From an uncultured virus (IMG/VR IMGVR_UViG_3300035429_000180) (Duplodnaviria; Heunggongvirae; Uroviricota; Caudoviricetes): 64,000 nucleotides of DNA. A program made the position numbers and the translations under genes. The notes beneath the pieces were generated by a model. The model did not search any database. It had not been told where the DNA came from and saw nothing but the letters and a program-made list of their open reading frames with translations. Shown one piece after another: positions 1 through 64,000 of this stretch; positions within the stretch are counted from its first letter, which is position 1; every line of letters starts with the position of its first letter. The DNA lies in IMG/VR virus record IMGVR_UViG_3300035429_000180. One strand, written 5' to 3'.

Positions 1-1476
1 ATGGCAACTTTCAAAGCTATCGTCAAGGCCAAACGAAAGGACGGTTTCTACCCGGTGTATATCCGAGTGGCCCACCGTCGCAAATTGGCCTACATCCCGA
101 CCGACAAGTTTGTCAGGGATAGTGTCCTCTCTCGCTCAGGCGAGATTGAAGACCCATACGTGTTGCAGTATTGCTCACGAAAAATCATAGAGTTTGTTGA
201 GGCTCTTAACAAGATCGACACCGAGTGCTGGAGTGTGAACGACATCGTGGCCTACCTGAAATCGGGCGAGGCCGACATCAGCTTCAGCGACTACGCCCGA
301 CAGCACATTGACCGCATGGTGCAGCGCGGGCAGAAGCGCAACGCCCGAAATTATGAAATGGCGTTGAATCATCTGGAACGCTACGCCGGCACAACGGCGG
401 TGATGTTCTCGCAGCTCACGTCGTCGTTTGTCAACGAGTGGTTGAAGACGTTGGCAACGACTCGCAGGGCAAAGGAGATGTACCCCATTTGTCTGCGTCA
501 GGTGTTCAAGGCGGCGATGGAAGAATACAACGACTACGACAATAGCGTGATCCGCATCAAGACTAACCCGTGGGGCAAAGTCAAGATACCCGAAGCGGAC
601 AGGCCGGAGAAACTTGCGATCACACCACAGGCAGCGCGGGCATTCTTCTCTGCGCCTATACCTGAAAGCAAGATGAAAGCACCGTTAGAGGAAGTTGGCC
701 GCGATGTGGCCATGATGGTGTTGTGTCTCGCCGGTATCAACACAGTTGACCTCTACCACCTGAAGAAGTCGGACTACCACGACGGCATCATACACTACCG
801 TCGGGCGAAGACCAAGAAGTTCAGGGCGGATAACGCCTACATCGAAATGCGAGTGCCGTCCATCCTGTTGCCGTTGTTTGACAAGTATGCCACCGGCGAA
901 GATGACCCATTCCTGTTCAGCTTCCACAAGCGTTACCGCAATTCGGACAGCCTCGGCAGTAATGCCAACAGCGGAATCAAGAAAATTTGCGAGAGCATAG
1001 GCATTACAGGCGACGACCGCTATTGCGTCTACACGTTCCGCCACACTTGGGGAACGATAGCACAGAATGATTGCGGCGCGACCATTAGCGAAGTGGCCTT
1101 TGCCATGAACCATGCAAGCGGCCACGAGGTGACGCGCGGTTATCTCAAACTTGACTTCTCCCCTGCATGGAGATTGAATGAGCGTGTTGTTGATCTGATT
1201 TTTTACTCGGCCACCGAGAGCGAGAAGAAAGATCCGGAAGACGGCCTGTTTCGTTTCTCGGCAAAGCACCTTGTCCGCGGCGGCGCATATTTCCGTGGTA
1301 AACTATTGGGCGAGGTCGAGGACACTGGCTATAATAACATCGACGAGGTTATTCAAGCTCTTGTGCCTTTCGTGCCTGACGATGTTCCTCTGCGCTCCAT
1401 GGTGCAGTTCAAGATTGACATCATCGACAAAGGTCTTTCGCAGACTTACGAGCGCATGAAGGGAAAAGGTTTCTGA
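1..1476 (+). CDS. int: Tyrosine recombinase/integrase (Bacteroidales type: arm-binding + SAM-like + catalytic domains, with C-terminal extension)
   Basis: N-terminal 'DGFYPVYIRV' arm-binding motif; LAGINTVDL, YTFRHTW, NH and VTRGY catalytic boxes. Confidence 0.9.
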   Translation: MATFKAIVKAKRKDGFYPVYIRVAHRRKLAYIPTDKFVRDSVLSRSGEIEDPYVLQYCSRKIIEFVEALNKIDTECWSVNDIVAYLKSGEADISFSDYARQHIDRMVQRGQKRNARNYEMALNHLERYAGTTAVMFSQLTSSFVNEWLKTLATTRRAKEMYPICLRQVFKAAMEEYNDYDNSVIRIKTNPWGKVKIPEADRPEKLAITPQAARAFFSAPIPESKMKAPLEEVGRDVAMMVLCLAGINTVDLYHLKKSDYHDGIIHYRRAKTKKFRADNAYIEMRVPSILLPLFDKYATGEDDPFLFSFHKRYRNSDSLGSNANSGIKKICESIGITGDDRYCVYTFRHTWGTIAQNDCGATISEVAFAMNHASGHEVTRGYLKLDFSPAWRLNERVVDLIFYSATESEKKDPEDGLFRFSAKHLVRGGAYFRGKLLGEVEDTGYNNIDEVIQALVPFVPDDVPLRSMVQFKIDIIDKGLSQTYERMKGKGF

Positions 1477-1680
1477 AATCGCGGCCCCCTGTTTTCTTTC
1501 CCAACCCCTTTCGACCGACAAGGCATTTTCGCTTCGCCGGTCTTTTTCTTTTTTCAAAAACAAAATTTCAAAATAAAGTTTTCAAAACGTCGTCGCCGTC
1601 GTCGTTTTCTTCTATTCATCTTCTTTTATATATTTTCTTTTTATTTCTTTTCCTTTCTTTTCTTTTATGTACTTAATTCT

Positions 1681-1925
1681 GGAATTAAGCTGAGCTAACC
1701 TATAGTTTCCTCAAACAAAACCCCCATTAAGTTTGAGGAAACGAAAAATTCAAAAATAACTTCAAACAAAACCCATAGCTAACCCATAGTTTCCTCAAAC
1801 TTTACTATTTGCACCAAGTAGTTAATTTTACCCTGATTTCAGATTGTTTTGAATCGTCTATGAGGAATTAAGCTGAGCCAGCCCATAGTTTCCTCAAACA
1901 AAACCCCCATTAAGTTTGAGGAAAC
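1681..1925. repeat. Two 62-bp direct repeats (1681-1742, 1864-1925; 3 mismatches), each holding a perfect 12-bp inverted repeat GTTTCCTCAAAC-N14-GTTTGAGGAAAC, plus a lone half-site at 1789-1800
   Basis: Direct alignment of the sequence. Confidence 0.92.
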
Positions 1926-2019
1926 CCCATGCAAAACCAACATAATTTTCACAATTTGACGAGAAAAAACCGCCGACGGATTGTCAGGCGGTTGCTGTCT
2001 AAAGTGGAAGCCGAGTAGA

Positions 2020-2304
2020 TTACTCGTCCTCTCCAGCCAATTCTGCGAGGCGGTCTTCGATTGTCTTCTCCTTTTCTCCGGTGGTGAGATCAATAGCTGT
2101 GGCTTGCATTTTGGGCATCGTGTATTGCATGAGTCTTTCTGCAATCACGAGCCGGTCTTTTGGATCAAGAGCCATAAAGTCGGAAGTCATAAGGCCGCTG
2201 TTGGAATAATCGGCAAGTAAGGACACAATGACCTCCTTGCCCAACATGGTTGATTTGTTGGGTGTGCCCTTCTTTCGTCCTCCTGTCTTCTTTCCTATTG
2301 CCAT
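2020..2304 (-). CDS. Putative terminase small subunit-like protein
   Basis: N-terminal KTGGRKKGTPNK motif typical of small-terminase-like proteins; 94 aa; own TAnnTTTG promoter. Confidence 0.6.
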   Translation of the reverse strand: MAIGKKTGGRKKGTPNKSTMLGKEVIVSLLADYSNSGLMTSDFMALDPKDRLVIAERLMQYTMPKMQATAIDLTTGEKEKTIEDRLAELAGEDE

Positions 2305-2307
2305 GCA

Positions 2308-2371
2308 GTTAAAGTTAATACGTCACCACAAAGATAATAATGTAAATTCGCACACATAATTTAAGTTTAAC
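2308..2371. promoter_or_regulatory. Overlapping divergent late promoters (+: GTTAAAGTTAAT-N23-TAAATTCG; -: GTTAAACTTAAA-N23-TATCTTTG)
   Basis: Bacteroidota -7 box TAnnTTTG plus a conserved upstream motif at identical spacing on both strands. Confidence 0.65.
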
Positions 2372-2387
2372 TAATCATATTTAGTAT

Positions 2388-2885
2388 ATGGGCGTATTAG
2401 GCGGCGCAATCGGCGCAGGTTTAGGAGCTGTCGGGAGTATTTTCGGCGGCATATCTGCATCTAAAGCCATGAAACGTATTAAAAAGAATTTGCAGGAGCA
2501 GAGGCGCAAAAATCAGGATTGGTATGATCGACGCTATAATGAAGACGCAACCCAGAGGGCCGATGCACAGGCAATCCTGACGAGGACCGAGGAGTCTATT
2601 CGTAACCGCAACAAACAAGCTGCCGGTGTTCAGGCTGTCATGGGCGGCACAGAAGAAAGCGTAGCAGCGGCGAAAGCGGCCAACAACGAGGCTCTTGCTA
2701 CTGCAACTACCAACATCGCTGTCAACGGCGAGGCTCGAAAGGATGCTATTGAGAGTCAATATCAACAAAACGACGCGAACATTCAGCAAGCACTCAACGA
2801 CCTTGAGCAGAAGAAAGCGGCCAATATATCACAGGCCATTCAGGGCGTGACACAGGCTGGTGCTAACATCGCGGGAATACTTTAA
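2388..2885 (+). CDS. Putative ejection/DNA-transfer (pilot-like) virion protein
   Basis: Gly/Ala-rich hydrophobic N-terminus followed by Gln/Ala-rich coiled coil; first gene of the operon with the giant protein. Confidence 0.6.
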   Translation: MGVLGGAIGAGLGAVGSIFGGISASKAMKRIKKNLQEQRRKNQDWYDRRYNEDATQRADAQAILTRTEESIRNRNKQAAGVQAVMGGTEESVAAAKAANNEALATATTNIAVNGEARKDAIESQYQQNDANIQQALNDLEQKKAANISQAIQGVTQAGANIAGIL

Positions 2886-2890
2886 CGACT

Positions 2891-4054
2891 ATGGCAGTAA
2901 AACCCGAAGAAATATTAGCAAGAGGTCAAGGGCCGGTGCAGACGACGTGGGCAGATAAAGACACACAGCCGACTGTGCCGGTTAAGCCTGTGCAACCACA
3001 GTCCCCTGTGGCCACTGATGAGCCTACCGGCGTTGAGAGTGTCAGCTATGACACTACAACCGCACAGGGCGAACCGAACAATCCCAAGAATGCCCGCGAG
3101 GTCGTGGAGCGTGGCGTTGTCAATGTCGCCAATCCTCAAACGGCCACCGATACCGAGCAAGTTACCCCTGTCGATGAACAGCAGACAGCCCCCGAAGGGA
3201 AGAAGCTGTCATACGTTGAAATGTTCCAGCAGATGTCGCCGTATAAGCCCCCGACACCTGAGGAACTTGAAAAGGAGCGCAAGAAGCAGAAGCGAGAGGT
3301 TATCTTCGCCGCTATTGGCGAGGGTATCTCGGCTATGAGCAATCTCTACTTCACTACACAGTATGCACCCAACGCGTTCGACCCCTCGAAAGGTATGGCC
3401 GCAACCACAAAGGCACGTTTCGACCAACTGAAGAAAGACCGCGAGCAGAACCAGCGTGAATACATGGAAGGTTTCATGCGCGCTATGCGGTGGGATGCCG
3501 AAGACGCACGAGACGAGCGGAATTGGAATCACACAATTGAGCGTGAGAAAGTTACCGACCACTACAAGGAAGCCGCTGACGCTCGTGCGCAAGCCAAGGC
3601 CGACCGTGATGCTGCTATGGCTCAACTCCGCATGGACTTGATGCAGGGCAAAATCAATCAACAAGAAGCCGCCGCCGAGGCCAAGCGTATTGAGGCTGAC
3701 TATGCCGAAGCCTATTGGCAGTCGCGTATCAACAAGAATAACTATCGCCGTCCGATTGGCTCAGGTGGTCGTGGCGGCGGTGGAAAAGCACCTGAATATC
3801 CGTGGTACGACCGCGATGGCAATCTTCACTACGCTTCATCATACGAGGCTATGCGGCAAAATGCCCTCAATCATGGCACATGGAGCGAGGCTACGCAGGA
3901 AGTTGTTACTGAGCGAGAGCAAAAAGACCGCCGCGGCAACACCAAAAGCACAACATCATCGAACACGACCAAACCGGCAAAGGGTCACTCCGAGAAGCCG
4001 CAACAGCAAGAGCCACCCAAGGAGAAAAAGAAAACAAATGTAAAATGGAAATAG
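2891..4054 (+). CDS. Hypothetical protein, probable internal virion/ejection protein
   Basis: 387-aa ORF, coiled coil, between pilot-like gene and giant protein with 5-9 nt gaps. Confidence 0.6.
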   Translation: MAVKPEEILARGQGPVQTTWADKDTQPTVPVKPVQPQSPVATDEPTGVESVSYDTTTAQGEPNNPKNAREVVERGVVNVANPQTATDTEQVTPVDEQQTAPEGKKLSYVEMFQQMSPYKPPTPEELEKERKKQKREVIFAAIGEGISAMSNLYFTTQYAPNAFDPSKGMAATTKARFDQLKKDREQNQREYMEGFMRAMRWDAEDARDERNWNHTIEREKVTDHYKEAADARAQAKADRDAAMAQLRMDLMQGKINQQEAAAEAKRIEADYAEAYWQSRINKNNYRRPIGSGGRGGGGKAPEYPWYDRDGNLHYASSYEAMRQNALNHGTWSEATQEVVTEREQKDRRGNTKSTTSSNTTKPAKGHSEKPQQQEPPKEKKKTNVKWK

Positions 4055-4063
4055 TAAAGTGTT

Positions 4064-7000
4064 ATGACACAAGATAATAAATCACCTCTTTACACTCTAT
4101 ATGAGTCGCTTAAAGCCGATAATTACGATGTCCCCGACACATACGAGTCGTTTGAGCGCACTCTAAATGCATCAGGCAATGAGGGGACAAATAATCGTAT
4201 GACGCTCTATAATTCTCTAAAAGAGAACAATTACGACGTTCCTGATACATATGAATCGTTTGCCAATACTTTATTCGCACCTGAACGCCCTGCCGCTCCT
4301 ACTACCCCTGTCGATACGTTGGCTACTCCTACACCGCCACCGGCCACTCCTACCTCAGCCCAATACTTCAAACTGCGCCGTGGCGGTAAGGACTTCACAG
4401 TGTCGACCGACGAGGTAAATGCCGCCGGCGGTCTCGCCGGTTGGGCAGCAGCCAACCCCGGCGCACCTCTCCGCGTCTATATGCAGGGCAAAAAGGATGA
4501 CGGCACCGACTTCGACGGCCATGTGGATCTATCAGTCGCTCATGACCGAAGCAAGCAACGCGGCTACAAGTACACAACAACAAGCGAAGCTATCGAAGAT
4601 AAGCCGTGGCAACCTACCGAGCAGGAGAAGATCGCCATATCACGACAACTCAATCAAGTGCAAGCACAGACTGATGCAATGTTTGCCGAGACTCGCGAGC
4701 GCATGGAGAATGTTTCGGAGTATTACCGTGGTAATCGTGGCTTAGGCTTCCAGACTGTCGAAGGTAAGCCGGTACTCAATCCTGAAACCGGTAAAATGGA
4801 AAAAACATATCTCACGCCCACAGGAGACCGCACGACGAGCAAGACTGCGGCTGATATGTCTACATTCAATTTCCGTCAGGCAATGGCCTCCGCCGATATG
4901 TCGGTGGGTGCACAGATTCGCCGTGCTGAAGCTGAACTTGCAGAACTGAAAAGAAAGTACGAAGATAGCAAGGGCCGTGTGCATGGAGAATGGGCAGATG
5001 ACTATAAAAAGAACGATGCTCCTCTTGCTGCTGTCCTCGCCGCGAATACATACGTCCCGCACCAGATGTCAGACAAAGAGAACTCTGCCCTGCGTGTCGC
5101 CATCCGGCAAAGGAAAGAGCAGCTCAAGGACTTGTACGAGGAACGTGACAGGCAGATTGGTAAGGATGTCGGCTTCTGGCGTGGGTTCGGTCGAGTTGTC
5201 AGCGACAGCCGCACCTGGGATTTTGGTACAGGTGATCTAATGGACGCTATGACCATGCTTAATGTCGACAAATATTCTGCCCCGGACGCTACTGAGGGAG
5301 AGAAACAAGCTGGTCAAGAAATGCTTAAGGCCATACATGACAAACAACAAGTAGAAGAAATGTATGGCGGTAATGCGTCTTTCTGGAACAGGGCCGGTGT
5401 TATGACAGGCTATATGCCATCGTTCATGCTTGACTTTGCTCTTACAGGTGGTGGTTACGAAGTAATCAACGTGGCCGGAAAGGCCGCTGCTCGTGGCACT
5501 GCAAAACTAATAGGAGAAGCGGCCATTAAGGAAATGACCGAGTTAGGAGTAAAAGCCTATGCAAAGAAATACGGAGTCCGTGGCATTGGCCGCATGGCAG
5601 AGAATTGGACCATCAAGGCTCTTGGCACAACGGCAGATGACTTGCTTATTCGTGCTCCGCTTATGACCAATACAGTGCAGGTCGGCAAGACCACCGCAGA
5701 TATTATCGATCGCAAACTCGGTGATGTAGTTGTCGATGCCAATGGCAACTATGACTTCTCCAACGATAAAACTTGGGGAAGTGCAATATGGCAGGGAGAG
5801 GCCAACGCAATCATAGAGAACTACTCGGAAATGTTCGGCGCACACCTCGATGGCGTTGTACCGGCTCTTGCAAAGACTTTCGGCGGTAAGCGTATCAGCG
5901 GTATGCTTGCGCGAGCCAATGCGTCAAGCTACGGCCAAATCCTTGCTACCACCCGCAAACAGTTTGAACGCCTCGGTGTTTCTGACTACTTTGGCGAGGT
6001 CAGCGAAGAATATTACGGCCAGCTTTGGCGCACTATGCTCAATCTCGACGACGCATATACCAACGTGCCTGTCTATGACAAGCAGGGAAATCAGGTACTC
6101 GATGAGCAAGGTAACCCCGTCTACGAGCGCAAGAATCTTTTGTTTACAGGGCAGTTTCACGGTGATATCTGGGGTGGCATGGCTCTTTCTATGGGTCTTA
6201 TGGGAGCAGGTAAATACACCCTATCCGGCATCGCTTATGGAAGCATGAAACATCAGGTGAACAAAGCCGACCGCAAAGCCGCTGAAATCTTCACTCCTGA
6301 ACGTTGGGAGACTATTCGTGAGATTGTCGACAGCACTACCAACGATGATATGGGAGCACTCGCTGAAAGCATAATCAATGACCCCAATCTTTCAGATGAA
6401 GAGCGTACCGCAGTCTTGGGCTATATGGAGCGTAGCCTTAATCTCCGTGGCCTCAATCTCGGTGCTATGGCGCAGAGTCGTGGTGTAGAAGATGAGGAAG
6501 GTGCCGAAATGACTCCATCTATCGAAATGGAAATTGACAGTGAACTCAGTCAATCATATATAGATGGCTACGAGGCTTCATCTCCACAAGAGATGAACGA
6601 TGCACAAAATATGTTTGAGTATCAGCGTCAGAGAGTAGAGGGTATGTTTGATCCAAGTGTACTTGAATCTCTTGACGGAAGTCCTATTGCCACTCTTATG
6701 GATATGTCGCAGACCGGCCTCTATTCTCAGGAAGAAATCGACGCCGCCCGCGACTATATCAATGCCAAGACCGTGCGCGACGGCATTCTGCAACGTGTCA
6801 ATGACAATATCGACGAGCAGATTGCCCAGAGCGATGCGATGATTGACGCTCGTGTGAACCCTGCAAGCAGTATGATACAGCCCGCAATAATGGGTCTCGA
6901 CGACCGTCAGGTGTACGTTGTCGGTGGCACACTCGCTATCAATCCCGACGGAACAATAGACCGTGAGGCTTCTGACGAGTCTATTGTGGTTCGTGACGCT

Positions 7001-10000
7001 GTGACAGGCGAAGTGGAATTTACCGACCCGAAGTCTATTGTATCGGCCGGCGAAGCCATAGACCCCGAAATGGAAAAGGCTATTGCCGTCGACAATATCC
7101 GCCAACAGGCGGCACAGGCCGCAGCCGACGCGATGAACGGCACACTTGCTTTCAATCCGGGCGACGTTATGGAAATCAACGATGGCGGCGGTCTTATTCA
7201 GGTTACTATCCTCGGTCCGCTCGTCGATGAAGAAAGCGGTATGCCTATCGATGGTCAAGTGATGGTGCAATTTCCCAACGGTCAACAGACGGCATTTGCC
7301 AAAGAGCAGCTCCAATCCTTTGCCGACGCGGCCAATCTTGAACGATTGAACAATTTCGAGCAAGAACGCGCCGCCGCCCGTACACAGCAACAGGCAACCG
7401 AAGCCGAAGCACTGCGCCCGCAGTTTGCCCTCAATGATGAGTTTACTATCATCAATGAGTCCGGTATGCCTGTGCGTGGTAGTATCACCGGCGAACTTGA
7501 CGAGGACGGTACGGTGGAGATATACACCGAAGAGCCTATCAACGGCCAGCGTGTCGGCCGCTATACTCCTGACGAACTCGAACAGATGTTTGACACCTAT
7601 AATGGCCAGACGGTTACTGTTCCCAAAATCGCAGAAAACGTTCCCAATATTGAGGAAACGCCCGAAAATGCCAGGGAAATTAGTGAAAATTCCACGGAAA
7701 CCGTTCCCAATCCGTATGAAGCGGCCCCTATGCAACCTCAGCAGACCGCTCTTTCTAATATCCCTCTCGACGAACAGGGACAGCCTAACTACATCGAGGC
7801 CGATGCTGATACAGCGTGGGATGCTATCGTGGAGCTGTCAGGTGACGAAGAGATTGCCGCCGAAGTTGTGGCCGATTATGTGAATGAGGCCGAAGCCGAC
7901 TTCAATGCCGCAGAGAAAGCCCTTTCCAAGACAAAGGAAGGTAAACCAGAAAAGCGTAAGGCCGGTGATCCTGCTCCAACTATGGAAGAGCGTATCGCAG
8001 CCAAGAAAGCCGCCAAAGAAGCACTCGGCGAGGCACAGGCAATCCGCGACCGCGCTAAATATATCTTCGACCAATGGAAGAAGATTGCCGGAACAAAACA
8101 GCGTAGAGAGGCTGAACGGCGTAGCGCAGAGGACGCAGAGGCTCGTCGCCGTGCTGAGGAACGTGCAGTAGAGGAAGCTCGACTGAGGGCCGAACGTGAG
8201 GAAGCTGACCGCATAGAGCGTGAAGCCCTCAACGGTGTGCCTGATTGGTCAGTTGATACTCCTGTCGACGCTCGCGCTCGTGGCTATCGACGCAACGGAC
8301 CGCAGAAAGTTGACCGCCCGGAAATCATCGACAATCACGCTATCGGCAATTCGGTTGAGGTCAAGTTTGGCGACGATGTTATGCAGAGGGGTAATGTCGT
8401 TGTCATTGACGCATCGCAGTTACAGCCGAGCCACCGCGACGGCCAGCGCAACCCAGCCCACTTCCTCGACGAAGCACAGCCCAAAGAGCGTAAGGACGCG
8501 GCAAGCCGCTTCGCCGCTTCCAAGATTGCCGAGAACATACGCCCCGAAGAAATCACTTCGAGCGTGACGGCCTACACCGGCGCACCGAGTATCAACAGCC
8601 GTGGCGAGGTTATTCAGGGCAACAACCGAAGCGAAGCACTCCGCCTTATGTACGAGGGTTACGCAGACTCCGCCGCCAAGTATAAGCAGTACCTTATAGA
8701 CCATGCCGCAGAATTTGGTCTTACTCCTGAAGCTATCGAGGCTTTTGAACAGCCGGTACTCGCCAATATGCTCGACGTGTCGGACGAGAATGCCATTACC
8801 CTCGGCCAATATGTCGCACAGGACACCGAGAGCGGCGGCATTGAACGTATTAAGCCCAAGAACGCAGTTCAGAAAATGGGTGACAAGATACGCAACTTTG
8901 CCAATCTTCTGCTTCGTTCTGCCGATGATGAAGCCACTTTTGCGCAGCTCGTGGACGCTAATGGCATTAACGTGTTGAAGTGGATGAACCAACAGGGTTT
9001 TATCACCAACACCCAATATGCAAGTGCTTTCGATAGCAAAGGCAACCTCACAGCCGAAGCGGCCAACGACCTCAAGGGCATAATGTACCAATCTATCTTC
9101 ACAGGCGGTAGCACTCGCCTTGAAGAAATGTTCAACAAAATGCCGGCAAAGGCTCAACGAGCGATCCTCGCCACCGCATTCCGGGACTATGACAGCATTC
9201 TCGCTGATCGCATGATTAGCGAAATACAGCAGTCTATCATTGCTTTTGACGCACTTATGGGTTACGAGCAGTTCCGCGATGCGGCCAATGCCGAAGCCTC
9301 ACAACATGCAGCTGAGGCATGGAAGTTGCAATTTGCCTTTGACGATGTTTCTGGCAAGCCTTATCTACCCTCAGAAACTTTCAGTAACTTTGCACTCGCA
9401 CTTGCGGCCATGTATAAGGGCAGCACTCAAAAGCATATTCAGTCAGTATTCAATATGATGTATGACATCGTACAGGGTACTGAACAGGATAATCTCTTTG
9501 AGGCCGCTGACAAGACACCCAAACCTCTTGCCGAGGCGATACGCCGTGTGCTTAATCTCGAATATCAACCCATAACAAAACAAACAACCGACAATGGAAC
9601 AAATGGAAGTGCTGTATTGGACATCAATCGTAAAGATGGCCAAGACGGGCGACCCGGAAGCGATGGAAACGCTGACGGCGCAGAACAACATCAGGAAGAA
9701 ACAGAACCGGCCGACAGTGGAGCAGGAACTGCAAGCGATAGCGGACAAAGGGATGGTATAAAAAGTTCTCTCGGCGACCGTGTTAAGGAGGCTGAAGCTG
9801 AGGTCAACACGGACCCGACTCCAGCGCAGAAGGAAGCTGGCAACTATAAGAAAGGCCATGTTCAAATTGGCACGTTTGACGTAACCATTGAGCAGCCTGT
9901 TGGTTCTGTTCGCCGTGGCACCGACGCAGATGGCAAAGAGTGGGAAACCACCATGCAGAACACCTACGGCTACATCCGAGGCACGGAGGGCGTAGACGGC

Positions 10001-13000
10001 GATCATATAGATGTTTTCCTGTCGGATAACATAGACGGCTGGAATGGCCGACGTGTGGTTATCGTTGACCAATACAATCCTGACGGTACTTTCGACGAGC
10101 ACAAGGTCATGCTTGGCTTCAACGACAAGGCTGACGCTATCAACGCCTATCTCGCCAACTATGAAGAAGGTTGGGACAAAGACCGTCGTCTTGTATTCTC
10201 ATCTGCTATTATTGACGACTTCGAGAAATGGATTGAGAGCAGCCACCGCAAACAGAAACCATATCATGAATATAAGATTGCTGAAAAAGCCGAAATTGAG
10301 GAAAGTACTCCTGAAAATCCGATATCCACATCTCCTGTTTGGACCGCAGACCATCAGTTTTGGATTGATTTAATTCGGAATTACATAAACTATAACAACC
10401 ATATTGATGCTGAGTGTCTTGATTATGAGCCTTTCCTTGCTAATGGAGGCTTCGCTAAATTTTATAGTTTATTCGGCGATGGATATGAGCAGATATTAGA
10501 TACTCTCAATAACGAGAGTAAAACTGCCGGCCATTCAACTTTGGCACAGCCCGCAGAAATAGGAGCTGAGACACAGCAGGATGCCAACAAGCCTGTTAAT
10601 CCGAGTGGTAACAAACTTGTGACTGACGAGAGATATGCAGAACTCCGTGAGCGTATGCGAAAGAAACTCGGCGGTCAGTTCAATATGGGTGTAGATCCCG
10701 AAATTCTTACTATCGGAACGGAAATGGCCGTGTATCATATCGAGAAAGGAGCGAGAAAATTCAAAGCCTATGCTTCGGCCATGATTGCAGACCTCGGCGA
10801 CGCTATCCGTCCTTACCTGAAATCGTTTTACAATGCGGTCCGCGATATGCCCGAAGCAGAAGCCGCAGGGCTTGTTGCCGATATGGATAGCTACGACGAT
10901 GTGCGCCATGTTGATATAGCCAACTTTGACAAGTCTTCCACTGATGCGATGGCTACTGCCGCTGCTGTCATGGCCGAGCAGGAAGCTGAAAAACAAAAAG
11001 CCGAGGCACAAGCAAAATCAATCAATAAGCGCAATGAAAAAAACAATAAAGCTAAGTCGGCAACAAACGCACCGGACATCCATGTGCCTGAACAGCGTCC
11101 CGTCGCAGACCTAATCGGCGACTCTGCCACATATCAGGAGCGAGAGACACAGACCGTTGAATTGGTTGAGGAAATCGGAGGCGTGATTGAGAGCCGTGTT
11201 GATATGCTTCAGCTTGCCCCAGAAAGTGTGAAGCCTCTTACCATGACCGATGTTAAGAAAATGGCCTCGAAGTATCCGGCTCTTAAAGACATCAGCGACA
11301 CCGACCTTCAGGAACTCGTCGAGCTTGCTATGACACAGCTCACACGCTCCGAAGCTCTTGTCAACATCGACGGCACAGCCGAGCAGCAGCGGTCAGCCTA
11401 CGACCACATTGTCAACCTCTATCAGATACAGCCGAGCCTCAACGCGCGCGACAGTGAGCGACTGATTAAGCAACAATACTCCACGCCTACGCCTTTCGGC
11501 TATGTTATGGGTCAATTCGTCCGCGCCGGCGGCAAGAGTGTAGACAGTATGCTCGAACCGAGTGCAGGCAACGGAGCATTGACAATAACGGTCGATCCGT
11601 CCGTCGTCCATGTAAATGACATTGACGAGGCACGCCTCGCAAATCTCCGCAAACTTGGTTTCGGTCAGGTAACAGCACAAGATGCCCTGTTGCCATTCTC
11701 AGGCGATATGGTGGATGTTGTTATGACCAATCCGCCTTTTGGCACGGTCACTGAAAAAGTCTACGACGGTGTTTTCCGCATTTCGAGCCTTGAGGGTCAA
11801 ATGGCAATCAATGCTCTGGAGCAGATGAAAGACGACGGTCGAGCCGCTATCGTAATCGGTGGAAACACAAGTTATCGCACAAATGGCTCGATGAATCCCA
11901 AAGATGCCGCATTTTTTGGCTATCTTTACAGCCACTATAACGTCGCAGATGTTATCAACATAAGCGGCAAGGCTCTCTATTCTCGCAATGGTACGGGCTA
12001 CGATGTGCGCATGATACTGATTGACGGACGCAAGACCGGCGAATTTAAGCGCGTCTTCCCGCCTGTCAAGGCCAAAGCCTGTGCAGAGCAGATAACAACA
12101 TTCGACGAACTTTATAAACGTGTTCAAGATGATATACAGCAAATTCAGCAAGTGGGGAGTCAGTCTGCCAATGTGCAGCGAGACCCCGAAACAGCCGCTG
12201 ACGGAACAGCGAGTGCGCCTGTTCGTTCAGGAAACAATCGCCCGAACACAGGAGCAGGGCAACGACCCGGTACAACAGGCGATGCAGTCCGAGATACACC
12301 CCGGACCGATAGCGGACAGCCTACACCCGGAAATGTCGGAAGCCGACCTTCTGGAGTGGATAATGCAGACACAGGAAATGCAGGAAGCACTGATAATGTT
12401 CCGCAATCAAAACCCGAACAGCCCCGAAGCATCGGAGGTGGAAGCACACAAAATGGAGCAGGAAGAAGTGGAAGCGACGGACGTGGAACAGTTGCTTCTC
12501 GACCTGACCGTGGCGCAGAGCGACTGGAGATAAAGCCCGACCTCAATACTGAGAAAGTACCATACCCAAATCAAAGCGATAACGGCTTTACCCTAATGTC
12601 GGTAGTGCCGGCCGCACAAGCGCAAGTGCTTCAAAAGAGCCTTGGCGAAATTGGCGACGTAGACCAATATCTTGTAGACGGGCTCGGCTATTCGAGCAAA
12701 GAGGAACTGTATAGTTATCTTGCTGCCGAGCAGATAGACTCCGTAGCACTCGCCATACACCAAATGAATAATGGCAACGCCTTTATCATTGGCGACATGA
12801 CAGGCGTAGGCAAAGGCCGTCAGGGTGCAGCCCTAATACGCTATGCCGTGAAACAGGGCAAAGTGCCTATCTACTTCACACAGAAACCTACACTCTATAC
12901 CGACAATTACCGAGACCTCTGCGACATCGGCAGCAGCGACCTACGCCCATTCATCATAGCGTCCAATCCCAAAGACGCTAATATCGTCGACGCAGACGGC

Positions 13001-16000
13001 AACATTGTACACAAGCTCCCAAGTAAAAAAGAACAGGAGCGAGTTTTTAGCTACATCATGGAGCATGGCACACTCCCTGATGAATACGACTATGTGCTTA
13101 CCACATACGACCAAATCAAGAACGGCACGGCTGACTATGAGCAGAACGAGGACGGCACATGGAACACGGTAGCGCGCAAACTCCCCAAGAAAAGCAAGGG
13201 CTACACCACGGCTGATTACAACGGTCAGGCTCGACGTGACGCGCTTGCCAAACTTGCAGAAGACAATATTACCATACTCGATGAGAGCCACACCGTCGGC
13301 GGCGATAGTGGTTGTGGCCGCTACATGCAGATGTTGACATCACAAGCCGGTGGTGTCACATTCCTCTCGGCCACATTCGCCAAACGCGCCGACAACATGC
13401 CTATCTATGCACAGCGCACGGCAATCGCCGAAGCCGGTGTCAAAGCATCTGAACTCATTGAGGCTATTATGAAGGGTGGCGTAACTCTGCAAGAAATCAT
13501 GTCGAAGCAGTTGGTTGAGTCCGGCCAAATGATACGACGTGAGCGCAGCTTCGAGGGCGTGACTATTGATTGGTTGAGTGTAGCCGAAGAAACCGACCGC
13601 CGCCAGCGTCAGCAGTTCAACGAAGTAGCTGACATCTTCAACGCCATCCGCAACTTCCAGGATGACTACATCACACCGATTATTGACGCTAAAAACGAAG
13701 TGGCAGCAGAGTTTGGTGCGACAGTGGGACATACACAAGGCACAAAGAATCTTGGTGTTCAGAACGTTCCGTTTGCGTCTAAGATGTATAATCTCGTCAA
13801 TCAGTTGCTCTTTACCCTGAAAGTTGACGCTGTGGCCGATCGTGTTGTTGAGAACTTACGCAACGGCTATAAGCCTGTCATCAGCTTCACAAACACAATG
13901 GAAGGCTTCTTGTCGTCAGCCCCGAAAGGTGTTGCTATGGAGGAGGTGCCAAACTTCTCGCTCACTCTTATGCGAGCACTCGACGGTGTAATGCGTTTCA
14001 CTGAAAAGGATGCCGACGAGAACAGCGAGGGCGGCTCTATCTCTCTTAACGAACTTACGACTGAGGGGCAGAACGCCTACAATGCTATCCGTGAAAAGAT
14101 AATGAACTTGTCCGCCGACCTGCCGATCTCTCCTATGGATGCAATCCGTATGAAAATTGAGGAAGCCGGTTACAGCGTGGCCGAGATTACAGGTCGGACT
14201 ATGCAGTTGAACCGCACCGAGGATGGACGCTATATTGTTGAATCTCGCAAGGACCGCGACAAGAAAGCCGCCATGCGCGACTTTAATTCTGGAAAACTCG
14301 ATGTACTGATGATTAACAAATCCGGCTCAACAGGCATTTCTCTTCATGCATCAAGCAAATTTGAGGATCAGCGTCAGCGCGTCATGGTATTCGCTCAATT
14401 CCAGAGCGACATCAACGATGAGGTGCAGATGCGTGGCCGTATTGACCGAAGCGGACAAGTAACCCGTGGCCGCTACGAATACATCATGTCGACCATCCCA
14501 GCCGAGCAGCGCATTCAAATGATGTTCAAAGCCAAGTTAAAGAGCCTCGACGCAAATACCACATCGTCGCAAAAGTCGAAATTCAACGAAATGGAGATTG
14601 TAGACTACCTCAACAAGTATGGCGACGAGGTTGTGTGGGAGTACATGAAGGAACACCCCGAACTTGAAGAACGTCTCGGTGACCCACTCGATATGCTTCA
14701 GGAGAAGAAAGACGACGATGGCCCCCGTACTTCCGAGAAAGAGGATACCTCGAAGAAAACAGGCTGTGCCGGCAAAATCTCTCGTTACCTCGCTTTCCTT
14801 TCCGTAGAGGAACAGGATGAGATATTCCGTGAGATAACCGAGGCATACCGCGTGAAAATTCAGCTTCTTGACGATGCTGGAGAAAACGACCTCGAAATTA
14901 CAACCATGCCCCTGCGAGCCGAGACAAAGCGCAAGCAGATATGGCACGAGGGCGAGAACCCCGGCAGTGGCAACGCCTTTGCCGACAACACCTATGTAGA
15001 GGAAGTTGAGGTTGACGTGCTGAAGAAACCGATGAAGCGCGCCGAGATTGAAGAAGCTACTCGCAAGCTCGTGGGCGACAAAGGACTTGCCACCGAATAC
15101 GACCAACAGCGTCATGGTATGAAAGAGGGCGACATGAATTGGCGTCGTTATGCCGAAACGATGCAAGAAGAAATCACACAATTCTTTCATACAAAGGCAG
15201 ATGAAGCCGTCGCCAAGCTCAAAGAAGCCGGAGATGCTCGTGTAGCCAAAGTAAGGGAAAAGGCAGTTTCAGCCGCCACCAAAGCGAGAAGTCGCGGAGA
15301 AAACAACTTTAGCGACGAGGAAATTCAGTCTCTTGCCGATACCGTTGCCAATGAAGCCCGCGAGAAAGAGATCTACAAGCAGCGCAAACGCCGTGAGGAA
15401 ATCATGGCAGTAAAAGACCGCATAAAGTCTCTGTTTACCAATCTCCGTGCCGGCAATATCTACGTTGTGCCGCAAGACCTCAAACAAGCTACGCCCGAAA
15501 TGTTCTCGCAGACATTTGGCACGTTTGTAGGCTTCAAGTTCAACAAGAGTTATACACTCGGCTCATCGACTGCAATCTTCGCAACGCTCGACGGTCGCCG
15601 CAAGGTAGAACTCGCATTGAGCGACCCCGGACTGCAAACCATCATCGGAGCCACCAACATTGCCTATCGCTTTTCTCCGAAAGAGATAAACGCCATCAAC
15701 ATGGAGAATTGGGATAGCAAAGTGCCTACGCAGACACGCCAAAAGCGTTACATCATCACCGGCAATCTTCTTCAGGCACTCGTCGACACCGAGAAAGGCG
15801 AGAAGACAAGAGGCAACCTCATAAGCTATTCCACTATCGACGGCGAAACACGTCAGGGCATACTTATGGGCGAGAACTTCAAGCTTACCGACCTGCGCAA
15901 CAGCGCGTCGTTGAGCAGCCGCCTCGCGCAGATACGCGAGGGTAAGGCCGTTGTCAGTGAGAATGGCGACGTGCAGATCGAGAAAGTCTCATTTGGTTGG

Positions 16001-19000
16001 CAACACCGAGGCGACTACGAATTGCGCGTACCGAAGTCGAAGCAGCGCGGCGGCATCTATACAATGCACCCTGACTTATTGAAGCTCGTAGACGGCCACA
16101 ACTTTATTACCAAAGGCAACAATATGATAGCGTATGTCGCCGAGGCTGATATTGCCAAAGTGGTTGATATGTTGAGCCGTGCGCCGTTCAATCTAACCGT
16201 TGTAGAAGAATCGAAGCTGACTGATGTTTCTGCCGATGAAGCGGAAGACGATGTAGCCGAACAGGAGCGTCAGCGAATGGGTGACGGCTACGGCGCATAT
16301 ACAGATGCTGAGATTTCATACTTCAATGATCCTATGTCAAAAGCTCTCGGTAAAAACCGTTTCAGCAAGAAACGTCAGGCCGAGTTTGCCGCCCGTGAAC
16401 GTCAGCGCATGGTGACCCGTATTCAGGAACTTGTTGAGCGTATGCACCTTGACAATGTGGAAATTGTTACCGACGCTTCACAACTTGATGGCAAACGAGC
16501 CAAAGCAAAGGGCTTCTATAACAAGCGCACAGGCAAAATCACCATCGTAATCCCGAATAATGTCAGCACCATAGACGCAGAACAGACTCTACTCCATGAA
16601 GCTGTTGCTCATTATGGCCTACGTCAACTTTTCGGAGAGCACTTTAATACATTCCTGGATAATGTATATCAGTCAGCCGACGAGAGCATACGACGTAAAA
16701 TAGCAGAGATGGCAGCTAAAAATGGTTGGGATTTCCGCACTGCAACCGAAGAATATCTTGCCGGCCTCGCTGAAGACACAAGTTTCAGCGAAGCTCAGAA
16801 TTATACCGGATGGTGGTCAAAGATCAAACGCCTATTCCTTGATATGCTTGATAAGATTGGTTTTGAGGGCTTCCGTGATAAGGTGGGTGTTGTATTGACC
16901 GATAATGAGCTTCGATACATCTTGTGGCGCAGCTATCAAAACCTTGCAAGACCGGACCGCTATCGCAGCATATTAGGAGAAGCCGCAGATGTAGTCAAAC
17001 AGTCGGAACTGAAAGTAGGCAACTATGCTGAGCAAAGTATTGAGGCCGAGTATGCCGCAGAGGGAGACCTTTACCGTCCAGGCGACTTCTCGCCCCGCGA
17101 CCGAGTGTTTGCCCGCTATGCCTACGAAAGCATGGTGAGAAGTGGCAGCTATCAATTCAAGGAAGCCGTGCAAGACAGTATGCTTGGCTTAAAGGCACTC
17201 TATCAGGCTATCCTCGGAAAGAAAACCCGACTTGAAGATGTGGCCGGATTTGAGAATGCCTATTTGTTCGAGAACCGCATGAGCAGTATGAACGCCGGAG
17301 AGCAGCACGAATATTTCCAACGCTATATGCAGCCGCTCTTGAAAGAGATTGGCTGCATTGCCGGTGCAAATGAGCGTAAGCGCAGAGAGTTGACCGACTA
17401 CATCATGGCAAAGCACGGCCTTGAGCGCAACGAGTATATGCGTAATGAGGCCACAGCTAATGGTGAGGACTCTGATCGTGATTTTGCCGGTCTTATTGGG
17501 CTGACAGGCGAAGCCGATTGGCAGAGCGCAGAGGACACCGCACGGCAGTGGGTTGACGATTACGAATCCATGTATGACACCACATCACTGTGGGAAGCTA
17601 TCAACAAGGCGACAAAGGCCACACTTGAAAAGGTATATCTTTCAGGTATCATCAGCAAGGAAACTTACGAGAAGATACTTGGAATGTATGACTACTATGT
17701 GCCACTACGCGGTTGGGACGAGACCACGAGCGACGAGGTATATGGTTACCTGACGAGTAAAGACGGTCCTCTTGGCGGCAGCATCATGAAAAAGGCAGAA
17801 GGACGTGAGAGCATGGCCGACGATCCTATTGCCACAATAGGCATGATGGCCGACGACGCAATCCGTCAGGGCAACCGCAACCTTATGAAGCAGCGTTTTC
17901 TCAACTTCATACTGAACCACCCCAGCGACGCAGTAAGTGTGCATGACCTATGGCTCGAATACAACGACGTAACCGACGAGTGGGTGCCTGTCTTTGCAGA
18001 TATTGAAGAAACCGATACCGCCGACGTTGTAGAGCAAAAGGTTAAGGACTTCGAGGAACGCTTGGAAGCATTACGCACCTCCGACCCTGACAAGTATAAG
18101 AAAGGTCGTGAGGCACAGCATATACCATATAAGGTTGTGCGTGGCAATCTTCGTGAACATCAGATACTCATCAAGCGCAATGGCCGTACATTTGTCGCTA
18201 CCATTAACGGCAATCCGAGAGCGGCACAGGCAATCAACGGCCTAACCAATCCCGATGTTGATCAGAACGGCGTTGTCGGCAATATGCTGAAAGCCGGTAC
18301 ATGGATCAACCGTCAGTTATCGGCATTCTACACCACACGAAACCCGGACTTCGTTGTGGGCAACTTCTTCCGCGATATGTTATACTCCACCTGTATGACA
18401 TGGGTAAAGGAAAGCCCACGATACGCCCGACGCTTCCACAAGAATTTTGCTCGTGTCAACCCGATTGTCATGCGCCGTCTTCTCGGTAAGTGGGAGAATG
18501 GAACACTCAACATGGGTAACCGTCTTGAGAGCCTTTTCTATCAGTTTATGAAGAACGGCGGCGAGACCGGCTACACCAATGTCCGCGACATAGAGGGCCA
18601 CAAGAGAGCTGTAGCCTCAGAGCTGAAGAAAATATCTCGTAGGGATATTGGGCATAAAACTTGGTTCTGGCTTGGTCAACAGTTAGATTTACTCAACCGC
18701 TCCGCCGAGAACTGCGCCCGCTTCGCCGCTTTCGTTACCTCTCGCGACTTTGGCCGAAACATCGACCGAGCAATCTACGACGCAAAGGAGATTAGTGTCA
18801 ACTTCAACAAGAAAGGCAGCGGCGGCAAAATGGTGAACGCTACCGGCCAAACCAAACTCGGCAAGACAGGCTCATATCTTAGCGGCGGTGGCCGTATCTT
18901 GTATGTGTTCTGGAATGCCGGTGTTCAAGGCATGACCAACTTCGGCCGACAGGCTAAATTGCATCCGGCAAAATTCTCCGTCGGTGCTACCGCTCTGTTC

Positions 19001-20023
19001 ACTCTCGGCTACGTTATCCCAATGCTTGCCCAAATGTTAGGCGGTGGAGACGGTGACGACGACGATAAGAACGCATACTACAACTTGCCTGAATACGTCC
19101 GTCGTTCAAACATCTGCTTCTATGCCGGCGACCGATGGATAACAATCCCCCTGCCTATCGAGTATCGTGCTATGTACGGTATGGGCGAACTTGCGCACGG
19201 CGTAATCAGCGGCAACGAGAGATACAGCAGCTCCGAGCTTGCTCACCAAATGGCTTCGCAAGTATCACAAATTATGCCACTCGATATGCTCGAAGGCGGC
19301 GGTGGTATATCTCCGTTCATACCGAGTGCAGCCAAGCCGTTTACCGAAGCCTACATTATGAATAAGGGCTGGACAGGCCTACCTGTTTACAAGGATACCC
19401 CGTTCAATAAGAACGACCCCGAATGGACGAAAGCATATGCAAGTACCGACACTCATCTTGTAGACTTTGCCAAATGGCTTAATGAAACATCAGGCGGCGA
19501 CGACTTCAAGAAAGGCTCTATTGACATCAACCCTGCCAAGATTGAATATATGCTCAACGGCACTTTTGGCGGCCTGTTCACTTTCCCAAACAAAGTAAAG
19601 AAGTCAGCAGAAACAGCTTTTGGCGATCGAGATTTTGAGTGGCGCAATATGCCAATCGCCAACCGCCTTATAAAGTCCGGCGACGAGCGCACGGCCAACC
19701 GCAAGCTCCAAAACGAATATTTCAAATATTTGAAAGAGTATGAAGCAACCGGCCAACTGATGCGCAAGTATGAAAACGCAGACGCAGACGGCATCATGGG
19801 CTATGCAGAAAGGATTAATTTTCTTGAAAACTCGCCCGAATATGCCCGGTGGGAAATCTTCGATGAGTTCAAGGCTGACATCGACGCTTACCGCGAGGAT
19901 ATTGCAGCAGAGACTAACGATGAAGAGCGCAAACGTATCGAGGTAGAAATGTACGCGGTTATGCGTGAGTTGGTTGATGCTTTGCATGACCCGGAAGCAT
20001 ACCGTAAACATAAGCAGGAATAG
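4064..20023 (+). CDS. Giant polyvalent virion protein (DarB-like): ddrB/ParB-like, inorganic-pyrophosphatase-like, N6-adenine MTase, Strawberry-notch/SF2 helicase, zincin metallopeptidase, LPD38-like C-terminus
   Basis: 5319 aa; VIQGNNRS (ParB-like), AQKEAGNYKKGH..GDHIDVFL (PPase-like), QQYSTP/LEPSAGNG/NPPF (MTase), GDMTGVGKG/DESH/SATF/QMRGRIDR (helicase), HEAVAH (HExxxH). Confidence 0.85.
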   Translation: MTQDNKSPLYTLYESLKADNYDVPDTYESFERTLNASGNEGTNNRMTLYNSLKENNYDVPDTYESFANTLFAPERPAAPTTPVDTLATPTPPPATPTSAQYFKLRRGGKDFTVSTDEVNAAGGLAGWAAANPGAPLRVYMQGKKDDGTDFDGHVDLSVAHDRSKQRGYKYTTTSEAIEDKPWQPTEQEKIAISRQLNQVQAQTDAMFAETRERMENVSEYYRGNRGLGFQTVEGKPVLNPETGKMEKTYLTPTGDRTTSKTAADMSTFNFRQAMASADMSVGAQIRRAEAELAELKRKYEDSKGRVHGEWADDYKKNDAPLAAVLAANTYVPHQMSDKENSALRVAIRQRKEQLKDLYEERDRQIGKDVGFWRGFGRVVSDSRTWDFGTGDLMDAMTMLNVDKYSAPDATEGEKQAGQEMLKAIHDKQQVEEMYGGNASFWNRAGVMTGYMPSFMLDFALTGGGYEVINVAGKAAARGTAKLIGEAAIKEMTELGVKAYAKKYGVRGIGRMAENWTIKALGTTADDLLIRAPLMTNTVQVGKTTADIIDRKLGDVVVDANGNYDFSNDKTWGSAIWQGEANAIIENYSEMFGAHLDGVVPALAKTFGGKRISGMLARANASSYGQILATTRKQFERLGVSDYFGEVSEEYYGQLWRTMLNLDDAYTNVPVYDKQGNQVLDEQGNPVYERKNLLFTGQFHGDIWGGMALSMGLMGAGKYTLSGIAYGSMKHQVNKADRKAAEIFTPERWETIREIVDSTTNDDMGALAESIINDPNLSDEERTAVLGYMERSLNLRGLNLGAMAQSRGVEDEEGAEMTPSIEMEIDSELSQSYIDGYEASSPQEMNDAQNMFEYQRQRVEGMFDPSVLESLDGSPIATLMDMSQTGLYSQEEIDAARDYINAKTVRDGILQRVNDNIDEQIAQSDAMIDARVNPASSMIQPAIMGLDDRQVYVVGGTLAINPDGTIDREASDESIVVRDAVTGEVEFTDPKSIVSAGEAIDPEMEKAIAVDNIRQQAAQAAADAMNGTLAFNPGDVMEINDGGGLIQVTILGPLVDEESGMPIDGQVMVQFPNGQQTAFAKEQLQSFADAANLERLNNFEQERAAARTQQQATEAEALRPQFALNDEFTIINESGMPVRGSITGELDEDGTVEIYTEEPINGQRVGRYTPDELEQMFDTYNGQTVTVPKIAENVPNIEETPENAREISENSTETVPNPYEAAPMQPQQTALSNIPLDEQGQPNYIEADADTAWDAIVELSGDEEIAAEVVADYVNEAEADFNAAEKALSKTKEGKPEKRKAGDPAPTMEERIAAKKAAKEALGEAQAIRDRAKYIFDQWKKIAGTKQRREAERRSAEDAEARRRAEERAVEEARLRAEREEADRIEREALNGVPDWSVDTPVDARARGYRRNGPQKVDRPEIIDNHAIGNSVEVKFGDDVMQRGNVVVIDASQLQPSHRDGQRNPAHFLDEAQPKERKDAASRFAASKIAENIRPEEITSSVTAYTGAPSINSRGEVIQGNNRSEALRLMYEGYADSAAKYKQYLIDHAAEFGLTPEAIEAFEQPVLANMLDVSDENAITLGQYVAQDTESGGIERIKPKNAVQKMGDKIRNFANLLLRSADDEATFAQLVDANGINVLKWMNQQGFITNTQYASAFDSKGNLTAEAANDLKGIMYQSIFTGGSTRLEEMFNKMPAKAQRAILATAFRDYDSILADRMISEIQQSIIAFDALMGYEQFRDAANAEASQHAAEAWKLQFAFDDVSGKPYLPSETFSNFALALAAMYKGSTQKHIQSVFNMMYDIVQGTEQDNLFEAADKTPKPLAEAIRRVLNLEYQPITKQTTDNGTNGSAVLDINRKDGQDGRPGSDGNADGAEQHQEETEPADSGAGTASDSGQRDGIKSSLGDRVKEAEAEVNTDPTPAQKEAGNYKKGHVQIGTFDVTIEQPVGSVRRGTDADGKEWETTMQNTYGYIRGTEGVDGDHIDVFLSDNIDGWNGRRVVIVDQYNPDGTFDEHKVMLGFNDKADAINAYLANYEEGWDKDRRLVFSSAIIDDFEKWIESSHRKQKPYHEYKIAEKAEIEESTPENPISTSPVWTADHQFWIDLIRNYINYNNHIDAECLDYEPFLANGGFAKFYSLFGDGYEQILDTLNNESKTAGHSTLAQPAEIGAETQQDANKPVNPSGNKLVTDERYAELRERMRKKLGGQFNMGVDPEILTIGTEMAVYHIEKGARKFKAYASAMIADLGDAIRPYLKSFYNAVRDMPEAEAAGLVADMDSYDDVRHVDIANFDKSSTDAMATAAAVMAEQEAEKQKAEAQAKSINKRNEKNNKAKSATNAPDIHVPEQRPVADLIGDSATYQERETQTVELVEEIGGVIESRVDMLQLAPESVKPLTMTDVKKMASKYPALKDISDTDLQELVELAMTQLTRSEALVNIDGTAEQQRSAYDHIVNLYQIQPSLNARDSERLIKQQYSTPTPFGYVMGQFVRAGGKSVDSMLEPSAGNGALTITVDPSVVHVNDIDEARLANLRKLGFGQVTAQDALLPFSGDMVDVVMTNPPFGTVTEKVYDGVFRISSLEGQMAINALEQMKDDGRAAIVIGGNTSYRTNGSMNPKDAAFFGYLYSHYNVADVINISGKALYSRNGTGYDVRMILIDGRKTGEFKRVFPPVKAKACAEQITTFDELYKRVQDDIQQIQQVGSQSANVQRDPETAADGTASAPVRSGNNRPNTGAGQRPGTTGDAVRDTPRTDSGQPTPGNVGSRPSGVDNADTGNAGSTDNVPQSKPEQPRSIGGGSTQNGAGRSGSDGRGTVASRPDRGAERLEIKPDLNTEKVPYPNQSDNGFTLMSVVPAAQAQVLQKSLGEIGDVDQYLVDGLGYSSKEELYSYLAAEQIDSVALAIHQMNNGNAFIIGDMTGVGKGRQGAALIRYAVKQGKVPIYFTQKPTLYTDNYRDLCDIGSSDLRPFIIASNPKDANIVDADGNIVHKLPSKKEQERVFSYIMEHGTLPDEYDYVLTTYDQIKNGTADYEQNEDGTWNTVARKLPKKSKGYTTADYNGQARRDALAKLAEDNITILDESHTVGGDSGCGRYMQMLTSQAGGVTFLSATFAKRADNMPIYAQRTAIAEAGVKASELIEAIMKGGVTLQEIMSKQLVESGQMIRRERSFEGVTIDWLSVAEETDRRQRQQFNEVADIFNAIRNFQDDYITPIIDAKNEVAAEFGATVGHTQGTKNLGVQNVPFASKMYNLVNQLLFTLKVDAVADRVVENLRNGYKPVISFTNTMEGFLSSAPKGVAMEEVPNFSLTLMRALDGVMRFTEKDADENSEGGSISLNELTTEGQNAYNAIREKIMNLSADLPISPMDAIRMKIEEAGYSVAEITGRTMQLNRTEDGRYIVESRKDRDKKAAMRDFNSGKLDVLMINKSGSTGISLHASSKFEDQRQRVMVFAQFQSDINDEVQMRGRIDRSGQVTRGRYEYIMSTIPAEQRIQMMFKAKLKSLDANTTSSQKSKFNEMEIVDYLNKYGDEVVWEYMKEHPELEERLGDPLDMLQEKKDDDGPRTSEKEDTSKKTGCAGKISRYLAFLSVEEQDEIFREITEAYRVKIQLLDDAGENDLEITTMPLRAETKRKQIWHEGENPGSGNAFADNTYVEEVEVDVLKKPMKRAEIEEATRKLVGDKGLATEYDQQRHGMKEGDMNWRRYAETMQEEITQFFHTKADEAVAKLKEAGDARVAKVREKAVSAATKARSRGENNFSDEEIQSLADTVANEAREKEIYKQRKRREEIMAVKDRIKSLFTNLRAGNIYVVPQDLKQATPEMFSQTFGTFVGFKFNKSYTLGSSTAIFATLDGRRKVELALSDPGLQTIIGATNIAYRFSPKEINAINMENWDSKVPTQTRQKRYIITGNLLQALVDTEKGEKTRGNLISYSTIDGETRQGILMGENFKLTDLRNSASLSSRLAQIREGKAVVSENGDVQIEKVSFGWQHRGDYELRVPKSKQRGGIYTMHPDLLKLVDGHNFITKGNNMIAYVAEADIAKVVDMLSRAPFNLTVVEESKLTDVSADEAEDDVAEQERQRMGDGYGAYTDAEISYFNDPMSKALGKNRFSKKRQAEFAARERQRMVTRIQELVERMHLDNVEIVTDASQLDGKRAKAKGFYNKRTGKITIVIPNNVSTIDAEQTLLHEAVAHYGLRQLFGEHFNTFLDNVYQSADESIRRKIAEMAAKNGWDFRTATEEYLAGLAEDTSFSEAQNYTGWWSKIKRLFLDMLDKIGFEGFRDKVGVVLTDNELRYILWRSYQNLARPDRYRSILGEAADVVKQSELKVGNYAEQSIEAEYAAEGDLYRPGDFSPRDRVFARYAYESMVRSGSYQFKEAVQDSMLGLKALYQAILGKKTRLEDVAGFENAYLFENRMSSMNAGEQHEYFQRYMQPLLKEIGCIAGANERKRRELTDYIMAKHGLERNEYMRNEATANGEDSDRDFAGLIGLTGEADWQSAEDTARQWVDDYESMYDTTSLWEAINKATKATLEKVYLSGIISKETYEKILGMYDYYVPLRGWDETTSDEVYGYLTSKDGPLGGSIMKKAEGRESMADDPIATIGMMADDAIRQGNRNLMKQRFLNFILNHPSDAVSVHDLWLEYNDVTDEWVPVFADIEETDTADVVEQKVKDFEERLEALRTSDPDKYKKGREAQHIPYKVVRGNLREHQILIKRNGRTFVATINGNPRAAQAINGLTNPDVDQNGVVGNMLKAGTWINRQLSAFYTTRNPDFVVGNFFRDMLYSTCMTWVKESPRYARRFHKNFARVNPIVMRRLLGKWENGTLNMGNRLESLFYQFMKNGGETGYTNVRDIEGHKRAVASELKKISRRDIGHKTWFWLGQQLDLLNRSAENCARFAAFVTSRDFGRNIDRAIYDAKEISVNFNKKGSGGKMVNATGQTKLGKTGSYLSGGGRILYVFWNAGVQGMTNFGRQAKLHPAKFSVGATALFTLGYVIPMLAQMLGGGDGDDDDKNAYYNLPEYVRRSNICFYAGDRWITIPLPIEYRAMYGMGELAHGVISGNERYSSSELAHQMASQVSQIMPLDMLEGGGGISPFIPSAAKPFTEAYIMNKGWTGLPVYKDTPFNKNDPEWTKAYASTDTHLVDFAKWLNETSGGDDFKKGSIDINPAKIEYMLNGTFGGLFTFPNKVKKSAETAFGDRDFEWRNMPIANRLIKSGDERTANRKLQNEYFKYLKEYEATGQLMRKYENADADGIMGYAERINFLENSPEYARWEIFDEFKADIDAYREDIAAETNDEERKRIEVEMYAVMRELVDALHDPEAYRKHKQE

Positions 20024-20066
20024 TTAACAAATCGGAGGCAAGGATATTCAGTATCTTTGCCTCCGA
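20017..20066 (+). promoter_or_regulatory. Portal promoter (GGAATAGTTAAC-N23-TATCTTTG) overlapping a 15-bp inverted repeat (20032-20066)
   Basis: tcggaggcaaggata-ttcag-tatctttgcctccga, 1 mismatch; the -7 box lies in the right arm. Confidence 0.6.
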
Positions 20067-20105
20067 CAAACCGCAGCTAAAGTTGCATAGTATAAACAAA
20101 GAGTT

Positions 20106-22079
20106 ATGGCAAAGGATAAACTACATAGAATGAGTCGTGTCCGTCCTCGTGAGATTGAGGACATGGACACCGTTGCCACATCAAAACGGCGAGGCGACCG
20201 GCGAGCGTTTGACGTGTTGATGGAAGCACAGCACCATTGGAACAATATGGACCAATTCCGTCGTGATCGCCAGCGTAACAAACGTTATTGCTACGGTGAC
20301 CAATGGAAAGATATTATTGAGGTGGATGGTTGCACAATAACTGAAGAAGAATATATCGGGAAGCAGGGCAATGTTCCACTGAAGAATAACCTAATACGTC
20401 GCCTTGTGCGCAATGTATTAGGCGTATATCGAAGTCAGGCCAAGGAGCCGACATGTTATGCACGAGACCGCGATGAGCAGAAACTTGGTGAGACCATGAC
20501 TACAATCTTACAGTGCAATATGCAGTTAAACCGCATGACCGAGGTTTACGCTCGCACAATGGAAGAATTTTTGATTGGCGGTCTCATCGTACATAGGAAG
20601 TCTTACAGTTGGCGAAACGAAAAAATGGACTGTTGGACTGATTATGTCAACCCCAACAATTTCTTTATCGACAACAATATGCGCGACTTCCGAGGTTGGG
20701 ATGTATCTTTCCTCGGCGAAGTACATGACGTTTCCTTTGAAACGCTGTGTGCGCAGTTTGCAGAGTCACCCGATGATTACCGACGCTTCAAGGAGATATA
20801 CACTTTCGCCCACAATAAGCAGTATATCGCCAACTATGCAGAACGTTTTGGATATTCGCGTCTTGAAAACTTCGACTTCCTGTTTACGAGCGACCCGACA
20901 CGTTGCAGGGTGATTGAGGTATGGCGCAAGGAAGCCAAGCCTCGCTACCGCTGTCACGATCTCAACAACGGCGACGTTTACAAAATTGACGTTGAAGATT
21001 ACGATGAAATGGTTAGCCACGTCAACAAAGAGCGTCTTATGCGAGGACGCGCTGCTGGTATGCCAGATGATGAAATACCTCTGATCCAAGCTACATGGAT
21101 GATTGACCACTATTGGTACTATTATTACCTTACACCGTTCGGTCATATTCTGAAAGAGGGAGAAACACCCTACGAGCATAAGAGCCACCCTTATGTGTTT
21201 AAGGCATATCCATTTATTGATGGGGAGATACACAGCTTTGTGTCCGATGTGATAGACCAACAGCGATATACCAACCGCCTGATAACTCTCTACGACTTCA
21301 TCATGCGAGCAAGCGCAAAAGGTGTACTACTCTTTCCAGAGGGGTGTGAGCCGGACAGTATGAGCATGGATGATATTGCCGAGGAGTGGGGCAAGTTTGA
21401 CGGCATTGTGTACTACAAGCCTAAGCCTGGTGTTGCCGTGCCTCAACAGATAGCCAACAACTCGACACAAATCGGCATCACTGAATTGCTGAACCTGCAA
21501 CTGAAATTCTTTGAGGACATATCTGGCGTAAACGGAGCTCTGCAGGGCAAGCCAGGCTATGCTAATCAAAGTGCCGCACTCTACAATCAGCAGACTCAGA
21601 ATGCCACGACATCGTTGCTTGATTTGCTCGACAGTTTCAGCTACTTTGTCAAGGACGGCGCGATTAAGGACGTGAAGAATATGCAACAATTCTATGACAC
21701 CAAACGCATATTCAATATCGTTGGCAAAAATGCGTGGGTTGAGTATGACCCCAAGACAATACGCGACGTTGACTTTGACCTCTCTATTGTCGAAAGCACA
21801 AATACGCCGGCATTCCGACAAATGGCCAACGACATACTCATGCAGTTGTGGCAAGCACAGGCAATATCGGTGGAGCAACTTCTGGAACACGGAGACTTCC
21901 CGTTTGCCGACGACCTGTTGCAGTCTATCCGCAGTCAAAAGGAACAGCTCGAACAGGGGCAAGTACCCGAAGCTATGTCGCCGCAGTTGCAGCAACAAGT
22001 TCAGGCTGGAGCCAATATGCAGAATGTTCAGGCCGCACGTCAAATGCTGATGAACCCGCAGTCACAAATGGCAGCATAA
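20106..22079 (+). CDS. Portal protein (P22/podovirus-like)
   Basis: 657 aa; 'YCYGDQW..NNLIRRLV', 'HPYVFKAYPFIDG..VIDQQR..NRL', 'EDISGVN.ALQG', Gln-rich barrel tail; adjacent to terminase and capsid genes. Confidence 0.8.
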   Translation: MAKDKLHRMSRVRPREIEDMDTVATSKRRGDRRAFDVLMEAQHHWNNMDQFRRDRQRNKRYCYGDQWKDIIEVDGCTITEEEYIGKQGNVPLKNNLIRRLVRNVLGVYRSQAKEPTCYARDRDEQKLGETMTTILQCNMQLNRMTEVYARTMEEFLIGGLIVHRKSYSWRNEKMDCWTDYVNPNNFFIDNNMRDFRGWDVSFLGEVHDVSFETLCAQFAESPDDYRRFKEIYTFAHNKQYIANYAERFGYSRLENFDFLFTSDPTRCRVIEVWRKEAKPRYRCHDLNNGDVYKIDVEDYDEMVSHVNKERLMRGRAAGMPDDEIPLIQATWMIDHYWYYYYLTPFGHILKEGETPYEHKSHPYVFKAYPFIDGEIHSFVSDVIDQQRYTNRLITLYDFIMRASAKGVLLFPEGCEPDSMSMDDIAEEWGKFDGIVYYKPKPGVAVPQQIANNSTQIGITELLNLQLKFFEDISGVNGALQGKPGYANQSAALYNQQTQNATTSLLDLLDSFSYFVKDGAIKDVKNMQQFYDTKRIFNIVGKNAWVEYDPKTIRDVDFDLSIVESTNTPAFRQMANDILMQLWQAQAISVEQLLEHGDFPFADDLLQSIRSQKEQLEQGQVPEAMSPQLQQQVQAGANMQNVQAARQMLMNPQSQMAA

Positions 22080-22086
22080 CTACAAC

Positions 22087-22119
22087 GAGGGCGAGTGACC
22101 ATTACGGAAACTCGCCCTC
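22087..22119. terminator. Hairpin between convergent portal and terminase units
   Basis: GAGGGCGAGT...ACTCGCCCTC stem followed by a T-rich tract. Confidence 0.65.
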
Positions 22120-22339
22120 TGTTTATTTTCCAAATGCTTCTTTTGGAACGCCTGTTGCATCTAATATTGTTCGCTTCACTTCTTCTATACCTTTGACTGC
22201 GTCTTTAAACGACCGTTCAAACTCATCGAGAACTTGACCGCTTTGTTCATGCCGAAGATTATCTATCGCAACAGTATCGTGCGTGAGCGTAGCAATACCC
22301 TGTAAGTCGTGACCGCTTTGTGGGCCATGATAGCCGACA

Positions 22340-22750
22340 TTATACTTTCTGCGCATTTTCCCAATCTTTTTTACGACGCTGTTCTTCCTTACGACGCTGT
22401 TCTTCTTTGCGGCGTTGTTTTGTTGCAATACGGTCGGCTTTGACCCATGCGAAGTATTGCATGACTTTCTTCTTCCGGTCAGCAGGAGCGAGGAACTGAT
22501 TGCCGTCGCGGTAGCTGGTGCAGTAGAAGCACTCACGCACGAGGTCGAAGACACGAGCTTCGCGCTGAATGTAGTGCTTCATCTTGAGGCGACGGAAATT
22601 GTAGCGATCCATCACGACGAGTTTCTTACCGCCACTGCCATGCTGAGGCATGACGTAGTAGCGTTTGCCTGTTTGCTGATGAGCCTTGTCGGCCATCTTG
22701 ATAGCCTCGCGGAGCCGGAGGCTTGCTTTAAATCTTCTAAAGATGTTCAT
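22340..22750 (-). CDS. Hypothetical basic phage protein
   Basis: 136-aa ORF directly downstream of terminase; C-terminal 18-bp (RRKEEQ) duplication. Confidence 0.7.
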   Translation of the reverse strand: MNIFRRFKASLRLREAIKMADKAHQQTGKRYYVMPQHGSGGKKLVVMDRYNFRRLKMKHYIQREARVFDLVRECFYCTSYRDGNQFLAPADRKKKVMQYFAWVKADRIATKQRRKEEQRRKEEQRRKKDWENAQKV

Positions 22751-22768
22751 ATCGTTTAGTGTGAGTTA

Positions 22769-24877
22769 TTAGAATGTAGCTGCGGAAATAGGTTTCCGAC
22801 GGCCACGGTTGTATTTCTTTTGAATAGGTATAATCTTCGGCACGTCCATTTCATAATAGCAGATGTGCAGCCCGATTGCTCGTGTCATCAACAAGTCGTC
22901 ATGTTTGCCGACGATAGCACCGAAAGAGCCGTTTTTGCGCTTCTCGTAAAAGATGTATTCAGCAAGACAACGCTCGTCGCGCTCGACATACATAGCTTCT
23001 CGGATAACCTTAACGAGCGTTGAGATAATCATCGGCTTGGTTGAAATGTTTGTATGGAAGCCGTAGCGTTTGGGCGCACCCTCTACAATCGCTTCTTCGG
23101 GTTGCTTGCGCTCGTAAAGATTAGGATAAACTTCCTTAACTTGGTTGAGAATAAACTGCGATTGGTCACCGTCAACGTCACGTTCCTTGTCGTGCGTTTC
23201 AAGCGTATTACTCTCGATAACGAGCAGAGAATTATCGTAGTAGGCTGCAATCTGGGCGGCTTTCCATGCCAAGAGGTCAATATCAATATGGCCGTACCAT
23301 TGAGCTACAACAACAGGCTTGCCGCCCTCTGCCATGAACAGGCGGTCGAAGACAGCAATAACAGACCAGTCGGCCTTATGTGAGCGACCGCCGACATCGA
23401 CAACTGTAAGGTATCGGTCAGTAACTCTTTCTTCGGGGTCAATTTCAGGATGCGCCCACACCCACAACAAACCCTGCCGGTCCTCGCGGAAGCGTAGGTT
23501 TTGTAGAGCCTTTTTGCCCTCGTCGAAGTCGGCATATACATCGCCAACTTGTAAGGGTGGTTTACAAGTTGCTTTCAAAGCCTCGACACGATACTTGTCA
23601 AACACACGAGTGCCGGAGTGAACAAACGCCTCAACATCATCGGAAGGATACTCCGAAGCCATAATAGCATGTTCATTTGACTTGGCACGTTCACGTATAT
23701 ACCAATTTATAGCTTCGAGCGTCGCGCCTTTCTCCCATAGCCACCAAAGATAGCGGCCACATTCTTCACGCTCCGACTCTGCATTGCCATTCTCCCGGTT
23801 GTCATACAGCCACTGTGCGAAATCTATTCTCTGGCCGTCGTTGTCAAAGTCAAGAGAATATTGCTCAATATCAAACCACGACACAAACATAGCCTCGAAT
23901 TGAGATTTGCCTTTCTTAGCAGCATCATATTCAATCTGAAAGAAGTTGCCTGTGCCATTTGCAGTAGATTCATATATAATCATTGTGTATGGTTTGTAAA
24001 GCACCCCTGAACAGGCCGAACGCACAATATCTTCAGGAGATTTCTTTTCGGTTTTTTCCCATATACCTACCTCGGAACAGTGAACAAGATTATAGTCGCC
24101 ACCACGACAAGAATCAGGATTTTTCGCAGTACCAATCTTGATTTTACAGTTACGCTGTGGTACAGCATGTATAAGACCAGACATACCGACACCTACAAGT
24201 TTTGGCTCGTTGTCGTCATATTCAGCACCTAATTTGTAGAGCATTTCCACAGGGTAACGGTCAAGCATGCGATTGAACATATCGCGTATTTCGTCTGACC
24301 CGGATGTCTGGTGTGCGATAATAAGCGAGTTGAGACCGATCCGGTGGACGAGTTGCAACCACGCCATATACAACTGCGACGTTGTAGAGCCGCCCCACTG
24401 ACGTGCTTTCAACAGGATAAGGCGAATAGGCTTATTGGCAAGACGCTTTTCCTCAAGTCGCTCAACAAAATGACGCTGTGGCCTGGTAAGGCGAAATAGA
24501 ACGTCCTCGCCACCACCTTTCTTCTTAATCCATACATAGGTTGCCGCCCAAAACGGAAAGTCGTGGCGAGAGCGTAGGCGCACAAACTGTTCGATTACTT
24601 TTAGTCGATCAGCTTCAAAATCTTCCTCGCAATCATACTCCATGCCAAGAGTGTCACATAAAAAATTCTCCAAACTACCGGCTTCGATTAACTGACGGAT
24701 TAACGGAATTTTATCCATTGACTCCGGCAAGTATTGACGTTTGATTGGAAAATCTTCCAACCAAAACTCAAAACGCTTGCCTACTGAGCCTCGCCCGGTA
24801 ATAGGATTGAAAGGAGCATGAATTTCATCTAACCTCTCCTGATTGATTTTGAGAATTTCTGCTATTTCCTGTTGCAT
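22769..24877 (-). CDS. terL: Terminase large subunit
   Basis: ILLKARQWGGST Walker A, NLVHCSE Walker B-like, IYESTANG coupling motif, DVGG and HDDLLM nuclease motifs; start set at MQQEIAE. Confidence 0.9.
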   Translation of the reverse strand: MQQEIAEILKINQERLDEIHAPFNPITGRGSVGKRFEFWLEDFPIKRQYLPESMDKIPLIRQLIEAGSLENFLCDTLGMEYDCEEDFEADRLKVIEQFVRLRSRHDFPFWAATYVWIKKKGGGEDVLFRLTRPQRHFVERLEEKRLANKPIRLILLKARQWGGSTTSQLYMAWLQLVHRIGLNSLIIAHQTSGSDEIRDMFNRMLDRYPVEMLYKLGAEYDDNEPKLVGVGMSGLIHAVPQRNCKIKIGTAKNPDSCRGGDYNLVHCSEVGIWEKTEKKSPEDIVRSACSGVLYKPYTMIIYESTANGTGNFFQIEYDAAKKGKSQFEAMFVSWFDIEQYSLDFDNDGQRIDFAQWLYDNRENGNAESEREECGRYLWWLWEKGATLEAINWYIRERAKSNEHAIMASEYPSDDVEAFVHSGTRVFDKYRVEALKATCKPPLQVGDVYADFDEGKKALQNLRFREDRQGLLWVWAHPEIDPEERVTDRYLTVVDVGGRSHKADWSVIAVFDRLFMAEGGKPVVVAQWYGHIDIDLLAWKAAQIAAYYDNSLLVIESNTLETHDKERDVDGDQSQFILNQVKEVYPNLYERKQPEEAIVEGAPKRYGFHTNISTKPMIISTLVKVIREAMYVERDERCLAEYIFYEKRKNGSFGAIVGKHDDLLMTRAIGLHICYYEMDVPKIIPIQKKYNRGRRKPISAATF

Positions 24878-25359
24878 GGTATCGGCATATTCAAGAAACC
24901 GACCAGCAGTCCGGCTACATAACTGTAAAGATGAAGCCACCCATTCACATGTGGGAATAGGAAACCGATAGCAATATACAGGGCCATATACCCATTATAA
25001 TATAGTTTTCTCTTCACTTGAAAAGCGATCATGCCAAGCAGAGCGAAGCATACAGCCGAAAGTCCCACTGTAGGTGTTATGGATAGAACAATGTCAGGAG
25101 CGGCCACAGCTATCATATAGGCTGTTATCAACCGCCACCACAAAACTTCGTAAATAAACAATATTGAAACGAAGCACCAAGCATTGACTGCCGCATGAAC
25201 AAACGAAGCGTGAAAGAAAGAGTACACAAGACGCTGTAAAATATTACAACCTTTAAATACTCCGATGACGTTCCAATCGGGCGCATATACCAGAGCCGAC
25301 AGCAATATGAATGCGACAATCAGCAGCCCCGTAGTCTTTTCGATTTTTCCAGAAACCAT
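24862..25359 (-). CDS. Rhomboid-family intramembrane serine protease
   Basis: Multi-TM; RLVYSFFHASFVHAAVN (H-x4-H-x3-N), VGLSA (catalytic GxS), WLHLYSYVAG (catalytic His). Confidence 0.8.
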   Translation of the reverse strand: MVSGKIEKTTGLLIVAFILLSALVYAPDWNVIGVFKGCNILQRLVYSFFHASFVHAAVNAWCFVSILFIYEVLWWRLITAYMIAVAAPDIVLSITPTVGLSAVCFALLGMIAFQVKRKLYYNGYMALYIAIGFLFPHVNGWLHLYSYVAGLLVGFLNMPIPCNRK

Positions 25360-25751
25360 TGTTTTCTTGCTTTTAGAATTAGTACACGAGCAGAACCTGG
25401 TGCCATATAGAATTTTGGTGCTGGTTGTGTGATGACCGCCTTAATAAGTCGAGGCATCGACCAATCGGAATAAGTATTACGCAACTCCAAAACACGACGA
25501 TGTATCTCGAAAAACATCTCACGTTTATTCGGCCTCATATAGTGGAGATTGTCACCTCGCATAATACTCGCCACTACGACTGTGGCGCGTGGAGCCGACA
25601 CCCAAAACCGCTCTGCCGGCATTTCCACTACACGCTTGAATACATCAGGCATAAAAACATGTTTGCAAGTTTTCATATAACAAAAATAGGCACGTAGCAA
25701 ATCACTCATCCTTTCCTTATGGTAGCAACTCTTACAGCCGAAATCTTTCAT
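25320..25751 (-). CDS. Hypothetical protein, possible DNA-binding/late regulator
   Basis: 143 aa from MKDFG; basic and helical with duplicated 'MPAERFWVS / QPAPKFYMA' motif; first gene of terminase operon. Confidence 0.6.
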   Translation of the reverse strand: MKDFGCKSCYHKERMSDLLRAYFCYMKTCKHVFMPDVFKRVVEMPAERFWVSAPRATVVVASIMRGDNLHYMRPNKREMFFEIHRRVLELRNTYSDWSMPRLIKAVITQPAPKFYMAPGSARVLILKARKQWFLEKSKRLRGC

Positions 25752-25809
25752 TGATTGGTCAAAAGCGATTAAATTTATTAGTAATACGTGCAAATTTAAT
25801 AAACAAGCG

Positions 25810-25852
25810 GTAAAAGATAAATAACTCACTAATGTTTTTAAGTGTATATTTG
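25810..25852 (+). promoter_or_regulatory. Scaffold/capsid promoter GTAAAAGATAAA-N23-TATATTTG
   Basis: -7 box with the shared upstream motif; a divergent -7 box (TAAATTTG) lies on the minus strand at 25791-25798. Confidence 0.65.
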
Positions 25853-25890
25853 CGGATAAAAATTAACAATCTCTTATATACAACAATGTT

Positions 25891-26679
25891 ATGGCTGAAA
25901 CCGAAGCAGTTAAAAGCAAACGTGATACGACGTTGGAACGACTGAGGGGCAAATACCCCGAAGAACAGTTCGACGACGACGAGCAGATATTTGGCCGAAT
26001 AAACGCCGATTACGACGAATACGACAATAAACTCGCAGGCTATCAGGAGCGCGAAGGCAAGTTTTCCGACATGTTCACGTCCGACCCCCGTTCAGCCCGG
26101 CTGATGATGGGCTGGAAAGACGGCGTCGACCCCGCAGTTGCGCTCATACGCCTGTATGGCGAAGACATCAAGGACGCAATCGACGACCCCGACAAGCAGG
26201 AAGCAATAGCCGAAGCCAACAAAGAGTACATGGAGCGCGTGGCCAAGGAGAAGCAGTATGAAGAAGAATATACCGCCAACCTCGCCGAGTCTTTGACCAT
26301 ACTTGAAAAAGCTCAGCAAGAACGTGGACTTAGTGACGAACAGATCGACGATGCTATGGCATGGTTTATCGGCGTAGCCAAAGACGCGATGATGGGCAAA
26401 TTCTCGCCTGAGACAATTGAAATGATAATCAAGGCACAGAACTACGACAACGACGTCGCACAAGCAGGAGAAGAAGGTGAAGTGCGTGGCAAGAATGCCA
26501 AAGTCACCGAGACGCTGCGCAAACCTAATCGCGGTGATGGCACCGCCCAACTTGACGGCAAGAATGGAGGTGGTCGCCGGAAGCCTATGCCAGATATGGG
26601 AGCAATTGACCGCTATGGAGACGGCAACATGAACATCTTCGAACGTGGCGGCGAAAAGCGTACTCCTATCAAAAGATAA
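25891..26679 (+). CDS. Putative capsid scaffolding protein
   Basis: Acidic helical 262-aa protein immediately upstream of the capsid gene. Confidence 0.6.
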   Translation: MAETEAVKSKRDTTLERLRGKYPEEQFDDDEQIFGRINADYDEYDNKLAGYQEREGKFSDMFTSDPRSARLMMGWKDGVDPAVALIRLYGEDIKDAIDDPDKQEAIAEANKEYMERVAKEKQYEEEYTANLAESLTILEKAQQERGLSDEQIDDAMAWFIGVAKDAMMGKFSPETIEMIIKAQNYDNDVAQAGEEGEVRGKNAKVTETLRKPNRGDGTAQLDGKNGGGRRKPMPDMGAIDRYGDGNMNIFERGGEKRTPIKR

Positions 26680-26718
26680 CTCAACCCAATATCAATAACC
26701 AATTTAACAACAATCTCA

Positions 26719-28161
26719 ATGGAAACAGTTAAAAAAACAACTCGTTTTCTGCTCAGTTTCATGCTGAGTATGATTGCCTTCGTAGCGGGGGCAAGTTCCG
26801 GGGTGTATATGGCCACAGCCAGCGATCTCCCCGATGCAGGTAAGACAAATGCCGGAGCAGACGGCACAGGTGGCACTGAAGGTATCGCTACAGAGACGCA
26901 GGGCCGCATGGATGGAGATCCGAACTTCTACATGCAGGACATAGACAAGCGTATCATCAAAATCCGTCCTATGGCAACGCCTATCGACCAGATTTCACGT
27001 TATGCCAAAGCCTCATCGTGCAAGTCTTTTGAAGTCAAATACTATAGTGTCGGCACCCGTCCTATCTCGTGCAAGACCAACAAGGCCGTGACAGCCCAGA
27101 CTTCCGGGGCATCTATTACTCTCCCTGTCGACGATCCTAATATGTTCACACTTGACGACACCATCCGCGTTGTCGGCGTTAAAGGTAAGTACAATGACAA
27201 GGGTGTGGCCTATCCTGAAGACAGCGACAACGTGCCTGATCTTGTACTGTGTGTGTGTGGCAAGAGCACAGACACCAATATGCCCACGGTATATGCAGTG
27301 AATGGAGACCTCGACAGCTCCACCAACTACGCAACCCTCGTTCCCGCCATTCCGAGCGGCACGACCCTCGTGCGTATGGGTAAAGCCTGTGGTGAGCTTG
27401 ACGTCCAGACCGGCCGTTTCAACAACATTCCTATGCCTGAAACGCAGTATTGCCAGAACTTCATGATTCAGGTTGAACAGTCTACCTTTGACAAGATTGC
27501 AGCCAAAGAAGTCAATTGGTCATTTTCCGACATAGAAGAGGACGGCATATATGATATGCGACTCTCCCAGGAGAACACATATCTGTTTGGCGTAAAAAAT
27601 GTGATCAAGCATGTAGCCAAAGAGGGCATGAACACTTGGTTTACCGGTGGTATCTGGTATATGGCCGGTAAGGACATTGAGGTAGGCGTATGGGATGATG
27701 AGGCAAAATGTGCTGTAATTACCGATGACAACCTTGTGGACATTACCAAAGACCTCTTTGTTGGTACAGGAATAGGCAATAAGCGCAAAATACTCTTCTG
27801 TGGCTCTGATATGCTGTCGGCATTCTCAAAAATCAAGAGCGAAAAGTTCCGCCTGAAAGACACCGTTGAAGTGTGGAACTTGAAATTCAAGTCGTGGGAT
27901 ACCGATTTCGGCGAAGTGCTGACTATCCATCATGAGCTTTTTGATGCAAATGGTATGAGTGACTATGGCTTCGCAATGGACCCCGAATATCTCTCAAAGA
28001 AGACTCATGTATCGTGGGCTCGCAACGTCCTCGACCTCAAGACCGCCGGTATCCGCAACACCGATGCTGTGGTAATTCAGGAAGTGGCCTGTCTCTATCT
28101 GCGCTACGCCAAGGCCCACGCGCGTATGCGTCTTGCTCAGCCTCCAACCGCCGCAGCATAA
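26719..28161 (+). CDS. Major capsid protein (putative) with hydrophobic N-terminal leader
   Basis: 480 aa; position after scaffold; 'ATPIDQI', 'QYCQNFMIQV', 'FTGGI', 'WDTDFGEV', 'E.ACL.L....AH' pattern of HK97-fold capsids; followed by terminator. Confidence 0.75.
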   Translation: METVKKTTRFLLSFMLSMIAFVAGASSGVYMATASDLPDAGKTNAGADGTGGTEGIATETQGRMDGDPNFYMQDIDKRIIKIRPMATPIDQISRYAKASSCKSFEVKYYSVGTRPISCKTNKAVTAQTSGASITLPVDDPNMFTLDDTIRVVGVKGKYNDKGVAYPEDSDNVPDLVLCVCGKSTDTNMPTVYAVNGDLDSSTNYATLVPAIPSGTTLVRMGKACGELDVQTGRFNNIPMPETQYCQNFMIQVEQSTFDKIAAKEVNWSFSDIEEDGIYDMRLSQENTYLFGVKNVIKHVAKEGMNTWFTGGIWYMAGKDIEVGVWDDEAKCAVITDDNLVDITKDLFVGTGIGNKRKILFCGSDMLSAFSKIKSEKFRLKDTVEVWNLKFKSWDTDFGEVLTIHHELFDANGMSDYGFAMDPEYLSKKTHVSWARNVLDLKTAGIRNTDAVVIQEVACLYLRYAKAHARMRLAQPPTAAA

Positions 28162-28194
28162 TCTATAAAAATAAGTAGTTTTTCTTCATGTGAG

Positions 28195-28231
28195 AGGGGT
28201 GGACGGTTAAACCCAACCGCCCGCCCCTTTT
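28195..28231 (+). terminator. Rho-independent terminator after capsid gene
   Basis: GGGGTGGACGGTT...AACCGCCCGCCCC-TTTT. Confidence 0.6.
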
Positions 28232-28250
28232 GCTTATCAAATCAGAAGCA

Positions 28251-29025
28251 ATGAAAAAGTACATCGCTAAAACCAATATCAGCATCAACATAGTGCTGAA
28301 GTCCGGGAAAAACCGTCATATCACTTTCAGCGCACTCACAGGCGGAGGAAGCGTATTCTACACTGATGATCCCGAAATCCAAAAGGCTATGGAGTGTCAC
28401 TACAAATTTGGCAAACTCTTCCGAGTAGACCAGAAATATGTGGCCGAAAAGCAGCGCAACAAACCAGCACCCAAGCCAAAGCCCGAAATCGTACCCGAAC
28501 AGCCGACCGTTTCCGCCGCTCCTATCCCTATCGGCGAGACACCAACGCCTACCGTAGAAGAAGCAGAAGACACTCCCNNNNNNNNNNNNNNNNNNNNNNN
28601 NNNNNNNNNNNNNNNNNNNNNNNNNNNNNNNNNNNNNNNNNNNNNNNNNNNNNNNNNNNNNNNNNNNNNNNNNNNNNGTCGGAGAAGCAGAAGACACTCC
28701 CGTCGGAGAAGCAGAAGACACTCCCGTCGGAGAAGCAGAAGACACTCCCGTCGGAGAAGCAGAAGACACTCCCGCCGGAGAAGCCACTGTCGCAGTTTCT
28801 GACAGCGAGCAAGCTACCGCAGAAGACATTGACAGCGACGGCCAGCCCGAAGAAGCCGAAGCCGAGGCCGAAGACAACGGTCTCAAAACAATCGTAGTTT
28901 CCGACCCTGACGCGGCCAAAGCATATCTCGCTGAACACTTCGGCATCAGCCGTACAAAAATCAAATCAGTAAAAGCTATCAAAGTGGCCGCTGCCGCCAA
29001 CGGCATCGTCTTCGAGGGCATCTAA
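28251..29025 (+). CDS. Hypothetical protein with acidic Pro/Glu tandem-repeat linker (spans assembly gap)
   Basis: Starts MKKYIAKT; after the N-gap the frame PVGEAEDT... ends in GIVFEGI*; the apparent frameshift is due to the arbitrary 100-N gap. Confidence 0.7.
28554..28784 (+). repeat. 24-bp tandem repeat GTCGGAGAAGCAGAAGACACTCCC (4 perfect copies 28678-28773, degenerate flanking copies, 100-N gap 28578-28677)
   Basis: Direct reading. Confidence 0.95.
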
Positions 29026-29036
29026 ACCACGTCGCC

Positions 29037-29672
29037 ATGATATACAAGTTAACCGAGATTGCGCGTGATGTTCGCATAGCCATAGACCAAAATATGACAA
29101 GCGAACAGTTGATAGCGGCCGAAGACATCGAAACTTTGTCGCTTGAAGACATCATACGCTCGAAAATCGCAGAGGCCGTGCGCCGTGTCGAAACTGCCGC
29201 TCCTGTTCACTTTCTGGAAGAGGGGCACAATTTCGGCGATGCAGTGTATTGGGGTGACCTTGAAAGCGGTTGGGTATTACTGCCAGACGATTTCATGCGC
29301 CTTATAGCATTTCGTATGAGCGATTGGGAGCGCACGGTTTATGCCGCAATCTCGGTTGATGATCCGCTGTACGCAAAACAATCTTCTCGCTACAAAGGCA
29401 TTCGCGGCAATGTTCAAAAGCCCGTGTGTGCAGTCGTGAACCGAGCTGAGGGCAAAGCACTCGAATTCTATTCATGCAACAGTGAAGATGCATACGTCAG
29501 CAGAGCTTCATACTTGCCTTATCCCTACATTGACGAAGACGATGGCATAGACATCAGCGAGAAATGCTATACAGCGGTAATCTACACCGTGGCGGCCTTA
29601 GTATTAACCACCTACGGCGAAGCTGACAAAGCGTCGGCTATGACCGAATTAGCTAAATCTATTTTTCAGTAA
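29037..29672 (+). CDS. Putative head-tail adaptor/ring protein
   Basis: 211 aa; 'LPDDFMRL' motif; position between capsid and tail genes. Confidence 0.55.
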   Translation: MIYKLTEIARDVRIAIDQNMTSEQLIAAEDIETLSLEDIIRSKIAEAVRRVETAAPVHFLEEGHNFGDAVYWGDLESGWVLLPDDFMRLIAFRMSDWERTVYAAISVDDPLYAKQSSRYKGIRGNVQKPVCAVVNRAEGKALEFYSCNSEDAYVSRASYLPYPYIDEDDGIDISEKCYTAVIYTVAALVLTTYGEADKASAMTELAKSIFQ

Positions 29673-32600
29673 TGAGTTCAATCCCAACAAAACAAATAGA
29701 TGGTGATGTTGCGGTAGGACGCAATGTCAACGTAGGCGGCAAAGCCTCTGTCCGTGGATCTGCCACTATCGACCATAACCTAAAAGTGAAAGGTTGGCTT
29801 GATGCCCCCAACATAAAAGGTCCGAATAAAGGACTATTCAAGACAGCGGTACTACTGCGTGAAGCATACCCCAACCCGCACGAAGGCTGGTGGGCGTTGG
29901 TTGGTGACACCCTGCCGGCGCAAGTCTATATGGGTATCGGCGGCACATGGGTTGCACAAACCAATGCCGACGGAACGCCCAAACTTGCGGGCAACCCCAC
30001 AGTTGACTCGTCGGAATATATGGAAGATGTTGAACGAATGACAGCCGACCTTGAAGCCGTTAAAGTCGATGTCAACCAAAACAAAGAAGATATCCGCAAC
30101 CTACGGTCCGGCCAGACCACACAAGGCAATCAAATAAATCTGCTGCAAACTGCCATAGAGAAGTCACAGTCTCAAGCTGATAAAGGTGTAACAGACGCGG
30201 CTAAAGCACAAGCTGGAGTAAACGCTATCACCAATAAGATCGGTGCAAACAATGGAATTGCACCACTTGATCCTTCTGGTCTTATCCCAACGCGCTATAT
30301 TCCTGGAGCGATGGATGATGTTAAAGAGTTTGCAAACATCATTGCATCAGCTCCTAATATTCTTGTGCAATCATACACAGGAGAAGGGTGTGTAGTATTC
30401 TGCTCGGCAACCAACAAATTCCTGTTTTCATCGGACACAGAGCCGGTTCAGTATTATAGCAACTGGCCTGAAGCCAACAGCTTTGGTGTAGAGACTATTG
30501 AGGGCCGTACTCCAGTCGCTGGTAAAATTTACGTTGACACAAGTACTAACAAACAGTATCGTTGGGGTGGTACGAAAATGGCAACAATAGGCTCTGATCT
30601 CGCTTTGGGTTATACACCCAATACAGCATTCCCCGGAGATGAGGGGGCACAAATTCAGAAAAATCTCACATCACTGACACAATCTGTAGAGAACAATACC
30701 AAGCATATTGAGTGTATAAGTATTTTGCCCTTTGATGGTATATGGAATGACTCAGAGAACGATCCGACATACGGGGTATGGATTGTAGCCAATAATGACG
30801 CCGGGATAATGTTTGAGAGCTATGGTTCTACAAATTTTTACGGTCTTGGTGAAGAAGCGTACAATGAGAGGGAAACCGGCACTTGGGCAAAGCGTGGTGT
30901 ATATCGTTGCAATAACAAGTTATACGAGGTTAACAGCACATGCACACAAATCATTTCGTTGACACAACTGAACAACGCCATTGACGAAGTTAAGAAACCT
31001 CGTACATTTATCAATGCCAATCAACTACTTGACTACACGGCCACATATACTATCGGCGAAGTTTCCAAACTTCTTGAATCGCAGTTTGGTAGAATATTCC
31101 ATATACCCGGAATAGTAATATCTTTCCGAGGCAAGAATGGATGGGAGAGCAAACAGTGGAATGGTGACGATGCTTTCACTGAAGACAGTGCATGGACCGA
31201 CTTTGGTGTGAACGGCAACAATATCGGCAACACCGTAAACGTAAACGACGTGTGCGGCGATACTGAATATACCCTCAGTACCGCGATCAAGGCCGTACAG
31301 GACAAAGAGATTGAGGGCGGCATCAAGTACTTCAAGAGCGGTGTTGTACTGACCTATAAGACCGCAGAAAAGGACAGCAAGGGCGCACCCGTATGGGAAG
31401 CCTATCAGTTCACCCGCGAAGTCGCAGACATCAATCCCGCCGACCTGAAGCCGTGGATACCTTTTGGCGGCGGTGGTAAGAGTGAAGTCGAAACCAAAGA
31501 TGACCCCGTTGCAGGCGGCAAGGATGCACTATCCACCGGGGGTGCATACAAGCACATCCCCATGAAGTATAGTGTAGTGCAAGAGGACGGCACTGTAACA
31601 ATACAGCCTATGAACGAGGCAGGGGAAGAAATCGGCGAATCCATAATTTTCTTCGCTTCTCAAGGTGGTGGCGGTGAAGTATCCGGCACAATCGTAAACA
31701 TCAAATTTCAGGAATCGCCGCTGTATGGTGCTGTCGGTAAAGACATCATCGGCCATGCCTGCATCCGTTCAGTAACGCAGTTAGGCTCGACCGAGCAGCT
31801 CAACTCTATCGTATCGTTGAAGCTCATCGACCGCGACACTAATGTGGTAATCCGCGAGTGGACGGTTAACACCCGCTCGTCTGACGAGGAAGAATACAAC
31901 TTTGACATTCCTTTCTCCGGCATGTTTGACGGCGCAGGGTCTCGTCGTTTCCGCCTTGAGGCTACCGACGACACCGATCACACCGGCTATCGTTTCATCA
32001 CAGTGACCGCCGTAGACGCAACAGTCGAGAGTACACAAGTGCTTAACTATACGTCAGACTATGTTATACCATATGGAAGTAATCGAGCCGTCAATGTACC
32101 TCTCTACAAATTTCCGCAGAACGTCAGCGAGAAAGGCATTCAGGCTTTTGTCGAAATTTGGTGGAATGGAGAATGGCGACCATTGACCGCCACACCGCCA
32201 ACCCACTTCGACGCATACAGCAGCAGTGCGCAGTTCAACCCTACCAACCTTTTCGGCGGCGGCGAGAAAATGCAGCACGGCGCATACCCTGTGCGCATAC
32301 ATGGCCGTGACGTTGCTTCGGGAGTAACCGGCAACACGATCTATACCGCTGTGATGTGTATCGATCCCAACAGCAGTGTGCCTGTCGTGGCTCTGCGCTA
32401 CAATGACACCGGCGACGGTACTGTGCGCCTCTATGACCGCGTGAGGGTCGAAGTCGCTGCATACAACCCCAATCCGCAGATGCTGACAACCAACGTCACC
32501 CTAAAAGCCGATGACCATGTACTTGGCCGTTACGAGCTTGGTGCAAACCAAATCGAGACAGCAGAAATGCAGGTATCAGGCTACCAGAGCGACGGCAGCG

Positions 32601-35600
32601 ACAAAATCAACATCAAGGCCGAAGCCTACGACGGCGACACCATACTTGCCACATCGGGAACCGTGAGCCTGACCGTAAGAGGCTCTGCAATCGACGCGGC
32701 ACTTATGGACGGCGCATTGTATCACTTCGACTTCTCAGGCCGTAGCAACTCCGAACCGTCGCACGAGATTGTAGACGGAGACTATCACATCGACGTACAC
32801 GGGGCGAATTGGAGCAGCAACGGCTTCGTGAACTATCTCGGCCAAAACGCACTGCGTATCGCGGAGAATGTCACGGCAGAGATAAATCATGCTCCTTTCT
32901 CGTCGCGCACGATTGAAGCAACCGGCATGGCCTATCAGGTAATGTTTGCGACCAACAACATCAAGGACGCAGAAGCAATGTTGTTGGATTGCGTCGACCC
33001 TGACAACGGCGCGGGCTTCTTCATCAAGGGCAACAAGGTGGGTCTTCAGTGCAAGACAGGCTCACCCGCACTCATCGAGCGACGCTTCCCCTGCGAAGAA
33101 ATGCACACAATGGCTATCGTTGTCGAGCCGTCGACAATCTCCATCAACCGTAACGGTACGGAGTGGGCCACCATGCGAATGTATCTCGATGGCGAACTCG
33201 TAGGAGCAATAGGATATAATCCAGGAGGCAGTCGTCTACTGAACACAAAGAATGTAATAATGGACGGCACCGACGGCGATCTGTACCTCTACTACATGTT
33301 AGCTTATCAAAGCTACTACGATTGGAGTCAAGCATTCCGCAACTACATCGTAAAACAGACCGATACCGACGCAATGATAGCCGAGTTCAACCGTGAGAAT
33401 GTACTTGTGTCTCAGAACGCTGAGGGTACGACCTCAATGCGTCCCAGCGCACCGCTTTTGTTCGCACAAGGTATGCCATACTGCATATTTGTTGCTGACG
33501 ATAGCGTACACAATCAGTTTGACTTCGGCAAAGGTGTGGACGACGACGGCACATCTACCTCGGACAAATTCAAAATGACTGTCTACTACTACCACCCGAC
33601 TATGCCGTGGCGGTCGTTCAAGGCTGTCAACTGTGAAATCCGCCGTCAGGGTACGACATCGGCCAAACGTCCGAAGAAAAACTACCGTATCTACATCAAG
33701 AAAGCAACCGAGGTTATCCCGCTATATCCCGACTACACCAACGCGGACGCGCTGACTACCTACGCGCTATTCGCAATGAAGAAAATCCGCGTTACCGAAA
33801 ACTCTATCCCCGTCGATGTAATCACAATCAAGGTCGACTACTCCAACTCAGGCGGTGCAAACGACTGTTCTGTGTGCGATATGGTTAATGCTACCTATCG
33901 CGCCCTCGGTGACGAATTCATGACACCGGCGCAGCGTTGCTTTGATGGCACTTGGGATAATGGTGACATACATCTCTCAGGCTTGCAGATGAACCATTCG
34001 ACCGCCAACCATCCTATTGCGGTGTTCCGCTCCAACAGCGACACCTTACAAAACGTGTGGTTTGAAGCTAAAGGCAATTGGAAAGAAGATAAGGGTGAAC
34101 AGGTTGCACTCGGATTCAAAGATGTCCCAGGTTACAACAAAGGTTGTCTCAATTTCCAAGACGAGGACTTTATGTGGATATGTGGCAATCCCGGAGAATC
34201 CCTTGATCAGATGGAAGCCCGCTTTAAAACAATGGAGGGACTTGACGCCGGTATGCCATATCTTCTATATCCCTATTGTAGCCGAAACTATCGCTTTATG
34301 CGCTATCAAGGCGGAGAGTGGAAGAATACCACAGGCTCATGGATATGGACAGGCCCGAAGACGCGCACTATCACGGGGGATGTGCTGAACCCCGTGGGCG
34401 GCTTTGAATTGTTAACATATGAGGGCTTCGATTGGTGGCAGGGAGTTTCTTCAATTGAGGATATGATGCGTCCGTCAAAGAATATAGCCAAGTGGGTCCA
34501 GAAGCTTATTGATAAATCAAGCTCCGGTGTTACCGGCGAAGAGTTTCCTGCATGGACGTATTATTTTGAGTGCATGGTTGACAATGACGAATTGCAGGCT
34601 GACTTGGCTATGGGTCGTATAGTCCCGTTTGAGCTTTACATTCAGCTTCGCTTGTGTGATTACTGCGACTATGCGAAATACTCAGAGGATTGGGTAGAGC
34701 GTTGGAGCGACAATGCCTACAAATTCCGCAACGTCCGAGCCGACATGGTGTATCTCGCCGACGCAGACTATCAAAACGAGTTTGACTCGTTGTCGAAGAA
34801 CCACCAGCCCATGCACTTCCTACTCGAAGGGCATAATGTTATCGGAGGCGTTTATGATCCCGACAAAGAGGGCGCGACATCGCCTGACGGCTTCAACTGC
34901 GACTTTGTGCTGACACGTCAGCCCGTAGTGCAGCAAGCCAACAAGAAGTACGACATCGACGGCGCATATATGTCCGACAACGACGGCGGCGACACCGGTC
35001 AGCCCGAAGCAGACCCGACGAAGCCGAGCGACGAGGCAACAGGCTATGTCAACCCGTGGGCCGGTTGGGGCGCAGTGCCTTGGCGCGGATACTTCGCTGC
35101 AAAGACTCTCAAGGTCGACGACAACGGCGGCGAGATAGAGTATCAAAAGACCGTGGCCGCAATGCGAGCCGTTCAGGTAACTCTGTCCGACGGCAGGACA
35201 ATCAATCCATTCTCGCCTGAGGGAGCAAAATACTACTTCATAGACCAACACTTGAAAAAGTGGGCAAAGGTAGTATCGAGCTACGACGGCATACGCAAGT
35301 ACATACAGTACACCGCCACATCGGACGCGTTGTATTTCTATGCCCTGCAAGGTCTCGGCCTCGCCGCTCTCGCTCAATTCATCGAGCAGCGTTGGCGTTT
35401 CCGCGACGGCTACTATAAGACCGGCGGCTTCTTCACAGGAGTATTGTCAGGCCGTATCGCTTGTGGCGACAACGCCGCAATCCGTATTGTAGCAGCCAAG
35501 AGCGGCTTCTTCGGCATGGGTAACGATTCGTCAGGCTCACTGTCGGCCGACGGCGCAGTCTATCTCGAAGAGGGAGAGGAGTACATCTTTACAAACTTTT

Positions 35601-38017
35601 CGCATCAGCAGGGCGCACTCCTGTATATCTATCAGGCAGACCGCATACGCGAGATAGAGTTTGTAGACGTGTCGCTATCGGACAACTTCGACTTCTCCGT
35701 GATGAAACTTGCAGAGAAGATAATCGTTGGTGGCGAAAGCTACAAGCAGTACAATATCGGCTACAATCCACTGACACAATTTGCATTGTCGGAGCTTCCG
35801 TTCTTGAAAGTGCTGGACATACGCAATACCCCTGCAACAAGTGTGGACGCTTCCAAGTGCCCACGAATGGAGCAACTGCTGGCCGGTGGCACACAGTTGA
35901 GTGAATTTCAAGTTGCAGAGACATCTCCTATATCGACGCTCGAACTTCCCGGCTCTGTAACACGCCTCGACCTCGTTAATCTGCCGTCGCTGACATATCC
36001 CGGTGGCCTGACTATCGAGAGCATGGCCAATGTAGGCCGCCTGATGCTTGACAACTGTCCGAATATCGACCCCATGACGTTGATCAAGGGCCTTGTCACA
36101 TCGTCGAATATCCGATATATCCGGCTACCAAATGTGAACATAATAGCACCATCTTCCATCCTTTCCGCTCTACAACGTAGCGGAGCAATAGGTCTCGATC
36201 CAACAGGAGCAGCCTATGAAGAAACGGGCCGTTGTTCTGGTCTCACAGGCCGTTGGATTATGGAGGATCTGATTGATGAGACAGTGCTTGACAGCTACAT
36301 ATCCTACTTCCCTCAGCTTACGATACACAACTCGCAGTATTCAATGGTTATGTATTCTGACCTTGAGAATGAATGTGAGAACATCAGTAATCTTGACAAT
36401 AGGACGGGCTATATTTTTGGCAACGACTATGTGGCAAGTGGGCACTTTGCCGCTCTGGAGAAGTTGAGCAAGCCATGTCGAGGTAACTTTGTAAACGGTG
36501 TAATGCACTGTGTTAAGCTCAGTAACGATGATTATAATTTCCTTGCCGACGGTACAGGAATAGACCTTACAGACAGTTCCGGTATGGGCTATGACTTCTT
36601 CAAGCTGATACCTGACAATTGGTATAAGGGGATTAATGACTTTAAGAACCAAGAAAAATATGGCTGTCGTTCGATCTGTAAAGACCGTCCAATTGCTACA
36701 TGGCAGAAAATCAACCGCCATTTCCTCCGCGACATATTAGTAGAATCTAATGCCGCTCTTATTGTTTCGGCTATGTCTCCGGGTGAGGTGCCTACAACGA
36801 CCCTGAACGCCAACATGAACGTGTATCAGATTGACGTGTGCGGCATGAAACAAGTGCGTTGGCCTGGCATTAACAATGAAGACCTCGGTTGTGTATTCAT
36901 TGATGCAGATGGCAAGATTATATCTATCTTTAAAATGGCCATAAGCAACCCGCAGTTTGACTTCATTGCCGGAGAGGACTATATTTTTACCAATGTACCG
37001 ACAGGAGCTGTCTCATTCTTATTCACAACCCAGAGTGGTTGTGACGAACAAGAAGCAATCGCCGTAGACAGTGCCGCGATTGAAGCCATAGAGCCAGATT
37101 GGGTATTTGTAAAGCGGAGTCTTGTAGGAATCTATGGTGTGAGCATTGACGCACTTGGCCGTCCTCGCTCCATATCAGGAGCAAAGGCACAAGTCGGCGA
37201 TGGACAAAGCATAAGTTCCACAGCTTGGACATACGATGCAGAGGGCAACGTAACCAATCTGAACGTACCAACAGGTATGCACCGCACTTATCTCGATTTT
37301 ATCAATCTGTGCGAAATGCGCGGTAAAGGCTTTCACGACATCAGCTATGAACAATCGAAGGACCTTGCGAATATAATCATGGAACTCACGGGCAACCGTG
37401 ATATACAGGCCATCTGTGGTCGTGGTTGTGGTGCTGGATACACTTGTGGCGCACAAACGATACAGGGTAAGAATATCAATGCCTGGGGCAACTGCACACT
37501 CAAAAACACAGCATCCGGTGTCGGTAACCTTATATTTGGTATTCAGAACTTCGTGGCGTGCAACTATGAGTGGTTGGCCCATGTGGCAGTGAATGTATTA
37601 TCGTTCAAAGATTGGAAAGCTCGTAAGTATCTGACAGACGATGGTTCTTATCCGCTTGACGCTCGTTGGCATATTTATAATATTCAGACCGATACGGAGC
37701 GAGTTGTTCAGGGTATCAACAATTCTGCACAAAGCGGCTATTGCATCGGTCGTGTTCGCTTCGGCCGCTTTATGGACTATGTGCCTGGAAAGGTAACGAG
37801 CGACAACTCGGTATGGAATAAGAACTATTCCGATGCAGCCTTCTATTCTAATGGTAGATGCCGTGTTGTTGGTCGTGCGAGCTACGGTGCGAATGCGTAT
37901 GGCGGTCTCGTTTATTCGTACGCGAACTACGTTTCTTCGACTTCGAGCACGAACAGCGGCGCGCGTCTCGCCTTCAGTGGTGATATAGTCTTTGACGATG
38001 AAAATGAATCAGCATAA
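29672..38017 (+). CDS. Large tail/receptor-binding protein; DGR target 1 (LamG-like, CotH-kinase-like, LRR, C-terminal C-type-lectin-like VR domain)
   Basis: 2781 aa; RQGTTS..PKKNY / IKVDY / DSLSKN / YDID CotH-like motifs; LRR-like 'LPFLKVLDIRNT..LTYP'; ends with VR ...GARLAF. Confidence 0.8.
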   Translation: MSSIPTKQIDGDVAVGRNVNVGGKASVRGSATIDHNLKVKGWLDAPNIKGPNKGLFKTAVLLREAYPNPHEGWWALVGDTLPAQVYMGIGGTWVAQTNADGTPKLAGNPTVDSSEYMEDVERMTADLEAVKVDVNQNKEDIRNLRSGQTTQGNQINLLQTAIEKSQSQADKGVTDAAKAQAGVNAITNKIGANNGIAPLDPSGLIPTRYIPGAMDDVKEFANIIASAPNILVQSYTGEGCVVFCSATNKFLFSSDTEPVQYYSNWPEANSFGVETIEGRTPVAGKIYVDTSTNKQYRWGGTKMATIGSDLALGYTPNTAFPGDEGAQIQKNLTSLTQSVENNTKHIECISILPFDGIWNDSENDPTYGVWIVANNDAGIMFESYGSTNFYGLGEEAYNERETGTWAKRGVYRCNNKLYEVNSTCTQIISLTQLNNAIDEVKKPRTFINANQLLDYTATYTIGEVSKLLESQFGRIFHIPGIVISFRGKNGWESKQWNGDDAFTEDSAWTDFGVNGNNIGNTVNVNDVCGDTEYTLSTAIKAVQDKEIEGGIKYFKSGVVLTYKTAEKDSKGAPVWEAYQFTREVADINPADLKPWIPFGGGGKSEVETKDDPVAGGKDALSTGGAYKHIPMKYSVVQEDGTVTIQPMNEAGEEIGESIIFFASQGGGGEVSGTIVNIKFQESPLYGAVGKDIIGHACIRSVTQLGSTEQLNSIVSLKLIDRDTNVVIREWTVNTRSSDEEEYNFDIPFSGMFDGAGSRRFRLEATDDTDHTGYRFITVTAVDATVESTQVLNYTSDYVIPYGSNRAVNVPLYKFPQNVSEKGIQAFVEIWWNGEWRPLTATPPTHFDAYSSSAQFNPTNLFGGGEKMQHGAYPVRIHGRDVASGVTGNTIYTAVMCIDPNSSVPVVALRYNDTGDGTVRLYDRVRVEVAAYNPNPQMLTTNVTLKADDHVLGRYELGANQIETAEMQVSGYQSDGSDKINIKAEAYDGDTILATSGTVSLTVRGSAIDAALMDGALYHFDFSGRSNSEPSHEIVDGDYHIDVHGANWSSNGFVNYLGQNALRIAENVTAEINHAPFSSRTIEATGMAYQVMFATNNIKDAEAMLLDCVDPDNGAGFFIKGNKVGLQCKTGSPALIERRFPCEEMHTMAIVVEPSTISINRNGTEWATMRMYLDGELVGAIGYNPGGSRLLNTKNVIMDGTDGDLYLYYMLAYQSYYDWSQAFRNYIVKQTDTDAMIAEFNRENVLVSQNAEGTTSMRPSAPLLFAQGMPYCIFVADDSVHNQFDFGKGVDDDGTSTSDKFKMTVYYYHPTMPWRSFKAVNCEIRRQGTTSAKRPKKNYRIYIKKATEVIPLYPDYTNADALTTYALFAMKKIRVTENSIPVDVITIKVDYSNSGGANDCSVCDMVNATYRALGDEFMTPAQRCFDGTWDNGDIHLSGLQMNHSTANHPIAVFRSNSDTLQNVWFEAKGNWKEDKGEQVALGFKDVPGYNKGCLNFQDEDFMWICGNPGESLDQMEARFKTMEGLDAGMPYLLYPYCSRNYRFMRYQGGEWKNTTGSWIWTGPKTRTITGDVLNPVGGFELLTYEGFDWWQGVSSIEDMMRPSKNIAKWVQKLIDKSSSGVTGEEFPAWTYYFECMVDNDELQADLAMGRIVPFELYIQLRLCDYCDYAKYSEDWVERWSDNAYKFRNVRADMVYLADADYQNEFDSLSKNHQPMHFLLEGHNVIGGVYDPDKEGATSPDGFNCDFVLTRQPVVQQANKKYDIDGAYMSDNDGGDTGQPEADPTKPSDEATGYVNPWAGWGAVPWRGYFAAKTLKVDDNGGEIEYQKTVAAMRAVQVTLSDGRTINPFSPEGAKYYFIDQHLKKWAKVVSSYDGIRKYIQYTATSDALYFYALQGLGLAALAQFIEQRWRFRDGYYKTGGFFTGVLSGRIACGDNAAIRIVAAKSGFFGMGNDSSGSLSADGAVYLEEGEEYIFTNFSHQQGALLYIYQADRIREIEFVDVSLSDNFDFSVMKLAEKIIVGGESYKQYNIGYNPLTQFALSELPFLKVLDIRNTPATSVDASKCPRMEQLLAGGTQLSEFQVAETSPISTLELPGSVTRLDLVNLPSLTYPGGLTIESMANVGRLMLDNCPNIDPMTLIKGLVTSSNIRYIRLPNVNIIAPSSILSALQRSGAIGLDPTGAAYEETGRCSGLTGRWIMEDLIDETVLDSYISYFPQLTIHNSQYSMVMYSDLENECENISNLDNRTGYIFGNDYVASGHFAALEKLSKPCRGNFVNGVMHCVKLSNDDYNFLADGTGIDLTDSSGMGYDFFKLIPDNWYKGINDFKNQEKYGCRSICKDRPIATWQKINRHFLRDILVESNAALIVSAMSPGEVPTTTLNANMNVYQIDVCGMKQVRWPGINNEDLGCVFIDADGKIISIFKMAISNPQFDFIAGEDYIFTNVPTGAVSFLFTTQSGCDEQEAIAVDSAAIEAIEPDWVFVKRSLVGIYGVSIDALGRPRSISGAKAQVGDGQSISSTAWTYDAEGNVTNLNVPTGMHRTYLDFINLCEMRGKGFHDISYEQSKDLANIIMELTGNRDIQAICGRGCGAGYTCGAQTIQGKNINAWGNCTLKNTASGVGNLIFGIQNFVACNYEWLAHVAVNVLSFKDWKARKYLTDDGSYPLDARWHIYNIQTDTERVVQGINNSAQSGYCIGRVRFGRFMDYVPGKVTSDNSVWNKNYSDAAFYSNGRCRVVGRASYGANAYGGLVYSYANYVSSTSSTNSGARLAFSGDIVFDDENESA
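37859..37969 (+). repeat. DGR variable region VR1
   Basis: 111-bp match to TR with 7 mismatches, all at TR adenines. Confidence 0.95.
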
Positions 38018-38024
38018 CTATTCC

Positions 38025-38049
38025 CCCCGGCCGCGTAAAGCGGTCGGGG
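38025..38049 (+). promoter_or_regulatory. GC-rich hairpin downstream of VR1 (DGR target-recognition hairpin candidate)
   Basis: CCCCGGCCGC-GTAAA-GCGGTCGGGG. Confidence 0.7.
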
Positions 38050-38131
38050 TCAATATCAGAGATAATTAATAGAAAGTTTAACGTAATACGTCTTGCGAAA
38101 GCGTAGACGAAAAAGGTAGAATGTCCCCCGA

Positions 38132-38242
38132 TGCCGTGTTGTTGGTCGTGCGAGCTACGGTACGAATGCGAATGGCGGTCTCGTTTATTCGAACGCGAAC
38201 AACGTTTCTTCGACTTCGAACACGAACAACGGCGCACGTCTC
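38132..38242 (+). ncRNA. DGR template repeat (TR)
   Basis: AAC/AAT-rich copy of both VRs directly upstream of the RT. Confidence 0.95.
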
Positions 38243-38262
38243 ACATTAAGCGCAAAATCAAA

Positions 38263-40035
38263 ATGCCCCTTTGGACTAATATAATCGCAGACCCTGCACA
38301 GCCCACGAGTTGGGCAAAACAATCTGCGAGGGACATGAGCCTCGGCAACCCTCTCTGTCTGGAAGAAAGCCGGAACATTACTGATGCGCCTGAAGGCCTT
38401 ATGAACGTAACCGAAATACCATACTTGACTGACATCACTCTGGGTAAACCCACCAAAGATGTATTTCCTATCGACAATATCATTGATGAAATTGCCGATC
38501 CTGCCAATATATCTGAGAGTTTCGATTATGTTATAAGCCATCTTGAAAGCAAACAACAAAGGAGACATATGTGGCCTAAAAAGGCCGAATACTGTAAGAA
38601 GCTTGAAGTAGAGCTAAAGAACGGTACGTTCAGGATTACACCTAAAGATATACGCGAGATAACGGTTAAAGACGGGCCGAAAGTCAGAGTGTGTCAATGT
38701 CCTTACATCTACCATCGTGTAGGCTGTCATGCCGTAATGGTTCCCGTTGAGCGACATCTGCACCCAACTCTGATCAAGAACACAGCGGCCAGTATAAAAG
38801 GCCGAGGTATGCACTGGCTTCATCAAATTATAGAAGAAGACTTGATCGCTGACACAGAGAATATGCAGCACTTTTATCAGTGTGATATTCTCGGTTTCTA
38901 TGACCACATCAGTCAACCACGTTTGAAAGGCACAGTGAGGCAGTATATCAGCGACACCCTTGTGCTGGATATGCTCGACAACTTCATCACGCTATTGCCC
39001 CGTGGATTGTCAAAGGGGCTGCGCTCGTCGCAGTGTCTCGCCAATCTTTTTCTTAGCGATGTAGATCATAAAATGTGCGCAAAAGTCAGTCTACACATAA
39101 TCGAGAGCGACGGAGATAATAATGTGGTTATTAAGGGTGATGGCAACATTGAAATCAAAGATACGGAGATACGCTTCCATTACTACCGCTATTGCGACGA
39201 TATAGTAATAATCGCCAAGACAAAAAAAGAGTTGTGGATGTTACGTGATTATCTAAAATCGTTGCTTGAAGAATTGGAGTTGACAATCAAGCCGAGCGAA
39301 GCTGTCAGGCCATTAACTGTCGGTATTGACTATTTAGGCTATAATACCTTCGTTGATGACAACAGGCAGGACCGTGTTGTGTACTCCCGTATCAGAAAGC
39401 GTACCAAACAAAAGTTTGCCAGACGAATAAAGGAAGTAAAATCACGTAAGCGCAGACAGTCGCTTATTGGTTCATTCTTCGGCATGGCCGCACATGCTGA
39501 TTGTCGTCATCTACTCAAGAAACTTATTACCCCTAACGAATACAAGAAATTAAAACACAAGAGAAAAGTGAAAGACTTCGGAGAATTAAAAATTGCATCA
39601 ACCACATTGGATGGCAAAAAGAATTTCAGAGGCTCAAAGATAAACCCTCGTGAATTAGACAAACAACCGTTTATACTCGTTGATTTCGAGCGCGAAGTAG
39701 TACCTCGCCGCGAGAAAGACGAATATCAGCGTCGTTTGCAGGACGCAGACTTGAAAGGATTAAGCCAGGAACTCGTTGAGAAACCCAAATCAAAGTATCT
39801 CTGTCAAATCATATATTGTGGCACACTTCGCAAGATGTGGACCGGTGATCGTGAGCTGTGGGGCATCCTTGATCAAATTGAAAAAGCGCATGAATTGCCA
39901 TGCTTCATGTCTCTTGAAATGGACTACTCAATGCAATATCCCAAAGCGAACTTCACATCAGCTACGAAATTTGGTCATACACCTCCAACCATTGAAGAAC
40001 TCGATTACCTTCTAAAACAATTCAATCTCAAATAA
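38263..40035 (+). CDS. DGR reverse transcriptase with C-terminal extension
   Basis: IKGRGMH, QCDILGFY, GLRSSQ.LANL, YYRYCDD, GIDYLGY; start uncertain (ATG 38263 or 38401). Confidence 0.92.
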   Translation: MPLWTNIIADPAQPTSWAKQSARDMSLGNPLCLEESRNITDAPEGLMNVTEIPYLTDITLGKPTKDVFPIDNIIDEIADPANISESFDYVISHLESKQQRRHMWPKKAEYCKKLEVELKNGTFRITPKDIREITVKDGPKVRVCQCPYIYHRVGCHAVMVPVERHLHPTLIKNTAASIKGRGMHWLHQIIEEDLIADTENMQHFYQCDILGFYDHISQPRLKGTVRQYISDTLVLDMLDNFITLLPRGLSKGLRSSQCLANLFLSDVDHKMCAKVSLHIIESDGDNNVVIKGDGNIEIKDTEIRFHYYRYCDDIVIIAKTKKELWMLRDYLKSLLEELELTIKPSEAVRPLTVGIDYLGYNTFVDDNRQDRVVYSRIRKRTKQKFARRIKEVKSRKRRQSLIGSFFGMAAHADCRHLLKKLITPNEYKKLKHKRKVKDFGELKIASTTLDGKKNFRGSKINPRELDKQPFILVDFEREVVPRREKDEYQRRLQDADLKGLSQELVEKPKSKYLCQIIYCGTLRKMWTGDRELWGILDQIEKAHELPCFMSLEMDYSMQYPKANFTSATKFGHTPPTIEELDYLLKQFNLK

Positions 40036-40042
40036 TATCGCT

Positions 40043-40540
40043 ATGGAAAAAGTTTATGGAAGCCCCAGACGACAAGACGGTCTTTATAAAGTTGGCCGTA
40101 ACAAGTGGGAAATAATCTATGGCTTCGGCAAAGATGATGAATCCTCTGATATCGGATGGAATTGGCGACAGCGTTTTACGCACCGGCCAACTCTTGACGA
40201 AATCAAAGCTGCTATTATTGACGCGATCAAACAAGAGAGCGAGTATCAGCTACGCTACGGCCTGAAGTGGAATGGGCTCACAATAGAATATACCGAGGAG
40301 CGAAAAAGCGATCTGACAGGTATAATCGTAGGGCTTCAGGGGGGCTTCATGCAGTTGCCTATTGAGCTAAACCTTGGATCTTCAGCAGACGGTACCCCAT
40401 CGGTGTTTACCTTTACCTCCCCTGAACAAATTGGAGAAGTCGCCGCCAGCATAGCCGCACACAAGGTTATAGTTAGCAAAGCCGAGTGGACCGCGATAAA
40501 CGATCTTGGCGAAATGGAAGCCTATAAAACAGAAAAGTAA
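40043..40540 (+). CDS. Hypothetical protein (DUF4376-like, possible tail-fibre chaperone)
   Basis: 165 aa; 'FTHRPTLDEIK..I' motif; follows tail/DGR cassette. Confidence 0.6.
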   Translation: MEKVYGSPRRQDGLYKVGRNKWEIIYGFGKDDESSDIGWNWRQRFTHRPTLDEIKAAIIDAIKQESEYQLRYGLKWNGLTIEYTEERKSDLTGIIVGLQGGFMQLPIELNLGSSADGTPSVFTFTSPEQIGEVAASIAAHKVIVSKAEWTAINDLGEMEAYKTEK

Positions 40541-40559
40541 AATCAATAATTATCACATC

Positions 40560-41042
40560 ATGACTATCGAACTCATCGCTATTTCTGTGTCGTGCCTTAT
40601 CATGACACTTTATCTGACTGCTTATATTAACACAGTTGGTATCCCGGCCTCGATCAGTGCCACATATTACAACACTGAAAAGAAATGGTTGTTTCCATCC
40701 ACTATAGCAACCACAGGATTGTGTGCCCTTATGCCGTTGTTGAACAATACGCCGGAGAGCTATCAGTTTGTCGCCTTCTTCATTGTTGCAGCAACACTAT
40801 TCGTTGCGAGTGCTCCCGCATTTCGCGATGACATGATAGGCAAAGTGCATGGAGTCTCCGCCGCCGTGCTTGGGATATGCGCTCTTGCTTGGCTCATTCT
40901 CACATCTGGCTGTCCTTGGTTGGCAATAGTTGGTATATGTGTAGCAATAATTGATATTAAACATTTTCTATTCTGGATTGAGGTAGGACTGTTATACAAC
41001 CTTTTTATAGATCTTATAAAAATTGTGGTTATGAACGGTTAA
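40560..41042 (+). CDS. Multi-pass membrane protein
   Basis: 4-5 hydrophobic segments. Confidence 0.7.
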   Translation: MTIELIAISVSCLIMTLYLTAYINTVGIPASISATYYNTEKKWLFPSTIATTGLCALMPLLNNTPESYQFVAFFIVAATLFVASAPAFRDDMIGKVHGVSAAVLGICALAWLILTSGCPWLAIVGICVAIIDIKHFLFWIEVGLLYNLFIDLIKIVVMNG

Positions 41043-41080
41043 AGTTAACTCACAAGTTTCGTTATAACGTCCTATCTTTG
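41038..41080 (+). promoter_or_regulatory. Lysis promoter GTTAAAGTTAAC-N23-TATCTTTG
   Basis: -7 box plus shared motif at the same spacing. Confidence 0.7.
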
Positions 41081-41102
41081 AACTCCAAAACATTATCATA
41101 AA

Positions 41103-41555
41103 ATGGAAGAAGCAGTTAAATACTTATTATATGACCACCTCTATAAGCATATTGTTATAATATGTCTTTGCATGGGAGGCATGTTATTTGCCATGCTCGT
41201 TGATCTTGTCTTCGGAATCAAGAAAGCTCGTCTACTTAAACAGGCAACTACCAGCACAGGGTATAAAATGACTTGCGAGAAAGGTAAAAAGTACTTCACT
41301 CCATTTGCGGTACTCATGTGTATAGACCTAATCGCAAGTGTGATATTACCGGCACCATTCTTTTCAATGCTCTGGTCAGCTTATTGCTTGTTTTGCGAGT
41401 TTAAGAGTGTACGCGAAAAATCGTGGACAAAGGCAGAGCTTCGCAAAGCCGAGCGCACAATGAACATCGTAATCGAAAACAAAGAGGATATCGCCAAATT
41501 AGTTGCACAACTCGTTCTCGGAGAAACTAAAAAGACACAAAATTCTAACACATAA
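41103..41555 (+). CDS. Holin
   Basis: 3 TM segments, 'VDLVFGIKKA..TSTG', 'EFKSVREK'; precedes amidase. Confidence 0.8.
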   Translation: MEEAVKYLLYDHLYKHIVIICLCMGGMLFAMLVDLVFGIKKARLLKQATTSTGYKMTCEKGKKYFTPFAVLMCIDLIASVILPAPFFSMLWSAYCLFCEFKSVREKSWTKAELRKAERTMNIVIENKEDIAKLVAQLVLGETKKTQNSNT

Positions 41556-41568
41556 AATAACTAAACCA

Positions 41569-42222
41569 ATGATTATCCTAATTGATAATGGACATGGCAA
41601 AGACACAGCCGGAAAATGCAGCCCTGACAAAAGGCTGCTTGAATATAAGTGGGCACGGGAAATAGCCGGTTTTCTATGTGATTTCATGAAGAATTGTGGC
41701 TATGATGCTCGGCTAATTGTTCCTGAAGAGAATGACGTTCCTCTTCCAGAGCGTTGTCGCCGAGTAAATGAGATATGCAACGAGTACGGCGAAGAAAATG
41801 TGTTACTCGTTTCCATTCATTCAAACGCAGCCGGAGCAGACGGTAAATGGAAGACAGCCGGCGGATGGTGTGTGTACACTTCGCCCGGAAAAACAAAGGC
41901 TGACACACTCGCTACTGAAATATGGAACGCCGCAAACGTGTGGCTCAAACCATATATCGACCGTTTCCCGTTGCTACAAAGCAAGGGCGAGTATGACAGC
42001 AAGCAACGCCCCATACGCGCCGATTGGAGCGACGGCGACCCCGACTATGAAGCCCGGTTTGCCATACTGACGGGAACGAAGTGTGCAGCCGTGCTTACCG
42101 AGTCGCTATTTCAGGACAACAAGGCCGATGTTGATTTTCTACTTTCGGTCGAGGGCAAGAACGCAATCATCCGACTGCATGCAGACGGCATAATGTCGTA
42201 TATCAACAAGCCTGACAAATGA
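41569..42222 (+). CDS. Endolysin, N-acetylmuramoyl-L-alanine amidase (Amidase_3)
   Basis: IDNGHG..E, VSIHSNA, AVLTE motifs. Confidence 0.92.
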   Translation: MIILIDNGHGKDTAGKCSPDKRLLEYKWAREIAGFLCDFMKNCGYDARLIVPEENDVPLPERCRRVNEICNEYGEENVLLVSIHSNAAGADGKWKTAGGWCVYTSPGKTKADTLATEIWNAANVWLKPYIDRFPLLQSKGEYDSKQRPIRADWSDGDPDYEARFAILTGTKCAAVLTESLFQDNKADVDFLLSVEGKNAIIRLHADGIMSYINKPDK

Positions 42223-42710
42223 AACAGTTGCTCTATCTTGTAGCCGCATTTCTCGTCGGGTGTATCGCTACGGCGATATTTCTCACGGAGCGCAAGCCGA
42301 TTGAACCGACGGTTACAACGATTACACTCTACGATACTATCCCTTACTACGTCGCAGTGGCAAGGGATAGCGTCGTTGTTCGTTACGAAACGCACCGCTT
42401 GCCGATAGTCCCCACTTCGAATGTTGGACTTGAAGATAACCTCATAGCCCAAAATGACAGCGCAGATGTGATAATCCCAATCACGCAAAAGGAGTATCAG
42501 GACAGTACCTATCACGCATGGGTCAGTGGCTATGCGGTCAATCTCGACAGCATACATACCTATGCCCAGCACGAATATACGACGGTGCAATTTCCACCAT
42601 CGAAGCCAAAGCGTTGGCACTTAGGCATAACAGCCGGTTTTGCTATCACACCCAAAGGGGTGCAGCCATATATAGGCGGCGGTATTACTTATTCTTTCAA
42701 ATCATACTAA
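42219..42710 (+). CDS. Putative spanin-like membrane protein
   Basis: N-terminal TM; C-terminal beta-hairpin 'WHLGITAG..PYIGGGITY'; overlaps endolysin stop. Confidence 0.55.
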   Translation: MKQLLYLVAAFLVGCIATAIFLTERKPIEPTVTTITLYDTIPYYVAVARDSVVVRYETHRLPIVPTSNVGLEDNLIAQNDSADVIIPITQKEYQDSTYHAWVSGYAVNLDSIHTYAQHEYTTVQFPPSKPKRWHLGITAGFAITPKGVQPYIGGGITYSFKSY

Positions 42711-42712
42711 CC

Positions 42713-43219
42713 ATGCCCACAATCACCCTACAAGTCAATAAGGCCGCAGTCTGGAATGAAGTAGCAAAGACTTCGGGCTACACCGGTGACAAGATGACCG
42801 ACTCAGACGAAAACGCATACGAGCGTATCCTAATAACAGATGAGGACCAGAAATCCCTGCAACGTTTTTGGGAAGAAGCCGTTGCCGTTGCCAACGATCA
42901 GCTCAAGGAAATGCTCGAAACAGCAAGTCCGATGAACAGCGATTATGATGTAACGCTTAAAGTGTCTCGCAGTTATGATACAGTACTTAATGCAAGTGTA
43001 CAAGCTGCTTTGACAAGCTATTTCATTTCAGCGATAGTTGGACGCTGGTATAAGTTCAGCAACAAGACCGAAGCCGAAAGTTACTTTTCAGAGGCCGCAA
43101 ACATGATGGATGATGTGCTACGCAAACTATACTCTCGCAAGCGACCTCGCCGGCCCAACAGAGAGGGGCCGACAATCGGCAACGTCATACCTGATTATGT
43201 AACAGACACCAATATTTAA
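42713..43219 (+). CDS. Putative head-tail connector/ring protein
   Basis: 168 aa from MPTITL; helical; similar pattern to the next two genes. Confidence 0.55.
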   Translation: MPTITLQVNKAAVWNEVAKTSGYTGDKMTDSDENAYERILITDEDQKSLQRFWEEAVAVANDQLKEMLETASPMNSDYDVTLKVSRSYDTVLNASVQAALTSYFISAIVGRWYKFSNKTEAESYFSEAANMMDDVLRKLYSRKRPRRPNREGPTIGNVIPDYVTDTNI

Positions 43220-43728
43220 TGACTATGGCACAGAAGAAACCTGTAACCGCCACGATTGTCATGGACGAATTGCTCTATGACATCATGAACGAAACATACC
43301 TGCGCGGTCGTACCATCCAGGACGACACCAACTATAAGCAGGTAGCAAGTATGTTTGCATCACTTGATGAGGAAAACCAAGACAAGATACTTCGCTCGAT
43401 AAAAAAAGCATTCAGCGAAGTCAAGACCGAACTTTCCGAATATCTAACTGAGAACGGCTTGACGACCGACAATAGACTCATATCGGCCACAACCAACCTT
43501 GAGCTATCGTTGACTATGCCGAGCAACTTCAACGAAGCTGCCACCGCCGGAATTGCCGAAGCTGTCCACGACTATATACGCAACTCTGCTGTGAGCGACT
43601 GGTATCTCGTCACCAATAAAGCCGATGCCGCCGACTACACCGGACTTGCTGCCCGAAGCCTCGAAAACATACGCAAAAGTGTGAGCAAGCGCAGCCGTCC
43701 TATGCGCCGTGCCGCCGCCGGTAGCTGA
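43219..43728 (+). CDS. Putative head-tail connector/ring protein
   Basis: 169 aa; 'HDYIRN..VSDW' pattern shared with neighbours. Confidence 0.55.
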   Translation: MTMAQKKPVTATIVMDELLYDIMNETYLRGRTIQDDTNYKQVASMFASLDEENQDKILRSIKKAFSEVKTELSEYLTENGLTTDNRLISATTNLELSLTMPSNFNEAATAGIAEAVHDYIRNSAVSDWYLVTNKADAADYTGLAARSLENIRKSVSKRSRPMRRAAAGS

Positions 43729-43730
43729 AA

Positions 43731-44276
43731 ATGATCTGTTGCAACAACGGAAACGGACGGGGCCGCGGGCAGGAGCAGAAAGTAAAGAACACACTCGTCT
43801 TTCTACGAGAAGAACTGCTGCTTGACATAGAGAACTATACCTTTGTGACAGGCGACATAATGCCCACGGAAGATGAACACATGAAACATCAAGTCTTCGA
43901 CATAGCACAGGACGGTAACGAAGATCTTGCCACCCGTGTGCTCAACCTCGCCCATGCCGAATGTGTAGAAAGTCTTTATCCCTACACCATGACACCTTGC
44001 ATACAAGATGAGACAATCGATGATAAGTTGGTGGTGCCGGAGCAGTACGAGATCGAATTGGCTTTGCCTAAGCAATTCTCGCGCACTACGGTGTTGCTTT
44101 TGAAAGAATTTATACACGATTATTTTGTATGCCGGGTGCTGGTGGAGTGGTTCGGAATCACTTGCCCAACAGCCCAACCATTCTGGAAAGAGCGGCTGGA
44201 GTTGCTCATGGGGAGAATGAAACGCGCCTTGCTTGGCCGGCGAAAGCCTCTGCGACGTGGACAATCAATGTTTTAA
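43731..44276 (+). CDS. Putative head-tail connector/ring protein
   Basis: 181 aa; 'IHDYFVCRVLVEWF'. Confidence 0.55.
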   Translation: MICCNNGNGRGRGQEQKVKNTLVFLREELLLDIENYTFVTGDIMPTEDEHMKHQVFDIAQDGNEDLATRVLNLAHAECVESLYPYTMTPCIQDETIDDKLVVPEQYEIELALPKQFSRTTVLLLKEFIHDYFVCRVLVEWFGITCPTAQPFWKERLELLMGRMKRALLGRRKPLRRGQSMF

Positions 44277-44281
44277 CACAA

Positions 44282-44310
44282 AGACCGGAACGCATCACGC
44301 GCTCCGGTCT
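44282..44310. terminator. Hairpin between convergent units
   Basis: AGACCGGA...TCCGGTCT. Confidence 0.6.
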
Positions 44311-44335
44311 TCTCATATACATATTTCTCAAAAGC

Positions 44336-47050
44336 TCATCTTGGTTGGTTTGTCTTCCGAGTGTCAAACTGAACTGTTGCACCGTAAATACTTTCATCTT
44401 CAGTAAGATTGCACAACAGGGCGATACGGAAGTATTTATATGGGGTGCCTCGGAAACCTCGTAGATAATGATCCTTGCTTGACCATATGAGTGACCAATC
44501 GTAGAGGTCACGCGAACCGTATATAACAGACTGCACATGTCCTTTACGGAAGTTGCCTCGCTGAATTACAGTATTGACGGTCTTCAACACGTCGGATGCA
44601 TCGAGCTTTAGCGGACGAGTGACAAGCATAGAAGTTATCTCACTGTCATCTGATGAAGAAAAATCCACAAGATTACCATTTGTATCTATCGCCAGAGCAT
44701 TGGGGTAAGAATTTACATTATCCTCTATGTTGGAATATATAAGGCCCCACATATTCGATTTTAACGAATACACATAAGCATAAGTAACAGCTCTATTGTA
44801 GACTATGATTCGCTGATGTACGTAATCGTATATCATGCGACACTCTTTTAGAAATTCTGTAAATGGCAACATCGGCAAGCACTTGTCTGTTGTCCGGTCA
44901 TGGTTGAGGCGGTCATGCAATCCTTTCATGTGGGGTAGTGATAGCAAATCAAATGGAACTTCGGTTTTGATAGTATCGCTTATACACTGTGTATTTGATC
45001 CACTAATCAACATAATACCTCGGTCAGTTGGAAATAGGACTGAAGAATCTATTTGTGTGATTCCTTCTGGATTTATACAGACGTCACGAGTAATCGGTTG
45101 GCGAGCTGAATATGTACCTGCTGATGAAATCTCCATAGCCCATACACCCTCGGAGGTAAAAGCATATAACGGGAATTGGCCGAACTGCCCTTGAGAAAGA
45201 GCTTTTGCGGCCGAAGCGATAGACAGAATCTTACCCGTACCAACAGTGTTTATGCCGGTGAGTGGGAAATAATATGGGTTATTGACTTCTGATGTATATA
45301 TCTTATTCAGAATATCAATGGTCCGGTATTCTTCCGTGGATAAAGTCGGGGATTTTGATAATTTCGGTTTGCCATCGGAATTTATTCCATTCCAATCACC
45401 GAAGTAATAAGCTCCATTTAATGTGGGATGAGGTTCAAGATTTACCTCATATATTTCACTACTAACATATGCGGTTTGTACAAGCACAGCTTTGTATGCA
45501 TTTACATTAGGATAGAATAACCATAAGAATGGAGTATTGAATCCAAATGATCCGACTCCGCCATTTACGACAATATCCTTACCGTCTTGCTTGATAAAGT
45601 AGTACACTGAAACGCTTACTGTGTAGTCAAGTTGCGTGGGCAATGCATCTTTCCAATAACCAACATATCCATCAGTAAATGAAAATGCAGCAGTAGCCTT
45701 GAACCCGGAGAATAGCCTGAGTCTTACATCTGCAATATTCAGTCGAGAGTTGTATCCAAAAGAGCATTTTGGTATTAGAAGATCATGGCTGTTATAATCG
45801 TCAGTCATAACCTCTCGCGCGACAAGAGATTGCAGGTATTCCTTATTGATCGGGATAATAGTGCGCTCGGTTTTAAGGTCATCAACATTTATAGATTTTA
45901 GCAAATAAAACAACGCATTATTAGTAACATCTGCTTTTATGGCATCGCTATCGCGCTGAGGAAGCATAAGCCTCCAGCCTGGATTAGTCAGACCATTAGG
46001 ATCAAACGTTTTTGCATACAGCCATGAGAATGAGGCTTGCTGATAACGCAACGGGAATCTATCTGTCGAGGCTTTTTGATTTATATGCTTGCAAATTGCG
46101 TAGCAATCGGAGTAGTCCGTATTTGAAAATTTGGTACATTCGCCATTCTGATCATATGTATATATCGGTTTTGAAACAAATATATCAACAGACTTTACTA
46201 TGTCACCCCAATTTTTTAATGACCTCAATGCATTAGGGTCAGCAGCATAATCCAATTGATGAAACATAGCGGCGATAATCAGCTTGGCAGAGTTGATTGA
46301 AGTTGATGTATTGTATCCATGAAGATTCGTGCAAAAACATTGAGGAGCAAGATCAGACGAGCAGACCATCAATATTGGCGCAGAGTGCATTGTAAGAGAG
46401 CCATCGTAAAGACGATAGGCATATCTTACAAAAAAAGGAAACATGAATTTACCAACATTAGTTGAATTTTCGGCGATGAATTTATTTACCTTCGCAAGAA
46501 CTTGTTCAGTTATTCTCTGTTTATTGTTATCAGTAAACTCATTGAAAATATCCCCACTAAAGAAAGCGATATTATCAAAAGATATTTGAAATTCATCTCC
46601 TCTGATCATTTCACCTTGAAGACCGAAAGATATTGGCAACTCTGGTATATGTGTGCCTAAATTTAGATATGCGCCATCTTTCCAAAGCGCGTAATGCATA
46701 CCGGCAGAGGTAAGAATGATCAGCGTATTGCCTATTGCATTAATCCCATATATTTCAAGACTCGATAGAAATGAGATAACAGTGGCCATTTCTTCATTAT
46801 CAGCATCAGAGTCCATCCACTTAACGGTGTTGCCAATTTGAATTATGTAATGGACAAAGGCAGAGGTTTCATGAATGAAAGATACCTTGTTTGCGGCCGT
46901 TTGAAATCTTTTTATAATTTTAGGTTGGAAAACCGGCTTTAATACGCCATCTTCCGGCACAAGATTTATTGACGAGGCAAGATCGCCATCCAAACATTCA
47001 TAGTCGGATGGTTGGGCTGTGTAGCCTCCATATTTGATGTCCTTTATCAT
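44336..47050 (-). CDS. Putative tail nozzle/stabilisation protein (beta-propeller-like)
   Basis: 904 aa, beta-rich; 'KIYTSEVNNP', 'GQFGQFPLYAFTSEGVW' patterns resembling podoviral stabilisation proteins. Confidence 0.6.
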   Translation of the reverse strand: MIKDIKYGGYTAQPSDYECLDGDLASSINLVPEDGVLKPVFQPKIIKRFQTAANKVSFIHETSAFVHYIIQIGNTVKWMDSDADNEEMATVISFLSSLEIYGINAIGNTLIILTSAGMHYALWKDGAYLNLGTHIPELPISFGLQGEMIRGDEFQISFDNIAFFSGDIFNEFTDNNKQRITEQVLAKVNKFIAENSTNVGKFMFPFFVRYAYRLYDGSLTMHSAPILMVCSSDLAPQCFCTNLHGYNTSTSINSAKLIIAAMFHQLDYAADPNALRSLKNWGDIVKSVDIFVSKPIYTYDQNGECTKFSNTDYSDCYAICKHINQKASTDRFPLRYQQASFSWLYAKTFDPNGLTNPGWRLMLPQRDSDAIKADVTNNALFYLLKSINVDDLKTERTIIPINKEYLQSLVAREVMTDDYNSHDLLIPKCSFGYNSRLNIADVRLRLFSGFKATAAFSFTDGYVGYWKDALPTQLDYTVSVSVYYFIKQDGKDIVVNGGVGSFGFNTPFLWLFYPNVNAYKAVLVQTAYVSSEIYEVNLEPHPTLNGAYYFGDWNGINSDGKPKLSKSPTLSTEEYRTIDILNKIYTSEVNNPYYFPLTGINTVGTGKILSIASAAKALSQGQFGQFPLYAFTSEGVWAMEISSAGTYSARQPITRDVCINPEGITQIDSSVLFPTDRGIMLISGSNTQCISDTIKTEVPFDLLSLPHMKGLHDRLNHDRTTDKCLPMLPFTEFLKECRMIYDYVHQRIIVYNRAVTYAYVYSLKSNMWGLIYSNIEDNVNSYPNALAIDTNGNLVDFSSSDDSEITSMLVTRPLKLDASDVLKTVNTVIQRGNFRKGHVQSVIYGSRDLYDWSLIWSSKDHYLRGFRGTPYKYFRIALLCNLTEDESIYGATVQFDTRKTNQPR

Positions 47051-47436
47051 TTTGAAGCGAGATTAATATGAACTATAATAGGCAATAACCGTCGTCCCTG
47101 CTTATCAATAACAACCTCACCGCAAGGGAGAGCAGCTTTGCTGATGGCTTTGCAGACAGACAGCATGGCTCTACATAATCGAGCCGACGATCCGCGAAAA
47201 TGCAGACCGCCGCCTTTTGGTTTAGACGGGAATACTTGTGCTTCGTGACGGTTATGCGAAGCATTTCCTACATGAAAAGCCACATATAGGTAATACTCGC
47301 ATCCGTCGCTCAACACATCCACCACGTCGCCAGGGGAAATGTTGAGCACACGAACTACGCGAGCTGTGAGGTCGAATCGACCGTCGGCTCGGAAGATAAC
47401 GTCAGATCTACGCGTTGTTCCGAGTATACTTTTCAT
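47047..47436 (-). CDS. Hypothetical protein
   Basis: 129-aa ORF coupled to neighbours. Confidence 0.7.
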   Translation of the reverse strand: MKSILGTTRRSDVIFRADGRFDLTARVVRVLNISPGDVVDVLSDGCEYYLYVAFHVGNASHNRHEAQVFPSKPKGGGLHFRGSSARLCRAMLSVCKAISKAALPCGEVVIDKQGRRLLPIIVHINLASK

Positions 47437-47884
47437 GCGGTCTCTCGATTTGGAAGTAGTTACGGCCTTGTGGCGTGACTTGTTTTGTGACTGTGAGTTT
47501 GCAGGGCTTCAAAAAATGCGTCACACCATAATCGTATAGAATTTTAGCAACTGTCGGATTGAGGCATTCAAAACCAATACACTTGTGCTTCGAGTTATAC
47601 TGAATGTCGGCTAATTGTGTCGGCTGGTCAAACGACACGTTGATAGCAAAGCCGTAGCATTTCATAGCCGGAGAGTAGAACACAAAAACTTTAGGCTGCA
47701 CATCGTCTTTTCCGTAAACATCCTTGATGCCACGGAAAAGACGGCGTGAGAATGTGACGGAGTTGTCGCCAACGTCCATTATCACGAAATTATGGCGGTT
47801 GCGCCACCATGTGATGATTTTCTTTGGCTTTTGCCAAAGCGTTTCTACGAATGATTTAATATGATTAAACGATGAATGAAGCAT
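47408..47884 (-). CDS. Hypothetical protein
   Basis: 158-aa ORF; start uncertain. Confidence 0.7.
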   Translation of the reverse strand: MLHSSFNHIKSFVETLWQKPKKIITWWRNRHNFVIMDVGDNSVTFSRRLFRGIKDVYGKDDVQPKVFVFYSPAMKCYGFAINVSFDQPTQLADIQYNSKHKCIGFECLNPTVAKILYDYGVTHFLKPCKLTVTKQVTPQGRNYFQIERPHEKYTRNNA

Positions 47885-47888
47885 GATG

Positions 47889-47931
47889 CGAATATAGTAT
47901 GTATTATTTAGAGTATGTTGTTAACTTGGAA
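47889..47931 (-). promoter_or_regulatory. Late-type promoter TTCCAAGTTAAC-N23-TATATTCG
   Basis: Same motif and spacing as the other late promoters; points into the nozzle operon. Confidence 0.55.
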
Positions 47932-48149
47932 TAGTCGTGTCGTGAACGGAACGACACGGTTTCCACAAACTTGTAGGATAGGTTGCTTTCGAGAGCGTTG
48001 CGGTGATCGTTAGCCTCTTGTTTGCTTTTGAAGATGAAGCTTGACACCTCACACTTGTTTGTCCCACGAGTATGAATTATGTTGGCGTAATACTTTCGAC
48101 CGAGCAGGAACGCCACAATCTCGGTCAGAACGGTTGTTGTCTGGTTCAT
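47904..48149 (-). CDS. Hypothetical protein
   Basis: 81-aa ORF with AT-rich leader. Confidence 0.65.
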   Translation of the reverse strand: MNQTTTVLTEIVAFLLGRKYYANIIHTRGTNKCEVSSFIFKSKQEANDHRNALESNLSYKFVETVSFRSRHDYSKLTTYSK

Positions 48150-48204
48150 ATTGATTGGAGTTTGGGCTTTATTGTTGTTAAATGTATAGCATAGGGGTTA
48201 GTGT

Positions 48205-48747
48205 TTAAGAAAGCCAAAGCATTGCGCAAATAAGTCCGGCGCAGATTGCATCTTCAGGAGACTTGTAGTATTTCCCACTATCTTCGCAAACTTCCACACC
48301 AAAGACATCTGCGTCCTCTAATGCTTGCTCAGTTGGATTATCTTCTTGATGAATTGCAAAATACCCGCAATAGTAATCGCCGGGCATCCATGAAGTTATA
48401 TCTCTTGCTACTACTTCCCACATGAGAACTTTGTGGTCGTATGGAGCGTCCCAATATTCAGAGTTTAAATCTATTGGGGTTAGATATCGGGGTATTTCCA
48501 ACAGCCATGCGTTATACTTTTTACATAGCCACTTCTTTGCTTCATAGTAGCCTACATTGTCAGAGCCAGTATAACCACGTTCTTTCATCATGCCAACGAT
48601 TGAAGACGGAATATAAGGCTTATTCTTATCCATAGTTATCTCCTTTCTCTCCACATCCGGGCAGAACACCTTGATGCTCTCGATGCGCTCTTTTGCGGTT
48701 TGGTCGCTGTTATTTACCATGTATTCATTGCAGGTCATTGGTTTCAA
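48205..48747 (-). CDS. Hypothetical protein
   Basis: Up to 180 aa; lower GC; start may be internal (MDKNKP). Confidence 0.55.
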   Translation of the reverse strand: MKPMTCNEYMVNNSDQTAKERIESIKVFCPDVERKEITMDKNKPYIPSSIVGMMKERGYTGSDNVGYYEAKKWLCKKYNAWLLEIPRYLTPIDLNSEYWDAPYDHKVLMWEVVARDITSWMPGDYYCGYFAIHQEDNPTEQALEDADVFGVEVCEDSGKYYKSPEDAICAGLICAMLWLS

Positions 48748-49333
48748 TCATTTTGTGGTAATGGTTATCATTGAGGTTGTCCATCATTGCCAAAATAGCC
48801 CGGAGACGTGCAAGGTCTATCGGCTTGCTCTCCTGTTCTTCCTCTGCGTCTTTTGGGTCATTGCTGCGGTCTCTGAAGATGCGGTGTTTCTGAACGTAGG
48901 CTTCAAAGACGAGCCTCTGTGTCTTCTCGAAGTCTTTCTTGAGGTTGGCCTTGTGCCAAAAGAAGAGATTACTGATTTCTGCGAATTGGTAGGCTGTCAG
49001 TTCCACCCCTCGGATGATGCTGCTTGATTCTCTAATGTATTGAAGCTCCTTGCTCCCGGTCACGTTTACATAGCACTGCATAAAAAGGTCGAGCCAGACC
49101 TTTCCCTTGCCAATCTCAAAGCGGTAGCAATTTTTCTTTTCTCGATCGAGAATGTCTTCGAGACTTACTCCGTACTGCTTGCATAGTTTGTCGAGTAATC
49201 TCTTGGCTGCTTCCGCTTCGCCGTTGTATCCTTTCTCTGCAAGTGCTTGCAGTTTTCGGAGCTTGCTTTTTATGCTCTCAAATGATTGCTTGTTGTTGCT
49301 CATTTCTACCGGTTGTTTATTTCGTTTCCTCAT
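48725..49333 (-). CDS. DUF2786-like protein
   Basis: 'KLRKLQALAEKG..GEAEAA..L..LC..YG' N-terminal motif. Confidence 0.7.
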   Translation of the reverse strand: MRKRNKQPVEMSNNKQSFESIKSKLRKLQALAEKGYNGEAEAAKRLLDKLCKQYGVSLEDILDREKKNCYRFEIGKGKVWLDLFMQCYVNVTGSKELQYIRESSSIIRGVELTAYQFAEISNLFFWHKANLKKDFEKTQRLVFEAYVQKHRIFRDRSNDPKDAEEEQESKPIDLARLRAILAMMDNLNDNHYHKMIETNDLQ

Positions 49334-49432
49334 TTCTCACCTCCTTCCTTATGGCACAGGCAGTCGGGGTCGTGGGTGATGGATGGCGATGACATTCTGC
49401 CTCCCTCATCATACTTGATATAATAATGACCG

Positions 49433-49756
49433 TCAAAATAGATTCGACTCATGCAATGGTGGTTGCGTGGTATTTGAGGTGCAGGCTGTGTTTGTGCTTT
49501 TGAGTCTGCGCATCCGCTCAGGCAGACGGCTCCTTACATCATAACCCGTGTCGCCTTTTATGACCTCACATGGGAATGGCCGGTCATTATCGGGTGTGAA
49601 GGTGAAGATCTTGGACTTGTACACCCGGTCAAAGTCCCAATACATATCCCCCGTCCATTCGACGGTGTCGCCATGAGACTTGTGCCACGCTGATATTTTC
49701 ATCAGGGCGAAGTTGGGGAAGTTGTGGCCGTCAACGTCAATTAATCCTATTTTCAT
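49433..49756 (-). pseudogene. Truncated radical-SAM-associated protein (N-terminal domain only)
   Basis: MKIGLIDVDGHNFPNFALMKISAWHK...GTGYD N-terminus, but the ORF ends before any CxxxCxxC motif. Confidence 0.65.
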
Positions 49757-49983
49757 GCCAATGGATTGTATTTAGGTTCGACCGGCCCTGCAGTATCCCA
49801 TGTCGGGTGGCGATGCCCATAAATTAACATACAAATCTTCCGGGCATAGAATCCAGCCCTATGACATTCGGAATTGAAATCCTCGTCAAGCGTTCCTTCC
49901 ATCGCATAAAGAGTTTCGAGAAATTCTCTTATCTCGTCTGCCTCTTTTATGGTTAACGATATTCGATTACTGTCTTTCTTCAT
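49753..49983 (-). CDS. Hypothetical protein
   Basis: 76 aa from MKKDSN; stop overlaps next ATG. Confidence 0.6.
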   Translation of the reverse strand: MKKDSNRISLTIKEADEIREFLETLYAMEGTLDEDFNSECHRAGFYARKICMLIYGHRHPTWDTAGPVEPKYNPLA

Positions 49984-50136
49984 GTGATGATGAATTGAAT
50001 GTTGAAGAAATATTCCTGATGTAGACGGCACACCTGCAGAAACCGCCACGGGTTATCTCCATAGGGAATGAAGATAACCCGCTCTTTGGTGTTGGCGGTT
50101 ATACCATGTCGGCGCAGCCAGTAGAGCAAATTAGCT

Positions 50137-50469
50137 CTACGCTTTAGTTTGGGAGTCATGATTTAGCCGGTCTTTCAACCTTATCATTTTACGGTTCGCC
50201 CACTGTTCAATACGCTTCGTTCCGTAAATATGCGCCATTTGTAGGCACATAATCATCACGTCGGCGATTTCTTCACATACTTGGTCGGCAGTGCCTCGAT
50301 TGCGAGCGAGTTTGCAAAGTGCGTTTTGGAGTTCGGACATTTCCTCAAAGAGCATTTGAGTTTGAGCTTCCTTGCCATAGGTTTTAATGGCAAGCCGAAT
50401 AGTATCTTCAAACTCCTTGTCGCTCATTTGCGGAATTTCGGTCGACAGTGGTTTGTCTTTATTTTCCAT
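50137..50469 (-). CDS. MazG-like nucleotide pyrophosphohydrolase
   Basis: EEMSEL...EEIADV motif. Confidence 0.75.
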   Translation of the reverse strand: MENKDKPLSTEIPQMSDKEFEDTIRLAIKTYGKEAQTQMLFEEMSELQNALCKLARNRGTADQVCEEIADVMIMCLQMAHIYGTKRIEQWANRKMIRLKDRLNHDSQTKA

Positions 50470-50496
50470 ATCGGTTAGAGGATTGTTTCAAGAAAA

Positions 50497-50519
50497 GGCC
50501 GGCGGACGAGCCGCCGGCC
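50497..50519 (-). promoter_or_regulatory. Perfect 9-bp GC hairpin downstream of DGR target 2
   Basis: GGCCGGCGG-(5 nt)-CCGCCGGCC followed by TTTT on the minus strand. Confidence 0.7.
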
Positions 50520-50534
50520 CTTATGTAGATGTTT

Positions 50535-51122
50535 TCAGCCAACGAGGAAAGAAGCCCACAATTCGCCGAACTGCTTGCCACAGTAAAGGGCAAGCTCCTT
50601 GGATTTGAAGGCGAGACGTGCGCCGTAGAACGTGCTCGAAGTCGAAGAAACGTCGTCCGCGTTCGAATAAACGAGACCGCCACTCGCATTCGCACCGCAG
50701 CCCGCACGACCAACAACACGGCACTTTTCTTCATCGTCGAGGTCGTCGTATTCTTCCTGAGTGAGAATGTAGAACCAAGGATACCACTTGTATTCGTCTT
50801 TGTTGCCCCAATCAGGAGTCCAGCCCTCGTTGAGAGCGGCGGCGACGATACGCAGTTTGAGGTAGACCACAAGGTCGTTAGCCGTCTCATCCATAGGCGG
50901 ATTTTGTTCCTCCGCAATACGACGGTATTGATTGACCAGAGCGTGATTACCGAGCGCGTTGCAAGCGTCCTCAAAGGTCTTGATACGTTCCGTAACCGGG
51001 CGGTTGTCGGTTTCTTCGGATTGTGTGAACACTTCGGGATAGAGTGCGCGGAGTATACTCTTTCCGTTTTCATCGGCTACTTCATAAGCGGCCTTGATTT
51101 CTTTTAATTCGGGTTGTTTCAT
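50535..51122 (-). CDS. Small cytoplasmic protein; remote DGR target 2
   Basis: 195 aa from MKQPEL; carries VR2 encoding CRVVGRAGCGANASGGLVYSNADDVSSTSSTFYGARLAF. Confidence 0.85.
   Translation of the reverse strand: MKQPELKEIKAAYEVADENGKSILRALYPEVFTQSEETDNRPVTERIKTFEDACNALGNHALVNQYRRIAEEQNPPMDETANDLVVYLKLRIVAAALNEGWTPDWGNKDEYKWYPWFYILTQEEYDDLDDEEKCRVVGRAGCGANASGGLVYSNADDVSSTSSTFYGARLAFKSKELALYCGKQFGELWASFLVG
50613..50723 (-). repeat. DGR variable region VR2
   Basis: 111-bp reverse-complement match to TR with 10 mismatches, all at TR adenines. Confidence 0.95.
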
Positions 51123-51126
51123 GTGA

Positions 51127-51411
51127 TTATTTGTTTTTCTTAAAGGCTTTATCGCCAAATATTTTTCTTGCGTTTACCATAGAAGCACGGCAAGTTTTAG
51201 CCGCAAGCTCCATAGTTTCCATTGCTTTATCCCAATCGCCGTTACTCCATTTCAGGCAAGTAGTAACGAGCCTCGATGTGATAAGTGACAGTTCTATTAC
51301 AGGGTCGTGAATGTCTTTGAGCGCATTGTCAATCTTTGTCTCAGCGGTCTGATAAATCGCTTTGGACTTCATATCCATTCCCATAGGCTCTATGAGTTGA
51401 GAATTTCGCAA
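51127..51411 (-). CDS. Hypothetical protein
   Basis: ~90-aa ORF in operon. Confidence 0.6.
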   Translation of the reverse strand: MRNSQLIEPMGMDMKSKAIYQTAETKIDNALKDIHDPVIELSLITSRLVTTCLKWSNGDWDKAMETMELAAKTCRASMVNARKIFGDKAFKKNK

Positions 51412-51758
51412 AGCTTGTCGGCTTCACGATGGTTAAACTCCGCATCTTCATCGTTGAAGCTTTTGATGAATGTGTGGTATTCCGATCCGTTGATAAAGCA
51501 GCGGCGAAGCACGACCCAGCGGGAGCCGCTTGTGCATGGGGAAGCGTAGTAGGTCACTTCTTCATGAGTCATGGCGGAGCAAATCTTGTCAAGGCTGGAC
51601 TTCCAAGATTCTTTGTCGTCAAAAAGTTCTTGATTTATGGACTTGATGTCTTTGATTTTGTGGCGCAGCTTGCCGTTAATATACGACAGGCGTATCGTAA
51701 CGGTGAGCGCGCAACCAAACAGGGCGGCTACTACGATTGATGTTATTGTTAGAAACAT
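51390..51758 (-). CDS. Hypothetical membrane-anchored protein
   Basis: N-terminal TM, 122 aa. Confidence 0.65.
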   Translation of the reverse strand: MFLTITSIVVAALFGCALTVTIRLSYINGKLRHKIKDIKSINQELFDDKESWKSSLDKICSAMTHEEVTYYASPCTSGSRWVVLRRCFINGSEYHTFIKSFNDEDAEFNHREADKLCEILNS

Positions 51759-51770
51759 TATTTAATTTGG

Positions 51771-52634
51771 TTATCGGCGAGATTCGCCGGTTAATGGAAT
51801 TACGTTATAAGTTTTGAAGCGATCGACCAAACGACCAAAGGCATCTTTAGCGTTAAACATGGTTGTGAGTTTCGCATTATCCAGATTGGTGGTGAGGTGA
51901 GCAAACTTGCGGTCCGTTGTTATAGCCTGATTAGCCCACAGCTCATTGCGAGCATGTAAAAAGTCAGATACTACTGTAAGCGTATCTATACCATAAAACG
52001 GCCTATTTTCCACACCAATGTCGTTGAGGCATAAATGATGCGGCTTTATCATAAACCCTTTCGAGCCTTCCTCGTTATAGGTGTAGAGGTCGATGTTGTT
52101 ATACAGCGAGAAGTGGTTGACCATTTGCGTAACTGACACGTTGACAAAGTACCTCGGATTTTTAGTGCGTAGTAGATACTCACTGAAAATCTGCATTAAC
52201 AGTGTTTTCCCTGCACCCTTTTTCCCCTGAAGCATTATGTTTTTGTGTAACTTATAACCACGGTCGGGAAATACCTCCTCTGCAAGCTGACATCCGTTGA
52301 AATAATATAGCAGGAAACGCAGCACATCTTTATTATGCTCATCAATTTCAAAACGTCGGTTCTGAGGTTTAAGTACAATTTCGTTAGCTACGAATAACCA
52401 GAAGTTGACGTGTGCCTGATAGATGTTAGGGTCAGAGAGGTTTTGAGCATTAATCCTTGCCTTTTCACTCTCTATCATAGCAGCGTTAACAAGTTTATCC
52501 ATTTCAAGCCACGGTGCCGTCTTCTGGCTGTCTCGGCATCGCAGCGTATGAAGTATGGCCTGATCCCATTCAACATTTCCTGTAGGCTTTTTGCCGTACT
52601 TAGCTAACTCAATAGTTAAAGTTTGTGGATACAT
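51771..52634 (-). CDS. DnaC/IstB-like P-loop ATPase (helicase loader)
   Basis: GKKGAGKT, LCLNDIG, HLTTNL, 'RLVDRF', 'GESRR'; follows initiator. Confidence 0.8.
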   Translation of the reverse strand: MYPQTLTIELAKYGKKPTGNVEWDQAILHTLRCRDSQKTAPWLEMDKLVNAAMIESEKARINAQNLSDPNIYQAHVNFWLFVANEIVLKPQNRRFEIDEHNKDVLRFLLYYFNGCQLAEEVFPDRGYKLHKNIMLQGKKGAGKTLLMQIFSEYLLRTKNPRYFVNVSVTQMVNHFSLYNNIDLYTYNEEGSKGFMIKPHHLCLNDIGVENRPFYGIDTLTVVSDFLHARNELWANQAITTDRKFAHLTTNLDNAKLTTMFNAKDAFGRLVDRFKTYNVIPLTGESRR

Positions 52635-52636
52635 AA

Positions 52637-53413
52637 TTAAATATCTTTACCACCGAAGCCTCCAGAAAACGAGTAGTCGGTTGGGGCTTCAGATGTAGTT
52701 GTGGAAATATCGTCAAGTTTGCCTTGTTGAAGTAGAGTGCAGAAATGTCGCTTGGCGTCGTTGATGTCTTCATGCTCGTGACGTTCAATGCTCAGACAAT
52801 GTAATCTGAAGTTGGAGATCTTTTGCTTGAACTGTTCAGGCGAAAGTTTATATCTCATGCAAACGGGCTCATTCCAGGTTGTATCTGACAGCAATTTAGC
52901 CACTGACTCGTCGATTGACACAGATGCGCCCTTTGATTTTAGTACCGGCGCAGGCGTATCGACCGATGGCGGTGTGGTTTGAGACACATTTTTTTGCGGC
53001 TTAGCTTTTGACGGTGTCGGCATAGGCACTTCAATTAGGCAATGTTCTTTAATGGCATTTTTACGATGCATCTTGGTACTAATTGCTTGGTATCGCCGTT
53101 GAATCCCTCTACTCGTCAATATTGAAGCAGAGTCAAACAGATCCTTATCAAAGAAATCCCATTTAACCAAGCGTTTAATAATCTGATCAAGCAAATCGGG
53201 GGACACACCCGGCAATTCTTTGAGCATCTTAAATTTCAACATTTCAGTCCACTCTATGTAGTAACCGTTGCGATACACCGCACAGAGCAACTTGATAGTT
53301 GTTATCTCTCCTTTAAGGCCAAATTCGCCACTGATAGCATACAACTTTTCATCTGAAAAGAAGTCCACATCAAACGGAAAATAGTCAAGGCCATGCTTTA
53401 TTGGACGTGCCAT
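52637..53413 (-). CDS. DUF4373-family replication initiator
   Basis: MARPIKHGLDYFPFDVDFF...LTSRGIQRRY. Confidence 0.85.
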   Translation of the reverse strand: MARPIKHGLDYFPFDVDFFSDEKLYAISGEFGLKGEITTIKLLCAVYRNGYYIEWTEMLKFKMLKELPGVSPDLLDQIIKRLVKWDFFDKDLFDSASILTSRGIQRRYQAISTKMHRKNAIKEHCLIEVPMPTPSKAKPQKNVSQTTPPSVDTPAPVLKSKGASVSIDESVAKLLSDTTWNEPVCMRYKLSPEQFKQKISNFRLHCLSIERHEHEDINDAKRHFCTLLQQGKLDDISTTTSEAPTDYSFSGGFGGKDI

Positions 53414-53415
53414 AA

Positions 53416-53811
53416 TTAAATCTCTTTGATTGTGATACCATGCACTTGCAACATCAGCTTACGCTTGATGATGTATTCCGGAGTGCGGTAGCCTTTTGTG
53501 TCCTCGACAACCATTTGCCCTGTGGAGTTGTCGATATATACAAAATCAGCTTTGTAACGTACCGGCTTTTCCTCTATCCCCTCGCTGTTGATTTGCGAGG
53601 GGATAAGGAGAAAAACGACTTGTTCGCGGAGTTCAGAGATTACCCCGGCTTTCAGCCATAGTTTCAACTGTTGTGCGCGATAATATTCTTTTTTGGAATC
53701 ATAACCATTGCACTTTTCAGCATGATACTTGCTTTTCTTTTTGCCAGAGCCTGATTTCTGTTTCTCAGCGAGGGCGCGGAACTGTTCAACCGTCAGCCTT
53801 TCCTGTTTCAT
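53416..53811 (-). CDS. DUF1064-family nuclease (resolvase-like)
   Basis: SKY..YDSKKE..YKADFVY..VEDTKG. Confidence 0.8.
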   Translation of the reverse strand: MKQERLTVEQFRALAEKQKSGSGKKKSKYHAEKCNGYDSKKEYYRAQQLKLWLKAGVISELREQVVFLLIPSQINSEGIEEKPVRYKADFVYIDNSTGQMVVEDTKGYRTPEYIIKRKLMLQVHGITIKEI

Positions 53812-54244
53812 CGGTAAAGAATTGCGCCGGATAAACATCCATGATTTTGGTTTCGGCAACTTTTTCAATCTCGTAGTCGGCCAGGGTGCCTTTCATGCCT
53901 TTGTTGAAGCGGTCTGTGGCCCCTTGCTGGGTGCCGGCCTGAACCATGACGTAAATGGCGGTACGACGTTCTTTGGCGGTGCGCTCGTCAATAGTGATGA
54001 CGTTGTATTTTACGCTCCACCACTTATCAGCCGTTTGGTCGTAGAAAATTTCAGCGATGTTGGTTTTCTTAATCGCCGGTATGCTGAAATCGCCAGATAT
54101 GAAAGGGCGCACTTCTTCGGTGATACGAGCTTCTGCTTCCGTGAAACTCAGAGCGTCGACAAGGTAAGGTTCGGTTACTCTCTTGACGCTTCCGTTCTCC
54201 ATCATTTTGTCGTAACGGACTTTACATTCAAACCAGAGTGCCAT
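53786..54244 (-). CDS. DUF4494-family protein
   Basis: WFECKVRY..YLVDALSFTEAEARI..ETKIMDVY. Confidence 0.8.
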   Translation of the reverse strand: MALWFECKVRYDKMMENGSVKRVTEPYLVDALSFTEAEARITEEVRPFISGDFSIPAIKKTNIAEIFYDQTADKWWSVKYNVITIDERTAKERRTAIYVMVQAGTQQGATDRFNKGMKGTLADYEIEKVAETKIMDVYPAQFFTDETGKADG

Positions 54245-54246
54245 AA

Positions 54247-54528
54247 TTATACTTTTGAATTAAGTTTGTCTTTGAGTTCTTTGGAAATGACGAGCTTTGC
54301 AGAACGATGAGCCGGAATGATGACAGGCTTGTCAATATTCATGTTGCGGCCAATCTTTTTGGCCTTGTTGACCGGTTTGATTGTTGCGAAGCCTCGCAGG
54401 GTTACAGCCTCGCCACGAGCGAGAGAGTCAGAGATCGAGCTGATCATTCCTTCAACAGCCCGAATGGCAGATGAACGATGAAGACCACAGTTGTTAGTCA
54501 GGTGGTCAATGATGTCTTGCTTAGTCAT
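54247..54528 (-). CDS. HU/IHF-family DNA-binding protein
   Basis: MTKQDII..GEAVTLRGF..GRN..IPA..SKELKD. Confidence 0.9.
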   Translation of the reverse strand: MTKQDIIDHLTNNCGLHRSSAIRAVEGMISSISDSLARGEAVTLRGFATIKPVNKAKKIGRNMNIDKPVIIPAHRSAKLVISKELKDKLNSKV

Positions 54529-54674
54529 TGTTTTGAATTTTGAGTTTACGGTTTATCTTTTCTTTAAGCTGAGTTATAGCCCATGCGTGTGTGCTATTGC
54601 GCAATCCTTTCTTTGATTTGTAATGCTCGATTGCGATGTCAAGACACAACAAGATGCGCTCAGTATCGGCATTG

Positions 54675-56087
54675 CTAATCTCTACCATAGTCCATGAATG
54701 AATTTACCAACTCGTCAAAATACAGTTGGTCGGTTGGAACATCATCGTCAGTGCCTAATATTTGATTGGCGATTGACTTTTTATTGTGAATTATCTGGTA
54801 GAGCTTATGATCAATAGTATGCTCACCGAGCAGATAATAGCACGTCACATTCTCTTTTTGGCCGATGCGGTGACAGCGGTCCTCACACTGACAGCAGTCG
54901 GCATAAGTCCACGGAAATTCAACAAAGGCCACGGAGGATGAGGCTGTGAGGGTAAGGCCGACACCTGCGGCCTTTATAGAGCATATTGCGAGTTTGGAGT
55001 GTCCACCCTGAAAACTATCCACCGCCGCCTGTTTTTCAACGAGACTTTCTCGTCCTGTAATAGTAACAGCTTTGGGGAATTGTTTCTTAAGATCATCTAC
55101 AATATCGTGATAGGAACAGAAAACGACAAGAGACTTATCATTGGCAAGATGTGTTTTGATGAAGTCAACAGCCTGTTTAATCTTGCCTTTAGCAGACAGT
55201 GCGCGCAGAGTCATGAACTTTACCAAAGCTTTCATGCGCATTTTACGACGTATCTCAACATCGGTACACTCGGTGTATTCTTCGAGGTATCGGCGCAGAT
55301 CGTTTTCAGCAATGTTGTATTCCTCACGATTGCTGATGTCAACATAAAGGTCAACTCGCGTCTTGTCGGGCAAGTCAGTCAACACTGTTTTCTTTTCACG
55401 GCGTATCATGCACTTGTCATAGAGGTTACGCGACAATTCCGTGAGGTCACTGTCTTTTTGGCCATAGTCAGACAAGAATTTACTCCGACCGCCAAACTCT
55501 GTCATCCGCTCCATGATTGAGAGCTGTGCTATGAGGTCGTGCGGACGGTTGACAACAGGTGTACCTGACAGCAACACGATATAAGGCTTGCCGGTGGTTA
55601 TGCCCTTTGTGAAGATTGTCTGCTGTGCTTCGGGATCTTTAACTCGGTGACTCTCGTCAATGATAACGGAGCGAAAGTATCTCTTCTCTGGGCAGAAGAC
55701 AACATCTTTCAACCGAAATGTACCGTTAGTTTTAATATCCCACACGAAATATTTGCGCAGACTCTCATAATTGACAATGGCAACGTGATACATCCCCATT
55801 CGCAGTAGGTATGGCCATGTTGTTCTGGTTGAATTGTCAAGTACCAGGGCATTCTTATAAGTAAACTTTTCAAACTCGCGTTTCCAATTTATCTTTAACG
55901 AGGCGGGGCAGATAACCAAACATGGATAGGCGTTAGCACAGTCGACTATACCTATGCTCTGCAAGGTCTTTCCAAGCCCCGGCTCGTCACCGATCATCAA
56001 CCGTTTTTTTTGCAATCCGAACAGGATGCCGTCGCGTTGATAGGGGTAAGGCTCAACTTTGAGTTTGTGTTTTAGTTCTTTTGACAT
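54675..56087 (-). CDS. SNF2-family helicase
   Basis: DEPGLGKT, DESH, LSGTP, GVGLTLTA, QCEDRCHRIGQ. Confidence 0.9.
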   Translation of the reverse strand: MSKELKHKLKVEPYPYQRDGILFGLQKKRLMIGDEPGLGKTLQSIGIVDCANAYPCLVICPASLKINWKREFEKFTYKNALVLDNSTRTTWPYLLRMGMYHVAIVNYESLRKYFVWDIKTNGTFRLKDVVFCPEKRYFRSVIIDESHRVKDPEAQQTIFTKGITTGKPYIVLLSGTPVVNRPHDLIAQLSIMERMTEFGGRSKFLSDYGQKDSDLTELSRNLYDKCMIRREKKTVLTDLPDKTRVDLYVDISNREEYNIAENDLRRYLEEYTECTDVEIRRKMRMKALVKFMTLRALSAKGKIKQAVDFIKTHLANDKSLVVFCSYHDIVDDLKKQFPKAVTITGRESLVEKQAAVDSFQGGHSKLAICSIKAAGVGLTLTASSSVAFVEFPWTYADCCQCEDRCHRIGQKENVTCYYLLGEHTIDHKLYQIIHNKKSIANQILGTDDDVPTDQLYFDELVNSFMDYGRD

Positions 56088-56216
56088 TCTTTTGAGAATA
56101 TATTTTGCGATAGACAGCACATATCTCATCAAAGCTCATACCGGGATAAGTGAGTGAACCTGCGCGAAACTGATTGATTGAATCGCGCAGATCTTTTTTA
56201 CGTTTATCAGGCATGA

Positions 56217-56879
56217 TTAATAGAGATTAAAGCACCAATACTGAAATGCAAGCTCCTCATATTTCTCGCGGCCACGAGTGTATATCTCGTCGCCTCGCTC
56301 GATGAACTTTTTGAATATCCGGCAATTTTTTTTCGAGATAGCATAGATGAAATCGCGGTTTGACTGTGCGATATCCATGTACCAGGCGCGGGAGCGGTCC
56401 CAATCAAAAAAGTCAACGGCCTCATCAAATTCTGCCTGTGAGGCGGCAAAGGTGGTTTTGAGGTCTCCACCAAAGTGAAAGACCTTCAACCACCAATCCC
56501 ACTTACAGCGAGTATCGAGGGTGAAAGGATAGCCGCCGTACTCAAATTGTTGATCATGATTTACCATGAAACATTGGGTCTCGGCTTCCGCCAACACTCT
56601 TGCGAGAAATTGATCCCGACGAGCTTCCATGCGCAAAGCCTTGTGCATTTCCTGTGCGTGGCGAAACTCGTCCTCGTTGTACTGAATATCATCGACAGTG
56701 AAGCGAAAATAATTCACTCGCACCGGTTCAGTGATTATCGCGTCAACAAGATTGCCAAACCGAAAAGCGGCCTCTTTATCCCCGAATTGCATGCGGGGAT
56801 GGAGGATATTTTTCAATTCGGTCAAATCAGAGTTGGAGACCTCGCTTCGGTTGTAGTATTCATCTGGGTTATGGTTCAT
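56217..56879 (-). CDS. PD-(D/E)XK exonuclease (RecE/DUF3799-like)
   Basis: SNSDL, FG.LVD, RCKWD..DLKTT; in operon with RecT. Confidence 0.7.
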   Translation of the reverse strand: MNHNPDEYYNRSEVSNSDLTELKNILHPRMQFGDKEAAFRFGNLVDAIITEPVRVNYFRFTVDDIQYNEDEFRHAQEMHKALRMEARRDQFLARVLAEAETQCFMVNHDQQFEYGGYPFTLDTRCKWDWWLKVFHFGGDLKTTFAASQAEFDEAVDFFDWDRSRAWYMDIAQSNRDFIYAISKKNCRIFKKFIERGDEIYTRGREKYEELAFQYWCFNLY

Positions 56880-56880
56880 A

Positions 56881-58089
56881 CTACTGTGCTTTTACATCAT
56901 CAAAATATTCAAGTCCGGGGCTTTCAACAAAGATTTCCTCCTTAGTGGCAAGCTTCTCACAGTATGTAAGTTGCTTTTTGAAAATTTTGGTAAGCTCATC
57001 AACTGAGAGTGTGCAGCCCTCTCGTTGCCACCACAGTGACACGATGCCAAGGAATGCAGAGGGATCGTTAACCTTGATCTTCTTGCTGACTTTAGCCTTG
57101 GGGGTGTAGACTTGATCAGCCTTTGCCATGCTGAAAAGTCCTGCCATTTCAGCGTTGGACTTATCCAGCTCAGCTTTTTGTCTGGCCTCGGCTTCGGCTT
57201 TTTGGCGTTCCTGTTCTTTTCTTGCGGCATCTTCTGCCTCACGTTTCGTCATTTCTGCCTTGAGGCGAGCCGCTTCGGCTGCATCGGCCTCGGCCATACG
57301 CTCAAGCTCGATTTTCTTAGAGTGCAGTTTATCAAGTATCTCATTGCGATAATCATCGACCTCAAACACAAATTGCTTCTCAAATCTTGGCAGAAGTTTT
57401 TGGAATGCTTCATTGCGGATTGCTTTTGCCTCATCGGATGTAAGATTATAAGGTAACCGCACCGAAGATGGCGGACACCAATCAGCAGGAAGTGTTGTCT
57501 GATATCCAGTGATGGTATCGAACGTAGCCGTGTAGTTTTCAAGTGTCACACCATTATTCATTCTGGTGAGATCATTGATTGAATTTGTCACAAGACTGTT
57601 GAATGAATTGAGGTAGTCTTCTTCAACGGCAACACGATAACCTTCTTTGGCCTTTATAAGTTCCTGGGCGGCAATTTCAGCTTTACGGCGACGCTCCTCT
57701 TCCTCACGTTTTTTTGCGGCGTAAGCGTTGCGGTATTGTGTGATACGATAGGGAACTGTATCTTTCTTTGTTGGGTCTATAGTGTTTTCAAGTAAGGTAA
57801 ACTCAGAACGTACCTGATCGAAAAGTTTTGTAACCGGCGAGCGACGCTCGTTCATGGCCTTTACTGTCTTGCGCGTCTTCTCGATATAGGCAGCAAGTCG
57901 GCGGTCAAGATCGTCACTCATGCCGCTACGCTCGATTTCATCAAGGAGTTGCAGTCCTGCCTCATTGCATCGCTGACATGACAAGGCGTTAGTCTGGTAC
58001 GATTGCGGTCCGGCCTGAGCAATCGTAGTAATGTTTTCCTGACGCACGATCACAGCGTCAGAAATAGGAATAAGTTGTTGCTGGCTCAT
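56881..58089 (-). CDS. Coiled-coil recombination-associated protein
   Basis: 402 aa between recT and exonuclease. Confidence 0.7.
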   Translation of the reverse strand: MSQQQLIPISDAVIVRQENITTIAQAGPQSYQTNALSCQRCNEAGLQLLDEIERSGMSDDLDRRLAAYIEKTRKTVKAMNERRSPVTKLFDQVRSEFTLLENTIDPTKKDTVPYRITQYRNAYAAKKREEEERRRKAEIAAQELIKAKEGYRVAVEEDYLNSFNSLVTNSINDLTRMNNGVTLENYTATFDTITGYQTTLPADWCPPSSVRLPYNLTSDEAKAIRNEAFQKLLPRFEKQFVFEVDDYRNEILDKLHSKKIELERMAEADAAEAARLKAEMTKREAEDAARKEQERQKAEAEARQKAELDKSNAEMAGLFSMAKADQVYTPKAKVSKKIKVNDPSAFLGIVSLWWQREGCTLSVDELTKIFKKQLTYCEKLATKEEIFVESPGLEYFDDVKAQ

Positions 58090-58104
58090 GTTGTTGGATT
58101 ATTA

Positions 58105-58134
58105 GCCGTGTCTACCCTTAAGAGCAGACACGGC
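58105..58134. terminator. Intergenic hairpin
   Basis: GCCGTGTCT...AGACACGGC. Confidence 0.5.
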
Positions 58135-58145
58135 AGGATTTATTG

Positions 58146-59108
58146 TTAGAATACTTCGTCATCATTGGCAGACTGCGAGGGGTCGACGGTTACACCGAGT
58201 GACATATCAGGCGCAGGCGCAAAACTTTCTTCACGAGTTGATGTTGTGGACTGTTGGTCATCACCACCGACCATGTCGTAAAAGTCATCGTCCTGTCGTG
58301 GAGCTTCATCGGCCTCATAGGTAGTACCACGGCCAATGCGTAGCTTCGGGTAGGTCTTGAATGCGTGTTTTATACACTTGGCCATAAGGAAACCGCTGTC
58401 GATGCGGTTGCCTTCGCCTGATGAATACAAGGCGTTGGGAGTCTCGATATATTCACGTCGGTTGTTATCCCACTTTTTATTGGCTTTGCCTGAATAACCG
58501 GCGAGGCGTCGCCAATCTTCTTCAAGCATAACCGCATAGTCAATTGAACCATCTGCACGAGTAATACGCATGAAGCAAGCGATAGGCCGTTCTGGGTTGT
58601 GGTTGATGTTGAGGGTAAAATCAACCGATTTCGTGCCGTTGTGGTCGGCAAAACTGAAACCGTCACCCTCGTAGACAATAATAGGATTGTCTGCATGGCG
58701 TATCTGGCCGGCACGTTTGCGTTGGATCAGTTCTCCGTAGCCGGAGATTGTAAGGGTACAGCGTTGCTCGTAGATATCCTTGCCGCTTGAGTCCTTTTGA
58801 CCTGTCTTGTAACCGCGTGGTTGGAGATAGGCAAGGGCGCGTACGCCCGGCTCAACTGAGAGACCACAGACAGCGAGATCAATAAATGCAATGAAGATTG
58901 ATGTTGGCGTACAGGCTTTGAGGTTTGCGCTGTCGGAAATCAGACGGTTGAAGTGAATTGCTTCACGTTCATATGCGGCTTCGGCTTCTGCTTCGCCCCA
59001 TAAGTCGCCCCATAACTGAATGAAGCGTTGGCGCACAAGGTCGTCCTTGACGACTTCCATCGGCTTCAAAGAAGCGACGTGTTGTGCAGAGATTGTTACT
59101 TTGCTCAT
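58146..59108 (-). CDS. recT: RecT-family single-strand annealing protein
   Basis: GLS...AYL.P, ISGYGE, VYEGD.F, M.K..KHAFK.YP motifs; acidic tail. Confidence 0.8.
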   Translation of the reverse strand: MSKVTISAQHVASLKPMEVVKDDLVRQRFIQLWGDLWGEAEAEAAYEREAIHFNRLISDSANLKACTPTSIFIAFIDLAVCGLSVEPGVRALAYLQPRGYKTGQKDSSGKDIYEQRCTLTISGYGELIQRKRAGQIRHADNPIIVYEGDGFSFADHNGTKSVDFTLNINHNPERPIACFMRITRADGSIDYAVMLEEDWRRLAGYSGKANKKWDNNRREYIETPNALYSSGEGNRIDSGFLMAKCIKHAFKTYPKLRIGRGTTYEADEAPRQDDDFYDMVGGDDQQSTTSTREESFAPAPDMSLGVTVDPSQSANDDEVF

Positions 59109-59249
59109 GTTGAGAATTATTAAGTTATAATGTTTGGTGGATCATGTTTAGAAAAAACCGGCCCCAACTCGTGAGGCCGGCATACCTAAACATGAGCAGA
59201 ATTCTTTTGCCGAAGCAAAGCTCCTTACAGCAATGAGAATAATTCTACT

Positions 59250-59331
59250 TGTGGACGGTATGGGAGTCGAACCCATCTCTCTGCGTCAGCGCGCCTCTGC
59301 AGTGTTTCAGCCAACTAAATACTTACCGTCC
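59250..59331 (-). ncRNA. tRNA-like element 1 (intact acceptor and T arm, aberrant anticodon arm)
   Basis: GGACGGT/ACCGTCC stem, ATGGG-TTCGACT-CCCAT, ends ACA. Confidence 0.6.
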
Positions 59332-59406
59332 ATGTGAAAATCCGCCCACGCTTCACAGCGGAGACGGAGTATTAGTACATATTGGAATTTTGAGACTGGA
59401 AATTAG

Positions 59407-59524
59407 GGCAACAGGCGGGACTCGAACCCGCATAGTCGGAAGCCGTGGTCAATTTAAGGCAATCTTAAAGGCCACCACGGTTGACGGTAACACCGGACCG
59501 CACCTTACACCGCTTGCTGTTGTC
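59407..59524 (-). ncRNA. tRNA-like element 2 (long hairpin in place of anticodon arm)
   Basis: CAACAG/CTGTTG stem, GCGGG-TTCGAGT-CCCGC, internal CCGTGGT..ACCACGG hairpin. Confidence 0.5.
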
Positions 59525-59883
59525 GCACACCATATTGGTTTTATCTTGTGTGTCAGTTATATTTCAGCCACAGAACATCAAATAAACAAGAATTGTCCGG
59601 CTTAATCAATCTTCGTATGTCAAAACAGGCAAGAGTAATCCGGCCTGATCAACGTTAAGGCGTCGAAATAAACCAACTCATTATATCGGGTTTAGTCAAT
59701 ATGTAGGGCAGCGACTTAACGCTGCATTAAAAGTCATACTTGCTACTCACGCTCATAGCGTCCGTTCGTGTGTATCGCATCGGGGAGTTTATCCCCCTGA
59801 TTAGCTACCGTCTCGCTATGTATTGGTTGAGGTACACGTACCTTGCGAGGTCAGGCCACCCGCTATGGGTCGTTTTTATTGAT

Positions 59884-59964
59884 TGTGAACGGAGCAGGAT
59901 TCGAACCTGCAACCACCGGCTTTCGTTAACCGGCCTCTATCCGATTGAGTTTATATATCCGTCC
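59884..59964 (-). tRNA. Degenerate tRNA (pseudo; 8-nt anticodon loop TAACGAAA)
   Basis: GGACGGA/TCCGTTC acceptor, CTC..GAG D stem, CCGGT/GCCGG stem, GCAGG-TTCGAAT-CCTGC. Confidence 0.6.
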
Positions 59965-59971
59965 GGGGTGA

Positions 59972-60235
59972 CTACCTGAAATAGTCTTGTTTGGTATCTT
60001 TGAGCCGTTGAAGTTCCGAAACCTTGTACTCCAACTTTCGTGTGCGCTTACAAGGCTCGATTTTTCCTGTATCTCGCCACCGCTCAACGTTTGATCGACC
60101 GAAGCGGCGAAACGCCTCATTTTGGCAGATGTATTCCGGCTCGTCCTTTTTGCGTATCCTTTCGGCAAGAGCGTCGGCAAGGTCGTTGAGGAACACTGCG
60201 TAAGGCACGACTCTGTCGCTAAACTGAATTGTCAT
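59972..60235 (-). CDS. Excisionase-like winged-HTH protein
   Basis: 'YICQNEAFRRFGRSNVERWRDTG..Y..SEL'. Confidence 0.6.
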   Translation of the reverse strand: MTIQFSDRVVPYAVFLNDLADALAERIRKKDEPEYICQNEAFRRFGRSNVERWRDTGKIEPCKRTRKLEYKVSELQRLKDTKQDYFR

Positions 60236-60376
60236 AGTCGTATTTCTTTTTGGTAATTATCCATTTCAGGCCGGTGACCGTCTGCAACTGTGCTTTAATC
60301 TTCTTGGCTTTGGCAAGAGTATCAGCCCATGCTTCCGAGCGATTGCCACGGCCAACCGGCCTGATAAAATACCGTA

Positions 60377-60604
60377 TCATGATTTTGAGAGTTTGACTTT
60401 GGCGTTGTGTTCGCGCAGCTCTTTTATCGACGCACGGAAAAACAGGCGATAGCCACTGACATATCCGCTGATTGCGAAGCACACAGCGCAGAAGATTTGA
60501 CCTGCGAACAGGCTGCGGAGGGTGTATGATACTCCGAACATTATAACCAGCACGGAGAAGATCACCTGACCGACGTAGAAATTTCTTGCTAATCGTTGAT
60601 ACAT
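60377..60604 (-). CDS. Small 2-TM membrane protein
   Basis: 75 aa, two hydrophobic segments. Confidence 0.6.
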   Translation of the reverse strand: MYQRLARNFYVGQVIFSVLVIMFGVSYTLRSLFAGQIFCAVCFAISGYVSGYRLFFRASIKELREHNAKVKLSKS

Positions 60605-60615
60605 AGCTGTGAAAT

Positions 60616-60849
60616 TTAATAGGGTTCAACTCCTGCGGCGATAAACGCTGCTTCTTCATCGACCGAGCCACACCAAGTATCGAGATACTCATTGGTTGCC
60701 TGATAGGTGTTGTCGTTGTGGGCATAGCCACGAGCGGCGCAAAATGCCGCCCACGATATTTTGGCACGTTGCTCGTCAAGAGTGGCCTGTTGAGACTTGC
60801 AGCCGGTGAGGGCGGCGAGGATTGCTAGAGTGAGAATTATTTTCTTCAT
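60616..60849 (-). CDS. Small lipoprotein
   Basis: MKKIILTLAILAALTG-C lipobox. Confidence 0.75.
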   Translation of the reverse strand: MKKIILTLAILAALTGCKSQQATLDEQRAKISWAAFCAARGYAHNDNTYQATNEYLDTWCGSVDEEAAFIAAGVEPY

Positions 60850-60862
60850 GTCGTTTAGGTAT

Positions 60863-61183
60863 TTAGATTATCACTGCGTCTTCTCCCTCAAACCATTGGT
60901 CATAGCCTTCTGCATAGCAGTAACCGGCGAGTGAAGAAAGTAAATCCCATGCCATTTCGTTAATCTTCTCGTCATCGTCGCTGACATAAGTGTCGCGGTG
61001 GTCGTCGTCCTTATACTCGACAACTACATTGGCTGTGAGAGCCTGTTTGAAGTGTTCACGGCCGGCCGGTGTGAGTTTGACAGGGGGACACACGGCAATT
61101 GAGTCTATGCCGTCTACGCAAACATCGCGGTCGTGGCCGATGATGTTAATTGCGTGCAGGAGTTCTTCTAATGTTACGTTCAT
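60863..61183 (-). CDS. Hypothetical acidic protein
   Basis: 106-aa ORF just after cro-like gene. Confidence 0.7.
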   Translation of the reverse strand: MNVTLEELLHAINIIGHDRDVCVDGIDSIAVCPPVKLTPAGREHFKQALTANVVVEYKDDDHRDTYVSDDDEKINEMAWDLLSSLAGYCYAEGYDQWFEGEDAVII

Positions 61184-61210
61184 GTTTAGGTGGGTTAAGG
61201 ATTATCCAAT

Positions 61211-61447
61211 TTATTTTGACTGTGGGAATAATTCAGACGCCGTTGTCTTGAAATGATTGGCAAGAACTTCTTGAGTGAGTGCATCCGGAACACAGCTTGT
61301 ATTACCATCTGCAAGCCATCTGCGCACAGCGATCTCACTTTTCTTAGTAACTTGCGCTACTTCCTTGATGAAAGCAACTGCGGGCGTGTCTGGCTTTTTG
61401 GGGCGTTCTGCCGATTTCGCCTTTGTATACATTTCCTTAAGTGTCAT
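61211..61447 (-). CDS. Cro-like HTH regulator
   Basis: 78 aa; HTH 'VAQVTKKSEIAVRRW', ends ELFP; divergent from cI. Confidence 0.75.
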   Translation of the reverse strand: MTLKEMYTKAKSAERPKKPDTPAVAFIKEVAQVTKKSEIAVRRWLADGNTSCVPDALTQEVLANHFKTTASELFPQSK

Positions 61448-61453
61448 ATTTCT

Positions 61454-61547
61454 ATTGCTTTATTAATATTTTATGGTTATATTTGCGACATCAAAACTGC
61501 TATCACGCTGCAAAGATAATATCATATTACATTATATGCAATATGAT
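61454..61547. promoter_or_regulatory. Lysis-lysogeny switch: face-to-face promoters and palindromic operator candidate
   Basis: ATTG-N20-TATATTTG (+, 61454-61485); ATTG-N20-TATCTTTG (-, 61542-61511); ATCATATT..AATATGAT palindrome 61521-61547. Confidence 0.6.
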
Positions 61548-61574
61548 TCTAATATAATAACATAGTTTAACAAT

Positions 61575-62267
61575 ATGATATTACAAGATAGAATTAAAAC
61601 TTTAGTAGAATACTCTGGTTTAACTATACCAAAGTTCTCTGCTTATGTGGGTTTTAAAACTCCTCAAGCAGTTCGAGAATTAATCAAAGGAAATACAAAG
61701 ACTCTTTCTGATTCAGCAATCCATAAAATTATAATTGCTTATCCAGAAATTTCAGAGGATTGGCTTCTCACCGGTGAGGGCGAAATGCTCAAGCCAAATT
61801 TCAAGGTTGACGAAATTGAAATCCCAACAAAAGAGGAGTTGAAGCAAGTTTTGGTCAAGGGATATTGGGTGCCGCTCATTCCGACGGAAGCTCTCGCCAA
61901 TTCCCTGGCAGAATATATTGGACCCGGAGTTCGTCGAACCGACTGTCAAAATATTATTTCACCTGTACCGGGAGCGGAATTTGCAATCACGATCAGTGGC
62001 GACTCAATGGAGCCTAAATTTCATGACGGCATGGTTGTGTTCCTGAAAAAAATTAATGACGCTGCATTTATCCCTTGGGGAAATACACTTGTGCTTGACA
62101 CCGAAAACGGTGCTTTCATCAAAGATGTATTCCCTGTAAAGGACAACGAGTCATTGATCGAGGCCCGAAGCCTCAATACTATATACCCACCCCTAATCAT
62201 CCCGAAATCATCTATCTATGGGATGTACCGTGTGCTTAATGCAACCAAGTTTTTCACAACAATGTAA
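61575..62267 (+). CDS. CI-like repressor (HTH + S24 peptidase)
   Basis: WLLTGEGEM, ISGDSMEP, FIK, SLN..Y. Confidence 0.9.
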   Translation: MILQDRIKTLVEYSGLTIPKFSAYVGFKTPQAVRELIKGNTKTLSDSAIHKIIIAYPEISEDWLLTGEGEMLKPNFKVDEIEIPTKEELKQVLVKGYWVPLIPTEALANSLAEYIGPGVRRTDCQNIISPVPGAEFAITISGDSMEPKFHDGMVVFLKKINDAAFIPWGNTLVLDTENGAFIKDVFPVKDNESLIEARSLNTIYPPLIIPKSSIYGMYRVLNATKFFTTM

Positions 62268-62326
62268 TCTGTCGTTAACAGAAACAACGAGAAGAAAAAT
62301 AGCAAATTGTTAAACTTTTTGAGAAA

Positions 62327-62716
62327 TTGCTAATGGCTCAGCATAAGGCATTATTAGAAAAAGCAGCCTATTGTATAATGGGATTATCCATTATTTTATT
62401 CTTTTGTGGAATTCTCTTTTTCGAGAGCCAAAGTCAATGGGATTGTGATAGAATCTCTTTGCTAATGACTGACGCTATTGCTTTCTATGTTATCCTCGCG
62501 AGCTTCTGTGGTATGGGGGCTTTAATGAGCGGTAATAATGGCCATTATCACTTATCATTTATCTGCTCGATTATACCAACAGTTATGTCATGCTGTTTTA
62601 TGCTTTTTGGTATTGCGAGTAGTAACAATGCCATTTCATGGGCCTTTATGTTTTTCTCTTCTTTAGGTATATATCCTATTCTGTTTATAGACAAAAAAAT
62701 GACGCATTATAAATGA
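62327..62716 (+). CDS. 4-TM membrane protein in the lysogenic operon
   Basis: Four hydrophobic segments, AT-rich. Confidence 0.65.
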   Translation: MLMAQHKALLEKAAYCIMGLSIILFFCGILFFESQSQWDCDRISLLMTDAIAFYVILASFCGMGALMSGNNGHYHLSFICSIIPTVMSCCFMLFGIASSNNAISWAFMFFSSLGIYPILFIDKKMTHYK

Positions 62717-63030
62717 ACCTCCAATTGATAAAGCAATATGGGGAACACTACCCCGGAGGACTGCGGAAGCTCGCGGTTGATGCCGGCATGTCTGAAGGTA
62801 ACCTCCATCGTTGCATTAGAAACAATAAAATCCAAGCAAACGATTTAGAGGCCATCTCGCGGCTTTTAAATGTTGAGGTGAAGATTTTCTTTACCGACGC
62901 CGCAAAAGCGAAAGAAACGGAAGAAAACGTGCTTTTCGGCGATATTTCGTGGCTACATGAAAAGATTGCTTTACTTGAACAACGAATTAAAGACAAAGAC
63001 GAACTAATTAAAATCCTGAAAGGAGCATGA
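62713..63030 (+). CDS. XRE-family HTH protein with C-terminal coiled coil
   Basis: LRKLA..AGMSEGNLHR..LEAISRLLNV..FF. Confidence 0.75.
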   Translation: MNLQLIKQYGEHYPGGLRKLAVDAGMSEGNLHRCIRNNKIQANDLEAISRLLNVEVKIFFTDAAKAKETEENVLFGDISWLHEKIALLEQRIKDKDELIKILKGA

Positions 63031-63347
63031 ATTTGTTATATGGCTTGTGTGCGCTCGTTGTCGGCGCAGTCTTATATTGGCTCTATCTAACAGCAAAGGC
63101 CTTGAAAGACCCGGATGTTCAAATAGCTTCCAATTTGCGAATGAGTATCAAGCGTTATAGACACTATCAGCGTCTATATGACGAATACCAAGCTTTTATG
63201 CTCGAACACGGAGCGCACAGCCAAGCATCCGAGAAGAAATTTTTAGAAATATTCAAGCAAATAGATAACCCCAACGAATGGCGACGTTACCAAGCCTATC
63301 GTGAAGAAAAACAAAGAGAAGAATATAAAAATGAGCTCTATAAGTAA
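63027..63347 (+). CDS. Membrane-anchored hypothetical protein
   Basis: N-terminal TM, 106 aa. Confidence 0.7.
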   Translation: MNLLYGLCALVVGAVLYWLYLTAKALKDPDVQIASNLRMSIKRYRHYQRLYDEYQAFMLEHGAHSQASEKKFLEIFKQIDNPNEWRRYQAYREEKQREEYKNELYK

Positions 63348-63444
63348 GTTTCCCAACTTTGGGCAAGTGACTGATAACGCGATAATTCGATTAGCGGCGC
63401 AGGCAGCGATAGAGGACTAATCCTCCATTGATATAACTACTTAT

Positions 63445-63487
63445 TTCAGGCTGTAATCTACCGATTAAAAGGTGATTACAGCCTGAA
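63445..63487. terminator. 14-bp inverted repeat (terminator/att-associated hairpin)
   Basis: TTCAGGCTGTAATC...GATTACAGCCTGAA. Confidence 0.65.
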
Positions 63488-63544
63488 TTGCACTTAGGCG
63501 GTTCGTACACTTGACCGCAAAAAACGAGTCAAATGCTCAATTCT

Positions 63545-63618
63545 GCTTACACCACGCTTACACCAAATCACCCCTCCGCTTACACCTGCTTACACCATGT
63601 TTACACCATGTTTACACC
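63545..63618 (+). repeat. Six copies of G(C/T)TTACACC at 10/11/22-bp spacing (integrase arm-type site candidates)
   Basis: Starts at 63545, 63556, 63578, 63588, 63599, 63610. Confidence 0.85.
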
Positions 63619-63636
63619 TCGCAAAATCAGTTAATT

Positions 63637-64000
63637 ATGACGACACTGAAAGCAGTCGTGAGAAAGGCCCGGTCAGATGGCTTTTTTCCAGTGTACATAC
63701 GAGTTGTACACAACAGGAAACCCGGCTACATCAAGACAAATAAGATTGTTGATGCAGCCCACATCACAAAGACAGGAGATATAACAGATCCTGTGGTTAA
63801 TGAGCATTGCTCATATATCATACGAGAGTATAGCGACCGTCTGAATCGTACAGATGTCTCATTGTGGGACATCAAGGAAGTAATAGACCATCTCACCACG
63901 ATTGATGAAGAGGTCTTATTCAGTAACTATGCGCGTAGTCATATCTCGCGGATGGAGAAAAACGGTCATGCCCGTACAGCAAAGAACTATATGTATGCTG
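63637..64000 (+). CDS. int: Second tyrosine integrase, 5' part (runs off the window)
   Basis: MTTLKAVVRKARSDGFFPVYIRVVHNRKPGYIKT..., clearly paralogous to ORF 1..1476. Confidence 0.85.
   Translation, partial: MTTLKAVVRKARSDGFFPVYIRVVHNRKPGYIKTNKIVDAAHITKTGDITDPVVNEHCSYIIREYSDRLNRTDVSLWDIKEVIDHLTTIDEEVLFSNYARSHISRMEKNGHARTAKNYMYA

What the first reader, a model, noticed from the sequence alone, without database searches (positions are those of the whole stretch)
24862..26830. Phage rhomboid protease plus a capsid protein with a membrane-anchor leader: candidate intramembrane head-maturation system
Seen: a compact 165-aa rhomboid with intact H-x4-H-x3-N, GxS and catalytic His motifs overlaps the terminase start in the packaging operon. 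The putative major capsid protein begins METVKKTTR-FLLSFMLSMIAFVAG-ASSG (basic n-region, ~15 hydrophobic residues, then small helix-breaking residues). I recognise no HK97/ClpP/S49-type prohead protease in the window. Known: rhomboids cut in or near TM helices destabilised by Gly/Ala/Ser, and HK97-fold capsid proteins normally lack signal-like leaders. Inference: capsid subunits may be tethered to the inner membrane for assembly and released by the rhomboid, a head-maturation route I do not know to be described. The Gly-rich hydrophobic N-terminus of 2388..2885 is an alternative substrate.
Basis: partly seen in the sequence, partly recalled or inferred. Interest (0 to 1): 0.82.

Follow-up and report, generated by a model that had tools for sequence, protein, structure and literature searches.

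The report
Phage rhomboid tied to capsid leader
A gut Bacteroidales phage makes its head-shell protein with a secretion-signal-like front piece and carries its own membrane-embedded rhomboid protease; in related prophages the two are lost together again and again, which points to an undescribed, still untested membrane step in building a tailed-phage head.

Summary
Window 24862-25359 (-) encodes a 165-aa, 6-helix rhomboid. His50, His55, Gly99, Ser101 and His143 are invariant in 27 phage homologues at 20-51% identity. It lies between a phrog_27246 gene and TerL. The SU10-type, HK97-fold capsid protein (26719-28161) starts with a basic and hydrophobic leader, then G-V-x-M-A-x-A. The leader is translated and conserved.

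The phage rhomboid occurs only with leader-bearing capsid genes: 35 of 35 dereplicated rhomboid-positive head modules. In Prevotellaceae prophages, 17 of 17 genomes with a leader-bearing capsid gene have the phage rhomboid, and 0 of 13 with a leaderless one do. This joint state changes at least 4 times on the capsid tree, although the two genes lie 17-23 kb apart. In one sister pair the rhomboid ORF alone is excised.

Three points count against the reading:
- 61 of 96 leader-bearing representatives lack a phage rhomboid, including 4 complete genomes.
- The leader's predicted orientation (N-terminus inside) is not the usual rhomboid-substrate orientation.
- Cleavage has never been shown, and signal peptidase I fits the A-x-A site equally well.

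This scan noted the same pairing before on other genomes. I found no paper that describes it.

The parts
24862..25359 (-). Phage rhomboid intramembrane serine protease, 165 aa, 6 TM helices. Key residues: His50/His55/Asn59 (25183-25212), Gly99-Leu-Ser101 (25057-25065), His143 (24931-24933).
25320..25751 (-). phrog_27246 protein ('X', 143 aa from the ATG), function unknown. It is always the gene just upstream of the rhomboid, and it is kept in prophages that have lost the rhomboid.
22769..24877 (-). Large terminase subunit (702 aa from the ATG at 24877; an alternative GTG lies at 24940). Its start overlaps the rhomboid stop.
25891..26679 (+). phrog_22323 protein, 262 aa, acidic. Putative scaffolding protein, inferred only from its position directly upstream of the capsid gene.
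26719..28161 (+). Major capsid protein precursor, 480 aa, SU10_MCP family. The HK97 fold is modelled from residue 68.
26719..26820 (+). Capsid leader, residues 1-34. It has a basic n-region (K5, K6, R9), a hydrophobic stretch (10-24), G-A-S-S, then G28-V-Y-M-A32-T-A34 (26800-26820), which is the conserved candidate cleavage motif.
26821..26919 (+). Gly/Asp/Thr-rich linker, residues 35-67, modelled as disordered. Leaderless relatives start at or just before its L-P-D-A-G motif.
20106..22079 (+). P22-type portal protein of the same head module.

Best explanation
The 165-aa protein is an active rhomboid protease whose dedicated job concerns the N-terminal leader of the phage's own major capsid protein.

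Shown:
- The enzyme keeps its rhomboid fold and its catalytic Ser and His over deep divergence.
- It sits in the late packaging operon.
- The capsid protein is made with a conserved leader that looks like a Sec signal: basic, then hydrophobic, then G-V-x-M-A-x-A.
- Leader and rhomboid are genetically coupled in relatives.

Inferred:
- The leader takes newly made capsid protein to the inner membrane.
- The rhomboid cuts at or next to the conserved motif. Val at P4, Ala at P1 and Ala at P2' fit the published rhomboid recognition rule.
- Mature protein, starting near S35 and the L-P-D-A-G motif, then joins scaffold-assisted assembly in the cytoplasm.

How a site exposed at the periplasmic face yields a cytoplasmic product is not explained. 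One possibility, purely speculative, is that leader and flexible linker insert as a loop and the linker slips back after the cut. Lineages with a leader but no phage rhomboid would use a host enzyme.
For: Enzyme. H50, H55, G99, S101 and H143 are invariant in 27 homologues at 20-51% identity. The fold matches GlpG. The gene overlaps both neighbours in the X-rhomboid-TerL operon. In 31 of 35 rhomboid-positive representatives it lies on the TerL strand within 150 nt.

Leader. It is present in 105 of 122 full-length family representatives. Ala32 is at least 90% conserved in 42 capsid proteins at 27-57% identity. In 68 distinct rhomboid-linked leaders the motif columns read G 67, V 57, M 57, A 63 and A 59. 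PMC2941825 (passages read) states that P1 tolerates only small residues, P4 requires large hydrophobic ones and P2' prefers hydrophobic ones.

Coupling.
- Among 106 dereplicated head modules, all 35 with a rhomboid have a leader, and 0 of 10 leaderless ones have a rhomboid.
- In Prevotellaceae prophage genomes, 17 of 17 with a leader carry a phage-type rhomboid (E <= 1e-25), against 0 of 13 leaderless ones.
- The joint state changes at least 4 times on a careful capsid tree of 32 rows, and 5 times on a quick tree of 39 rows.
- There are 3 independent pairs on supported branches, 4 on all branches. The 3 scored are all concordant.
- The AU test rejects a single leaderless clade, p 1.5e-9.
- In these prophages the genes lie 17-23 kb apart.
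- In the sister pair L307/L305, 522 nt holding the rhomboid ORF are replaced by 110 nt between flanks that are 71-82% identical.
- X is kept with no rhomboid after it in 4 of 4 further informative leaderless loci.

The hosts have their own rhomboids of about 300 aa, so the phage copy does not fill a host gap.
Against: No cleavage has been observed in any member, and no virion N-terminus is known.

Topology. By the positive-inside rule (my reading of the sequences) the rhomboid is N-in and C-in, with Ser101 at the periplasmic face. The leader is N-in. Known bacterial substrates are N-out (type I or III; PMC2941825). A cut at the outer face would not by itself free a cytoplasmic domain.

Distribution. 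61 of 96 leader-bearing representatives have no phage rhomboid. Whole-record searches confirmed this in 10 of 10 such viral contigs, 4 of them rated 100% complete. It also held in 21 of 21 further Bacteroidota genomes, 19 with leader-bearing and 2 with leaderless capsid genes.

Other weaknesses:
- A-x-A is also the classic signal peptidase I site.
- Too few independent events exist for a significant sign test (p 0.25). Across the whole family only 3 rhomboid changes were counted.
- The absences are in MAGs, which are incomplete.
- The AU group was named after I had seen a tree.
- The Prevotellaceae leaders are only weakly hydrophobic (1.5-1.8 on my scale).
Confidence: 0.55

Rival explanations
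1. Host signal peptidase I removes the leader at A-x-A. The phage rhomboid only clears the many left-over leader peptides from the membrane, or otherwise relieves the membrane load they cause, in the manner of a signal-peptide peptidase.
For: A32 and A34 form a conserved A-x-A (63 and 59 of 68 leaders). Leader-bearing phages without any phage rhomboid are common (61 of 96 representatives), so another enzyme must be able to handle leaders. Joint loss of leader and rhomboid is explained equally well by this model.
Against: Signal peptidase I acts on translocated chains (recalled), so the same topological problem applies. N-in leader peptides are not the usual rhomboid substrates (PMC2941825). 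In bacteria this clearance role is known for other protease families (recalled), not for rhomboids.
Confidence: 0.2
2. The rhomboid's substrate is something else: a host membrane protein, or another phage membrane protein such as the T7 gp14-like protein at 2388-2885 or a lysis protein. Its association with the leader would then be indirect.
For: The protein at 2388-2885 has a Gly-rich N-terminal hydrophobic segment followed by basic residues. This is the N-out arrangement of known substrates such as TatA. It weakly matches T7_gp14 (E 7.4e-5, 23.2 bits, below the 27-bit cut-off). Many leader-bearing phages manage without a phage rhomboid.
Against: This model does not explain why the rhomboid disappears each time the leader does, at a locus 17-23 kb away, while its neighbour X stays. 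I did not test whether gp14-like genes vary with the rhomboid.
Confidence: 0.15
3. The leader is not a membrane element and is never cut. It would be a hydrophobic N-terminal helix acting inside the procapsid, like a small delta or scaffold-binding domain.
For: AF2 models residues 2-23 as a helix joined to the fold by a disordered linker. No conventional maturation protease is present.
Against: Leaderless relatives start right at the linker, so the leader is dispensable for the shell. The layout of basic n-region, hydrophobic core and A-x-A is that of a secretion signal. Its presence also tracks a membrane protease.
Confidence: 0.1

Closest known systems
Bacterial rhomboid proteases GlpG (E. 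coli, H. influenzae) and Providencia AarA with its substrate TatA
   Same: Six-helix fold. The TM2 His/His/Asn, TM4 Gly-x-Ser and TM6 His are all present. The candidate site has a small P1 and hydrophobic P4 and P2', as in the TatA motif (PMC2941825).
   Different: The phage enzymes are much shorter (147-193 aa), have a very short L1 region and no extra domains, and are phage-encoded inside a head/packaging operon. The candidate substrate is predicted N-in, whereas TatA-type substrates are N-out. The window protein itself scores just under Pfam's cut-off.
Filamentous-phage procoat (M13 pVIII) and host leader peptidase
   Same: A phage coat protein made with a cleavable N-terminal leader and handled at the inner membrane (recalled; PMC10480500 seen only as a search listing).
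   Different: M13 assembles and extrudes at the membrane, and its coat is a small helix. Here the protein is a 480-aa HK97-fold shell protein of a DNA-packaging tailed phage, which must end up in the cytoplasm, and the phage brings its own intramembrane protease.
Prohead maturation proteases of tailed phages (HK97 gp4, T4 gp21, ClpP/S49-type)
   Same: A virus-encoded protease in the head gene module that would trim the N-terminus of the capsid precursor.
   Different: Those are soluble enzymes packed inside the prohead, and they cut after assembly (recalled). None is detectable here or in 13 relatives. A membrane-embedded rhomboid could only act before, or at the start of, assembly.
Hepatitis C virus core protein released by signal peptide peptidase
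   Different: The HCV protease is a host aspartyl enzyme and the anchor is C-terminal on a eukaryotic ER membrane. Here the enzyme is a viral serine rhomboid and the leader is N-terminal.
Rhombosortase with GlyGly-CTERM proteins
   Same: A dedicated rhomboid paired with a recognisable sorting tag made of a small-residue motif, a hydrophobic helix and basic residues (abstracts of PMC3237569 and PMC6219818).
   Different: That tag is C-terminal and N-out. The capsid leader has the mirror order (basic, hydrophobic, Gly/Ser-rich) at the N-terminus.

Membership tests
Rhomboid proteases (Pfam PF01694) | Core of six transmembrane helices with the GlpG fold | tested here: met
   AF2 model: pLDDT 89.7, six long helices. 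Foldseek ranks 1-38 are all GlpG or iRhom, TM-score 0.56-0.71 on the query.
Rhomboid proteases (Pfam PF01694) | TM4 Gly-x-Ser with the catalytic serine | tested here: met
   G99-L-S101. Gly and Ser are invariant in 36 close homologues and 27 diverse ones. HMMER aligns this motif to the GlpG G-L-S-G.
Rhomboid proteases (Pfam PF01694) | TM6 catalytic histidine | tested here: met
   H143 is invariant. One caveat: HMMER's pairwise alignment places the GlpG His opposite Y147, one helical turn later. I could not measure the Ser-His distance in the model.
Rhomboid proteases (Pfam PF01694) | TM2 His-x4-His-x3-Asn | tested here: met
   H50 and H55 are invariant, and N59 is at least 90% conserved (one homologue has Asp).
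Rhomboid proteases (Pfam PF01694) | L1 loop with the Trp-Arg motif | tested here: inconclusive
   The region between TM1 and TM2 is only about 18 residues. R43 is invariant and W29 nearly so among close homologues, but they are not adjacent and are not kept in the diverse set.
Rhomboid proteases (Pfam PF01694) | Score above Pfam's gathering threshold | tested here: not met
   21.9 bits against a cut-off of 22.6 for the window protein. Many close homologues carry a precomputed PF01694 hit, and the family profile reaches GlpG at E 2.4e-6.
Rhomboid proteases (Pfam PF01694) | Proteolytic activity | not testable with these tools
   Inferred only from conservation of the catalytic residues.
Canonical bacterial rhomboid substrate (TatA-type) | Recognition motif: small P1, hydrophobic P4 and P2' | tested here: met
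   For G-V-x-M-A|x-A in 68 leaders: Val at P4 in 57, Ala at P1 in 63, Ala at P2' in 59. The rule comes from PMC2941825. Val and Ala are smaller than the 'large' residue preferred at P4.
Canonical bacterial rhomboid substrate (TatA-type) | Single-pass with the N-terminus outside (type I or III) | tested here: not met
   The n-region carries 2-5 Lys/Arg and the flank after the helix is acidic. The positive-inside rule therefore predicts N-in. This is a hand reading; no topology predictor was available. PMC2941825 allows that a type II protein with a motif beyond the helix could loop back.
Sec-type cleavable signal peptide | Basic n-region, hydrophobic h-region, c-region with small residues at -3 and -1 | tested here: met
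   K5, K6 and R9; residues 10-24; A32-T-A34. The total length of about 34 residues is long for a Gram-negative signal (recalled). No SignalP-type predictor was available.
Sec-type cleavable signal peptide | The protein is exported | not testable with these tools
   Export would contradict its role as the shell of a DNA-packaging phage. This is the central unexplained point.
SU10-type HK97-fold major capsid proteins (PF17236) | Family profile match and HK97 fold | tested here: met
   99.8 bits against a cut-off of 24.1. The model matches the VP1, crAss001, SU10 and HK97 capsids.
Prohead proteases (HK97 gp4-type, ClpP/S49-type, T4 gp21-type) | A recognisable peptidase domain in the head module | tested here: not met
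   No such Pfam family at E <= 0.001 in the window or in 133 ORFs of 13 rhomboid-less relatives.

The most novel reading that the evidence does not exclude
A large family of Bacteroidota tailed phages builds its HK97-fold head through a membrane-bound precursor. The capsid protein would be sent to the inner membrane by a Sec-type leader and set free by a dedicated phage rhomboid, or by a host enzyme in lineages without one. That would make intramembrane proteolysis a checkpoint of head assembly. It might serve to time assembly, or to keep free capsid protein away from cytoplasmic immune sensors.
Probability: 0.35. Interest if true: 0.9.

Novelty: new variant of a known kind. Interest (0 to 1): 0.8.

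Why it matters
Tailed-phage capsid proteins are thought of as soluble cytoplasmic proteins. Rhomboid proteases have few known bacterial substrates, and I found no described viral member. A 2025 review of the superfamily has no occurrence of 'phage' or 'virus' in its main text (PMC12615303), and the searches found nothing relevant.

Here a natural genetic experiment, repeated at least four times, ties a virus-encoded rhomboid to a defined 34-residue tag on a defined protein. That gives rhomboid biology a ready enzyme-substrate candidate, and it gives phage biology a testable claim that head assembly can include a membrane step.

The phages concerned are widespread in gut samples: 408 matching viral contigs, and BS-TP4 was found in 31.3% of 930 viromes (PMC12694917). 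Three cultured Bacteroides phages carry the pair, so the tests can be done now.

Tried and rejected
- Complex prediction of the rhomboid with capsid residues 1-75: no verdict, score 0.00, controls not run. It is evidence neither way.
- The window's own genome is not held, so I made no whole-genome look-up for the window.
- Megablast of 22000-30000 against the phage collection found nothing. Only protein searches reached relatives.
- First co-occurrence counts. They called a locus rhomboid-negative if nothing lay within 10 kb. This was wrong for Prevotellaceae prophages, where the gene lies 17-23 kb away. I replaced them with a TerL-in-locus rule and whole-genome searches.
- L064 looked like a natural rhomboid knockout beside a BS-TP4-type capsid gene. 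Its contig also lacks TerL, so it is uninformative.
- Looking for another multi-pass membrane protein in rhomboid-less, leader-bearing loci. I saw only antisense or low-complexity ORFs and isolated 4-5-helix ORFs 6-7 kb from the capsid gene in three loci, not examined further.
- Family-wide independent-pairs test: only 3 rhomboid changes, 1 concordant and 2 with no change in the leader. It is uninformative.
- Comparing motif columns between rhomboid-positive and rhomboid-negative leaders: the same G-hydrophobic-x-hydrophobic-A pattern in both, no discriminating feature.
- A zincin-type H-E-x-x-H motif that I thought I saw in the giant protein is not there.
- Sequence search of the PDB with the capsid protein gave only the VP1 capsid, aligned from residue 206. 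No solved relative says anything about the N-terminus.

Full report
**What the window is.** The 64-kb window is essentially a whole temperate phage. It holds:
- an integrase fragment (1-1476) and an S24 repressor (61575-62267);
- a T7 gp14-like protein (2388-2885);
- a 5319-aa polyvalent protein (4064-20023);
- a P22-type portal (20106-22079);
- a leftward operon of TerL (22769-24877), the rhomboid (24862-25359) and a phrog_27246 gene that I call X (25320-25751);
- a rightward operon of a putative scaffold (25891-26679) and an SU10-type capsid protein (26719-28161);
- a 2781-aa tail protein with a diversity-generating retroelement, and a lysis cassette.

Its cultured relatives are Bacteroides phages BS-TP4, BKO1-TP3 and BF1-TP2. 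All three have the same X-rhomboid-TerL and scaffold-capsid layout. Source names on close rhomboid homologues point to Muribaculaceae and Barnesiella hosts.

**The rhomboid is real and looks active.**
- Pfam Rhomboid matches residues 44-156 but falls 0.7 bits short of the cut-off.
- A profile of 36 homologues reaches H. influenzae GlpG at E 2.4e-6.
- The AF2 model is confident (pLDDT 89.7), and its Foldseek ranks 1 to 38 are all GlpG or iRhom structures.
- I collected 27 phage homologues at 20-51% identity, 147-193 aa long. His50, His55, Gly99, Ser101 and His143 are the only invariant columns, and Asn59 is nearly invariant. This is the pattern expected of an enzyme kept for catalysis.
- One blemish: HMMER's pairwise alignment puts the GlpG histidine opposite Tyr147 rather than His143. 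An ungapped reading, H-x2-S-x3-G for GlpG's H-x2-G-x3-G, fits His143. I could not measure distances in the model.
- Counting Lys and Arg in the loops (sequences) puts the N-terminus, the TM4-TM5 loop and the C-terminus inside. That is the usual GlpG orientation, with the active site open to the periplasm.

**The capsid leader is real.**
- Residues 1-34 read: basic n-region, hydrophobic stretch 10-24, G-A-S-S, then G-V-Y-M-A-T-A.
- The capsid model has a helix at 2-23, a disordered Gly/Asp/Thr linker at 26-67 and an HK97 fold from residue 68. The V. cholerae phage VP1 capsid is its best solved match.
- The leader is not an artefact of an over-long ORF. In 88 close sources there are 48 distinct N-terminal strings, and all keep the frame and the layout.
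- Of the best 150 of 688 family representatives, 122 are full length, and 105 of those begin with such a leader, down to about 29% identity.
- Ala32 is among the few columns conserved at 90% or more across 42 capsid proteins.
- The motif G-V-x-M-A-x-A fits the published rhomboid rule of small P1 and hydrophobic P4 and P2' (PMC2941825, passages read). A-x-A is also the classic signal peptidase I site. The sequence alone cannot say which enzyme cuts.

**Do the two go together?**

Close relatives are uninformative. 78 of 80 loci have both. The two misses are a locus with under 2 kb of upstream flank and a contig that also lacks TerL.

I therefore fetched distant head modules. I scored only sources that also hold TerL, which left 269 of 342. 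I dropped 63 without TerL, 6 with the capsid gene at a contig edge, and 4 with a short capsid ORF. After dereplication to 106 capsid representatives the counts are:

| Leader | Rhomboid present | Rhomboid absent |
|---|---|---|
| strong | 34 | 61 |
| weak | 1 | 0 |
| none | 0 | 10 |

So the rhomboid implies a leader (35 of 35), but a leader does not imply a phage rhomboid (35 of 96).

The absences are real:
- Whole-record searches found no rhomboid in 10 of 10 such viral contigs, 4 of them rated complete.
- The same search found it in 5 of 5 positive controls that were not used to build the model.
- 21 further Bacteroidota genomes, mostly Rikenellaceae, hold only weak host-type matches. 19 of them have leader-bearing prophage capsid genes and 2 have leaderless ones.
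- No other peptidase family appears in 133 ORFs from 13 rhomboid-less modules.
- On the family-wide tree the rhomboid changes state only 3 times, so this table alone proves little.

**The informative case is a clade of Prevotellaceae prophages close to the window's capsid type.** There the rhomboid, still directly after X, lies 17-23 kb from the capsid gene.
- Genomes whose capsid gene has a leader carry a phage-type rhomboid (E 1e-25 to 1e-31) in 17 of 17 cases.
- Genomes whose capsid gene starts at or after the L-P-D-A-G motif, with a stop codon a few residues upstream, carry it in 0 of 13 cases.
- Three loci with an unresolved N-terminus were set aside.
- Nearly all of these genomes also hold a host-type rhomboid of about 300 aa.
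- On a careful tree of the capsid cores (32 rows; two truncated genes left out) the joint state changes at least 4 times. Three independent pairs on supported branches are all concordant. The AU test rejects one leaderless clade at p 1.5e-9. A quick tree with all 39 rows gives 5 changes.
- In the sister pair L307/L305, DNA alignment shows 522 nt containing the rhomboid ORF replaced by 110 nt between conserved flanks, and X is retained.
- In 4 of 4 further informative leaderless loci, X is present and nothing rhomboid-like follows it. A fifth locus is cut by a contig end.

Two unlinked deletions recurring together are hard to explain unless the rhomboid is useful only when the leader is present.

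Caveats:
- Three or four events cannot give a significant sign test (p 0.25).
- MAGs are incomplete.
- I named the AU group after seeing a tree.
- Recombination could distort the capsid tree.

**Mechanism.** The most economical reading is that the leader is the rhomboid's substrate (confidence 0.55). Whether the enzyme detaches the leader from the precursor, or disposes of leader peptides left by signal peptidase I (rival, 0.2), cannot be told from sequence.

Either way the topology is unexplained. An N-in leader exposes its motif at the periplasmic face, where both enzymes work, yet the shell protein must stay in the cytoplasm. PMC2941825 restricts its substrate prediction to N-out proteins. 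[quoted passage not shown] The flexible G-A-S-S spacer and the 35-residue disordered linker would permit a loop-insertion and slip-back scheme, but that is speculation.

Lineages with a leader and no phage rhomboid presumably use host enzymes. I did not test whether it varies with the rhomboid.

**Known or new.** Full-text searches for phage or viral rhomboids, for DUF5309 capsids, and for capsid leaders with signal peptidase found nothing relevant. The paper describing the three Bacteroides phages does not mention the rhomboid (0 occurrences). A 2025 rhomboid review has no occurrence of 'phage' or 'virus' in its main text. GenBank annotators labelled the gene 'rhomboid' in two records and 'glycoside hydrolase' in one.

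Earlier reports of this scan noted the same pairing on other genomes.

Noticed in passing
window 37857-37977 and 38130-38250; ORF 38131-40035: A 121-nt direct repeat at 92% identity. One copy sits at the 3' end of the 2781-aa tail-protein gene and the other next to a reverse-transcriptase ORF (Pfam RVT_1). This looks like the variable and template repeats of a diversity-generating retroelement, as reported for BS-TP4 gp14 (PMC12694917).
   Followed up: partly
window 4064-20023: A 5319-aa polyvalent protein with InPase, ddrB-ParB, Strawberry-notch-type helicase (AAA_34 plus Helicase_C_4) and LPD38 domains. It follows a T7 gp14-like gene and a 387-aa ORF, so it is probably an ejected internal virion protein. 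The BKO1-TP3 homologue is annotated DarB-like.
   Followed up: partly
window 28578-28677: A run of 100 N (assembly gap) lies inside the ORF at 28230-28802 (phrog_23743), within a short peptide-repeat region. The true length of that gene is therefore unknown.
   Followed up: no
window 40560-42222: A likely lysis cassette: two small multi-pass membrane proteins (160 and 150 aa, no Pfam hit) followed by an Amidase_3 endolysin. These are other membrane proteins that I did not test as rhomboid substrates.
   Followed up: no
L348 7276-8183, L354 13837-14912, L351 11600-12064: In Prevotellaceae prophages the X-rhomboid pair sits apart from the capsid gene and in either orientation relative to its neighbours. 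X (phrog_27246-like) stays when the rhomboid is lost, so X is not part of the leader-linked function.
   Followed up: partly
G045:C67:199344-199862 and G038:C111:7000-7518: Two phage-type rhomboid matches in leader-bearing Prevotella prophage genomes are reported with one in-frame stop (TAG, TGA). They could be decaying copies or stops just outside the gene.
   Followed up: no
L108-L117, L166, L177: Some distant capsid leaders are much longer. They have a second hydrophobic or amphipathic stretch, or an N-terminal extension, before the conserved G-hydrophobic-x-hydrophobic-A motif, and none has a phage rhomboid nearby.
   Followed up: no
PQ571269.1 (L002 8001-8519): The rhomboid homologue of Bacteroides phage BKO1-TP3 is annotated 'glycoside hydrolase', and the TerL genes of all three isolates are annotated 'tail spike protein'. 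These look like annotation errors in the public records.
   Followed up: no
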